Shown here: positions 1 through 64,000 of the stretch, piece after piece | Layout: each line of letters opens with the position of its first letter | Position numbering within the stretch: the stretch's first letter is position 1 | Source of the DNA: Marsupella aquatica | Taxonomy: Eukaryota > Plantae > Marchantiophyta | Assembly (NCBI GenBank): GCA_973895155.1 | Contig: OZ316895.1 | Location: forward strand, 19,730,803-19,794,802 | Length of the DNA stretch: 64,000 bases | Reading direction: 5' to 3' | Translations under genes and position numbers: made by a program | The notes under the pieces: generated by a model | What the model saw: only the letters and a program-made list of their open reading frames with translations | The model's database searches: none | Told to the model about the DNA's origin: nothing

Positions 1-1320
1 TGAACCCAAATTAAAGCATACTTAGAATTGTTTGCGTGCAAGCTCTTTCTTTCTACATATCTCTACTTTCAAGGAACCTTGGGTAAGAGGCCTAGTTAGT
101 GTAACTTACTACAGGTGACACTTTATCTAATGGAAAATTTGTTTGATACTCACACAAGTCTTCTTGCAGAAAGGGCATGCTGTGTAAGCCGACTTACTTA
201 ATGTTCGGGAAGTTGGACGTGAGTTTTCAAGTTACCTAGAGAAGTGAAGCTCCGGATAAGTTAAACATCACTTCTACATACAGGTTTGCTGTCTCCTGAC
301 ATCAAGTTCTTCCTGCTTTTTGTGTGGTCCCTAACATGATTATTGAACGCTAAACTCCTTGCTATTTTCTAATATAATTTGGTTTTTTAATTTGGCATTT
401 ACTTTGTTGCGGTCCTTTTAAGACGGTTTAGTTTGCTTCGAATCCGGACCAATTCCAAATCATAGCCATGTCTGAATTGTGTTTTGTCATTACAATTTTG
501 AATTGCAACAAAGATCCTCACTTCGTAAACAACATGAAATTAGATTGACACCTGAAATAAACTTAAATGAGTCACAATTTTATGTGAGATGTATTTTATA
601 GGCTAAGCTATCTTACTAATAATTTGCAAAGCTACTTAAGGCCTATGGTCTAGAGTTGGCAACTCCCAATAAAGACAAAACTGATAATGAGTCTTTAATA
701 ATCACACAACTTAAAAAATGAAGATAAACAAAAAAAACAGTATGGGGCAGGGTGGACAAAGAACTAGATGGGCAAAGATGAACCCAAATTAAAGCATACT
801 TAGAATTGTTTCCGTGCAAGCTTTTTCTTTCTTCATATCTCTAGTTTCAAAGAGTCTTGGATAAGAGGCCTAGTTAGTGTAACTTATAGAGGTGGACACT
901 TTATCTAATGGAAAGTTTGTTTGGTACTCACACAAGTCTTCTTGCAGAAAGGGCATGGTGTGTCGGCCGACTTACTTAATGGTGTTCGGGAAGTTGGACG
1001 TGAGTTTTCAAGTTACCTAGAGAAGAGAAGCTCCGAATAAGTTAAACAGCACTTCTACATACAGGTTTGCTGTCTCCTGACTTCAAGTTCTTCCTGCTTT
1101 TTGTGTGGTCCCTAACATGATTCTTGAACCCTAAAATCCTTGCTATTTTCTAATATAACTTTTCGCTATTTAATTTGGCATTTACTCTGTTGCGGTCCTT
1201 TAAGACGGTTTAGTGTGCTTCAAATCCGGACCAACTCCAAATCATAGCCATGTTTGAATTGCTTTTAGTCATTACAATTTTGAATTGCAACAAAGATCCT
1301 CACTTTGTAAAGAACATGAA
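1..1320. repeat. Tandem duplication, ~778 bp unit (second copy truncated at ~1320)
   Basis: TGAACCCAAATTAAAGCATACTTAGAATTG occurs at 1 and 779. The copies are collinear through ...ACAAAGATCCTCAC...AACATGAA (~540 vs ~1320). Confidence 0.9.
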
Positions 1321-1609
1321 GAATTTTTTTTTAATATATACATATATATATATATACAAATATATCTTTATATTGACTGAGTATTAAACCTATATAATTC
1401 ATTAGATCACTAGCGTCCTCCACCAGCATAGTGTCCAAACGCAAGACTTGATCCCGGTTGGGATCATTGTCTTGGACAAATTTCTTGATTCGGCTAACAT
1501 GGTAGCTTTTGCCCACGCCCATTTACTTGTGGGTTTACGTGGGTGTCTCCAACACCACCTAAACCGTATTATCTTTGTGGGCCTATCGTGTGAATGATGC
1601 GATAGGGTT

Positions 1610-2560
1610 TCGCATACCTAGGAGAACTATACCTTGATTGGTAATTATTATGTTAGTATTGCTCTAACCGAACCCTAGAGCGGCACGCTTAGAGATGTGT
1701 AACGTAAATGAGCTTTAGGGGTGATACCCAAAACTGGGAGAACTATGCCTTGACTTGGTACAAGTCTTGGAAGAAGTTGCAAGAGGACTCCTTGCCGTTA
1801 ACTTGGGAAAACCTAGTTGAGGGTCTTCGTGCTCATGTCACCACTAAGTACCTAGAGCGGCACGCTTAATAGAAATGTGTAACGTAAATGAGCTTTAGGG
1901 GTGATACCCAAAACTGGGAGGACTATGCCTTGACTTGACTGTACAAGTCTTGGAAGAAGTCGCAAGAGGACTCCTCCTTGCCGTTAACTTGGGAAAACCT
2001 AGTTGAGGGTCTTCGTGCTCATGTCACCACTAAGTACCTAGAGAGGCACGCTTAGAGATGTGTAACGTAAATGAGCTTTAGGGGTGATATCCAAATGATA
2101 ATCACTTATTATCAAAACCAGTTGGTGTGTATCCCGACGGGGCAAGAGACACTACATACACAACTGCACAACTTTATAGTGATTCACGTGTGGCGCCATG
2201 GGTCATCAAAGTAAGGATTGTTCCACCAAAGGTGGCAAGCCCAGCGGAGATAGGAGGGCAGAAGGGCATTAAGTAATGCTCTAACCAAAATACCTAGGAG
2301 AACTATGCCTTGACTTGGTACAAGTCTTGGTAAATGAGCTTTAGGGGTGATATCCAAAATCTCATCACTTATTATCAAACCAGTTGGTGTGTATCCTGAC
2401 AGGGCAAGAGACCCTACATACACAACTGCACAACTTTATAGTGATTCACGTGTGGCGCCATGGGTCATCATTGAAGTAAGGATTGTGCCACCAAAGGTGG
2501 CAAGCCGAGCGGAGATGGAGGACAAAAGGGCAATAATGTAAGTATTGCTCTGACCGAACC
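1610..2560. repeat. Tandem repeat array (~180 bp and ~260 bp units) upstream of the Rep/helicase ORF
   Basis: CCTAGAGCGGCACGCTTA...GTAAATGAGCTTTAGGGGTGATA recurs at ~1674, ~1851 and ~2037. ATCACTTATTATCAAA...GTGGCAAGCC recurs at ~2101 and ~2364. Confidence 0.85.
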
Positions 2561-2982
2561 CTTAGTAGTTGATGAGGTCCCTGTAGGGGATATGCCTGTC
2601 GAAGAGAAGGTGTTGTTGTGAGAGAAATTACGTAAGGTTATGACTATAAATCCTAACAAGCCAATTTTTGTGAATGTCACAAGTTCTAACGATAATCTGG
2701 GTGTTGCGTTGGTGGATACAGGCGCGGCCGCCTGCTTCATGAGTGGCATCACCTTCGAGTAGTGTTTATGGCATGACCTTTGAGTAGTGTTTATGGCATG
2801 ACTTTTGGGTAGTGTTTGGCGCTCTGCTAACTTGGGTTGGAGCCAAGCAACCAACTCTTCTTGGTAACTACGAGATCGTGATAAGCAAGACTCGTTTCTG
2901 AAATTTCATTGAGCGAATTTTGGATGGACCCTAGCTAAGAAAACTGACGAGTCCATAATCCTTTGCATAGGTCTCCCCAAAA

Positions 2983-5900
2983 ATGTCACGGCGTACAATG
3001 TCCGAGAAGAGACATGTCGCACGAAGGGGTGCAATAAACACCTGTGCCGAGTCACTAAGTCTGTTATGTCAAGGATGGGCCTCAGCCCCATTGTATCTCC
3101 AAGAATGGAGAGAAGTCTGCCAAAAGACAATCCAAGGCATGAAGGTGTGCGGGATGTGCGGACTAGTTCGATACGGAAACACTCCGAGGATCGACAAGAC
3201 ATTCACCACCGTACCAAAGGTGAACATGACGCCGTACGGCATATGCAACGCATTTGTCAACCAGTACATTGAGAACCAAGATGGAACAATCAACGTGTGC
3301 ATGACTTGCGTGCGAAACCCCGCCCGTATCCAGATAAACTCCTTCATATCTCCGCAATATGCGATCGACATCCTAGCCGCGAAGCCGTTGTACATGCAAT
3401 TGCTCTCGCTAATCGACTGTCGACTAGGCATCATACAAAAGTACAATGGCTTCCACTCTGGCTTCTACAAAAAGGAAAGCCTCCTTGACAACCCGCTCAT
3501 ATCCTGGAATCTCGACACGCTAGAGTGCAATAATCGAGAGGAGATCATGCGACAGATATACAAAGTCATGGAACTCAATTTGACGACCAACCAACTTTTC
3601 AAAAGATACGTTTCATTGGTCGAACTACCAGACCCGTCACTGGGACTGTGCATCCTAAGTTCCGACGGAGTAGAGAACATCATCAAAGACAAGAGGGCAA
3701 AGGGAATAACCATGAGATCCATGAACTTTGACCCATTCGACCCCGACCTGCACATCCTCCAAGATGTGCATTACCGGATCCCGACTTCACACAAGCGCAA
3801 GTACCAGGTCTTTCGTTCCGGCACCGTGTACGACCGCAAGAGAATGTGCTCTGAAGAGAGCGTCAACACCGATGCGGAAGGACTGTCAAACAATCCACAA
3901 TTGACATTGGAAAATGCAATGTTCCCGTTCTTGTTCGTCCACTCGAGGGGTTTCCATCGAGGACAACTCAACTTGATCGACTACATGAAACGAAGGACAC
4001 AACAGTTGTTCAGCATATTCACTTTGTACAAGCCGTACATGCTTATCATGTACCAATTGCGACAGGCCAGCCAAGTAGCAAGCATGAGCAGGATGATAGT
4101 AATCGACAAGGAATACATGCAGATCAAGGAGAGGTGCCCCCACTTTAGCGAGAAGGAAATATACAAAATGCTGATAAAAAAGACAATCACGCAGGCCGTT
4201 CCTGGGAGCCCGGCGTGGCACGGAAGACACCTCGACGACCTCAAGTGCATGGTGAGAAAATGGGGACTGCCCCACTTCTTCCTCACGCTCACTTGTGACG
4301 AGATCAGCGACATCCGTTGGCCTGAGATCGCCGACCTCGAGAACATTGTGAAGAGGATGAATCCGACCTTCTCATGGAAAGATTGTCCTGTCGAATGCGC
4401 CGTGCTCTTCCACGAACGAATCCAACGTTTTTTCAAGGATTACATTTTATCGAAACGCGCCATAATTGGAAATGTGATCCACTACGTCATCAGGTATGAG
4501 TTGCAGGGCCGCGGATCACTCCATGCCCACACGGTACTATGGGTCAAGGATTGCGACGTCGATCGAGTCACAAACGAAATTGCCGCATTCATCCCTGACA
4601 GATTTGACTTGACATCCGGCAGATTCAAAGAGCCGAATGGACTTGAAGAAAAGACCCTGTATCGCAACGTGGTGACGAAACAACTTCACTACTACAAGGA
4701 GGGCTTGTGCTTGCAAAGGCATTCCCAAACCGGCCTCAAGTACTGCAAGTTGGGTTTCCCCCAAGAAACTCACCTCGACAAAGATGCAGCCATCGACCCC
4801 GCCACGGGGAAATGGAGGTACCACAGGCCAAGTGACCACCACCGAAACATCGTGCCATACCACCCGCTCGTGTTGCTGTTGTGGGGCGCGCACATGAACC
4901 TGTAGCGCGTCACAAACGCGGCTTGGTCATTCTATTTGCTCAAGTACGCAATCAAATGCGAGCCCCTAGGATCACTCCAGCTGAATGCGAACGATGCGCG
5001 CACTCTAGGACTCGAGGACCTGTCTGAAGTCCAACTCAAGCTTGTCAGCGGAGCCATCCTGTCTCGGAGCGTGTGCGCCACGGAGGCGGCCTTGATGTGC
5101 CTCAAAATCAGCATCATCCATCGCTCGAAGACTATGGCGTTCATGGACTCGTCGCCTCCGGAACTGAGGTCCGCCATCTACCGTAAGTCCTCGGGGATAT
5201 GTTTACATCCCACCAGACTCTACGCACAGAGGCCCGAGGACATGTTTGCAATGTCCTTCTACGACTACTTCATCAACCACGAGGTCCTCACCAATAAGAA
5301 AAGCACCACCAAAGACTACGTCGGCAGGGATTTGCAAGGCAATTTCGTGTATCGGACGGATCGGCTCGTGCAATTTTTGGAGTATCATCCAGTATACAAG
5401 ATGAATGGCTTCTTCTACAACTACCTCCTGAAGGTCGTGAGATTCCGTGCAGAAGGCGAGATTCTCCTCAGGCCCATAAGCGAGATGTGGAGCTACTTGC
5501 ACGAGTGCATACACCGCAAGTTGATAACCAGCGTCGACGACGTGCACAAGTTGGTGCTTGAATATTGCGCATCGCACCTCTACTCCACCCACCACACATC
5601 CCACCTGCTCCAGGAGCTGAACGAAAAGCTTCCCCACCAAATTTTCAACGACGCGGCCACATTCCAAGCGGTCCCCACCGTCGCCGTAGAGAAACCGATC
5701 GGTGCGGTGCTCAACGACAAAACTCTCCCTACCGTCAACTTGACTCTGGACCAAATTAGAGTGTTTGAGGCACTCAAGGATGTCAAGAGCGGTCTGTTCA
5801 TGATCGATGGAAATCCGGGATCCGGCAAGACTTTCTTCATCTCTTTCATGAACAAATACTGGACATATAAAGGGAGGAAGGTGAAGATGTGTGCCACCAT

Positions 5901-7107
5901 GGGCGCGGCTGCCATAAACCTTAACGCCGACGCGGTGACAATGCATTCCTTGTTCAGCATTCCAATACACGGAGAGCTCAGGCCTCTGCACATCACCAGT
6001 TCCCAATACCACACCTTGAGGAACAATGACGTGTTCGTCATAGACGAGGCGAGCATGCTGACACCCAAACTGTTGCGTTGCGTCTCCACAAGACTACACG
6101 AGACACTCCAAGACGAAGACCGCTCGTCCGACCCGTTCCAAAATAAGATGGTCATCCTGGTCGGAGACATGTGCCAATTGCCTCCGGTTTGCACCCACCA
6201 CTCCAACGACATATGCAGGTCATGCCACCTCTCGTCGTCGCCATATTTTGAGACCATGCGGAAATTTCACCTCAGCACTGTGCTCAGACAGAGCACAGAC
6301 CAGGAGTTCATGGAGTTCCTTAACAACATCCGCACAGGCCTCCCTACCCAAGAATCGATCGATGAGTGCCTGGGACGATGTTACGTGTCCAAAAAAGAAG
6401 CCCATGATTTCATCGACGCCTCGACGACCGTGATATGCACACATAGGGAAACAGTCGACAACTACAACGAACGGGCATTACGGAGATTTTTTCCACGCCA
6501 AGAGATCGTGCCCGTCCCAATACTCACCAATGCCCCTTCAGACGAATCCACCTGGCCTTGGATACAAGATCCCTCCTTCCACACACTGACGAACATTGCA
6601 ATCGGATGCAAGGTGATTCTCACACACAACATCAACCTCTCTAAGCAAGCCACGAACGGCAACGGAGGAATCGTGGAGAAAATCACTACAGAAGCCAAAG
6701 GCAAAATGTCAATTTTTGTGAGAATGTCTTCCAACCACTGCCTCGTAAAGATCAACCGCACGGTTCACGAGAACAAGTTCATCTCGGGACAGCAAACCCA
6801 TCGGAAATCCACTTTCCCTCTCATGCTCGGATACGCCATAACAGGTCACAAGAGCCAAGGTTGCCCACTAGCGGGCAAGGTAGTGCTAGAAATAAACAAT
6901 GCATTCACACCGGGACTGGTGTACGTTATGTTGAGTAGGGTCACAAATAGAGCATCCATGCGCATTGTTGGAGATCTTACGCCGCCGGACTTCAAAGTGT
7001 TCCACTTACCAATTCGTCGTGTTCAACAAGCAGATGTCGACCACCAAAGGCAACAAGGCAGCGAAGGCATCACAACAACAACGAGAAACGATGGCAGGCG
7101 CAAATAG
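2983..7107 (+). pseudogene. Helitron Rep (HUH endonuclease)-PIF1 helicase, ~1374 codons, one internal stop
   Basis: ORFs 2983..4905 and 4936..7107 share a frame and are separated only by TAG at 4903-4905 (HMNL*RVTNAAWSFYLLKYAIK). Rep motifs: FLTLTC, YELQGRGSLHAH, YLLKY. PIF1 motifs: GNPGSGKT, IDEASM, GDMCQLPPV, TGHKSQG, YVMLSRVT. Confidence 0.93.
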
Positions 7108-7903
7108 CAATCCGACGAGCGCTACTCCTACAACAGTTCAGGTAAACAGTGTCCACTTCATACTTCACATTGTTGATGCAAGCGATATATAATGAAATGA
7201 TGATACAAAAGTTGCAAGATTCATTAACATTGACGGGCACTATTGTTCTAACACATTGTTCACGTCTTTCCTGTGCAGCCCATGACAGCCATGGAGATGG
7301 CAAGGATGATCATGAGAGAGCTGCCGTCGGATGACTTCCGGACTGACGAGGAGGTAACGGCTAAACAAATTGCTTTCGGCAACGGTCTCAGAATCGAGAC
7401 AACTGAGATGGTGAACGGGATCAAGAGGAGAGATCTGTCGAAGATGATCGAGGAGAGGAAAGTGTTCAAGGCCGACTTCTACGATCATTACGGAGATAAA
7501 CCGGCGACCGGTAAGCACAAAGAGAAAACCCCCAATAAAAAATGAATTCAACCATCTCATGCACACATTAAGCACTAACTCCGTGTTGAAAACAAATGCA
7601 GGTGTCATGAAGGAGATTCTTAGGTACATGGCAGTTCCGTTCGAGGAAGACCAGCTCACTTACAAGGACGGGATGTGTGAGTACATCCAGGTCACAAAGG
7701 GAGCTCGTCTAGAGCAACTGACTAGACTGAGGCATGATTTCAAGATGCCACTTGATATGTTGGTAGGGCTGACACATCAGCAATCCCAGTCCCTGATCGA
7801 CAGGCTGAGAAGGAGCAGCGACCAGGGGCTGCTATCTGACGTCCCTGCCCAAACAACAACGGAACAACCCACCACATCCAAGCGGAAATTCAACGCGATG
7901 TGA
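7034..7903 (+). CDS. Predicted 3-exon, 213-aa protein of unknown function (exons 7034-7141, 7279-7510, 7602-7903)
   Basis: Intron 1 is CAG|GTAAAC...CTGTGCAG (phase 0). Intron 2 is G|GTAAGC...CACTAAC...ATGCAG (phase 1). Splicing joins three separate ORF-track fragments in frame with no stop. Confidence 0.72.
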
Positions 7904-8874
7904 CAGTTGTTTCCGTGATGTAGTACAAGTTTCATTTTTCAGAACAATGTGGTGTATCATGCAAAAACAAATTATGACGAGTCCCAATAAAAATAGTCAT
8001 TGCCGGAAACATATTTATCTATATCAAAAATAACTATCTACTTTTTAACACATTTTTTATCTGTATCAATAACTATCCAATTTTCAATCTCAAAAGAATA
8101 AAAACAGGTAGGGGTCCACGAACTAATTTATATCTTCTTTGAGTGACCATTTGGTAGGATTGACTGTGTATAGCCGTCACTAATAAGTCATCACACATTC
8201 ACCACTGAATAAATTCAACTATTGGAAGTTCTGTGTACTGTACATTGAAATCAAAATCAAGCAAGATTCTTCATGTATGGCCTAAGCTTGTTCCATGAGA
8301 CACTATTCTGTACAGTCTCCCTAAATTGACTTTCTGTGAACTATTCCATATAGCTTTTTGTATATAGTAATGTCTTGTTTACAGAGCATTGTAGGATAGA
8401 ATGCCCCTAAGAAATAGAACTTTAGCTAGTTTTGAGAGGCTAGCCCATGATGTGTTAGAAACACTCAGTACACTTGTAAGCCATGAGAAACGTTTTGACC
8501 TTTTACTAATTTTGGTAAAAGTATATTAAGAGAATTCATCTTCCTGCAGAGGTGATTCAAATCTTGATGGGGCATTCTTCTCAAGGAGTGCACTGATAAA
8601 TACAAAGGGAAAAATTAGGAAGGACATTAAATGGGGGCAAAAGACTAGTCTACCATAACACCTCAGCTCATGTCATGAACATTACTCATAATTTTACAAA
8701 AAAATTGTATTTACCTGAGGCTAATTAACAATGCGGAACTATGATTCTCAATTACAAAGAGACTTAGTCTCTTACTTTATCCATTTAGGCTTCTGCAATA
8801 TATTTCTCACAGTGTAGGAATTGCAATTCACACCGTGTAGGAATGTCTACAGTCAAATTTTGCCAGTTGGGTTA

Positions 8875-9108
8875 TTTACCTGGAGAGTGTGGAGTCCCCA
8901 TAATTACACATCCAAAACTGGTAGTGGATTACACTCAGATTTGTGATTGAAATGAAATATTTATGTCAATCACTAGCTCAAACCCATGCGTTTACCTGGA
9001 GAGTGTGGAGTCCCCATAATTACACATCAAAAACTGGTAGTGGATTACACTCAATGATTTGTGATTGAAAGGAAATAATTATGTCAATCACTAGCTCAAT
9101 ACCCCTGC
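8875..9108. repeat. 116 bp tandem duplication, followed by degenerate AAAGATGT-rich low-complexity DNA to ~9540
   Basis: TTTACCTGGAGAGTGTGGAGTCCCCATAATTACACATC occurs at 8875 and 8991. Confidence 0.85.
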
Positions 9109-9765
9109 TTTTCACAAAAGATGTAGGTAAGGAAAAAGAAGTTGTGTTACCAAAAATGTCATTATGTAAAAGATGTTGTGAAATAAAAAAATATTGTGAA
9201 GAAAAAAAAAGTCATGTCACTAAAGATGTAGTGAAGTAAAAAGATATCATTCAAAAAGAAAAAGTCGTGTCGCCCAAAGATGTCAATGTGTAAAGGATGT
9301 CATCAAATTAAAAAATGTCATGGAATAAAAGATATCGGTATGTCAAAGATATTGTCATGTAAAAATAAATCATGTCCCAAAGATGTTATGGTCTATGCAT
9401 AATGGATGCTCTTATACTAAAGATTATACTAAAAATATTATGATGCAAATTATATCATTGAGTAAAAGATTTTTTTGTTAAGAATATCTCATTGTGCAAA
9501 AAATGTTATCAAATGAAAGATGTCATGCCTCAAAAAACTTGCGATAGCAACCACAAAGTACCTTTTATCTTTATATTTTTCATTTTCTTAATTCCATTTA
9601 CACCTTAAATTGCCAAAATCGTTCTTGCACCATTTGCTGGGTTTGGTTTAGAAGTCAATGGATTCCATAAAATGATTACAAAGTTTTCTTTCTTTTAAAC
9701 TAAAATTGTATACACATGCTTTAGACCTACAGCAGCGGCAACTGACTATAACCTTCTCCGTGCAG

Positions 9766-9954
9766 ATATGGCGGAAGGCTTTTATGACAAGTTAAAGGAT
9801 CTCCAGGGAAGGAACAACACCTACTATATTGGAGGCCTGCTAGCTTTCGAATTCACCGAGCGCAAATGCGGCATTTGCTCTAAACCTGGTCCGCGGCTGC
9901 TTCGCACCGATTGGAGATCATTCAGAAAAGGTGTCTTCGGCGCCATCTTCACAG
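9766..9954 (+). other. Exon encoding the C-terminal end of an FAD-dependent oxidoreductase (amine-oxidase fold / linoleate-isomerase-like) domain
   Basis: Acceptor CCGTGCAG|9766; translation DMAEGFYDKLKDLQGRNNTYYIGGLLAFEFTER(fs)NAAFALNLVRGCF; donor CAG|GTACGA at 9955. Confidence 0.7.
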
Positions 9955-10992
9955 GTACGAAATGATCATCCTAACGCGACAATAATTAGTTCACGATCAA
10001 TGTCAGGAAAGTACATTTGATTTTATTCTTATCTCGACTTGTCCCGAATTGGGCCATGACACTGGCAATCGGGTCATATGTGGGTTTTTCTGTCAACGGT
10101 AGACCCTTAAACGATGTCTTATATATGGTACTCAAGAATTCATAACGTGATTGTCATCTACAAGCCTTCCGGCGTTTCTGCTTTGTCCGTGGGTTTGCCC
10201 GTAGTTGCAACATAAGTGTCGATCGTTTGCTACGACTATGCACGTTCCCCTTCTGGTCGCCAATAGGGTCACTGCAGTAGGACTTACTAAAGCTTTTAAG
10301 GAATAATTTCAAGTGAGACCCCCGGTGAGACCAACTCACCAACGTCTCCACCAATTGTAGTGAGTGCGCATTTAGCAGTGAATTGATTTCCACTTCTCTC
10401 TCATGGAACTGAATCAACTTGAAAAAGGAAGCTAGGCAGAATTTTGTTTATTCACATCATGTGGCCCTCCTCTTATATGATGAATTGCCCAAACGAGGAA
10501 GGATCACATGTCGTTCGAGCTTCTACAGTGCACGCTCTCCCGTTCAGATGGAAATTGAAATACTTCTCAAATTGGAAGCCTGTTGAGATGACAACTTATA
10601 CCATACGAAGATGTAAAGAAACTTTTAACTTTGAACAATCCTGAATCAAAGATAAGTACATGCATGGAGAACTCGGGTTAAATCCAAGCATATAGATCTG
10701 AAGAGGATATTTCGTGCCAAACGGATGCGCTGTTAGATGCCATATCAAGAGCCTTCACATGTGTCAACAAGAGGTTTCCCTGATAAACAAGCAACCGGCC
10801 GATATGATGTGACTCTGCTGCAATCTACGGTAGCACCGGTCAATGCAGTCCCCTAAACTGAAGTCGCCGTAACCGAAAAAAGCTTTGACAAGGATGATTA
10901 GGTGAAAACATAACAGGAATCTGAACAACAACCCACTTTGGAATAATGTGTCAAGACTGTCAAAGCTCAGATGTTCCTTAATTGGTCTGTTC

Positions 10993-11131
10993 ACTTCTGC
11001 CCCACTTGCTCAATAGGATTCAACGGTCGAGACACTGGTCATGTAAGGGTTCAATTAGCAAACTTCTGCCCCACTTGCTCAATAGGGTTCAACGGTCGAG
11101 ACACTGGTCACGTAAAGTGTTTCAATTAGCA
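10993..11131. repeat. 69 bp intronic tandem duplication
   Basis: ACTTCTGCCCCACTTGCTCAATAGG occurs at 10993 and 11062. Confidence 0.85.
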
Positions 11132-12386
11132 AGAAGCTGGAGCGGTGCTTATTGAGATCTTAGAAATAATGTCCTGTCCCAAATCTCTGATTTAAAGTCT
11201 CGTTGTTTCTCGTTGTTTGGATGCAGCATCGTCTGAGGATTCAAACATTGATGCCTGAACAAGCGGACCTGGACGAGCATTTCCGCGCTGCACAGTACGC
11301 CATCAAGGAAACGACCGAAATCTTGGGAGTATCATTCCCGACACTGCCGTCTATTAATGCGTACTTGTCCTTCTACGGTTCGCACAAGGTACTGAAAGAT
11401 CGCAAGGTTTACAAATGGGTGAACGATCAAGGACACGAGTCCGACACTCTAAACTACGCTGAACTGGACTCGCGCACCTCCACCGTTGCTGAGCGGCTTA
11501 TGACAGGAAAAAATGCCTTGAAGCCTGGAGATCGGGTTCTGATGCTGTACCCGCCGGGGCTCGAATTCATTGAAGCATTCTTCGGCTGCTTGCGAGCGCG
11601 CGTAAGTTACATTACCTAGTTCCCCTGCACAAGCTACCCGACAGTGCTTCGATCTAATTGCGACCATCACAGTCATGCTTGGAGGGACCTACCCTAGATC
11701 GATGACACCGCCATGAATGGACATACAGAAGTTTAGGTTCATGGATATGATGTGCTTTGCATGGATTTTAGAATTAAATATTACTACAGTAGAAGTACAC
11801 GAATCCCAGTACGTGTTGCCTTGTATGTCCATTAAATAAATATGGCTACAGTAGTTAAATCTAAGTATGCTCGTGGTGAAAAGCTGTTATCTAGATTTCT
11901 GGAATGTGCACAAGACCCTTACATTTAATTGAACGAAATTCTGACCTTCTTCAAAGTCAGCGCTAATACTATATTGATCTTCACCCTCACGTGGACCAGA
12001 GATTGTCTGTCTTGGGATCAGAATGGCAGAAATGTGTAAGTTTTTGGTCTGAAATGTGTGAAACGGGGGAGAAATTATTGTCTGTAACGTTGTCGACAGG
12101 GTGCAAATAACTGGTTTGTGGATATATTGGTTCTGAGAATTCATGATCGTATCTGCAGGTTTTGCCAGTGCCAGTAATTCCTCCCAATCCCCTGAAACCA
12201 TACGACCAGGCTCTGTTCAAAGTGGCGAGCGTAACCAAGGCATCTGGAGCGAAGGTTATTCTCAGTACGTCATCATATCATAATGTAGTTCGCGCAGCAT
12301 CTTTGCGTACTGCTGTATTAGGCCAAAAGGCTCCTCCGAAAAAGAATGCAGGTCCAGCTGGGCCTCCTCCACAATGGCCCAATACT

Positions 12387-12698
12387 TATGACATGCAATC
12401 TGGTGACACAGAAAAGAATGAACAATCCCTGCCTCAACAAAGAGGGGAAACAATATTATATAGTACCCCGAAAGGGAGGCAGTAAAACAAACCACCACTT
12501 GGCCAGCAAGAAACCAGCGGTGGAACAAGACGTGGAACAAGGCGCTGCAACTGAACGATCATGCTAAGATCAAAACAGGAGTCAGAGCAGGAGAAGGTCC
12601 CGCCAAACTAAACTCTGATGTGATAGCTGTACTAAACAAACTCTGATGTGATAGCAGTCAGCCGATGGAAAAGAACAGGCGTCAAGTGACTCCTGACA
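12387..12698 (-). repeat. 3' LTR (312 bp) of Copia element 1
   Basis: Differs from the 5' LTR by 6 transitions and 1 indel (manual count). Termini read TG...TA on the minus strand. Confidence 0.95.
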
Positions 12699-15600
12699 CA
12701 CCCCCCTCATCGGCTGTATACTCGGGAATAGTCGACAGTGAAACAGTGGAAGTAGAAACGGAAGGCGCTAATTGCAGACCCAGAAGAGAAACTAACTTGG
12801 CAAAACGAAGTCCAGAGAGAGGTTTGGTCAAACCATCTGCCGGCATCTCTTGAGTGGACAAATACTTAAGAACAACAGTGCCTAATTTGACATGCTCACG
12901 AATAAAATGAAAAGGAATGTCGATATGTTTGGTCCGTGAGTGATGCTCCGGATTAAGAGTGAGAGCCAAAGCAGGCTGATTATCGCCATATAACAACACT
13001 TGGTGAATGTCTGAAGAAGAACAACGTAATTCCAGAAGGAGACGTCGCAACCATAAGGCCTCTTTACATGCTAAAGAGTAAGCAATGTATTCCGCTTCGG
13101 TGGACGATGTGGCAACAACTGGCTGCTTGCGTGATTTCCAGGAGATGGGGCCGCCACCGAGTTTAAACAAATAACCGGAGGTGGACTTACGATCAGACAC
13201 GTTGTCTCCGTAGGACGAATCTGAGTATCCATGAAATCCTAAAGAATGAATTTCCAGTCCAACAAAATTGGTGCGTTTGAAGTAGAGGCCAAGAGTTGGA
13301 GTAGCCCGAAGATAAGAAAAAACGCGACGAAGTGAGCTTTCGTGCTCGGGAGCAGGGCAATGGGCGAATTGGCTAAGTCGGGAACATCTTTCAGCAATGT
13401 CTGGCCGTGTCCAGTTAGCAAGATACATTAAAGAGCCTAGCATGGCCTGATAATAGTGCTGTTGCTCAGGAGAGGGTTGGGAGCGAGCAACGGGAAACAC
13501 GTCTATGCCTGTGGAAGGAGAAGTGACAGGTAGGCAAGATTGGAGATGAAAACGTTCGAGAATTTTTTCTGTATATGCAGTCTGAGATAGATAGAGAGCA
13601 CGATGTGGTCAATCACGAATGATGGAAAGACCAAGATATTCAGATAAGTCCCCTAGATCTCTAATGGCATAACGGGAGGAGAGAAGCTGATGAATGTCTT
13701 GGATGCGAGCAGTGGTGGGAGCAATCCCAATAATGTCGTCAACCCAGAGAACGAGCAAATCCCCAGATGAATGTTGTAATACACAAGGATCGGATGGAAG
13801 AGGATGATACCCATGAGAGAGAAGAAAAGTGGTGAGTTCTTGGTACCAAAGGCGAGGAGCCTGTTTTAACCCGTAGAGTGCCCGAAGTAATAACCAGACC
13901 AAAAGATTCCCCTGAGCATCGTAAGTCTCATAGCCAGGCGGAGGGCGAACAAAAAGACGCACACCATCTTGTATTAGAGCATTGAGAAAAGCAGTGACTA
14001 TATCCCATGAATGAGCCTCCAAATCATGGATGGCAAGAAGAGCCATAAGGACACGAAAAGTCTCAGGTCTGACAACTGAGGCAAAAGTGTCGTGGTAATC
14101 TTCACCCGGACGTTGTTTATCCCCGCGTACCACAAAACGTGCCTTCTAAAGCCCGGTGCGTTTGATATTGTAAACCCATTTCGAGGGGAGAAGATGAGCT
14201 CCGGCAGGCAAAGGAACGAGTTGTGCAACATGCAGTAGATGAAGTTGATGTAGCTCAGTCTGCTCTGCTGCACGCCATTGAGCAGCTTCAGGGCGGCCCA
14301 TGGCTTCTTTATGGGAGCGAGGTAGATTGGAAACAGAAGTGGCATATAGAGCAGTACAGAAAGAGTAAAGCAGTGAGGACGGTATAGTAGACAGGAGAGT
14401 TTGTAGACGCCCGCCAGAGAAGTCACTGTCGTCAAAATGAAGAGCAGGAACCCCCCAATTTTTGCGAGCAGAACGTCGAACAAAATCCTGGTAGCCATGA
14501 TCATGCTGCACAGGAGAAGAAGCCCCAGCCATGTCTGCCTCAAGCTCATAGTTGGAATGGTGTCCTAATGGTGGTGTAATGATGATAGGAGGAGTGGTCG
14601 GATGAGTAGGAGTGAGCGGAGAAAATGGCAAAGCAGGCAATTCGGTCGGAAAAACAAGAGACATAGGGTCAAGAACGGGAGGAAGAAAAAGTGGAATGTC
14701 ACTAGAGGAAGAAGAGTTGGTAGTACGGGGAGAGTCAAAATAAACCCGCCCTTCGTCAAAAGAGACATAGGAGGAGCAAGAAATAGAATTGGTATCAGGA
14801 AACCAAATACGGTATGTCAATCCATCAGAATAGCCAACCAAAAAACCCTGGCGGGCCCTGGCAATGAATTTGGCACCACGTTGACGTTTTTCAGGGACGA
14901 TGTGGATATATGCAATACAGCCAAAAACGCGAAGATGAGAAAATTTAAATGAATAGGGAAGAGAAAAATATTGATGGAGATGAGTAGCGGGAGCTTCCTG
15001 CTGAGGATTGGAAGTAGTGGGAGAATTATTGGTCAAGAAAATAGCTGTGCGGACTGCCTCTGGCCAAAGACGTTGAGGGAGATGAGAATCAAGAAGTAGT
15101 GATCGGGCGCGTTGATTGATAACCCCAATGGATCGTTCGGCTACTCCATTTTCCTCATGATGATAAGGAGCCCTGTTGATGATCCGACAGCCTTTTTCAG
15201 CAAGAAAGTGTAGAAGAAGATTTCCACCAAATTCCAGGCCATTGTCAAGATGTATGGTTGAAATAAGAGATTGGTACTGTGCTAAAACAGCAGCAAAAAA
15301 CTGTTTAATGATGAGAAAAGCCGTCCCCTTGGAGGAGAGAAAAGAGACCCATCGATGACGTGAGTAATCGTCGGTGAAGAGGACAAAGTAGTTGGAATTC
15401 CCGAAACCAATTGGCGAGATTTTACCACAGAGATCAACATGGACCTTCTGGAATGGAGCGGTAGAGCGCTGATGAGGAACCCGACAAATAGATTTTGTAG
15501 ATTTGCTGAGAGCGCAGACTGTACACAGGGGCAAACTATTGGAACCATGGATGTCCACATGGTATTTCGCTGCAAGAGTCTTGACAGCATCGACATTGAG

Positions 15601-16995
15601 ATGAGCAAGACGACGATGCAAAAGAGATAAGTCAATCTTGGAAACAGGCAAAATATGTGCGTAGAGGTGACCATCGGTTGGTGGAACAGAAGTTTGAACC
15701 TTGAAAATACGTAAGTCCTGAGCAGAATTGATGCACGCAAATTCAATGCCAGAAGATAGGTGTACAAATTTTGAAAGTTCCCCCCGATAATGTACGCCCA
15801 GTTTCTCCAGAAGTCGCTCAGAAATAGTGTTAATGCAACTGGCCGGAGTAAAACGCACGTGATCAAGACAAATGGCATGATAAGTGCCATTAGATCTTTG
15901 TAAAGCAAGATGGACCGTTCCCCATCCCGGAGAAATCATAGGACCATTCCCAGTGTTGAGTTGTAGTGGAGATTCGTGATAGTCAGAAAAGAGATCACGA
16001 GAAGTGCAGCAGTGATGAGTGGCGCCTGAGTCAGCAATCCATAGATGAGAATCACGAGAAGCAATAGACGAATGTAGATAAGAACCGCAATGGAAAAAAT
16101 TGGTAGTAGTGAGGCCATCTGGAACAGGTGAATCTGGAACGGAGACCAAAGGGGTCAGCTGAGAAGCTGGCGAAAGAGAAGATTTATCGAGGAGACGCTG
16201 TTGAAGTGCTGGATTTGGTAGCCAGCCCCCGCGACGAAGATGAGGAAACTTGTAGAAACAACGTTCCTCCCGATGACGAGGAAGATTGCAATAGGAGCAA
16301 ATGTGCCGAGCCGGAGAGCGAGGAGTCGAGGTAGAGGACTGAACGGGAATTGCAACCTGAAGAATTGCAAGTTCAGCAGAGTCAAGAACAACTCGACTTT
16401 CTTCCCGAACTTCAAGCATAAGTGTATCCAGCGATGGCAGCTTCTTTGGATCCTGGCGGAGCTGTTCACGTTTATGAGAAGCCCAAGATGGCAAGTGGGA
16501 TTCCAAAACGTGAATAAATTGGAACACCTAGATACGATCCGGGATGTCCAACTTCAGAGAAATACAGCGATCCAAAGCAGCCTGGTACTGTGCACAGAAA
16601 TCCTCAACATCGGTGCCTTTGTAGCGCAAATTATTAAAAGAGGACCAGATATCATAGATGAATAAGCCCGCTTTGCTCATATGAAGAGGCAAGTTTGGTC
16701 CAACAGAGTTGAGCAGTGCTCACGATTTCAAGAATATCTTGAATATGAGGACGACAACTTCCAATAATTGCAGTGCGAGCAGAAGCAGCATGAGCTTTAA
16801 AAATCCGGATACGTTCAAGAAACATATAGTCCTTCTCGTCAATGTGCTTAACTGGAGAAACAGCATTGCCGTCAACGTGATCCCAAATGCCACCCGATTG
16901 GGCAACCGGCACAGATGCCGCCAACTCTTGAAATTGGGAGATCCTTCGAGTTTAGGAATAAACTGAACGTTCACGTACGACGAGGAACTCATCAT
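12682..16995 (-). pseudogene. Copia gag-pol (gag zinc knuckle, protease, integrase, RT, RNase H)
   Basis: Motifs: CSYCNLPRHREERC, WIADSGATHH, HRRLAH...CTVC, DNGLEF...ENGVAER, LYGLKQAP, WVDD, TRPDI, ADGLTK. There is a frameshift near 16920 and stops at 16652, 14146 and 13609. Confidence 0.95.
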
Positions 16996-17087
16996 AGAGA
17001 AAACTTGAACAGAAAAACGGAACAGAATGAGCAGAGAGAATAATTCTGTGACGGAATGGTTACAACATCAGATAAAGGCCCATAACC

Positions 17088-17400
17088 TATGACATGCAAT
17101 CTGGTGATACAAAAAAGAATGAACAATCCCTGCCTCAACAAAGAGGGGAAACAATATCATATAGTACCCCGAAAGGGAGGCAGTAAAACAAACCACCACT
17201 TGGCCAGCAAGAAGCCAGCGGGTGGAACAAGATGTGGAACAAGGCGCTGCAACTGAACGATCATGCTAAGATCAAAACAGGAGTCAGAGCAGGAGAAGGT
17301 CCCGCCAAACTAAACTCTGATGTGATAGCTGTACTAAACAAACTCTGATGTGATAGCAGTCAGCCGATGGAAAAGAACAGGCGTCAAGTGACTCCTAACA
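17088..17400 (-). repeat. 5' LTR (313 bp) of Copia element 1
   Basis: Near-identical to 12387-12698 and directly followed by the PBS on the minus strand. Confidence 0.95.
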
Positions 17401-19104
17401 ATACTCCATGGCTGCACACTGATTCGTGGACCAGGGTGGCATGATCAAAGACGGTCTTCTGGCCTGGGCTGCTAGCAAGAGAATGAGTGCAGCAAAGAAG
17501 GAAAGAATTGTAGACTTCTATAATCAGACTTCGACGAATGAAATTAAGGCGAAAATGAGAAACGACCCTGACCTGAATTCACACGAATCTCCAATCATCG
17601 AGGAATTATCGATATCGGATGCATTTGATGATCCGGCAGGCCCCCTCGATGAGTGGGTGCGCACAAGTGGCGCTGCAGAACCAAAGCGATCAGACTTGTG
17701 TTTTTTGCAGTTCACCTCGGGATCCACTGGAGATCCGAAGGGAGTAATGATCACACATGGAGCGCTCCTTCACAATATACTTTGCATGAAAAAGGCGTAC
17801 AGAGGCAATTCAAGCACGGTGACTATCTCCTGGCTGCCCCAGTACCATGATATGGGACTGATCGGTGCAATTTTGACCCCTTTGGTGTGTGGAAGTTGTG
17901 CGGTTCTGTTCTCGCCTCATACCTTCATTCGGAAACCCCTCATGTGGTTGGAGCTGATTGAACGCTACGAAGGCACTCACACACCTGGTCCCAACTTCGC
18001 TTTCGAGCTCGTTGTCAAACGGTACGAGAGTTTGAGATGTAAACCATCTACCGCAGGAAAGCAACACAAGAAGTATGATCTGTCATCCATCCGCTTTTTT
18101 ATGTCTGGTGCGGAGCCCATACGGGCTGGTACGTTGCAGACCTTCTCCGGTTGTTCCACAACTCTGGAATAAGAGAAAGCATGATGGCCATGGCCTACGG
18201 ACTGGCGGAAAATTGTGTTTTCGTCGCCTGTTCGTATGGAGAAAGCAAACCTCTGCTCACGGATTGGGACGGAAGAGTTTGCGTGGGGTATACTCGTCCC
18301 GGAGACCCTCATCAGGATGTGCGAATCGTCAATGTGGACACCTGCGAAGAACAGCCTGAAGGAGTGGAAGGGGAGCTCTGGGTGTGCAGCCCGAGTAATG
18401 GGGCGGGTTATTGGGGTCTAGAGGAGTTGAGCAAGAAAACTTTCGCGAACAGATTATCGAATTCGTCAGACGGGAAGAGATTTCTTCGAACGGGTGATCT
18501 CGGAAGAGTGATTAAGGGGCACATTTTCATCACTGATCGAATGAAGGACCTCGTCATCATCCAAGGCCGGAACATCTATCCTTCAGACATTGAGAGAACT
18601 CTCGAGAACTGCTCCAATGACGTCCGACCGGGTTGCTCTGCTGCATTCAGCGTACCTCTGAAAGTTCTGAAGTCGAAGGGGATCGTGCAGTACCTGAACT
18701 CGAGTGAGCAAGACGATAACCTATTCGACGCGTGCGTTGTTGTTGTGGCTGAAATTCGAGATGAAAAGAACGTCAATGCTGCTCCAGAGCTTGTCTCGAG
18801 CATTAAGTCAGCTGTGGCAAGTGAGCACGGAATCAACATTGCGTATGTAGAAATCATCAAGCCCCGCAGCATTCCCAAGACGACTTCAGGAAAAATCCGG
18901 AGACTCGAGTGCCTCAAGCGATTTTCGGAGGGGACACTTCATTCAATACAGCTCCCTGATATAAAGTCAGGATCCAAAATCCGTTCCCGTCGCAAGGTGA
19001 AAAACGATATAATGTCACGGAAAAGGGTCAGGTCCTATGAGACCTGCTCGACTTCAAACTTGCACCACATGGTTGAATCTAGGAATGCAGGCTCTCCCCC
19101 GACT

Positions 19105-19645
19105 AGAGGACATAGAGATATTCTTGATCGAGACGCTTGCAGAACGGACTAGGCTGAAGAAGGCAGAGATCAGTGTGGTTGAAAATTTCAGCAATTATGC
19201 GAATTCGGTGGTCATGACATGGGTGGCTTCAAAGCTCTCGGAGTTTTTGCATGTTCACGTACCTCCAATGCAATTGTATACTAGCAGCTCCATCTCAGAG
19301 ATTGCAGACTGGTCATTTAAAATCCTGTTCAGCAACTCGAAGGAAACCCGAGAGACGACAACAAGTTCAGGCATATCCTCTCCTCCGCATGAACGGCAAG
19401 ATAGCCAGGGACAGATGAAGAGCAGGAATGCCTTGTTAGAATTTCTTGTTGGGCTGGTGGCGACGAAGATCAGCGTATCTACTGCCAAAATTTCTGTGAA
19501 AGAAAGCTTGAGTGACTACAGCTTGACCTCCTTAGACTCGGTGTGGATGGCACAAGAAATCTCCGACTACCTCGGAGTGCACATCCCTACTCTCCAACTG
19601 TACAGTGCAAGCTGCATCGAGGAGCTTGCGGAAACCTGCTTGGCC
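19105..19645 (+). other. Two tandem acyl-carrier (phosphopantetheine-binding) domains
   Basis: EDIEIFLIETLAERT...NYANSVVMTWVASKLSEFL...LYTSSSISEIA and LLEFLVGLVATKI...DYSLTSLDSVWMAQEISDYL...LYSASCIEELA are mutually similar ACP-like units. Confidence 0.8.
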
Positions 19646-19842
19646 CTCTCACACTCCGCAGGACCGAATTTGACGGAGACCTCACATCATGCTGGCAGGC
19701 AAAGTGAGTGTGACCTATCTCCTGCGTTGACCAGCCAAGCAATCAGTGAAAATTTTGAAATCGAGCTGATATCGGACAAAGAATTGGCATCCGCTTTAGA
19801 GCCGTCCAAATTACGGCAGTTCTCATCACCGGACTGCAAGTC

Positions 19843-21560
19843 TTGGGATTGCTGTTCATAGCTGCGCAGCTTCTGATGCCGGTGGCCATGATATACGGCC
19901 GTCTTCTAAGTTTAGTTTCGGCTCAACAGTGGCGCATCCTTCGCACATTCGTCGCTGTAGCTTTGGTTCCCGCTGCGTGGATGTTGTACATCGCGGTAGT
20001 AGGATTGACAATCTGTACGATCGGATGCACAATTTTGAAACCCAACTATGCCTTGCAATCGGCCATTCCCCTGTGGTCGACGAGATATGTCCGATGGTGG
20101 AGCCTCTACCGCTTGCAGGATTTTGCCTCGAAATCCCTGGCGGTGCACTTACGTGGAACAATTTTGCTCGTGTGGTGGTACCGCCTCATGGGAGCCCAAA
20201 TTGGTGACAGCGTGCACATGGATACCACAGATATCACAGACCCATCGCTCCTCTACATCGGTAATGGCACTATCGTCGAAGAGGACGCAACACTGCAGAG
20301 CCACGACGTAAGAGATGGAGCAGTGCGTTTCGACTCAATCAGGATTGGTAGCAGATGCGTCGTTGGGCCCTTCTCCGTAATCCAGCGGGGCACGACCATG
20401 GAAGCAGGATCCAGGATTGAGACTCTCTGCAATACCCATCCGGGACAGCTTTTGCAACCGCCACGAAAATCGAATCCAGAGGTCCGTCTCAACTGACCTA
20501 AGTTGCAAATTTTTGGTGCATGATCACTGAAGTACATACTGGCATGATTGCGGTAGCGATACAATTTGTCAATGAATCACGCGCCAGAATCCGTTGTTGA
20601 CGAACAATGTGTGTGAGCCCTCACAGTCACACTTCCAGCACAGGGATTGACAGACATGAACTATAACCCTTTCCCCGTACTCTGACGGCAGGTGGCTTCG
20701 ACGAGAGGAGCTCCTTGGTCCCTCGTGCTGCTGCAGATATGTGGAGTATATCTGCAAGGACTCATCTCGACTGTCTCTGCAGTGCTGGCTTACGCAGTGT
20801 TCCAGAGCTTCGGGCCAACATTTGTGAGCACAGCAGCCGAATCCTCGAAAATTTCCAAGAAATCGAAGCTGAGGCTTGTTTACTCTTTCCTCTAGCATTG
20901 ACCTTTCCCTGGGCACTCATTATTGTGGCACCGATAACGCTCTTCTCTCGGCACGACCCTGCTCTAGTCTTCGAGATGATGGTGGGCTTGAATAGCCAGC
21001 TTCCAGCACTGCTACTGGGCTTGAGCACTTCCTTCGTCGCGTACGGCATAATTCTGGGAGCCCTCACATCCACCCTGAAGTGGTATCTCATAGGTAATCC
21101 GAGGAGTTTCACCAGTAATGGTCATCAGCGACCCGTTGACAGAATCCCATTCACCACGTTGGCAGTTCACGGACTCCTGCGATCAGCCCATCTGAAGTTC
21201 TTCGTGTTGCTCCCGGGCACCGAGGCTTTGTGCATGTATCTTCGGAGTCTTGGCGCGAACATTGGCCGCGCCGTGTCCATACGAAGAGTGAATGCACTTG
21301 TAGACCCCGAGTTTCTCAGCTTAGGAGACAACTGTCATCTGGGCGATTTCTCCAAAATCGTCACAACAAGAATCACGCATGCAACAGGAGCACTGCAAAT
21401 GATTTCAAATGTTGTTCTTGTGGGCGAAGGTTGTGTTGTGGGAGCACAAAGCGTGGTTCTTCCAGGGGTGATAATGGGCGGTGGCTCTGTCCTGGGAGCC
21501 ATGTCTGTGGCTCGAGATACGATGCTTCTGCAAGGGGGAGGCGTGTATGTGGGAGGTAGA
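19843..21560 (+). other. Two [transmembrane pair + left-handed beta-helix/hexapeptide] modules
   Basis: Hydrophobic helices are followed by WYRLMGAQIGDSVHMDT...IGSRCVVGPFSVI, and again by YLRSLGANIGRAVSI...VGEGCVVGAQSVVLPG. Confidence 0.82.
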
Positions 21561-21699
21561 GATGGCAGTGCCACTGTCATGATTTCTAGGCTGCCAACTT
21601 CAGTGGATCTGCGAATAGAAGAAATGGATAGGACTTACAGACAAATCGTGGGCAAGTTCGTGACTGATATTGCCAGGAGCACCGTCACGTCTGCTGCGA

Positions 21700-22890
21700 A
21701 TGGCAAAGGAGTTCGCTACTTCCATCAAGCTGGCGTGGCTGGCCGAGGCACTCTCCGAGTGCTGGACAATCTACAGGGTCTTCCCGGGAATCTTATCATG
21801 TGGTAATTCGTCATGGTAACGCCCTGAGTGGCGCTGACGAGAGGTGCCCTGATGTAAAAGGGGCAGCGCTGCGAATCTTGAGCCCCAATTGTTCGGAGGA
21901 TGTTGAGATCTCACTGCTGGACTTGGTAATGAAGACAGGGGAATGCTTCCATGCTCGCAACGTGCTCGATTTGATGACGTGGGAGGCCAAGTCATACAAA
22001 GCCCGAGAGGAGTATGTGCAACAGAACCCACTAGTTGGACAGAGCTTGTGGAGACAGATCAGAAAAACTGACTCGTATGCCGAGCTGCACTACTACAGCG
22101 TCCTCGCTCGGGTATTCCAGAGCAGGAGCAACTCTAAGCTCTCGGACTCTTACTCAAGTACAACCGAAGATGATTGCTTTGTAAAGTTTCGTCTCTGTCC
22201 TAATGATCGGACCAAATTTGATGGGAGTCATGGATCAGTGATTGCTTCTGGTCCCCTCCCTCCTCCTCGAGGGTATCTTCCTGCCTCTCCAGGTAATTAT
22301 GTAATCAATTCAAAAAGGCCTTGCAGAAGCATCGTATCTGGAGCCATCAATCTTGTAATGATGCTTAAGATCGACAAGAGAAGGAGAGTCCATATTCTAT
22401 TCTAATTAACAAGCCAATACAGTACGCAGAGGAGGAGTGACTAAAGTTCATGTCAAATATTTTAATAATGAAGGAATTGGATTGTTAAGTCCCCAGGTTG
22501 TTGACTCCCAATGCATTTGACTGGCAGGTGACAAGCGTTCTACAGACTTCCTACGAACGGAATTCAAGCAAAGGATGCAAAATGGGGAAGGTGCTAAGTA
22601 CATTCTGCAGCTGCAAAGGCACCGGATACCCGGGTCCACGGACGAAGTGAACCAGGTGCTGGATGCCCTAGTTGCTTGGGATGAAGAGGAGTGTCCCTTC
22701 ATCGACATCGCAGAGCTGACCTTAAACATGGAGATAGCCGAAGAAGTAGCTGAGAACATGACATTCAACTCGAGACACGGGGGCCCGAGCGTTGCCGTGG
22801 TGGCAGCCAACAGCGCTACTGACAGTGCCTCCCTCGATCATTGTCGTTCAGTTGTTTATGACATTGCCTCGACCATACGCAAGGGCTTGC
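21700..22890 (+). other. Catalase-like heme domain (catalase-related allene oxide synthase/hydroperoxide lyase type)
   Basis: Distal-His region RYFHQAGVAGRG; VIRHGN..D..PDVKGAALRI; YYS; VKFRL; proximal R-x3-Y motif RSVVY. Intron at 22293-22527. Confidence 0.8.
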
Positions 22891-23050
22891 CCCTTCCTGG
22901 CGCTTGGCGAGACCTTGTGAGAGTTGAGGACTTGGACCTGGATTCCAAAGTACCAAGTGAGAACTCAGGGCCGGCACGAGGATGCCCAGTGATGTCACCA
23001 TTTATTAAGGAACAAGATCAAACACCGAGCAGCAACATCGCATCACAGGT

Positions 23051-23706
23051 TTGAGATTAGAGATGGCCGTCATGAAAGGGGTACAATCGCTTCTGCAGGC
23101 TGCTATACCAGTGGTGCTTCTAGCTTTATCAGCTTACCCTTGTATCCTGGCCATGTCCTACATAGCCTCAAAGGCAGGTCCCGACGGGTGGATAACGATG
23201 TTCTTCATGCTTCCAGTGGCATTCGCAACCGTAGGGGTTGTGTTGGCAATGCTGAGCGTCTGTTGTAGATGGCTTCTCTTGGGACGGAGTGAAGGGGGAG
23301 CAACTACTCAGCTCTGGAGCTGGCACACTCTAAGCTTTACGATTTGGGAGGCCATCATTGAGGTGCTCAAAGGCACATTTCTAGAGCTAGCAAGGGGGAC
23401 CCTACTCTACAATGCGTTTTTGAAGTGTTGGGGGCTTCTATTGGAATCGGCGTGTATATCGACAGTCTGAATGTCCTCAACCCGGACCAGCTGCGCATCG
23501 GAGCAGGAAGCGCAGTGGGGCGCAATGCTCTCTTCTTCGGCCACCTTTAGGAGAGACAAAGGATCTTCTACAAGTCCAACACCATTGGCGAATTCTCCAC
23601 TGTTGGCACTCATGCACTCATGCTTCCTGGGTCGCAAATGCAGGACGGCAGCGAATTGGGAGCTCTTCAGTTGGGCATGAAAGACGAAGTTATTGCATAC
23701 TATTAA
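23051..23706 (+). other. Third TM + hexapeptide module, C-terminus of the megasynthase
   Basis: TM helices, then (frameshift) GASIGIGVYIDSLNVLNPDQLRIGAGSAVGRNALFFGH...GSELGALQLGMKDEV. Confidence 0.8.
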
Positions 23707-23949
23707 TGCTACCCTCGCTATCAGAATCGTCTCTACTCCACTGCCGACCAAGTCATTACAGCTATCGTTCAAGATCAGAAGTTAATAGTATCTCCCTCAT
23801 GGGAACCTTGCCGGAACTCGAGCATGGCTGGTCAGGTCTTATAGTACTGGTCTTCTAGCAGTGTGCTACTCTCACTGTCTTATAGGAGTGTGCTACTCTC
23901 ACTGTAGTGTCTAAATTGTTTGTTTAGTTGCCTTTCCCCTTCCCGGGGC

Positions 23950-24240
23950 TGGAGTCACCTGGTACTGGTTTCCCCTGTTTTTTTAGCACTTCGACCCTTG
24001 GTCCTGTGGGCTGGTGTCCCTTTTTTGGGCCCCCTGTTGCATGTTTGCTATTTGAATGAAAGCTGTGGGCTGGTGTCCCTTTTTTGGCCCCCCTTTTGTA
24101 TATTGGCTATTTGAATGAAAGAACCACACCTGGTACCAGTCTCCCCCGTCTTTTTAGCACGTCCACCTTTGGTCCTGTGGGCTGGTGTCCCTTGTTGGGG
24201 CCCCGTTTTGTATGTTGGGTATTGGAATGAAATTCATTTG
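23950..24240. repeat. Short tandem/interspersed repeats
   Basis: CTGTGGGCTGGTGTCCC(T)nGG(G)CCCC occurs three times; CACCTGGTAC...TTTTAGCAC occurs twice. Confidence 0.8.
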
Positions 24241-26022
24241 GTTCTTTTGAGTAAAAAAAAAAAGTTAATAGTAAGCCCAATCTTAGTGTGGAATGATTTT
24301 TTTCCTCAGAAGTAAACTCCAATCCATGCGACGGGAGGAGACAGGCAAATCCACCATCGTGTCAAGTGCCAAGTACCAACCCCAACGACTGAGTAGGTAC
24401 CATATAATAATAGCAAGACAAAGGTAGACAAGTTATAAAACCTGGTGTAATATCTACACTAGATTGCCAGCTGACAGGATGGTACCAAAAATGTACTTCC
24501 CTAGGCTGCCACGAGATATGCGTCAATGTAGAATGGTTAATCGTAGTGTTAGATATATCGCTGGATAAAATGTTGAGTATGTACATGATCAGCTTTGTAT
24601 AACCTATAATCAGGAGTCACCTGAACTTGGCAATTCAAACAGTCAAGTAACCAATGTCATTGGCATTCAACTTTAATGCAGTATGGCAAATTTGTACAGT
24701 ACCTTGGTTTGGAAAATGAAGCCGGGAGGGACCTTCATGTTGGACACCTTGCTCCGGCTGATCACATTTTGGTGGTCCATGAGAGTTTTGGGCTTGGAAC
24801 TTGATGTTTATGAATCTTAAGATAATTTAGTTTTTCACATGCAAGGTAACTATAGAAGAAGGAAACATTGAAAAAACACAAACTCTAGTATTTGATATTA
24901 ACACAATGAAAATTAATCTAATAATTATAATTTTACCCCTGTGCATTCCATGATGAATTTACCTACTCTTCTAGCACATCCTTGAAACTAAGAAATTTTA
25001 AAAAATTTGAACACCAAATTATTATAATTAAACTTAAATTTTGAGAAATGTGTTTATTGGGTTTTCAAAGACCAACATTGTGGTCCATGTAGTATCATTT
25101 TTCTTAGTTCAGGATATGATAATGATATTAGTACAGTCGGTTTGAAGTCTTTGTCCAATCTAATTGCCTGCAGTCCATGGTGTTCAGTCGTTTGTAATGG
25201 TTAGCTCACACTGTATACGCAATTTTCAAAGTTACACGGATCTCTCACTTCCATAAGAAATAGCAATTTAAAGCCATAGAAGAAATAGGAGAAATATATT
25301 ACACATAAATTTTTTACAATGAAGAGCAAACAAAAAGAGTAAAATTCAAGCAATTCAAAGCCATAGAAGAAACAGGAGAAATATATTACACAGAAATGAC
25401 TAAACAAGGAACAATAAATAGCAAACAAAAGAGTAAAATTCAAAGGAGTAAAATTCAAAGGATGTAACTGAACTTTGAATCGCTAATAAGTATGATCCTT
25501 GAAACATACTCCAAATTTGTAAACTCTTCACTGGAATGCCAAAGGACGCAAAAGCCATGATGAGTCGCACACTTTTTTTCCGGGAATTTGTATTTTGACG
25601 TAGCTGCTCGACAGGCCAAGTCAGCTTCTGGACCCACACTCGTGGACTGTCAATCGCAAGCCTTCACTCGATCATCTACTCTCCATAGATTCACAACTCA
25701 CTGAACTCCGCATCGTCATGATGAGTCCGCATTCTTCGCTATTTGGTACTCTTGATTTCAGACACCGGTTTGAGATGGCTGTACTGTTTAGTATACTAGT
25801 ATATGCTTTGTTGGATGGTGCATAAGCTACATAAGCTCGAACATCACCATGAGCAATCTTCATATGGCTCGACTTCGACGTGCTTGCTTGGGACAATTTG
25901 CAAAGTGAGATCCTCAGGCTTCACCAGCATCCTGCAATCTGTATTAATACTTACAATCTCCAAAGGCACTTGCCTCCCATCGAGTCCTTTTTCAATCACA
26001 ATTTCACATCCTCTCTCGAGCA

Positions 26023-27010
26023 ATGCCTTCGTCTAACAAAATACGCCGCAGCGCATGTCTCACCTCAAGGTCCTGGCGATGCCCGCCCGACCGCTCTCCA
26101 GATAGTCAAGGATGAAGACGTCATCGGCAAGCTCACAGGCTAGACCTTCCTTGTAACTGGATGTAGCGTTGTCTCCGCGACAGGAGCACGGCTTGACTTA
26201 CCGGTCCGGGACCTGGCTACTGCGAACAGCACACTTGCTGACATCCTCGAGCCCGGGCGTGTCGAGCTGCTCGAAATGCATTTGGCTTCCTCAGCTAGTG
26301 TTCGACAGTGCGCTGAAGAGTTACTCCTGAAAGCGCAAGAAAGACACCATGGCCTCAACGTTCCAATTTTGCAACGCAGGCGTAATGGCCTCCAAACCCT
26401 GACGAGAACAGGCGATGGATTTGAAATCCAATTCGGAACGAATCACCTAGGCCATTTCCTTCTATTCAACCTCCTCAAAGACGCCCTCTTTACCTCCTCA
26501 ACGCCCGAGTTCAACTCCAGAGGGTTGATGCGCTCCTCCTCCGGCCATCGAAATGGTGGGTTCCGCTTACACGACCTCTTCTACGAGGAGAATTCGTACT
26601 CTCCATGGAGTGCAAACGCCCCGGCATACGCACAATCGAAGACGGCAAACATGATCTACATGACATTGAGCGACATTTTGGGCGCGAAGGGATCCACGCC
26701 AACGCCCTGATGCCAGGCGGGATCTGGACGCCGTTGCAGAAACAGTGGGACTAAGAATCGCTTTCGAAGCTGAAAGCAGATGTGGAAATTAACAAAGGCG
26801 TGAAAAGTACTGAACAGGGGCTGCGACGACCGTATGGGAGGCGGTGGCGAAGGAGTGGGAGGGCAAGGGGGGCTGCTATCTCGATAATTGTCAGCTGGCG
26901 GAGTTGGTGGTCGATGCGAAACGTTTAGAGCCGGGATTTGTAAAGCATGCTTTTGACGAAGACGCGGAGGAGAGGCTGTGGGTGGAGAGTGATTAATTGG
27001 TAGGGTTGTA
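26023..27010 (+). pseudogene. Intronless short-chain dehydrogenase/reductase (WWOX/retinol-dehydrogenase-like), degenerate
   Basis: KYAAAHVSPQGPGDARPTALQIVKDE..GKLTG*TFLVTGCS; DGFEIQFGTNHLGHFLLFNLL; SSSGHR; catalytic YAQSK; QGAATTVW-like; RLW. Several frameshifts and stops. Confidence 0.88.
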
Positions 27011-29691
27011 GAATATTTTAGGTGTAGCTTCGACCTCATAAATTCTTCAGGTATTTTTCAATAAATTTCAATTCAAATGGAATAATTGTGTACTTATTGA
27101 TGGCCGTCCCTGGACTGATAGTACTCATTGGTTGCATACAATGGAATTTCTATATCTCGGAATCATGTGAAGACTAGTATGGAAACATGTATGAATTTGT
27201 AAGGCTGGACCCATTTGGTTGTTTCCACTTCAACCCTGGAACATGCAACCCGTAACGTTCGCATCCTTGGCGGCCTTGATTTTCTTCTTTCATGCAATCT
27301 GTACGAGCATAATTAGTGAAGAAATTGTACTCTTTCGTATGGACGCTGAGGTTTAAGGGTTTAGAATTTCACGTGAACGATTTTGAGATTGTGAGGCAAA
27401 TTGCGCAGATATGTAAAATCTACTCTAACGAATGGTTATGCTAGTGAATGTAGCCCAAGAGTGTCGCATGATCAATCTCCAAACACGGCACTGCACTTAA
27501 TTTCTCCAATATCATGTCATTATGTAGTAGTAATGTCACTGTCGGATGATGATCTGATTTTCCAGAGATTTATTTATACTAATACCTCATATTTATGGCG
27601 AAATCTTTGAGACTGAGCGGACTGATCAATCGGAAGTAGCTCGTGATGTTCTATGTCATTTTGAAACAAATGATGCCTTTAATCCATAGATTTCGAGAGT
27701 GAATATCAAATTGCGAAGATGTAGCTCCTGGGACGAAGTTGAGCCTTGTTCCTGGACAGCCCACTGATCTGCCTTTGCGCTGAGGAATATGACACATTGA
27801 AGTGTGGGATGCAGAAAGTCTACAGCTTTGTTAGCAAGATTCCAGAACTTTCCCAATTCGTCCCAGAATTCTAAGGAAATTAGAACTCTAATTCAACATA
27901 GAAGGAACGAGTGATGTTAGTTGTCAATTGCCCCTTCATGGATGAATCTATCAATAGCTCTTGGGAATAATCGAAACTCTTCCGACACAACGGTCTCCAT
28001 GACTACTTGATATGGGTTCCTTGTTCTCTTCTAGTGTCTTTCCCTGTTTCCATATTTAAGGTAATCGATTGGTGACAGCAAGTATCTACTCTTGGAACGT
28101 TTCTTCAGAAACAGGGACTTGTAATCTCGCAATTCCCTGCGACACTAACCCGACCAGCATTGGACTCATTGGTTGCCTTGGTAAACTACGAGGGAACTCT
28201 TGCAACTTTTGTTTGTTTTGAACAATGGATTCCTTCAATGATGTCTTTGGAAGATTGTCCAAATAACCAACGTAAGCAATTGCTGACACCAGATCTAAAC
28301 CTTTCGAAATGTCCTTATAAAGTGGGACCTCTTCGCTCCGACGCTCTAGTTACACTTAGCCATACCAGCTGAGATTATATGTTGCCTTGAGAGAATATTA
28401 GAAAGAGCTCTGGCAAATTCCACCTCCGATTCTCCTGAGAAATTCCTCGACTGTTCTATGGTTGACAGTTCGTCTTATTGTGAATGGAGGAACCAAAAAC
28501 CAACAAGTTTGAGAGACTCAAGAGTGGTGAAAGACAGTCAGATTGCATTGTGGCTCTGAGCTCTCTCTCTTTATTATATAGGTGAGGGAAATGAGTCAAC
28601 AGTCAATCTAAAAACCTGGTTGAGTGATCTTGGTCTGAGCTTGACTTTCTAGTCCAGCCGTCTGATTAAGACCATTTTGCACTCTCATATCTAGAGTCTG
28701 TTGTTTGACTTAGCTTCATGCACTCTCAAATCAAGACTTCTTTTGTTGGCTCAATTTAGCCAAAGAGTCAATCTAGACGGGAAGGAGTGGTCTGGGTCTG
28801 AGTTTGAGTCTTAGCTCAGTCCAGCTATCTATTTAGACCATGAGCCGTCATACTCTCAGTCTCAAACTCCATTGTTGACTTGGCTTTCTATGTAGACCCA
28901 AAGGAGTGGTTTGGGTCTGAGTCAATTGGATCTACGTAGAATGGTTTTAGACAGTACATACTTTGACTGATACTTTCCTACTCTTTCCTAGCTTGTTCTC
29001 TGTTGCGGGCCAGCCGCAACAATGCTACCCATTCCTTCTACCCTCGTGCTGTCATGCTGCAGCGCAATGCTGCCAATTCTTGGTGTCTCTTAGTAGCTTG
29101 TCTTCCTGATGCTGCCCAATTGTTCTGTCATAGGACGAAATTCTCGCAAATCTTGTTAGCTTGGTCCACCAGTACCGGCCGATCCTTGTAGTGTAGTTAG
29201 AAGAAAGTCCCATGTGAATCCAGCGTGTTCTTCTATTTCGTCATTCTTTTCTCGTGGTGGGTTGCTGAGCAGCTGCTTTCAGTTTCTCATTTGCGCTCTG
29301 CTAGTAACTCCAGCAACCAAACTTATGGGATGGTTCAAGGATCTACCATCATGAAACAGTTCCACTTCTTCATGTGAATGCGACCTTTCTATGAATGTTG
29401 GACTCACAAGACGTTGAAATAGGGTTGTCCTTCACTGTCTGTTGACTTCCGTGCTTGCACAACGACGTTAAGAATGATTTTTATCTAAAGGGAGTGCCAC
29501 AGGAATTCCTTCTGGGCCAAGCCACAATTATGTGGATAAAGGTTTAAAGCAGCAATCGAACTGAAAGTGTTCTGGAAGAAGCTTATCAAGACAAACTAGA
29601 ACCTCCTTAATTATTCCCAGTGAAGTCAAATACAAATACACCAAGCCCTGATATGCACATCTATTACACGACCTAAGCTAAACAACTAATA

Positions 29692-30510
29692 CTAAGCTGC
29701 TAAAGAAACCACTCCAAAGACAAAGCTACTTATGTCAATCAAGGTGGTTAACATTCTGGCAGCCGTCTTAAACTGGTCGTTCGCGAACAGACGCTTCATG
29801 GCAGCCACGATTCTGTCAATGATAGACGTTGCCATTTCCCCTAGCTCAGGGTCGCTCATGTCCGCTATCTTTGGAACAACTAATTTATAATCCCTCTCTC
29901 GAAAGAGATTTTCCAGATCTTCTTCGAGTTTTGGTATTGATTCTTTCCTGATTTCTACATGCCTGCCTCCTATAACTCCTGTCCTAAGGGGAGGTATGTT
30001 AGTCACCAAAACTGGGAGTCCTGGAGTCCTCATATATAGTGGCAGGCTGTTCCTTTCTTTGTCTAGCCATTGTTCGTCTGCACAGGTAAAGAGAACAACA
30101 AAGCCTGCTTCGGCACCCTCAAAAATGTTGACAAATATTTCCCAGATCATCTCGTCGATTGTGGTGATCCGGCCTTTCTTGATTACATATATGATGTGGG
30201 AGTATTCATTCTGGACGCTCTTCAGAAAATTTGTCAACATGACCTTCGGATCCATATTCTTGATGCTTCCCGCTTCTGCTTCACCAAGCCCAACCGTGTC
30301 TACAACTGTCCAACCCCTTCCCGCATCTATCTGGATTTTACGAGTACACCCATTCGCGCCGTCGCTGGATTTGAAGACTGACGTCTCCAGGCCTCCTGTA
30401 ACAAGAACATTGGCAACAGTAGACTTTCCAGAACCGGTTTTCCCAAACAGCAACACTTTCTTCTTGTGAGGCTCGTTCGAAGACGAGGTGGCGCACGAAG
30501 CCTCCGCCAT
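29692..30510 (-). CDS. AIG1/GIMAP-like P-loop GTPase, 272 aa, single coding exon, hydrophobic C-tail
   Basis: G1 GKTGSGKS, G2 GCT, G3 VVDTVG, GRIT box, G4-like VLFTCAD. The ORF is intact. Confidence 0.85.
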   Translation of the reverse strand: MAEASCATSSSNEPHKKKVLLFGKTGSGKSTVANVLVTGGLETSVFKSSDGANGCTRKIQIDAGRGWTVVDTVGLGEAEAGSIKNMDPKVMLTNFLKSVQNEYSHIIYVIKKGRITTIDEMIWEIFVNIFEGAEAGFVVLFTCADEQWLDKERNSLPLYMRTPGLPVLVTNIPPLRTGVIGGRHVEIRKESIPKLEEDLENLFRERDYKLVVPKIADMSDPELGEMATSIIDRIVAAMKRLFANDQFKTAARMLTTLIDISSFVFGVVSLAA

Positions 30511-30657
30511 CCTCCCGATGTGGTCCTGACACAGGTGTGACTGTGAAGGAGCGCCACCTGTGAATCCTTTGACAAAATCTAGTGAGGAAGAAGAATTTCT
30601 GCCAACGAATGTCAGGGTTTCTCGAGAGGGAAGAATCAGTCAGTTGGACGGCGCTAG

Positions 30658-30820
30658 CAGATGTTGCTTCAGATCCAAGGTAGAATTCAGGTTGGAAAAA
30701 TCGCTTTCGCCCTCATCACACCCTGCACGCCTGAAGCGGTCAGATGTTGCTTCAGATTCAAGGTAGAATTCAAGTTGGAGAAATCGCTTTCGCCCTCATC
30801 AAACCCTGTACGCCTTAAGT
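30658..30820. repeat. 83 bp tandem duplication upstream of the GTPase
   Basis: CAGATGTTGCTTCAGAT.CAAGGTAGAATTCA occurs at 30658 and 30741. Confidence 0.85.
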
Positions 30821-31561
30821 GTACCGTTTCTTGCTCCTTTTACAAAGACTCAGAGATGTCTTGGGACGCCATTCTGATCGAGAGCAATCAAACAAAGGGA
30901 GTCGAGAGTTGAATTGCATATCGCCTTAATTTAGAGACGAAAACAACATCAGTATTTCATTCTAGCGCTCCTCTGTAGAGGCACAGACCGAGTACCTTGT
31001 GTCCCTTCAATCAGCAATCAAAGTAAGTCAGATCTCACATCCCCTGCATCGATCCCCAGAAACAAAAACCCTCCCAGTACTCTTCGAGATCGCTTCTCAA
31101 TCTCATCAACAGCGAGCATACGGAGTCACTCAAAATCTGTACCCCTCCTCGTCGTCAACGAAGCTATGAATCATTCTCAGTAATTCATTCTACAACGGAC
31201 TGCTCTTAGTCCACAGGCAGACTGATCCTTGCCACTTTCATCAATTAGCAAACAAAGTGAGTCAAAACTGGTACCCCAAAAATCTGCTGTTAGGGGATTC
31301 AATACTTCTACTACTGTATTGTACTGCCTCTTCTCGTCTGTATTGCGGTTCAAGGCTCGGATCCATTCAATTGACTCCATAGCGCGTCCTTCCCACCGAC
31401 CAAAGAATATGCAGCGTCCGGGAGGCAGCAACAAGTCACGTATGCTGCCCCCCTTCTCTAGCAACTTACGACAAGATTTTTCGAGGATTCCTCTTCATCA
31501 TTACTTTATGTCGGACGGCAAATGTGGACTGTGATTTGGAAATCTCCTGTATTGCTCATTA

Positions 31562-31812
31562 TTTTATCGAATGTTGGAAGGAAAATAAATAACTTCAAAA
31601 GTTACGCAAAAGATGCGTCTCTGATTATGGAATCTCCTTTGCGAACACGTTTTGTACGGTATTGTATCGAACGATTTTGAGATCTCTGGTCTTGTTCATT
31701 ATTAATTTTATCGAATGTTGGAAGGAAAAGAAAGAAATCGAAAGCTACGTAAAAGATGACTCTCTGATTATGATCTCCTTTGGGAACACGTTTTTGGTCG
31801 GTATTGTATCGT
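31562..31812. repeat. Diverged ~144 bp tandem duplication
   Basis: TTTTATCGAATGTTGGAAGGAAAA...TCTCTGATTATG...CGGTATTGTATCG occurs twice. Confidence 0.8.
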
Positions 31813-34633
31813 GTACGTTGGAAGAGAAAGACATCGTTTTTGCCATGACGAAAGGAGTTCGACAATACAGTGTTCTGTTGTTTGTCGTCCCAGGTCCCAG
31901 TTTGTCGTCTCTCGTTCGATCAGCCTTTAGGACACACTGGGGAGGAAAGAAGGACAGTTCTCAGCAAAAGCAACTTTGAGTGTTTTCCAATCCTGGTTCG
32001 TGTTTTCCACCCTAGCTAGATTTATTTTTGCGGGTTTGTGCAGGCTTTTGTTTAGAAGAGAGGCTATATCCCCTGTTTCCTTACTCTTTGCCTTCTTTAG
32101 ACAGAGGGTATTTGTTTAACTTGAGCATGCCCAGGCTTTCACCACTATCTCTAAGGGGGAGGCTTAGGTTGTAGGGCTTCTAGACAGATTCCTATGTGAT
32201 ACCTTCCTATGTGTTTAGTCCAAAAGCTTTATGAGGCCTTTCAGTATTTGGCCCAATAGGATTTTTGTCTTCTCTGTTAAATTGTAGGCTTTGGGTTCTC
32301 TTGCATTTGTTAATGGCTAGTGGACTTGTGAGTTTGGCCTTCTTGTGGTCGTAATCTTTTCCTTTCCTGCGCCCCTTCCCCCCCCCCCTTATTGGGTCTT
32401 TTGCCTTTGCAGCTTTTTACTAACCTGTCCCCCAAACTGAGCTAAATTACTAAAAAAATTGTTTTCTAATCCTGGCCGGGGACAACCACCATACTGTGTG
32501 TAAACCCTAAACCCTTAATAGCATCCGCACTTGCCTGGCACAAGGCTGGCATATGTGACACTTTCTAGGCCCACCCTCAAATTAGGGCTTACACAATCAT
32601 ATTACTACAATCCCTAAAGTTGTGCAGCGCGCTGGCACTCCAACAACCGTCTTACTCCCCATTTTCCAAGTTGCCACTCCTCTTTGCCCAGTGCTGCCAT
32701 ACTGGATTTATGTCACTTATTGTCCCACATATCTGCATCAGAAACAGGGTCACTGACTTGACAACTATGACGTTTGGATGTCTCAAAGCCCTCGCGTGTT
32801 TTTTACTTCGTATTTCTATAGAAGGTCATGAGTCATTACCCTGTGAGTGAGGCACTGAACCCCTATGCCAGCCTGGCCTGGGGATTTTCAAATTTGAATG
32901 AGTATAGGTAAGACTCGAGTGGCAACCAGTAGTAGAAAACAGCTCCTTCAGCTAGCTTGGAGTTTTTTTGATGCTGCTATATGGCAGGACACACTTTGGT
33001 TATCTTGTCTTATTAGAATTTTTTGTTACATATTTTTATGTCAATTTGGTCTATTCTATGTTTTTTGTTTGTATTTTTCTGAATTTGTGAGATTTCTTCC
33101 AACCCCTTTAATTTTTTCAAGTACTTAGTTTTAAGTATGTTGCTTAAACTTCTATTAATCTTTTTATTATGACACCTTATCATATTCCTCTAGTTTAACT
33201 ATTTGTTTATGCTATAGGTACTCATACTTTTCATGAGAATTCATTGAGAAGGTAAACTCTCCAAACTCAATCAGGCAACTACTGTAGAACACTATCCAAC
33301 AATGCCCTGTAACTTATATGTCTATTGTTTAAGAAAATTCCAATGCTTATGGTTTATAGGTTAATAGATGTCAACTAAACAGAGCCCCTACCTAAATAGA
33401 GAGCCCCCCAAATTTTAGAAAGGTACAAAATTAGTTTACTTTGCTTTCATCACAAAATACTGGACGGACAAGGTACACTCACTTGTACATTCAACTTAAT
33501 GTACTTGTTTCATCCATAGAGTATGGTACATGTCTTCACTTTAATGATATGTACTTTTTTATAATTATTGTTTCAACAGCCTTAAATAGGATATGATAGC
33601 TTGTGTTGCATAAATTATACTTTATTGTAAATAAGTTAAAATAGGTGTGTCTTAGAATGGACAAGCTATATAGGTGTGTCTTAGAATGGTTTTCCGCAGG
33701 GAAGTTTTGTCAGGGGTTGGACCTTGGAAAGATGCAGGTCCTCACGCCCCTGCCAAACTTCAATCCATGCAGGAACCTGACCTGAAAAATTGGTGCAAAT
33801 GCTCTAAAGGAGGCTTTACAAGAAAGAGAATACTACCATTTCTTTTTGACACTTAAATCATTCCCTTTTTGGTAAAATACTGAATTATTGTGAAAATACA
33901 AGGATTCTTGTGGGGCAATCATCCAAACGAAAAAAGTTCACCAGAGGTTCTGAAATACTACATAGAGCAGAATTTCCAACCCTGAGTAAAAACTCAAAGA
34001 AAGTGCAACATCTCCTAGAAAATCTCAAAAGGAAAACCAGTATGTGTAGGTCCAGCTCATTTCTGTCTCATTTCATGATTGGCGTGGTATGTACCAAAAC
34101 TTCCATGCTTGGCCTGCTGATTCACTGCATGGTCATGGTGTGTAGGGGCAATGTTGGGGTGATGTTTAGACAAGTTCTGGTTTGATCCCAGGTTTTGGTT
34201 GAGTCTATGCTTGCTTTTGCTGAATTGGATAAAGTTGCACTCTTGAGCTTGCTGAAGGATTCTATTATGCTTCTTGCCTTCTGCATGGCTTACACCATTG
34301 GCTTTTTGGTGCGAACAAGAAACCAAAAACACTTCCATTAGTTTGTTACCCTCAAAAGTATGGTTTTTAATCTGAATCTAGAAAAAATCATCGTGATTAT
34401 GGTGACATCCTGCCTAACAGGACCTTGGCCCTGCCCTCTCCTTTCCCACACCCCACTCCTTCACCCCTCCGTTCCCAGCCCAACTTGTCATACTTTCCCT
34501 AGCCCTTTTCTCTCTTTCTACCACACACCCCTCATCATTCTTCTCCAATCATAGTTGGTCACTACTTATTTGTGGCCACCCCAAGACAGTCAAAATATAG
34601 CCTTTATCCTAAAACAAGTTTAGTTAGGTCAAA

Positions 34634-34830
34634 ACCTTTAATATTCGAGCCTGAAAATTGGGCAGTTCACTTGGATTATCTCTTGTCAATAACACCAATA
34701 ATATTATTGTACATTCTATTCACCATAGATTACGACCTTTAATATTCGAGCCTAAAAATTGGGGAGGTTCACTTGGATTATCTCATCAGACCAATCAATA
34801 TTATTATGCATTCTATTCACCATAGATTAC
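34634..34830. repeat. ~101 bp tandem duplication
   Basis: ACCTTTAATATTCGAGCCT...CATTCTATTCACCATAGATTAC occurs twice. Confidence 0.85.
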
Positions 34831-35463
34831 AGAGATCTAACGGTTTCTGAATAAATAAGATGTGGGAATTTTTTCAGAATTTATAAAAATTCACATCGTC
34901 TCTAACAAGTCCAGATACTGTCTATGATCCAATGACTCATTGGGCCCATTGCACGGAAATGACAGACATCCAACATAAATAGTCATTTCCATTGAGTAAC
35001 TGAGAAGAATACAATGGATGAACATCAAATGAAACCTCTGCCACAATTGCTCAGACATAAGGAGTTTTCGCCACTGCCATACAAACCTCTTTTCACATAC
35101 ATTGATGCAGGTGCTTTGACCAAGAGTCCTTACAGGAAAGGCACTTCCATGATGAGACACCATAGGTGCAATCATTTCCAGACATACCCGAGTGTATATC
35201 TCATTTGGTCGATACACTGGGATAATGGAGACGACCTCAGATTCGTGCAAAATCGGTGAATCCCTCAAGAACTAATCCACTGCTGCAATTTGGGGATGGG
35301 TTGACAGTACTTGCTGGGCCAACTTTGGAGAATGCTGCCACAAACCGCACACCAACTCCTACCAAGCCAGTAGCCCATCCTAACCAGATTCTCCCAAGAT
35401 GTTTCCATGGCAGCAGGACAAAACACTTTCATAAAGTTCCGTGAAAATCTGAAAGGTACGGTT

Positions 35464-37315
35464 TTAAAATAACAAGACCAGAATCTCAAATATTGCTACT
35501 GCTAAAAGAAGAGATGTGCCAAATGAATGTGAGCTAGGTGAAAAGTTTCCTGACGGGCTGAGAGCACTGTTATTACCAAGAGAAATACCCGGACATTCTA
35601 TACCAGCCGGACTGTTGGGATCAGTACAAATGAATGAAAACCAGCCAGTGGTGTAGTTTGGAGCCACCACTTGTAAGGTGGACCAGAAAAGTTCTGCACA
35701 ATTGTTAGTCATATCATTGACAAGAGAGTAGTACGGGCATAACATTCCACCCAGACCATATAGGCAGCATCTCTTCTTGTCATAGTTGGTCGTGAGATTT
35801 ACCACATAAGGGCAATTCTCTTCAAGAACAGTGAAGTTGTCATAGCTCCATTGATGAGGACATTCTGCAGAACAAATGAGTGCCACAAGTCAGCCAAAAG
35901 CCAAACAGTCTCCTAAGATTCCAATGCATCATTGACCCACAACCCCCCAAAATGATGCTTTGCTTACTGATATATTCCTGCATGTAAAGCTTCCTCTACC
36001 TCTAGTCACAACAACAAATAAACCATAGTATTTTGCACAGATGGAATAACACTAAACATGCAACAGCTTTCCAAATTTGCTGTGACGTCCCTCATTGTCG
36101 AAAGTGCAGCCTACCCTTTCCCTAAAATTACGATGAACAAGAAGCTTGAGAGACAGCTGTTGTTTACATATGCGAGTAGGCATATATAATCGAATTGTAT
36201 TTTTACACGGAGCTCATTGTCCCTTGTTCGTCTACTGATCTGTCGACAGAGCTATTATTCCACAATTCTGTTTGACATCTTGTGAGAAACATCTCACATA
36301 ATTATTAGCACATACAATAAAGTAAGATCATGACCATAAATTGATTGTACCAGACACGAGTCATTTCAGGTACTCAGAAAAAAAATAGCATAAAAAGGCT
36401 CCATATCTCAACCAGGAGAATATTCTCCAAAACCTCAGCAGTAATCGAACTGTCAACAACAATAGCAATCTTCCAACAGCTTGCAGAAACGTCTTCATGG
36501 AATGTTATGGGTGAAACGAGTCTAAGTCCTTTATTTGTTTCAAACACGAGCCGGAATGTGGAAGAACATGGCCCGATAGTATCAAAACACAAGAATTTTG
36601 TCACCCTCTTCTTTCGTTTTCCAGCACAAACATCACAGCCCGAAGTGTTGGACTCTCCCAACTGCTGATAACTAGAACGCAGGAGTATAGCAACATAGAA
36701 ATGACAAATCGAAAACCCACGCCAAGAAACAAGTCACCAGCAATAATTACAAGCTCACTGTTATTGCAACCCAGACAGTCCCTTTCAAACTAGTTCTCAT
36801 TGGGTCCAGGCATTTGCAAAGTATGTCCATGACAGGATTCCAAATAACTAGAGATATCAACACTCACGCGTACTATCCTGTAGGAGATGCCGGCCAAAAG
36901 CGAAATAAGTTTCTATGATTTCGTTTTCGCCCTCAGCACTCCCTGTCCCAAAAATACCAAAGTCAGGACGCCAAAATTTAATCAGTGCAGATTAGCGTGA
37001 ATCACGAAGGTAAAGGAAATAAAACCAAAATGTCATCATACCCAATTATGAATCTCTCAAAGACAACCACATTCAACAAAGCATGAGAAAACTAGACATA
37101 TACACATTGAACTTCTGGCACTAATCAGCCAAGGATAGATTAGATATCTTATGAATCAGAGTGGCAGACAATCAAGTCCTGGAGGTACGTAGTCCTTACA
37201 CGTAGATGGTAACAACAGATCCAGGAGACAAACCTGAAACGGAATGAGGCCCCAAAATAAACAAAAGAAGACACCCAAGAACGAAGGCCAATGTGAGCCT
37301 CCTGTGGGTCACCAT
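35464..37315 (-). CDS. LLG: LORELEI-like GPI-anchored protein, 185 aa (exons 37315-37234, 36942-36868, 35864-35464)
   Basis: Signal peptide MVTHRRLTLAFVLGCLLLFILG. A 75-nt exon 2 ends GRHLLQDST. Exon 3 has 8 Cys (CP..C..CC..CPY..ND.TNNCA..C..ECP) plus a Ser-rich omega region and hydrophobic tail. Both introns are phase 1 GT-AG. Confidence 0.88.
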
Positions 37316-39039
37316 GATGGACAGAGTTTGGCCTCTCAGCAGCTCTCTAGCTCCTACCCCTGCAATTCCATACTTCAATTAGCCCCTCCCAAACTGGCTC
37401 TTGATAATTCCCAGATGGACAAGGGAGCAAGTTCGTGACATGGACTAATTATGTGAACAGCTTACTTGGAACGGCAATGGGCATGTGAGTTCCGGGCACA
37501 CAAGGTGGAAATGTACGAGAACCTAGCAAAATGATATGAAGCACACAGTAAGACCCTGCGAACATGGCAGATCAGACGCACTGAAACCGATCAGGTTGAG
37601 TTGACGAGGGCAGAAGACAATGGAATCGGAGTCGGGATACAGAGCGCTACTCCAGGTACAGAATCTGAGGGCAGTCGTCGTGTCGAGAAATCTCTAATCG
37701 CAAGAACAGTAAAAAGATGCAGTCAAGGGGACAAAAAAAAATTACGTGCTCTTAGCTAACACGGCCCGAGAATCGCCATCAGGGACAGTTCAGAGGCGGG
37801 TCAAGGTGGGCTCCTTAAACTCTCTCAGCGCAATGAGGGGAGAATGAGTTGTTATTTTTTGAGTATTCCTCGTTCGCGATCCAAGTATTAGAATTACGGA
37901 GTGTAGCAAACGTCCAACACCGCCAACACCACCCACCCTCACTTCTCACAAATGCCCCTCCCCAAACCCAAAACTCTTCGACTCTACAATAATGATCCTA
38001 CGGCAGAGGACCATTTCTGAGCACGGAGGCCATGGCGCTGGCAAAAACCGTGGAAGCCACTAGTACTTATTCGGGGGGTTACTACAGGGTCGAGCGGTCC
38101 ACCCTGTGGAAGCCGATCCAAGCTTGGAGTATCAATATTAAGGGATCTGGAGTAATCAACTTACTGTAGCACAATGGGACCGAGTGGTAAGGCTATATGA
38201 CAACCAGGTGGAGAGATCCTTTCACAGCACTTTCAGATGGAAACTCCCAGAAAGCGAGCAAGTATTTTCCTGTGGAGAGCTCCTACGCTAGTGTCATGAT
38301 TCTCGGGAAATAAGCCCATGGTAGTTTTCGTTTAAGAGATGGACTTTCGGGACAGAGCTTCCTCTTGGGGAGGAATTCCGTGCAAGTTCATCCCCCTCTC
38401 CCTGAAACGAAATGAAATAAGTAGTTCAAATGCGGCTAACTTTTGGTCAGCACCCGCCACTGGCAGAGGTGTTGGCTATATTTTGCGTCGATCTGACACT
38501 GGCGAAAATCCATTTCCATCGACCACAGCGAGCTCGCCTAATTGAAACGTCAAGAGTGGATCATCACATCCAATTCAGTAACCAACGCTCTTGAAGGACG
38601 GACCCTTGCAATACTGGAAGGAGAGGCCGAGTCCAAGTAGTAGCCAATCAGTATGAGAAGGAAAACATTGTCAGAAATACTCCGACGAAAATTTCCTCAG
38701 AAGCATCCACTCACTCTGGTACTGGAAGACACAAACTGTATCTTGTGATGACACAGACTCGGTCCTCTGCCAGTGCCAGGTCGCCAATCTGCGCTACACT
38801 ATGTGGAGGAGCGGTCAAATGTGACAAGTGCCGTCCCCTGACCAGCTCCAATATCTCCTGCTCGTTTCTCAGTTTCCAAGCCCAACAGGAGAAACATTCT
38901 ACCTGCACTTCTTTTCTTGACAAGGCAGACGACTCTTTGTGGTTCCTTCCTTCCTCTTCAAGTTCACAATAGACTACTCTCGTCGCTTCCAAGCTCGCAC
39001 GCCCGATGAAGAAGATCTCCAGTCGATTTCGTTCTAGAT

Positions 39040-39475
39040 TCTGAATCACAGTACAAATCTCGGCTGTCTTCTCTTTCCCCCACTTTCCCAGCTCAGTAGC
39101 ATGAATCACAGTACAAATATCGCCTCTCTTCTCTTTTCCCCACTTTCCCAGCTCAGTAGCAGGTCAATGTAGAGTCGATTGCGTTCCCGATCCTGTGCCG
39201 AATCACTGTACATATCTCGCCATTCTTCTCTTCTTTCCCACTCTCCTTCCCAGCTCACTGACAGCTTCCGTGCGCAATAGTAGACCTATGAGAAAGGCGC
39301 TACATCCCTCCCGGACGTCTCTAGCAGAGTCGATTGCGTTCCCGATCCTGTGCCGAATCACTGTGCAAATCTCGACATTCTTCTCTTCTTTCCAATTTTC
39401 CTTTTCAGCTCAGTGACAGCTCCCAGCGCAGTAGTAGATCTTTAGAAAGGCGCTACTTTCCTCCCAGACGTCTTT
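39040..39475. repeat. Nested tandem repeats (~61 bp and ~155 bp units)
   Basis: TGAATCACAGTACAAAT...CCCAGCTCAGTAGCA occurs twice; AGAGTCGATTGCGTTCCCGATCCTGTGCCGAATCACTGT occurs twice. Confidence 0.8.
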
Positions 39476-40112
39476 GGCAATTGAACAGAAACAGCATGCC
39501 CCTACGAGCCACATGGACCAAATTGAAAATTCTGGTGCCAAACAGTCGAACAGTTACTTTGTCGCTGGACTGTAGACCCACCACCTCCAAATCCGCATTC
39601 GCTGCGCTTGACAGAAATTCGTCATCATCGTGACCTTATAAATATAAATGATCATCATCATTCATGTTCTGTTCATGACTTTATAATATAAATAGATATA
39701 AATGACTCATGATGCGGGTATTGTTAATATTGATTATGGGGTAGACCGGATCGAAGGGTCTGGACTCACAGACATCGGCGACAGGGGACCGTGGCCACCG
39801 ATCTCGAGTGAGGCCATTAAGGAGTCGAACATGGGATATGATGATTTGTTGTGGTTCTATAAATCATTAGACTGAAGGTTGAAGGTTCATTGGCGCGCTA
39901 CCTTCACTTCGGCAACCGCTCCCATCAAGGAACCATCAGGGCCAGGAGGGCCACCTGCCGTAGTACTTGGAGCTCGTGAAATCCGGGAGATCCAGGATCT
40001 CTACAGTAGTGAAGATTTGGCCAGTGCGTTTTTGTTTTTCAAGAGTAGAATATTTCATAGAGATTTTGCTTTTTTAGTAACCTGTCCCTCAAATCACCTA
40101 AAATAAAGTCAC

Positions 40113-43100
40113 TGTTAGACTCTACCTCTGACTGGACGACTGGACCAGCCGGTCATCCAACCACCTTATATGTACTCACATTCCTGACTATACACGGACT
40201 CATTCACATTCATTCCATGATACGTTATCAGCACGAGGTCTCAGCCAGCGGAGCGAAAAAGAAAGGAGAAAACCTGGAAGATTGAAATTTTTTTCTAATG
40301 TTGAATGGGGGATCGAGAGGAAGACTTCAGAAAAGAAGTAATTTAAAGGAGGAGACCATGATCGAATCAGAGTAGGGTGCAGAAAACGAAAATGGCATAA
40401 GGACATCGATTAGGAATTATAGAGTACAATCAGATCAGGAGCGAAGGGGGCCATCCACACTCAAAATTATAGCTCCTAATAACGAATCGATGGCGATGCG
40501 GAAGGCGTGAAAACAGAGAGCGAAAGAATGAAGATATTGTTACTGCCGAAATGGTGAAGAGCAATAGTTTTGCCAACCGACATTGCAGGATCACCCCTAA
40601 TGAATGATCTGCAATTTAAGAGAGAGAGGGAAATCAAAGACGTGGTTGAGCAACTCGCTCTACAAGGTGGTCGTTGAAGCCTCCCCAGTTCGCAAATGCT
40701 GCTTCCTTATCCTAGCGAGGAGATAAGGAAGGAATAACAAGAGGAGAAACGAAGACCTGCGAGGGAAGCCCGCAGTCGAAAGAAGAAGCATCGATACCCC
40801 TCAGCGAACTCGAATCATCGAAGAGAGAAGGACATCTGGCTGAAGCGCCACGACCTGTAAAGAGTTCGGAAGTGATCGAAAAGGATAGCAGCGGCCGAAC
40901 CGGTGAGAGCAAACGCACAGAAGCAGAATAGCCACGGCAAATTAAGCAATCTAGCGGCGAATCCATGAAGACGGGAGAGAAAAGAAGGGTTCGTCCCCAT
41001 TGACCTCTTTCATACTCTAATCTGATCTCTAATTCGTCACCTCCCGATTCGACAGCCGAAAACGAAAATTAAAAGGGAAGGCCCGATAGTAGCGCGACAT
41101 CGAAAGCAGCGAGAGGGCGAAATGAGCAACCGAGTGAAGGGCCGCTAGCAGGCAGAATCGAAGAGGCGCAAACTGATTGAACGAGAGAGAAAATCAGAAG
41201 AAGTTCGAAGAACGATAAGGATCGTGTAAGAAAGAGAGCACAGCCCGATCTCCATAAGGACAAGAGCAAAGTGAACAGAGGAGAGAAAAGCAGGCCTGGC
41301 AAAGAAGAAAAAAAAACTGAACCTGATCAAAGGAGACCCGGGTGCAGGACGGCACGTCGACAAATCTCGCAACAAAAATGTCAAAACGTCGAGAAAACCT
41401 CAAAAACCGCCGCTAAGTGCAAAACCTCTTTAACTGAAAAATCCGTCAAAGAGATTTCAATCACAAAGGAAAAGTTGCACTTAACCAAATAAGCCTTCAT
41501 AACCGCAAAACCTCCATAACTGCATTTCGTAGCAAAGAAAATTAACCTTACAAAGCCGCATGTGCACTTAACCAGGGCACGAGTAAATTACCACCCATAA
41601 CTGCACAAACTGCAAAACTTCATTACTGCACAGTTTAACAAAGGAAAGAGATAATACAAAGGAAACTTTGCAGTTAACCAAATACCAAGGAAAACCTAAA
41701 TCCTAAGTGCAAACCCTAAAATCGAATTCCAAATTTGCACGCTCTCTATACCCAGCTTCACTTTGCATGCTGCAAAAATGTGCTTTGTCGTTTCTTACTA
41801 TACTTACTAGTATATAAGCCTCAACTACCATTAAAAGGAATCAAGCCACCACCCCGATGACCAACCTCGAGAAACTAACCTTTCCAGCCCTAGAAATCGA
41901 CGATAACAACTACCTAGAATGGTCCATGAACCTCAAAGAGAACCTAACCTCGCTAACCCTACTCCCAGCTATACGGATAGCTCAACCCATACTAGCTGGC
42001 GAACCTCAATCAGACCCGTTAACTAAAGCCAATGAATCCAAGGCTCTAGTATTCCTTAGACGCCACATCCATAGATTCTTGCAAAGACAATACATGCACC
42101 TCTCAACCCCTCGTGAACTATGGACAGCGCTCCAGACCTGATTCGACCACCAAAAACTGGTCGAACTACCTAAAGCCAGGCAAGACTGGCTAAACCTGCG
42201 GGTCCAGGACTTTACCTCTATTTCAGCCTACAATAGCGAACTCTTTAGAATAACTTCAACCCTCGCACTCTATGGCGAGCCAATCACTGACAAGGATCTG
42301 CTAGAAAAGACCTTATCCACGTTTCACTCTTCAAACGTATTACTATCAACTCAGTACCGGAACATGAAGTTCGGACAATACTCCGTGCTCATCGCCCACC
42401 TCCTAGTCACAGAAAGAAACCAAGAGCTTCTTTTAGTTAACTAGAAAATGCCCTGCGGGCACACTGCCCTTAGGACCACAGAGCGAAACCCATAATATCG
42501 AAAACGCTGAACCCTCCACATCAAGGCAGGGCATTAAACGCACTAGGAATGGCAACCGCAGAAACAACCCCAATAGGGGGAGTTTCTTTAACCAACGTCC
42601 ACAACACAATTTTCGACGGCCCTTTCAAGGCCGTGGAGGACACGGAGGATGCGGCGGATGCGGCGGATATGATGGACATGATGGACGCGGAGGACGCGGT
42701 GGTCGCGGCGGACGCGGCGGTGGAAGAACATATAACAACAACCGCAGAAATGATTGGTCACAACCCTGACAACAACTGGAACGCCCAAAATGCCATGAAT
42801 GCGGCATGACAAACCACCTAGCGAGAAACTGTAGAATCCCGCAACACCTTAGAGAACTATACCAACGGTCCCTCAAGGATGGACAAACCTCTAGGGCACC
42901 ACCCCATGAAACTCACGGGGCGTTTATGGAGTCTAGCGACCCATTCCAAGACTTTACAGATCCACCTGTCCAACCCGAGGCACACTTAGTGGCAAGTAGC
43001 TCCACTACACCAGATTTAAATAGTCCAAGCACATGTATTATCGACAGTGCGACCATGCATACTATCCTCCGGGATAGGCACCTTTTCCACAAGATTACAC

Positions 43101-46100
43101 CCTCACGTAGGTCCCTCACCACTATCAACGGTCCTAGCCAAATAGAAGAGGGCTTCGGCCCAGCTTCTATTAGACTCCCGCAGGGGACCAAAATACACAT
43201 AGAGTCTGCTATTTTTGCCCCGAATACAACTCATAATCTCCTCAGTTTTAGAGATATACGAGCAAATAGACTTCACGTCCAAACAGGCGATACAAGAGAC
43301 CAAGAAGTCATCCACTTGGTTGAAAATACCCCTACGGGGAAAATCATAAAAGAAACACTTTTCTCGTATCCTTGCGGGTTTTATGTAACTCATATTGAAT
43401 GTCTGCATAACAATGCCAACACAAGTGAATTGCATGCACTTTGGCATGCACGCCTCGGCCACCCCGGCCAATCAATGCTAACCAAAATCATTAAGAATTC
43501 AAGAGGCATTCCAATCAATACACGCCACACTCCAGCGAGCACCCCATGCACTGCATGCTCACGCGGCAAATTAATAACAAGGTCCACGGCATCAAAATGC
43601 CAACTAAAATACCCCAATTCTTGGAAATCATCCATGCAGATGTTTGCGGGCCAATTAACCCTCCAAGCGGACCTTTCCGCTACTTTATGGTATTAATCGA
43701 CGCATCAACTAAATGGTCAAATGTGACACTGCTTTCAACGAGGAACATGGTCATGCCTCGCATTTTGGCGCAAATCTTGCGCATGAAAGCACAATTCCCA
43801 GATCACCCCATTAAGACACTAAGGGTGGACAATGCAGGGGAATTCACATCCAAAACATTTGATGACTTTTGCACATCACTTGGCATCGACGTACAATATC
43901 CTGTACCTCATGTGCATTTTCAAAATGGATTAGCTAAAGCGGTCATTAAACACCTTCAGTTAATTGCACGTCCATTACTAATGCAGTCAAAACTCCCCGT
44001 CTCAGCATGGGGACATGCCATATTACAGGCTAATGCATTAATTCAATACCGCCCATTGGCTTTTAATACCTATAGCCCATACCAAATTGCTAATGGTATC
44101 AAACCAGACCTATCACATCTTTGTTCATTTGGATGTCAAGTAATGGTCCCCATTACTCCACTCACTCGAACCAAGATGGGACCCCAACGACAGTTGGGAA
44201 TATACATCGGATTCGACTCACCATCCATAATCCGATATATGGAGCCTACAACTGGCAATGTTTTTAAAGCCAAATTTCTAGATTGTCATTTTGATGAACA
44301 CATTTACCCACCATTAATAACCCCTGAACACCCACAACCACCCTTGGAGTGGGAAAGACACTCATCATTTTGGCAAGACCTTAGAACCAATCAAGGGGAG
44401 AAAGAAGTTCAACAAATTTTGCAACTCCACAAGATTGTGGAAAAACTTCCCGACGCTTTCATCGATACATCACAAGTTACTCGCTCACATATTCCAGTTG
44501 CGAGAGCATCCGCTCGCATTGAATTATCAAGTGAGCCAGCAAGTACATCCCAGCCTCGTGCCAAACGAGGTAGACCTTTGGGATCAAAGGATAAACAACC
44601 AAGAAGGCGCGGTTCATCTATACTACCTTCACCTGATGTTGATCATACCGAATCCACAACTCATGAAGAGATTTCTATCCACTACGCACACACCGGTACG
44701 ATGTGGGATAGAAATACTACTTCAATAGATGATGCTTTTGCATTAATGGTGGCAACACATATCACAGACGAAATACCCGAACCAATATCTATCTTAGAAT
44801 GCCAAAATAGACCAGATTGGCCTGAATGGCAAAAAGCTATAAACGGAGAATTAGATTCCCTACTAAGCAGACACACTTTTGGTCCAGTTGAACAAACACC
44901 GCAAGATGTACACCTCATTGGCTACAAGTGGACATTCGTCCACAAAAGAAATGATAAAGACCAAGTTGTACGCTACAAAGCACATCTGGTAGGGAAAGGA
45001 TTTACTCAACAACCGGGAATTCATTACGATGAAACTTACTCATCGGTTATGGATAGCACAGCATTCCGATACCTTATCGGATTTACCATTTTCCATAAAC
45101 TACAAATGCGACAATTGGATGTTGCGACCGCATATCTATATGGAACTTTAGACACTTGTCTATACATGCAATCACCTCCCGAGTTGGAGCAACGTCGCTG
45201 AGCTTTAGCTCAAGGCGCTAAATCGCATATCCCATATTTACATAAGATTATAAAACAATTATCTCAAGTTACACCTCATGTGTCATCTACACATATAACT
45301 CATAATAACGACACCGTTGTGTCAACCGTACGGAATACTCGCCGCGGACTAGCTATCCCCGTGTTGAAGGCATTATATGGCCTGAAACAAAGTGGCAGAG
45401 TATGGTATCAAAGATTTACTGATGAAATGATTACCATGGGTTTTACCCATGATGAAATTACCCCATGTTTATTTATTAAACATATGGATGACGAATATGT
45501 CATTGTTTCTATCTATGTTGATGACTTAAACATATTTGGGACACCCCAAATTACCGAAGATACTATTACTCGTCTTAAATCAACATTTGAGATGAAAGAC
45601 CTTGGACATACAAACTTTTGCTTAGGATTACAACTGGAGATCTTACCTACTGGCATGATGCTCCACCAAACCACACAAACCGAAAAGATCCTAAAACAGT
45701 TCAATATGAACCTAGCACACCCATTGATGTCACCAATGGTGGTACGTTCATTAGAAAACAATACTGATGTTTTTCGCAAGCACGAAGAACATGAACCAAT
45801 ATTAGGACCAGAAACTCCGTATCTTTCTGCGATAGGAGCATTAATGTATCTAGCAAATCAGACACGACCAGACATTCCATTTGCAGTTAACTTACTAGCT
45901 TGACATAGTGCAACTCCCACAGCCAGACACTGGAATGGAGTTAAGCACGTATTTAGATACTTACGTGGAACCACCGATACCGGGTTATTTTACCCATTCG
46001 GTGCAAACCACGAGCTCATAGGATATGCGGATGCCGGATACCTTTCCGACACTGATACTGCAAAATCCCAAACTGGATATGTTTTTACCATAGGGGGTAC

Positions 46101-46961
46101 CACTTTTTCTTGGAAAAGCGTGAAACAGACCCTAACAGCAACCTCATCGAATCACTCAGAAATCTTAGCTCTACATGAGGCTAGTCGTGAAGCCGTTTGG
46201 TTACGATCCTTTATAAATCACATCAACACCAAATGCGGCCTACCACCACTAACGAAGCCTACTAACATCTTTGAGGATAACGCAGCATGTATACAGCAGA
46301 TCACGAAAGGATTCATCAAAGGCGATCGCGTGAAGCATATAGCTCCAAAGTTTTTCTACACCCACGAGTTACACGGAAAAGAGATCAACATTTTGCAGAT
46401 TTCAAGTGCAGACAACTGTGCGGATCTCTTCACCAAATCACTATCGCCATCAGTTCACCACTGACACTGCCAGGCGATTGGACTGTGGAGCGTGCGACGC
46501 ATGATGACCGTGGAGGCTGCTACTCCACATGACGATTGATGCTGCTGATGACATGATGTTGGCGACCTACTGTTGAGACAAATATTAAAGCTAGATTTAC
46601 TATAGCATCTGACTTTATTTAATATTGACATTTATTACGACGAGGACTGTTAGGCTGCACTCTTTTTCCTTTAGCACTCATATTTTTTCTCCGCTACACT
46701 GGTAGAGTTTTTACTAAGCTAGAGTTGATAAAGGTTTTTTAACGAGACAGTCTACCTCGCTTGTACTTATATCATGTATTTTCTATGAACATGATATAAT
46801 TAGTATAGTCTATGTTGTCTATATAGTTGTCACTATATATCCAAAGGGGAGTGTTAGACTCTACCTCTGACCGGACGATCGGACCAGCCGGTCATCCAAC
46901 CACCCTATATGTACTCACATTCCTGACTATACACGGACTCATTCACATTCATTCCATGATA
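40113..46961 (+). mobile_element. Full-length Ty1/Copia retrotransposon, Bianca lineage (degenerate)
   Basis: 110-bp LTRs at 40113-40222 and 46852-46961 (TG...TA, 4 C/T differences). TSD GTCAC at 40108-12 and 46962-66; PBS region CGTTATCAGCACG; PPT AAAGGGGAG. Bianca-type gag start MTNLEKLTFPALEI and RNase H KGDRVKHIAPKFFYTHEL. Confidence 0.95.
41857..46530 (+). pseudogene. Bianca gag-pol with stops and frameshifts
   Basis: Zinc knuckle CHECGMTNHLARNC; protease IIDSAT; HARLGHPG; integrase DNAGEF; RT LYGLKQSGR and YVDD; TRPDI; ADLFTK. Stops at ~42141, 45201, 45903 and 46464. Confidence 0.93.
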
Positions 46962-47254
46962 GTCACGACGATGATAATTAATAGTGTTTTGATGGCCAAA
47001 AGTGTCAGGTTTTTGTGAGGAGAGTGTGAAGCAAGTATTTTGCCCCTCCACGACCTATAGACTGTGCCGTGCAGCGGGAAGGCCAAGGGCGGTCCAGGGG
47101 GTGGCGGCGGGTTAAGGCAACTTGCCACATGACAAGAAGACCCCATATACGAGTTATATTAACACAAATATGAAATGGGGGACAGATTAATAATTAGTTT
47201 TGTTTGGGGGACAAGTTAGCACTATTGGGTACTTTGGGGGACAATTCTGGTATT

Positions 47255-47638
47255 TGTTGAGCATAGACGACGATCGCAACGGCAAGCCCATGAACCATCC
47301 AACGCACAATAGTCGACACAAGAGATACGTGGTTCACCTCCTTGAGGCTACGTCCACGGGAACACACAAGAGAGCTTTACTGAACTCTAAGCCCGTCGGC
47401 TATACCGAGTCTCCACAGTGTAAGCTCTCCCTATCTCTCAAGTGGCTCCATAACAATGAGCCTTGGTCCTTCCTCTCCAAGCACACATGCCTCTTATGAT
47501 ATAGTGTGCAACTTAGTTGTACCTAACCACATAGTTGTACCTAATCACGTAGTTGTACCTAACCACATAGTTGTACCAACCCACGTTGTTGTACCAACCA
47601 CGTCATACCTAACCTAGAGTAAGAGTAAATACCCAACA
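47255..47638 (-). mobile_element. Solo LTR (384 bp), Copia-like
   Basis: Termini TGTTG...CAACA. Perfect TSD GTATT at 47250-54 and 47639-43. CCCGTGGACGTAGCC...GAACCACGT on the minus strand. Internal AGTTGTACCTAACCAC repeats. Confidence 0.9.
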
Positions 47639-48399
47639 GTATTGCATATGAAATTTGACTAGATTAATCTTTAATAGTAGATCTCTCTAGATTTGATAAT
47701 AACTCAACTAAGGGGTAGAATGTGAATTTATCCTCAGCCCCTCACTAGCGAGCTCACTAGTCTGTTTTGGGACCCTGATTCAACCCTCTCTCCCTCCTGA
47801 TCTGGGTTATTGTTGGAACTCTGGATATGACCTTCTATAGAGACACATGGTCCAAAGTAGATCATCTATCCTCAGTGTGAGATAAGGGTATTTCTAGGAG
47901 AAATCTAAATTACCCTAAACTTTTAAAATTTTGAAGTTTAAGAGACAAAAAGATACCAATAAGTGAAGTATGCAATGACCTACAGACATTTGTGTATAAG
48001 AAGAGCAGACCCACCTTTCCTTCTCACCCCTCTCAAAGTTGAACAAAGTAGGTTTTGAGCTCCCAGGTGAGCAGTACTATGAGCTAGTGAGAGGATTGGA
48101 GGCTCTTCCATTGTGGTTCAGGATCCTTGGTCCAGATGACAAGACCATTTCTAGTTACATAATCGTGAGAATTGGGATTTGAGAGTTTGGACTGGTCATT
48201 GTGAGGGGAATGTCTACTTCTACCAAAGAAGAGAAGACCGGAAGGTCACTCAATGTTTGATCGATCCAATTATGGTATGATTTGAGGCAATCCCACTCTG
48301 TTCATCTCCTTCTTGTGTTGGCAATTAAGATCCGTCTCTGCTATGGCCCGGTACTGGGTTTGCAAATATCAGATCAATACACTTGTTTTGATCATTTGG

Positions 48400-49010
48400 T
48401 TTTCTTTTCTTTTAGAGTGAAGACATAGTTTGAGAGATCCTGAACAAGAAGATTTTGGTTGAGTATGTTTAAAGAATTTGCTTGATGGACAGAGTAATCC
48501 TGACCCATTGCATAGTCTATGATTGCTCCAGCTTTTGCATTGGAGGATGAGAGGGATGGACTACTAGACAGGACTGTCAATTTGACAACACCTTACTTCA
48601 AAGGAGAGATACACACAAAGGATGGATTCAACATTTCACAGTGTTTAGATCCTAATCTAAAGTGCATTCTTGCATTTCTGATCCCATTGATATACCCTGA
48701 GAAACCTAGGAGAGTTATTGTTGGATTGGGCTCTAGTATCATTGCTGCCTACACACAAAAGAAGCTAGAAGATTTCTTGGGCTAAGATCATCCTTGACCT
48801 CTTGAAGAATTTGATACAGAATCTATCTAACAATCTGAGTCAAACCCCCTGCTACTTGGTGGATCTGTACATACTTGAAGGAGGAGAAAAAGCCAGTTCT
48901 TGCCAAGTTTAACTTTGTGAAATATGGAGAGTTTGACCGAGACATCACTCAGCCCACTTCTGATGAAGATGAAGACAAAGAGTTGGATTTTGTGAGGCCA
49001 ATAAAGACCC
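48400..49010 (+). pseudogene. Remnant of a retroelement-associated accessory ORF (copy 1)
   Basis: DGLLDRT..YFKGEIHTKDGFNISQCLDP....LAFLIPLIYPEKPRRV. It shares the YF.GE...KDG[FW] motif with 57707-58039. Confidence 0.6.
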
Positions 49011-51945
49011 GGTGTCCGGGGACCAGTTTAAAGCGGTGTAAAAGTGAACTTTTTATGCTTTTAGGGACTTGGTCATAACATTGTATTTTCATAGGTTGGT
49101 TCAATCTCTCTTAACCCTATTCAATTTTCATTTTAAATACCAAATTACACTAAGTTATTCTTATTTAAAACATTAAACCATCACTTTTGTTCATCTACAA
49201 TTTATTGTATTCGTGATTGCGCTCATACATAACTTTCAACTAAATTCAACGCATCATTTTCATCTCCACAACAAATAAGCATTTTCACCACAACAACATC
49301 TCATCATTTCCATCACAACAAAATAGTTCAAACTCATCATTTATTTCTGTTATTCTCAAAAGAAGAAGTTTTGGATCGGGTTTACAAAATGTTTATTCGG
49401 TTGCTCATCCTCTAACTCAGGTCTCCATACTAAACTCAGTTCGGGTCAACAGGTCAGGTCTGAGTCTCAAGCTCGTCAATGGTTTCCCCCAAGCATTTTG
49501 AACACAACTTCAGTCTCCGGCAAGCTTCCTTCATGTCCTCGTTTTCTTGCACTCTTCCTCTTGACCCTTCTTCCTCCTCTCCTCAAGCTTCCAGTCCCAC
49601 AATAAAAAAACCTATGGCCGGTAACCTCAAACCCATGGCAGCGGACAATCCCTAGTCTAAAAATGGACCCAATCATTGGGTTCCACTCATCGAAAGAGGT
49701 CAATTTCCTTATTTTAAATTCACAACTAAAACTCCACAACATCAAGTCTATAGTGGTCGGGGTGATCCATAACTCTAGTTGAAACTTCTTTACTAGCTTC
49801 ATAAAATGGCTTGTTTCTCCCCTTGCTGGCTGTTATTCACCCTGGATTCCTGTAAAACGAATTCACCGAGTTCTTATGACCTGCCTGCTGCAGGTCCACC
49901 TTTTCCTTTTCTTTATAGCACTCTCGACTTAGCACTTACTCATTGAGTTTTGAATATTCACCATGGCCCTCCACCTCTTAACTCTTATTTCTCCTTTGAT
50001 CTCCTTCTTCTAAAGATAGTTTTTCAGCTTCTCTGGCTCTCTTGTTTTCATTCAATGTTTTAATCTTTATTTCACAGTTCACATCACGCTTACTCCTTTT
50101 TGGCCAAAGAGCTTCAAAGCTCTAACACTTTCCTCTCTTTAGTAGTCAAACTCCTTCATCGTCATTCATCTTTCCTGCATCCAAAAATCTACCTTTGTCA
50201 CTCATCAAACTCTTGTCTTCTTCCACGATAAAATGCTCACCTCGCTCCCTAAAAAACTCCCAATCTCAATCTCTCGGATTTACTCTCGCGCTCTCGCTGT
50301 GGTGAGACATAGAATCATTTCTCTTTTAACAAGTGAACGGCGATGCCAAGGAATAGACTCTATCTGTGTTTTTCTTCACCAGTGCCTCGTCTTCCATGGT
50401 CTGATATATTGTCAGGGTTGCCATAGCTTCGACCTTCGTTCTTGTCTTCTTTCAACTTGCTCACCCGAGGGCTCTTTCCGCAACTCCCATGTTCAGCAGT
50501 TCACTCTCCTCCCTTATGAACCTCCGTCGCCTTTCAACCTTCTCTCGTCTTTCTCTTGTTTCACATGAAAAAGCTTTATGCTGCCATCATTTCTCCTTGT
50601 TTTCTCGTGAACAAAACTAACTCTCGCTTCATATTCTCGCTCAATGCTCACTACATTTGTTTCGCAATCTGCTTCAATCCCTCTTCATTCCTAATGTTCC
50701 CTTCTCTCTTTTTGCCTATTCACTTCAACATTTACCATCGCCCCTTCCATTCTCTCTCTTCAGCCAAAATATTCTATTCACTCAAAAGCTCTGAACTCAG
50801 ATCGCGCGCGCACAGTATTTCTCCATGATGTCCAAAAATTCCCGTCCACTACTCGGCCGAATCCCTCCCCTCTTTCCCTCTGAACTCTCGAGCGCACCTC
50901 CACCTCTCTTCGCCTTTTCCGTGCCACTGCCTCAAATCTAAGCAAAAGAATCCGACTTCAGTCTCTGATTTCTAAAACTCATGAAAAGCTTTTTCATTGA
51001 CATAACATTCCTTTCTTCTTTTTTCTTGAATGAAAACAATCATGATTTCTCCATATCCTTGTACGTTCGTCCACTCGTTCAGTTCTTGCTTTTCATCCTC
51101 TTCGATCCTGATGTCCCGTTCCCATCTTTCATTTCTCACTCTTTGCCCTTCCAAAACTCCACGCGCCGCACCCCCTTTGACTTCTCTTCCTCCGAAGATG
51201 CCTCTAACCTCTTCTTCGCCCTCTAACTGCCACCATGTCCTTATGAATTTGAATCCTTCCAGGCCACCACATGTCACTTCCACAATAAATGCCTTAAAAA
51301 AAATTTTAAGTCTAAGTATCAACTATCACCCTTTTATTCCTCTTTTGTCTTTTTAACCTTCAACTTTAACTTTGTTTGTTTCTTTCTCTTCACAACTAGT
51401 GATGCTTCCCAAACTGAACTAAAAGCAGGTCGTCATGTTCCGGCACACTCCACTTCAACCGTCAAATATTTTCCCCGACGACATTCACCCCCACCAAACC
51501 TGTGTAGCCTCCGGCCTACACCACCTTCATCACCGGAGTCCCATCTCAAATTACATGATCCATGAGCCTGAGTTGTGCTGAGCTGAGCTGAACCGAGCCG
51601 TGTAAACCTCAAGCCGAGCTAAGGTCAACCTGAAATAATCTCTCCTCACCAATAATGGTACTCCAAATGAATCTATAAAAATGAGCAAAATTAACCCTCA
51701 ATATCATAACATAAGCCTAAGTCTAAATTCTCTCATCAATTCTAAAGGTGAAAACATTCTTTCACCAAAGCTCATATCATATATAAGAAAACTAAAACCA
51801 AAAATTTAAATTTAAATAAGTTCCTTAACTCTCAACTATACTATCATATCAATAAATTTCTAAATTTATCTCTCTTCTCTACCTCTCTCAATTCCAAATC
51901 CAGATCCCTGTAAAACAAGATAAACAAAACAAGCAAGCCTCCAAA

Positions 51946-52240
51946 TCATTTTTCTTCGCCATGAATGCCGCTTTCTCGAACTGCATCTTCACCATGTTCA
52001 CCATCAGAATCCTCCAAGGTGTCCTCCAATTCCTGTTGCCTCCGCTTGAAAATCTTCACTCTCTTGCCGGCGTACCTTCCATGATGTTCCGTCCTGTCAA
52101 GTTCTCGAATGACGTAAGTGGCATTGGGATGAATTCTTGTCACTACAAACGGTCCTCGCCACCTCTGCGCAATCTTCTTCTCCGTCGAATGTCGATTCTC
52201 AAGGTTGCTCTCATAAATAAGCACCCAATCACCCTCCTCA
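51946..52240 (-). pseudogene. Gypsy integrase C-terminal (GPY/F) fragment
   Basis: GDWVLIYESNLEN..STEKKIAQRWRGPFVVTRIHPNATYVIRELD....YAGKRVKIF. Confidence 0.85.
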
Positions 52241-52329
52241 ATCGCGCACTACACCCCCTTCAACTTCTCTTCCTCCCGCGCGCCACACCCCCTTCGACTT
52301 CTCTTCCTCCAAAGATGCCTCTAACCACT

Positions 52330-55027
52330 TGTAGTGGAGGGTAACTCACGGGTAGCACACAACCCAAGCAAAGATATTGCTATCTCTACCAGTTTGTTCC
52401 CATGGAAGAGCTTAGGGTGGGACTGCAAGCGGAAGACGGATGAACAAACCTTTTAGAAACCAAACAAAACCCCACCTCTATCTTCCAAGAGCCTGGAGAG
52501 TTTTCTCCACTTCAAAACAATAGACTACAACAACAAAACAACAAGACCTAACTCTCCACAAGGACCCCCCCCCCCCTCATGAGAGTGCCAAATTTACTAA
52601 AGTTCTTTACACAAGGTGACCAGGGAAAACCTGTAAGAAATCACCCTGCTAAAAGCTCAATGGAACAAACCATGTTGCTGGGGTCACATCAGCTCCTCCT
52701 ACCATCAATTGGTTTGCTAAACAAAACTAGGGGCTGAGCCCATTGTACCTGACTGCCACCCAATCTCAAGCACCCAAGTTTCAGCAGCCCTTGACCAGAT
52801 CAATACTTCTTGTCACCTCCCAGCTCTAAAGATTCAGGTTGTCACTCCTGGGGGTGTCTTCTAACTCTGGCCAACAAAACAGCCAAATCATGACAGCAAA
52901 ACACACATGGTGAGAAGGTTGCACTTTCAGATTTACTAAAGTACTCCAAACACAACGACCAGGGAAAACCTGTAATCGCTTTGCCAAAAGTCCACAACTA
53001 GAGACACCAAAACACCATAAGGAATCGCCAATACGCTACCCAGGTATACTGCCCGAACCAGGGCAAACCTGAACTCACAACACAATATTCTTTCTTCATT
53101 GAACCTCTAGAAAATCAACCAGATTGGGTACAAGGTAACATCCAGGTACTCAATCCCTCTAAAGCTCAGTCATAGCAAAGAATTGGAGTCATAGCAAAGA
53201 AGGATGCAAGAAAAAGAGACTTTGTGTAACATCATAAATTTTCCTTGTACAAATGGAACCTCTGTCCAGGGTCCTTCTCCTCACTTCTCTACAACTATCC
53301 AACCCTGGGATCATATGCTTGTTGATCTTAGTTTCCACTCCATGTGGGTGAAGTTTCCACTAAGCAACCAGGCATTTGTCCCTACACACAAGAAACTACA
53401 ATCCTTAAATACTTTTCAGCCACTCCAATCCACTCCAATCCAATCCTCACCATGAGTTGAGTGTTCCCCTCTCTTACTAGCTCCTAATCAAGCTCCTACT
53501 TCCATTCAATCCTCGTCCATGTGCTTCAAATCATAGAATCAAATTTCGCACAGAAAAACTGGAAGCTGCAAACCCCCCTCTGGCATCTGATTTTTCTCTC
53601 ACCAACTAGACCTCGGTTGGTGCTCATAATTTGCCAGAAGGTGCGCCTACTTCCCTTTACCTCCACAAACAATATCAGCCAATTTGGTTGAGCAAATGTG
53701 GCTCCAGAAAATATTTGGTGTTGCTGAGTTTTCCTACCATTCATTTCCGCAAATTTCAACTTCGACGACTTGCCAGTGGAACTTCTAACTCCATTTCGAC
53801 CTGCCCTTCCAATCTACCACTTTCTTCCTTATTTGCTTCCCACTCACAACTAATCACCATCACCATCTTCCCACCAATCAATTGATTACAACAACATTCG
53901 TTTGCTTGAAGGTGCGGAATCAGATTTGTACCAAAAGCTAGAAAGTTGTAGACCCCCTCCGGCATCTGATTTTTCTCTCACCAACCAGACCTCGGTTGGT
54001 GCTCATAATTTGTTAGAAGGTGCGCCTACTTCCCTTCTACCTCCACAAAAAATATCAGCCAATTTGGTCAAGTGAATGTGGCGCCAAAAACGATTTGGTG
54101 TCGCTGATTTTTCCTATCACCAGTTTTCCACGATTTTGACTTCAGCGACTTGTGATTCGATATTATCTCTCCAATTCGACTTGTCTTTCCAAGCCACGAC
54201 TGCTTCACTTCATTTCTTGTAACTGATGACCACCTAATCCACCATATCTCATCAATCAATTGTTGATGGAGTCTTCACTCCTACCTAACTCCATACCTCA
54301 ATCAATCTTATCATCAACTAAGTAATTTCTTATTTCTTTCTTTACTCCTTTGATTCATCTACCTCTTCTTCCTCTTCTTTTGACTACCCTCATCCACATG
54401 AGAATACCATCTTTAGGAGTACCCCCCGTTTAAATCGCAACAAAACGGCCAAACGGCTTAGCGGTTTTGCGGCAAAAATACTACACGCCTATTCCTTGTG
54501 ATTTTTAAAAATCTAACTTGAACTCCGTTTGTGCTAAAATTTTGCCAGTGCGTTTCTTTACCTATAATCTATTACCTGACAAAAACTCAAACTTTTGGAT
54601 TAATCTAAGTCTACCAATAAAATAACTAAAGATGTCAATTTAATATAAAGTTGCAAAAACATAAAACTATTCTAAGTGTCAAAGAACCAAAGTGTTATTA
54701 TGCGAAACAAAAATGACCCTAACTTCCTAATGACATGTCCGATTTGTCTGATATTTTCTTGGGTAGATATCTCTATCTAAAATCTATCTACTCATCAAAA
54801 TTTCAGAGTTTTTCATGACCTACAAAGATCTGATTAAAATATTGCAAAAAGCTACTCTACCTTAAAACTATCACTATTAACTTCTCACTCAATCTTCTAG
54901 GTTCAAAGTTGACCAAGGCCTAAAGCCTTCAACTATACTGAAATTACATAGAAAGAGGTAATTATAAGTTTTAATAAGCTCAAAAATTAACTAATAGCCC
55001 TGTATGACACCTTTAAGGGGGCACACA
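52330..55027. mobile_element. ~2.7 kb insertion, probable solo LTR, nested in the Gypsy LTR
   Basis: Starts TGTAG and ends CACA. It interrupts sequence that is contiguous in the sister LTR (CTCTAA-CCTCT-TCTTCGCCC at ~51202). Flanks are CCACT/CCTCT. Internal duplication at ~53570-53750 and ~53950-54120. Confidence 0.7.
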
Positions 55028-55302
55028 CCTCTTCTACGCCCTCTAACTGTCACCATGTCCTTATGAATTCGAATCCTTCCAGGCCGCCACATGTCACTTC
55101 CACAATAAATGCCTTAAATGTTTTTTAAGTCTAAGCATCAACTATCACCCTTTTATTCCTCTTTTGTCTTTTTAACCTTCAACTTTAACTTTGTTTGTTT
55201 CTTTCTCTTCACAACTAGTGATGCTTTCCAAACTGAACTAAAAGCAGGTTGTCATGTTCCGGCACACTCCACTTTAACCGTTAAATATTTTCCACGACGA
55301 CA

Positions 55303-57457
55303 CCAGGTCGATATAGGTTGTCCTCTATCCGAAGCCTCAAGGTGGAAGCAATCATGCACATCTACGATTAGCAATTTGGCTTTTCTCCTTCTTCTGCCAC
55401 TTACTAATGTGATCAATTCTCCTATTGTGATGTTGGCTTTGACATTGTCAATATCTGCCACAATGTCATACGGTTGGGATTTCTCCAACTTCAATTTCCC
55501 TTCCTCAACTGAAGGCACCACAGGGGTAATTGACTTCTTGATTTCAGGTTTCACTTGTAATTCACAAGCCAAAATCTCTTTGACTTCTGCAGAGATGTCC
55601 GGTAAGAAGTATTTGAGATCATTACGATCATATGCTCCATCGTTCTTGTGGTCTACCTCTTCTCTTTTCCCTGTTATAGGTTGCCTGACTTTCTTTAATT
55701 CCTTCTCAAGGGGTTTAGCCAACTTTTTCTCTTTAGATCAAGTCACTGCGAACACATTCAGTACTCTGTCTCTCTCCCTAACTCTTTTGTTGGGTTGGCC
55801 AAGTTCCTCTTCCTTGACTAAGTGAGGTACCTCAATGTCTAACACCAGGCCTTGTGGTCCACCATTATTCATATCCGTAATTTTGGTGGCAGTAGTTTTA
55901 ATTTCCGGATTCAGATCCAGATCTGCACTTGGAAATAGTTTTCCCCGTTCTTTCTCCTTTTTCTTCACTATGGTGACTTGGGGTGTAGACTGCTTCCTCT
56001 CGCATGTGAGCTGGTACCGGATTTTTCTCATCCAAACGGCCACTTCACGTCACAACGGGACATTGGATGCCAGAAACATTTTGGGATTCCAATACTGGTT
56101 TTGGTCGATCGTTTCTGAATGGAGACGAAGGTAAACGTCGCAACTATCATGTGAGATGGGAGTGATCGTTCCATGTTGAACCGGTAGTTTGGGGACTTTG
56201 AGGATGCAACGTCCACCCCCTCCCTCATTACGATGGGCGTATCCAGGTCGAACGGGTTTGCTTATAATACTTGGGAGATTAAATCCCGACTGCCTAGTTT
56301 CACTACTGCTTTAGTGGTTTCTGTTCCCACTTTCGATAATCTTCGAGCTCTTTCGCTGACCGGGGTCGTATTGACAACTATATCTTTGAATCTGCCATCC
56401 GCTACCTAGAGGTGTCTTACCATGAATAACCCGAGGAGAATCTCTGTGGCCTCTTTTCAAAGACACACCACAATCATTTTGGAGGAGGGCTCGATTCTAG
56501 AAACTGAGCAGCCTAAATGGTCGGAGACAAGTGCTTTCTGCAACCGTTTTAATCTCCCCCAAGACGAAGCCATTAGTCCTGGTGACAATCTGATCCCATG
56601 GCTGAGGGATTCTCCGCCTAGGAGATTTGCAGAGCGGTTTACGATTCACTGGCCACCTCCTCCTTACAGTCCAACTCGGGAGGATGAGATGAGGAAACAG
56701 GAAGAACTTGGCCGTGTTGATTTCCAGAACACGACCATTCCTGGCGTGTTTCCCCGAATCGGTGATGAGCGAGTTCCGTCGATGGCGTTTGTGAGGAACC
56801 GTGAGCACGGTTTTGTTCCAGATAGAGCCCGATCTAATGCTGGAGTGAACGATGAATGTGGCTCATCGACCAATGAGCGGACTAGCGCCCGGCGCTAGCG
56901 TTGGTCTCTAAGACTATGGTGCCCATAGCGCTCAAGTTTTTTTGAATGTGATGAAGACTTTGTCGGGACTCGACCGGAATTTAGAAATCTTGTCGTTAGA
57001 TGTAGCCATTTTGGTTATCGATTGTGTGGAGTTCGGTGAAGTGCCTAGCACTAGTTTACTATTCGGCCATTTTAAGCGAGAGGCGTCGGATGCGCGTAGC
57101 TTTTTGAAACTTTCATACCTTCCGTTTACGATGTGGTTATGCGGATCACTTTGATCTTTTGTAAGCGCTTGGCACTACCATCTTACTAAAAAAAAATTGT
57201 ATGGCAAGACTTTGTGGATTTTGGGGTGGCATTCAATTATGCGAATTGGTTGGAGTTGGCTCTTTTGGATGTAAAACCCTAAACGTCGGTCCGATGGTCC
57301 CGGTGGTTTCGTCGTATTTATCACGTCGGCCTCCGTCTGACTGAGCGTTATAACTAGCGCCCGGTGCTAGTATCTTCACCGGTCCGACGGAGGCACCCGA
57401 GTTTCTTGTTTAGAGCTCCATTCTGTACAATTACAATGGCAACGCCTGGTGCGTGCC
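55303..57457 (-). mobile_element. Degenerate Gypsy-like gag/leader remnant with candidate PBS
   Basis: Charged ORF fragments ending YDIVADIDNVKANITIGELI. ...GCACA|GGCACGCACCAGG at ~57458 (minus) resembles an LTR-end/PBS junction. Confidence 0.45.
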
Positions 57458-57706
57458 TGTGCTTTTTAGTATAACCCAGGTTCAAATGTACCATTCCCCT
57501 CGGCTTAGTATTCGAGCGCCTGTTGCTATTCTACATCATTTTTTTTGGACTTGACTACAATCTTCTAAACACCCCGTTTTGGGTGTCAAGTTCTTGCTTA
57601 ACAACAAAAAAGTTTCCGGTATTTTTCGTTTAAGTTTGGTGTATTCGGTTTCCTGTTTCCTGTCATCGGTTCCTGTTTTGGGTTTCCTGTTTTCTTGTTT
57701 CCTGTC

Positions 57707-58060
57707 TTATGTAAATACCCCCATCTTCCAACCATCCTTCGGATCAACCTCACCATCAAAGTAATTGTCAGCGTAATTCTCCTTCAACGTAAAAAAACTC
57801 TCTCCCTTCAATGGCACATCTAGCAATAAGGAGATAACAGCCGCAGTCCACTTTTCCGTATTTCCTGTGATAGAATTCAGAAAATCCGAAACTATGGTGG
57901 CACGATTCCGGACCTCCTTCACAAACACTGCACTCTGATATCCCCATGGCAACTCCATCAACTTCGCGTAGCCGATGGCCTCAAGGTTGTTCTGTAAATG
58001 GTCCTTCCTTTCCAGATCCATAGGATTCTCAGGACGCAACGGCTTCTCGTTAACAATGAT
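57707..58060 (-). pseudogene. Remnant of the retroelement-associated accessory ORF (copy 2)
   Basis: GYAKLMELPWG....VKEV....ITGNTEKWTAAVISLLLDVPLKGESF......NYFDGEVDPKDGWK; 3'-truncated. Confidence 0.6.
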
Positions 58061-58859
58061 TGTCCGCTCCTTAGTCGCCTATTTTGGAAGCATCCAGATT
58101 CCATATTTGTTTGGGGCAAAATCCGGATCCTTTCTCTTCACCATGATGAACAAGGGAGAGCAAGAAACCAAATTAAAATCCCTTCATAAAATTCTGGAAA
58201 TCTCAAATCCGGAAATTGGAATCAAATCGTCACTTCCCCACTCAATCGAACGATCACCCACTTCCCACGTAACCAGTTCCTCACAACTAATGCCTTGAAT
58301 CGGCAGCCTCATCCAGCTCTATTCACTCGGACGGTGACTTCTCGCAAAAGATTTCTGCAGCAGTTCGGTAGTGGGAGGAATGCCCGGTCACAGTGGCCTT
58401 AAGGACTCGGTCACCAACTTCCGGTCTCCGGTCGGACGTCAGACTTATGTTTTTAGTCGGCATTCTCGTACGCCTCCTCTTGCGGTGCGACTGTACCGAT
58501 ATTTGCAAGTTCCAAAAAGAGTGCTATCCGGATATGTCCAGATGTCATAGAGCAAACTAGACTTTGTAGTCATTTTTGGGTTTATTATACTCCATTAACC
58601 TGGTAATGCGCAAAAAATTTCAAAATTTTCACTTTTTAATTTCTTTGGCCATATATAGCCTTGTTATCACATCAATCTTTGAATGAATGCATGAAATATA
58701 GGAAATAGATTTGCTATGGAACATTAAAGGAAAGCTTTGAAATCTTGTCTCTTGGGAATTGTATTTAGAACCTTTCATGACATAAAACCAATCTCCTCTA
58801 AGAGTATGTGGAAATCGGAAAACAAAAGAAAATAGAATGTCTATTCCTTGGAAAAAAAA

Positions 58860-59900
58860 TTATAAATTTTGTTTAAGCCGCAAAAACCCCGTGGCGGGGG
58901 GGTACACACAGGACCAACAAGAACCTCACAAAGAAAGCATCCACCCAGAGCCCCAACCAACCTCAAGCACCAAGGCCAGTGGCCCAAAGCAGGTCACATA
59001 AGCACACCCTAAAAGGCAAAGGGGAGGGCCAGCCAACCAAGGCCCAAAACAATAGAAATCAGCAATCACAATCGCCAAACAAAGCACTACCTACCAGTTC
59101 TACTGCCACACCTACAACTAGTAACTAGGGCCCCACAATCAGGTAGCTCGGCCCGAGCAGCACTACAACCCTCCAAACATTCAAAGGCACTACAATTATT
59201 CATCCGAATACCAAGTGCCCTCCACTTCTTCTCAACCAACTCCTCCTCTCCATTTCCACCTCTTCCTTAGCCCTCGACAGACGAGAATGCTTCCGCCCTG
59301 GTGGGAGGAGCATGCACACCCCCTGCAAGTGATCAACAACTTCCGATAGCATTAACCTTATGTCAAAGCATCGTCTACCTTCCACTTGGAAAACCTGTTA
59401 AATCCTCTCTAGCCATAGTATCTATAATATCTGATACAACACAAAGAATCGCACAGTTTACAACTGAACCAACCACTAGAGGCAGCCATTCTCTCCAGCA
59501 ACCCTTGTCTAGGAGCAAACAAAGCCCCTATGAAGCAATCACAACACAATGTCCAACACGCCCTCGCATGCATGCAGCCAACAAATAAGTGAGGGATACT
59601 CTCCATCTCATCTGAACAGATTAGGCAGAATCCATCGCATGCACCAATGGTGAGACCCCAAGATCCGGTAATAACCCTCCCACGAGGATTCTCCACAAGA
59701 ATGTCTTAGCTCTGACAGACAAGTTCGAGCACCATAATGCACACCATCTTTGACACCATTCAAGTTTTGTTCTATTGTTGTTCCATATCCTATTCCATCT
59801 CATGAAGTCCGACCCTTTGGTTCTACGTAATTGGTATACCCAATAGATAGGGATTTTGAACCCTCTGGTTGGTGTATCCTGCTCCCCCAGCGCCAGCATC
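58860..59900 (-). mobile_element. 5'-truncated LINE (L1-like) remnant: ORF2 C-terminal zinc-binding region and 3' UTR
   Basis: LWCSNLSVRAKTFLWRILVGGL / FCLICSDEMESIPHLFVGCMHARACW (zf-RVT-like C-x2-C...H-LF-x2-C). Confidence 0.8.
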
Positions 59901-61287
59901 TAGAGACAACCGCTTCCCATCATGATACGCTATTGAGAATGTCTATTGAGAAAAAGAATAATTTCATGCTAATCATATAAGTAAAATCTAAGTAAGGATT
60001 GTTTCAGGATTTTGTATGTAGAAAACAGTAAAGGAATCACTTTTTGATTTCAAATTTCATAAGTCAAGCATAAATCATTTCATTTATTCTCTATGGGAAT
60101 AAATTCTGTGCTTTTAGACATAAAGCATATACATTGTATGAGATTACACTTAACGCATATTCTTTTTGCCGCCACTGCTGGGAATAAAATAGAAATTAAT
60201 TTATGAATGAGGCTGAGTGAATTGGTTGAAAGAAAGATTTGAGGCAGTCAACCAATTTCAACAGAATTAAATTGAATTGGAAATTGATGTGAAGGAGTAA
60301 ACAAAATATTGTTGTAGAAATTGGATCAATTTCTTTGGAGTAATTAATCTTGTTGGTATGGAGGAATCAATGCACTTTGGCTCACCTTTGTCTTTCATTG
60401 TTATTCCTTTTTCAATTGATAATGCTCCCACTACCTTAGTTTAGTCAATGAGGGAAAAAAATTAAAATAGAGATAGAGAAATAGGACCTTGAGAAGAAGC
60501 CCAAGGTATCAGTTCACAGTGTTGTAGTACTTGCTACCAAAGATTATCCTTAACTCCCCTCAAATTGATTTGACCAATGGATGTGATTGTTTGGAGAAGA
60601 AAGGCCAGCGCATAATTTAATTGGAATTGATCCATAGGGCATCAGGTAAGAAAATTTTTGTAGTATGGCCAAAAGAACACAAAGTAACACGATTTTTTTA
60701 TAAACTCAAAATGTGGTCCCTTTAAGAAAATATTTGGAATAGATTGAATGAATTAACAGTTCTGAGTGATTGGCTCTTGCTCTATATTTCTCAAGTTCCC
60801 AAAAAGGGTTAAATTAACGAAAACACAAGGAAAAGTAAACTCTTGAGTTATGGATCAAAAGAAAATATAAACTGAGAACATATTTGTTTTAATTTGCTAT
60901 TGCCACTCCTTCAAAAATAACTATGGTCTTAGTATCAACAAAGATTAAAATTATCGTAGCAGATTCACTCTCCTTTTGGGACCATAAAGATGTGAAATAA
61001 AATAATCTTTTGCTCACTAAACCCAAAGTACATTTTTGGTTGGTTTTATTGAGATACATACTAAAATGCCATCAACATGGTTTGATTAATTGTCAACAAT
61101 TATTTGCAACTCAAATGAAACGCTAATACATGTGCCAAAGTAAAATAATGGTACTTTGATACTTTGAGAATGGAATTTTGTTCCTTCCAATTCAAAAATC
61201 TATTCTAAGTGCCTCAAATAAATCAGCATATGTGTCACAAAGTTATAAAAAGTGGAAAACCAGAAATTGTTTCAAGTGTCAAAACTT

Positions 61288-62872
61288 TGTGGACGTTTTT
61301 CAAAGTGTCTAAAATACAAGGAACATTTTTGGAAGCGTTAGGAATTTTGATCTCTTCTTTGGCAGCAACTGTCGTTTGATCTTTCGAGTGGACGCTTTTC
61401 AAAGCATAGGGTTCTGTGGGACGCTTTTCAAAGCATTAGTGTGGATGTCGCCTTTGGGATATCAGAAGCTTCTCTTAGGCGTTGATACTTGGCTTACGCT
61501 TTTGAAAGTGTTGCTTCTTCCTTTGTCTTGCAAATACAGACACTCCTCAAATCATCAATGTTTTTGTGAATGCTTCAAAAAGCGTCTTAAGTTTAGTCGC
61601 GCCTACGGAATAGTTCTTACAACGACATAGTTTAAGATGGACACTTTCAAAAGCGTCGTGATTAGAGTGGACGCTTGATGAAATCCCACAAAAATGCCTT
61701 TTCACATAGCGCTCCTCTTTGATTAGGCTATGTACATTAGGCACCAATTCTTCTTCCTTGCAGGCTAATAAAGTACACAATGCATTCAAGGTAGCCTTCA
61801 AATTACTGAGTTGCTCCTCCTATCTATAATTCACTTCCGCTTTACCTTAATCATTAAATTTTGATAAAATTTTCTCTCTGTTGGTAGTAATCACTTCTCC
61901 TTGAAGTAAATATGTGCTACGTATGGTGTCAAATTCACAACTTGCAGCTTCCTTGCTCATGTACCCAATTCCTGAAATTCTTCACTTGAGTATGGATCAC
62001 TCTATGTAGGATTAGCGTTCAATTGATTGCAGCCTTCCTCTATTCTAAGGAAAATATTACAATGGTGCCCAGCGAAAGAGAGTGTAATATGTGTCTGACT
62101 CTCACGATGGAAGATTGATGAGAGAAAGCAAAAAATATGTTGTAATGGCTCTTCCAACAATCCCCTGCTATTCAACCATTCCGCCTCTTGAATGTTTTAG
62201 GGTAAAATAGAGATTCGACATACACCCTTGGTTCCCCTTCCACTTTTTGTAATCCTTCTCCTACGATAGGAGTTGAATAAACTATCGCAACGAGCTCTTC
62301 AGTCCAATTACTTGGCCTTGCGTGTACTCCAGCTCCTTCCTTGATGTCCCATTTGCCTCTATCCATTAGACTGAATTTGCAAATGCTCCAAAGGAACTTC
62401 AGATGTCTCTTCAAGCCCATGATTGTCAAATCTTCCCTCAAGCGCCTTTGGTTGACAAGATTTAATGGCAACACAACAGCTATAAGTGGCGTAGTGACAT
62501 TTAGCTCCATCTCCGCCATCACTTGGTCTGTAATCTTTGCATTCTCAGCTTCACTTCTGCTACATGATCAAGGCCTCCCCCTCTGCTATGTCAATCACCA
62601 GTAGTGGACACAATTGAGTTGGCTTGTCGTTCCGTGCGTCACTTTGTCTCTAAGGTCTGTTAAATATCATAATCTGCCGCCATACATGAAATTGTTCAAA
62701 AAAATTGACGGTCGTTCTGACGTTTTGCAAAGCGTACTCAATTTGCACCGGCATTTTTATAAGCAGATGGGATGCTTCTCAAAGCATCCAAGAAAAACTA
62801 CTTGGGATGGACGCTTTTCAATGCGTCCAATAAACTTGGAAACTTGGGTGGACGCTTTTCAAAGCGTCCAAA
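61288..62872. repeat. Two clusters of an 18-bp palindromic motif GACGCTTT-TC-AAAGCGTC
   Basis: About 10 variant copies at ~61290-61680 and ~62720-62870. Confidence 0.75.
62172..62522 (-). pseudogene. Remnant of the retroelement-associated accessory ORF (copy 3)
   Basis: LTIMGLKRHLKFLW......VHARPSNWTEELVAIVYSTPIVGEGL aligns by eye with copy 2 (GYAKLMELPW...TEKWTAAVISLLLDVPLKGESF). Confidence 0.5.
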
Positions 62873-64000
62873 AAATTAAAAAATACTTAAACACAACATC
62901 ACTATTCTAAATCAACTCTATATTAATTTACCTAGCAGGTATGAAATATACCTAGTCATCCACTCAAACTATGACACGTTCGAGTCATGAGTGAGTTAAA
63001 TGGAAGAAAAATGGAATCGTTTTAATCTAAGCCATTAATTTGGGTATCTAGGGACTGTCCATCCATAGTGGTTAAGGAAACACAACCATTAGCCCAGTCC
63101 TATCCAATGGGTATGTAATTGTAGTATTGCACTAAGGACACAAATCAACATTTAATGCCTAAAACTCAGCATTCGATACCATGGAAGAACAAGTAAGGAA
63201 TGATTTTCTATCATTTAACACCTATGAATGACTAAGGTAACAAAAACACAACTTTGAGCCTTTTACTATGATTGCTTAGCAAGGCATAGATTTGAATGTT
63301 TGCGTAACATTGTAAATAAAATAACAAAATGGAAACAATTAACAAAACACAATGAAATCTTGAGATATGATGAGGGAGTTTGGAAAACACCAAGGTAACT
63401 TCTCATCAATATTTCATTTGATATGATTTAGGTGGTATATCCGTAAGAACATTTCTGGAAATGATTACTGTACTAGGATGATTACTAAAATGCCGTCAAC
63501 ACATCTCAACTTTTCATTCCAAGGTACTTAGTGGAGACTAGTAATCAGTCACTTCTGTATCCATTCGATACTTTGTGTCACAAATAAGAAATATCATCAT
63601 GCTCAAATTGAAGTCATAAATAATTGGTGAGTAACAATCTTTGCATTTTGTGCACAAGCAATGTCACGCCAAAAACCTTGCATCAAGAACTCAAGAAGAT
63701 GGGTTGTCACCACTTAAGGAATCTATTCCCTCATACTTTTGAGATTCAACTTCATACAAATAATTTTACTTTAATGATCTAAACTCTCAATCATTTAGAC
63801 CAAGGAAGGGAGAAGAATTCTTTTTGCATTTGCAAGCTCCATACAAAAACACTCAAAAGCTTTACTTCGCAAAGGTGATTCCAGTGCTACAGCAAATGCC
63901 ACAAGCACTTACTTTATTTCTTCACACTTGAAAATAACACAAATTCTACTTCATATAGGCTAGCAAGAAACCCAAGGAGATTGAGATACTGAAAGGAAAT

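Follow-up and report, generated by a model that had tools for sequence, protein, structure and literature searches.

A land-plant NRPS-like membrane protein combining FAD, FAAL, ACP and catalase-related heme domains, present as a dead allele in the liverwort Marsupella aquatica

Which protein is encoded by a chain of open reading frame fragments in the liverwort Marsupella aquatica, can it still be made, and what might its intact relatives do? Apart from fatty-acid synthesis, assembly lines on carrier proteins are not something for which plants are known. The window, i.e. the whole stretch of 64,000 nucleotides that was analysed (contig OZ316895.1, positions 19,730,803 to 19,794,802), harbors on its plus strand a copy of a land-plant gene in which domain searches (Pfam, NCBIfam, PDB and tblastn matches) recovered all domains of the original prediction in the predicted order: an FAD domain, a FAAL, two ACPs and three Pls-type modules of transmembrane (TM) helices and beta-helix, the heme domain lying between the second and the third of these. 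Intact land-plant proteins of 2,300-2,600 amino acids, which have one or two ACPs, are colinear with the window, eight of the eight homologues tried map colinearly over the gene region by tblastn, and the window sequence falls inside the plant clade with a support of 100 in both the FAAL and the heme-domain trees. The predicted joining of the fragments into one gene holds, but not by introns throughout: only four GT-AG introns connect the pieces (boundaries taken from the flanking sequence), and the remaining joins are nine frameshifts and a retrotransposon. The features are as follows, in window coordinates.

9766-9954, plus strand: FAD-domain tail exon (last ~60 residues, PAI-like; tblastn), with a frameshift near 9864
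9955-11226, plus strand: intron 1, GT-AG, phase 0 (sequence)
11227-11601, plus strand: exon with the start of the FAAL domain (Pfam AMP-binding E 9e-10; ~50% to homologues)
11602-12158, plus strand: intron 2, GT-AG, phase 0 (sequence)
12159-12386, plus strand: FAAL exon part with proline-rich loop, interrupted by the retrotransposon (homologue comparison)
12387-17400, minus strand: copia LTR retrotransposon in the FAAL exon, LTRs at about 12387-12698 and 17088-17400
17406-18960, plus strand: remaining FAAL domain (SGSTG loop, WLPQYHDM, FAAL-specific helix, KTTSGK), with frameshifts near 17433 and 18146
19106-19650, plus strand: two ACP domains (two Pfam PP-binding stretches at 19013-19858), with a frameshift near 19105
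19822-20481, plus strand: TM pair and left-handed beta-helix, module 1 (TIGR02353 E 2e-26, AlphaFold model of a homologue), with a frameshift near 19820
20482-20691, plus strand: intron 3, GT-AG, phase 0 (sequence)
20692-21600, plus strand: TM pair and beta-helix, module 2 (TIGR02353 E 9e-15, Hexapep), with a frameshift near 20848
21612-22943, plus strand: catalase-related heme domain (coral AOS PDB match), with a 25-nt deletion near 21792
22293-22527, plus strand: intron 4, phase 1, inside the heme domain (sequence)
23012-23706, plus strand: TM pair and beta-helix, module 3, with conserved His and MKDE motif (TIGR02353, tblastn)
Lesions of module 3, plus strand: frameshifts near 23010 and 23435 and TAG at 23548-23550; the natural stop is at 23704-23706

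The Marsupella copy is a dead allele that is unable to make the protein, since nine frameshifts and one nonsense codon disrupt it and a copia element sits in one of its exons. The excision of 12387-17405 proposed beforehand is correct, as seen from the paired LTRs (306 matches, 6 transitions and 2 gap columns) and the target site duplication ATACT at 12382-12386 and 17401-17405. It is scarcely conceivable that errors of the long-read assembly caused the breaks and that the Marsupella genome carries an active gene, even though most of the frameshifts lie in short homopolymers: the short-read contig X1, possibly identical with the source sample, shows 0 differences to 17367-23900 over 6,534 bases, and short-read contigs confirm the breaks within this interval, for which an assembly error is thereby refuted. 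Moreover, seven breaks are shared with run X3 of another study, in which the site is empty and copia absent, the single 4.4-kb reading frame of the element has four internal stops and zero frameshifts, and a coding exon holds this 5-kb element. Kin haplotypes have an undisturbed frame at 17433, 19105, 19819, 20847 and 21792. At the first of these positions this holds for both X3 and run X4, for which reason the idea of a hidden intron at 17436-17528 was dropped. The size of the 25-nt deletion near 21792 was obtained from run X4, whose loose ends at GATC resemble proximity-ligation joints and were disregarded. Among the best-supported coding differences listed, 28 of 56 are synonymous versus 24-29% expected. 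The locus is an ordinary, recently dead allele, and it is useful chiefly as a natural knock-out that can be set against kin haplotypes with fewer breaks.

Intact single-chain fusions were found in Marchantia, Riccia, Calypogeia, Selaginella, Cryptomeria, Cichorium and Eucalyptus, so that the family spans liverworts to eudicots (flowering plants), and the alternative of separate genes was not borne out. Patil et al. (2021; PMC8460268) already noted, in the part of the paper considered here, a FAAL between “HemY” and catalase domains in uncharacterised plant proteins, and plant FAAL clusters are classed as NRPS-like in the part considered of PMC12820801. With a FAAL flanked by FAD and catalase-like domains these proteins belong to the same family, of which the window copy, unlike them, is a pseudogene. 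The predicted uncharacterised land-plant family is supported, but its novelty is lower than supposed. The parts considered of both accounts contain neither the Pls-type triple module, nor a kinship to PAI or AOS, nor a bacterial cassette; new here are an FAD domain nearest to PAI instead of HemY, a heme domain nested in a non-plant cassette, and the PUFA-synthase-type context in actinomycetes. In the literature searched, with most subscription journals outside its coverage, neither functional work on the plant family nor any paper on the bacterial cassette was found; the plant family, although maintained across land plants from liverworts to eudicots, has no product assigned to it in that literature. 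The “NRPS-like enzyme” in a table of horizontal gene transfer in moss (PMC3493653) points to AT4G18540 and was not connected with this family.

Of the FAD domain, the first ~380-415 residues are not in the window: a plant FAD-domain HMM found no match in the six frames of the 64 kb besides the tail at 9766-9954, and an acceptor AG at 9764-9765 implies upstream exons outside the window. The tail exon matches residues ~380-450 of most homologues with 52-76% (tblastn). In a plant homologue, PAI (2b9w) is the only FAD-enzyme match at E<1e-10 (E 4e-26, full length, residues 18-450 versus 3-423) and no PPO is found at this threshold. PAI is also the best match of a bacterial homologue (E 4e-36, the next at 1e-13). 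The HemY annotation was rejected, since the match to PPO 1sez is confined to the dinucleotide-binding start (E 4e-6), in contrast to the full-length match to PAI. Judged by sequence, the FAD domain is thus closest to the PUFA isomerase PAI of Propionibacterium acnes, its best structural relative, as had been predicted from the first exon. PAI stands alone, whereas the plant FAD domain is fused to FAAL-ACP. PAI is described as a linoleic acid enzyme, which counts against the model proposed below, and no report of ACP-thioester acceptance by PAI or its relatives was found in the literature searched.

The FAAL pieces match Pfam AMP-binding and NCBIfam FAAL models, which outrank the amino-acid adenylation model TIGR01733, itself under its cut-off, and WLPQYHDM, SPHTFIRKP, PNFAF and PVIPP align with solved FAALs. 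The FAAL features defined in the part considered of PMC8460268 are all present, namely a FAAL-specific helix, bulky residues (W/M/F) at the CoA pocket and a proline-lined alternative pocket, with EcFAAL numbering assigned through motif matching only. The FAAL-specific insertion, described in the same part as poorly conserved, is in plants clearly shorter than in most bacterial FAALs compared, which also counts against the model below. Both ACPs of the window keep the attachment Ser, and the preceding Asp is changed to Asn and Thr, respectively.

For the two catalase-like pieces, coral AOS (1u5u/3dy5) gave the sole significant PDB matches (E 1e-5 and 9e-12), and the AlphaFold model of a homologue reaches Z 36.2 to coral AOS (2.8 A, 321 aa) versus 24.6 to true catalase, which confirms the predicted catalase-type fold. 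The window domain has the catalase core fold with distal Phe-His, Lys in place of the Asn, proximal RxxxY and Arg64/102/360 of the heme site. However, Thr66 of coral AOS is replaced by Phe (8) or Ile (5) and Asn137 by Lys in all 13 plant sequences, whereas outside the plant and cassette sets Thr/Ser at the first and Asn at the second position are each kept in 68 of 78. The proximal residue, Tyr353 in coral AOS, is Tyr in 8 of the 13 and His in five liverwort proteins, which may be His-ligated catalase-fold enzymes. In a FastTree tree, the 13 plant rows (support 100) lie inside a 63-row clade (99) with all 40 cassette rows; nearest kin are non-plant FAAL-catalase-FAD-ACP-release proteins, the named ones of which are bacterial, and a cyanobacterial catalase-LOX fusion, P0050, belongs to the same clade. 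Phe-His occurs in 21 of the 40 cassette heme domains, and the cassette proteins with Thr/Ala-His have an extra NTF2-like domain (ketosteroid isomerase/epoxide hydrolase fold). The heme domain would bring a plant protein, with an unusual active site, into the AOS-type catalase clade.

Originally, AOS/HPL chemistry was predicted for this domain, in which case a separate plant lipoxygenase would supply a hydroperoxide that the heme domain rearranges or cleaves on the ACP. The nearest structure, the retained arginines, distal His and RxxxY of the window, the clade shared with P0050 and the NTF2-like domain go along with this, but such classical chemistry is doubtful, and in our view unlikely, because Thr66 and Asn137 are lost in all 13 sequences and the proximal Tyr is His in five liverworts. 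The title of a 2016 review designates the Thr-His pair as hallmark of the hydroperoxide reaction. As Asn137 is not essential for coral AOS catalysis according to the part considered of PMC5617202, where both residues are named, its loss proves little. Furthermore, coral AOS is fused to a lipoxygenase, whereas the plant heme domain is fused to FAAL/ACP and the plant proteins scanned contain no LOX domain.

The bacterial cassette (Archangium, Lentzea, Amycolatopsis, Coleofasciculus) has the same four domain types and the nearest non-plant heme and FAD domains. Among 29 long non-plant proteins chosen from the 150 matches listed, 28 have the FAD domain, 27 an ACP, 15 a FAAL and 14 a thioesterase, and others have a reductase, acyltransferase, hydrolase or P450; a CYP74-type assignment of the P450 was rejected, as it is ordinary CYP107-like by PDB matches. 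In 17 of 27 genome loci FAAL and FAD domain occur together, in 11 of these also with the heme domain, and its absence from the other six counts against the model below. All seven actinomycete loci with a heme domain lie directly behind a KS/FabA gene of PUFA-synthase type (KS-AT-2xFabA, presumably a PUFA synthase), whereas in the four Archangium loci no such gene is present within the flank examined, which counts against the model below. The bacterial context supports the predicted fatty-acyl substrate. In contrast to the plant protein, the cassette differs in domain order and ends in a soluble release domain or P450 instead of a Pls-type module, and its FAALs form a separate clade. In a quick IQ-TREE analysis (midpoint root, biased sampling) the plant FAAL groups with eukaryotic and unnamed FAALs, which makes the substrate inference from the bacterial context indirect. 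By these comparisons the plant protein looks like a mosaic, with heme and FAD domains from a bacterial-type cassette and FAAL and Pls-type module from another line.

The adjacency of heme and FAD domains in most cassette proteins and the Pfam label Amino_oxidase could also point to an oxidase or dehydrogenase role of the FAD domain, whose H2O2 would be used or removed by the heme domain as peroxygenase or simple catalase; true catalases are not known to have the Thr either. We consider this quite improbable, as amine oxidases are more than 20 orders of magnitude behind PAI, the heme domain is structurally closer to AOS than to catalase, and six of the 17 loci lack it.

The predicted Pls-type layout is seen in three TIGR02353 stretches (Pls/PosA terminal domain; E 2e-26, 9e-15 and 2e-4) and in the AlphaFold model of the Eucalyptus C-terminal half (pLDDT 84, pTM 0.66), which has three times two long helices plus a beta-helix. 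In this model the catalase fold follows the second module and precedes the third, and sugar acetyltransferases are matched at Z 13-15. Together, the stretches and the model give the three tandem C domains and six TM helices of Pls. No solved Pls C-terminal domain was among the matches at E<1e-60. Adenylation and carrier domains followed by three TM-pair/beta-helix modules, with no C or TE domain, are common to Pls/PosA and the plant protein, as are the MK[G/D]E motif and the module-3 His, conserved in all 12 plant and all 5 non-plant sequences of Pls type. The plant protein differs by a FAAL instead of an amino-acid A domain, an FAD domain in front and a 350-residue heme insertion, and four plant-type homologues score 225, 188, 130 and 152 bits, all below the cut-off of 423, versus 690 bits of the bacterial control P0029. 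In Pls, the C domains form amide bonds iteratively (PMC4668381, part considered). Working in the same way, the plant module could join oxidised (hydroxy) fatty acids to an estolide or wall polyester and export it across the membrane, for which the shared layout and motifs and the tandem ACPs of the window copy, Selaginella and Cryptomeria would speak. This is unlikely, since even the best scores reach about half of the cut-off and the non-plant cassette relatives finish with single-turnover release domains.

Our preferred model, which we hold at about even probability, is that the intact plant protein isomerises an ACP-tethered PUFA, oxidises it at the heme without a lipoxygenase and transfers it to a membrane acceptor. 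The FAAL would load the polyunsaturated fatty acid onto the ACP, and the PAI-like FAD domain would then rearrange its double bonds into a conjugated system. Still tethered, the chain would be oxidised by the heme domain, and the Pls-type module would finally pass it as an acyl group to an acceptor with an amine or a hydroxyl. PUFAs are suggested by the PUFA-synthase-type neighbours and the PAI homology, the release role by the thioesterase, reductase, acyltransferase or hydrolase that non-plant relatives carry at this place, and the LOX-free oxidation by the loss of Thr66/Asn137 together with the lack of a fused LOX. More tentatively, and possible rather than probable, land plants would have a LOX-independent oxylipin pathway in one NRPS-like membrane protein assembled out of a bacterial cassette for PUFA tailoring: a conjugated acyl-ACP from the PAI-like isomerase would be oxygenated by a heme enzyme of catalase fold whose active site (Phe-His/Lys; His ligation in liverworts) would be new, and the Pls-type domain would conjugate or polymerise and export it, while the cassette behind PUFA synthases would represent an undescribed class of natural products. 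As the cassette offers a soluble, easily expressed proxy and a guess for a PUFA substrate, the question of function is directly testable. The ergot enzyme EasE is a BBE-type flavoprotein. With EasE and EasC, an FAD enzyme followed by a catalase-fold enzyme (fold match Z 23) acts in oxidative tailoring (PMC9811125, part considered), which is a precedent by analogy only, as the substrate is an alkaloid and the proteins are separate.

The stretch at 9766-23706 is a single gene on the + strand. In the window, Pfam finds, in this order, an AMP-binding domain, two PP-binding stretches, hexapeptide repeats and a faint catalase match; with NCBIfam, FAAL models come out top or near top for the adenylation pieces and the Pls/PosA terminal domain is found in three pieces, which bears out the predicted layout of FAAL, two ACPs and three Pls-type modules. 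All eight homologues tried map colinearly onto the window (tblastn), and homologue searches recovered intact single-chain relatives of 2,170-2,610 aa from liverworts through Eucalyptus (Marchantia paleacea, Riccia, Calypogeia, Selaginella, Cryptomeria, Cichorium, Eucalyptus), which upholds the one-gene claim; no moss proteins are among the named homologue matches. That the fragments are joined by GT-AG introns, as the original prediction stated, is correct for four joins with phase kept, but the rest are nine frameshifts and a copia element, whose excision had rightly been proposed.

2971-7104, + strand: Helitron Rep/PIF1 helicase frame ahead of the surviving FAD exon, interrupted by one stop but by no frameshift
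About 9864, 17433, 18146, 19105, 19820, 20848, 21792, 23010 and 23435, + strand gene: nine frameshifts
Inside the FAAL exon: copia element of 5 kb, 5-bp target duplication, LTRs ~2% apart
23548, + strand gene: nonsense codon TAG
26144-26754, + strand: short-chain dehydrogenase-like remnant seen by eye, frameshifted, no Pfam match at E<0.001
29695-30639, - strand: ORF with an AIG1-type GTPase domain
42770-46461, + strand: second copia-type element, broken

Of the FAD domain, the window retains no more than the C-terminal ~60 residues. Since the other FAD exons are absent and a Helitron lies upstream, the missing exons may be outside the window or lost, and the Helitron may sit in the intron separating them.

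The breaks are real where contigs cover them (17367-23900). An assembly artefact is hardly credible, because a contig of the short-read run X1 has 0 differences from the window over 17367-23900 and run X3, which comes from a different study, has the same breaks at 18146, 19820, 20848, 21792, 23010 and 23435 as well as the stop, in ungapped contigs across these sites. The copia site is empty in X3 although the breaks are there, which suggests that gene death preceded the copia insertion. Among runs X3, X4 and X5, in-frame letters occur at about 17433, 19105, 19819 and 20847 and a 25-nt segment is present at 21792. Two contigs of X5 also have gap counts compatible with an unshifted frame at 18146 and 23435. 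Of the best-supported coding differences listed, 28/56 are synonymous versus 24-29% expected (p about 1e-4), and the lineage was therefore under purifying selection until recently. The locus is judged a dead allele of a real family that is known but without explanation; Patil et al. 2021 (PMC8460268) had already noted plant proteins with a FAAL flanked by 'HemY' and catalase domains as uncharacterised. Two segments match contigs from elsewhere in the same runs, 18577-18633 (the match looks like another adenylation gene) and 20616-20677 (the match looks like a short intronic repeat, absent in some haplotypes).

The C-terminal half of a Eucalyptus homologue was modelled with AlphaFold (32-row alignment, pLDDT 84, pTM 0.66). 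Both folds of the original prediction appear in the model, namely three units of two long helices with a left-handed beta-helix, and a catalase fold that separates the second unit from the third. This layout agrees with that of PosA as modelled, with three beta-helices packed like sugar acyltransferases (PMC10522769). Judged by the order of domains along the chain, heme domain and ACP would be on the same side of the membrane. In module 3, 12/12 plant and 5/5 non-plant Pls-type sequences have an MK[G/D]E motif together with a conserved His; given beta-helix acyltransferase chemistry, this His may be catalytic. Iterative polyester formation by these modules is quite unlikely. The plant FAAL retains the features by which PMC8460268 defines CoA-rejecting FAALs (a helix, prolines and bulky residues in the pocket), but its insertion is short. 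The FAD domain of the homologues matches the PUFA isomerase PAI over its whole length; the tail in the window is probably PAI-like, as proposed. That the FAD domain is instead an oxidase supplying a heme domain that uses H2O2 is also quite unlikely.

The fold nearest to the heme domain is coral allene oxide synthase (AOS; Z 36.2, 2.8 A, 321 residues), followed by a mycobacterial catalase-related protein (Z 26.4) and true catalase (Z 24.6). Coral AOS uses Thr66, His67, Asn137 and Tyr353, of which Asn137 is not essential, according to PMC5617202. The distal His and Arg349 are kept in 13/13 plant rows, but the Thr66 position is never Thr (Phe 8, Ile 5) and the Asn137 position is Lys in 13/13; moreover, the proximal Tyr is His (RxxxH) in all five liverwort rows (P0001, P0021, P0022, P0023, P0024). 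A Thr-His pair is, according to a 2016 review, reportedly the hallmark of the hydroperoxide reaction. The claim of a catalase-related heme domain thus stands for fold and AOS-type clade, yet the plant domain fails this hallmark, and lipoxygenase-fed AOS/HPL chemistry is possible but rather unlikely. The most likely sequence of events, which we consider about evenly poised between right and wrong, has chemical steps that are all inferred: the FAAL would adenylate a PUFA and load the ACP, the PAI-like domain would bring the double bonds into conjugation, the heme domain would oxidise the tethered chain without lipoxygenase, and at the membrane the Pls-type unit would set it free by transferring the acyl group. 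For FAD plus heme oxidation, the EasE/EasC pair may serve as a loose analogy (PMC9811125). No functional study of the plant family was found in literature largely outside subscription journals; the PAI/AOS/Pls reading, the active-site switches and the link to the bacterial cassette described below are judged new.

A full HMMER scan with the Cryptomeria heme domain gave 366 matches, 150 of them listed, and among those listed the closest non-plant heme domains sit in multidomain proteins, the named ones from Archangium and cyanobacteria. Of 29 long non-plant proteins hand-picked among the 150, a FAD domain occurs in 28, an ACP in 27 and a FAAL in 15; in most of them the last domain is a thioesterase (14 proteins), an acyltransferase, a reductase or a hydrolase. 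Their FAD domains match that of plants with up to 207 bits; PAI scores lower, 94 bits, with a different query and database. Cassette rows have Phe (21/40) or Thr (5/40) at the Thr66 position and Tyr at the proximal position (40/40); rows outside the plant and cassette sets have Thr/Ser in 68/78 and Asn in 68/78. Ten Thr-His/Ala-His cassette proteins (P0064, P0049, P0059, P0061, P0067, P0075, P0082, P0094, P0150, P0055) carry an NTF2-like domain between heme and FAD (model pLDDT 90; Foldseek matches are dehydratases, ketosteroid isomerase and epoxide hydrolases), which is found neither in the Phe-His cassette type nor in plants. Six cassette heme domains (P0065, P0069, P0077, P0079, P0086, P0088) align without the distal His and keep RxxxY, and P0036 has a tandem pair.

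A genome scan with an Archangium-type protein gave 27 loci, 17 with FAAL and FAD and 11 of these with the heme domain too. A KS/FabA gene of PUFA-synthase type lies just ahead of the cassette in 7/7 actinomycete loci with and 3/6 loci without a heme domain; in 4/4 Archangium loci, no such neighbour lies within the flank examined. Actinomycete loci L005-L011, L023 and L025 show the order PUFA-synthase-type gene, stand-alone FAAL, (heme)-FAD-ACP-TE-P450, and L006 has two cassette copies. No published description of the cassette, including the actinomycete clusters, was found in literature largely outside subscription journals. Archangium-type proteins (L001 5968-12897, L004 5995-12837; P0039, P0046, P0062) have an extra domain of ~500 residues with no Pfam match at the cut-off used, whose DxDT-like motif presumably recalls class II terpene cyclases.

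In a tree of 131 heme domains, those of plants nest inside a 99-supported clade with all 40 cassette rows, the window row being sister to liverworts (support 89); in the FAAL tree, the window row lies unresolved at the base of plants. By these placements the host is a land plant and probably a bryophyte. The plant FAAL groups with eukaryotic and unnamed FAALs apart from those of the cassette in a quick tree (long branch, midpoint root), its neighbour being a protist protein that fuses a Pls-type module to a FAAL. As heme and FAD domains are kin to the cassette but the FAAL belongs elsewhere, the plant protein looks, from these comparisons, like a mosaic. The nearest non-plant FAALs in the quick tree, P0013 and P0196, are protist proteins with a Pls-type triple module and FAAL, and P0196 also carries an ACP, a second adenylation domain and a partial condensation domain.
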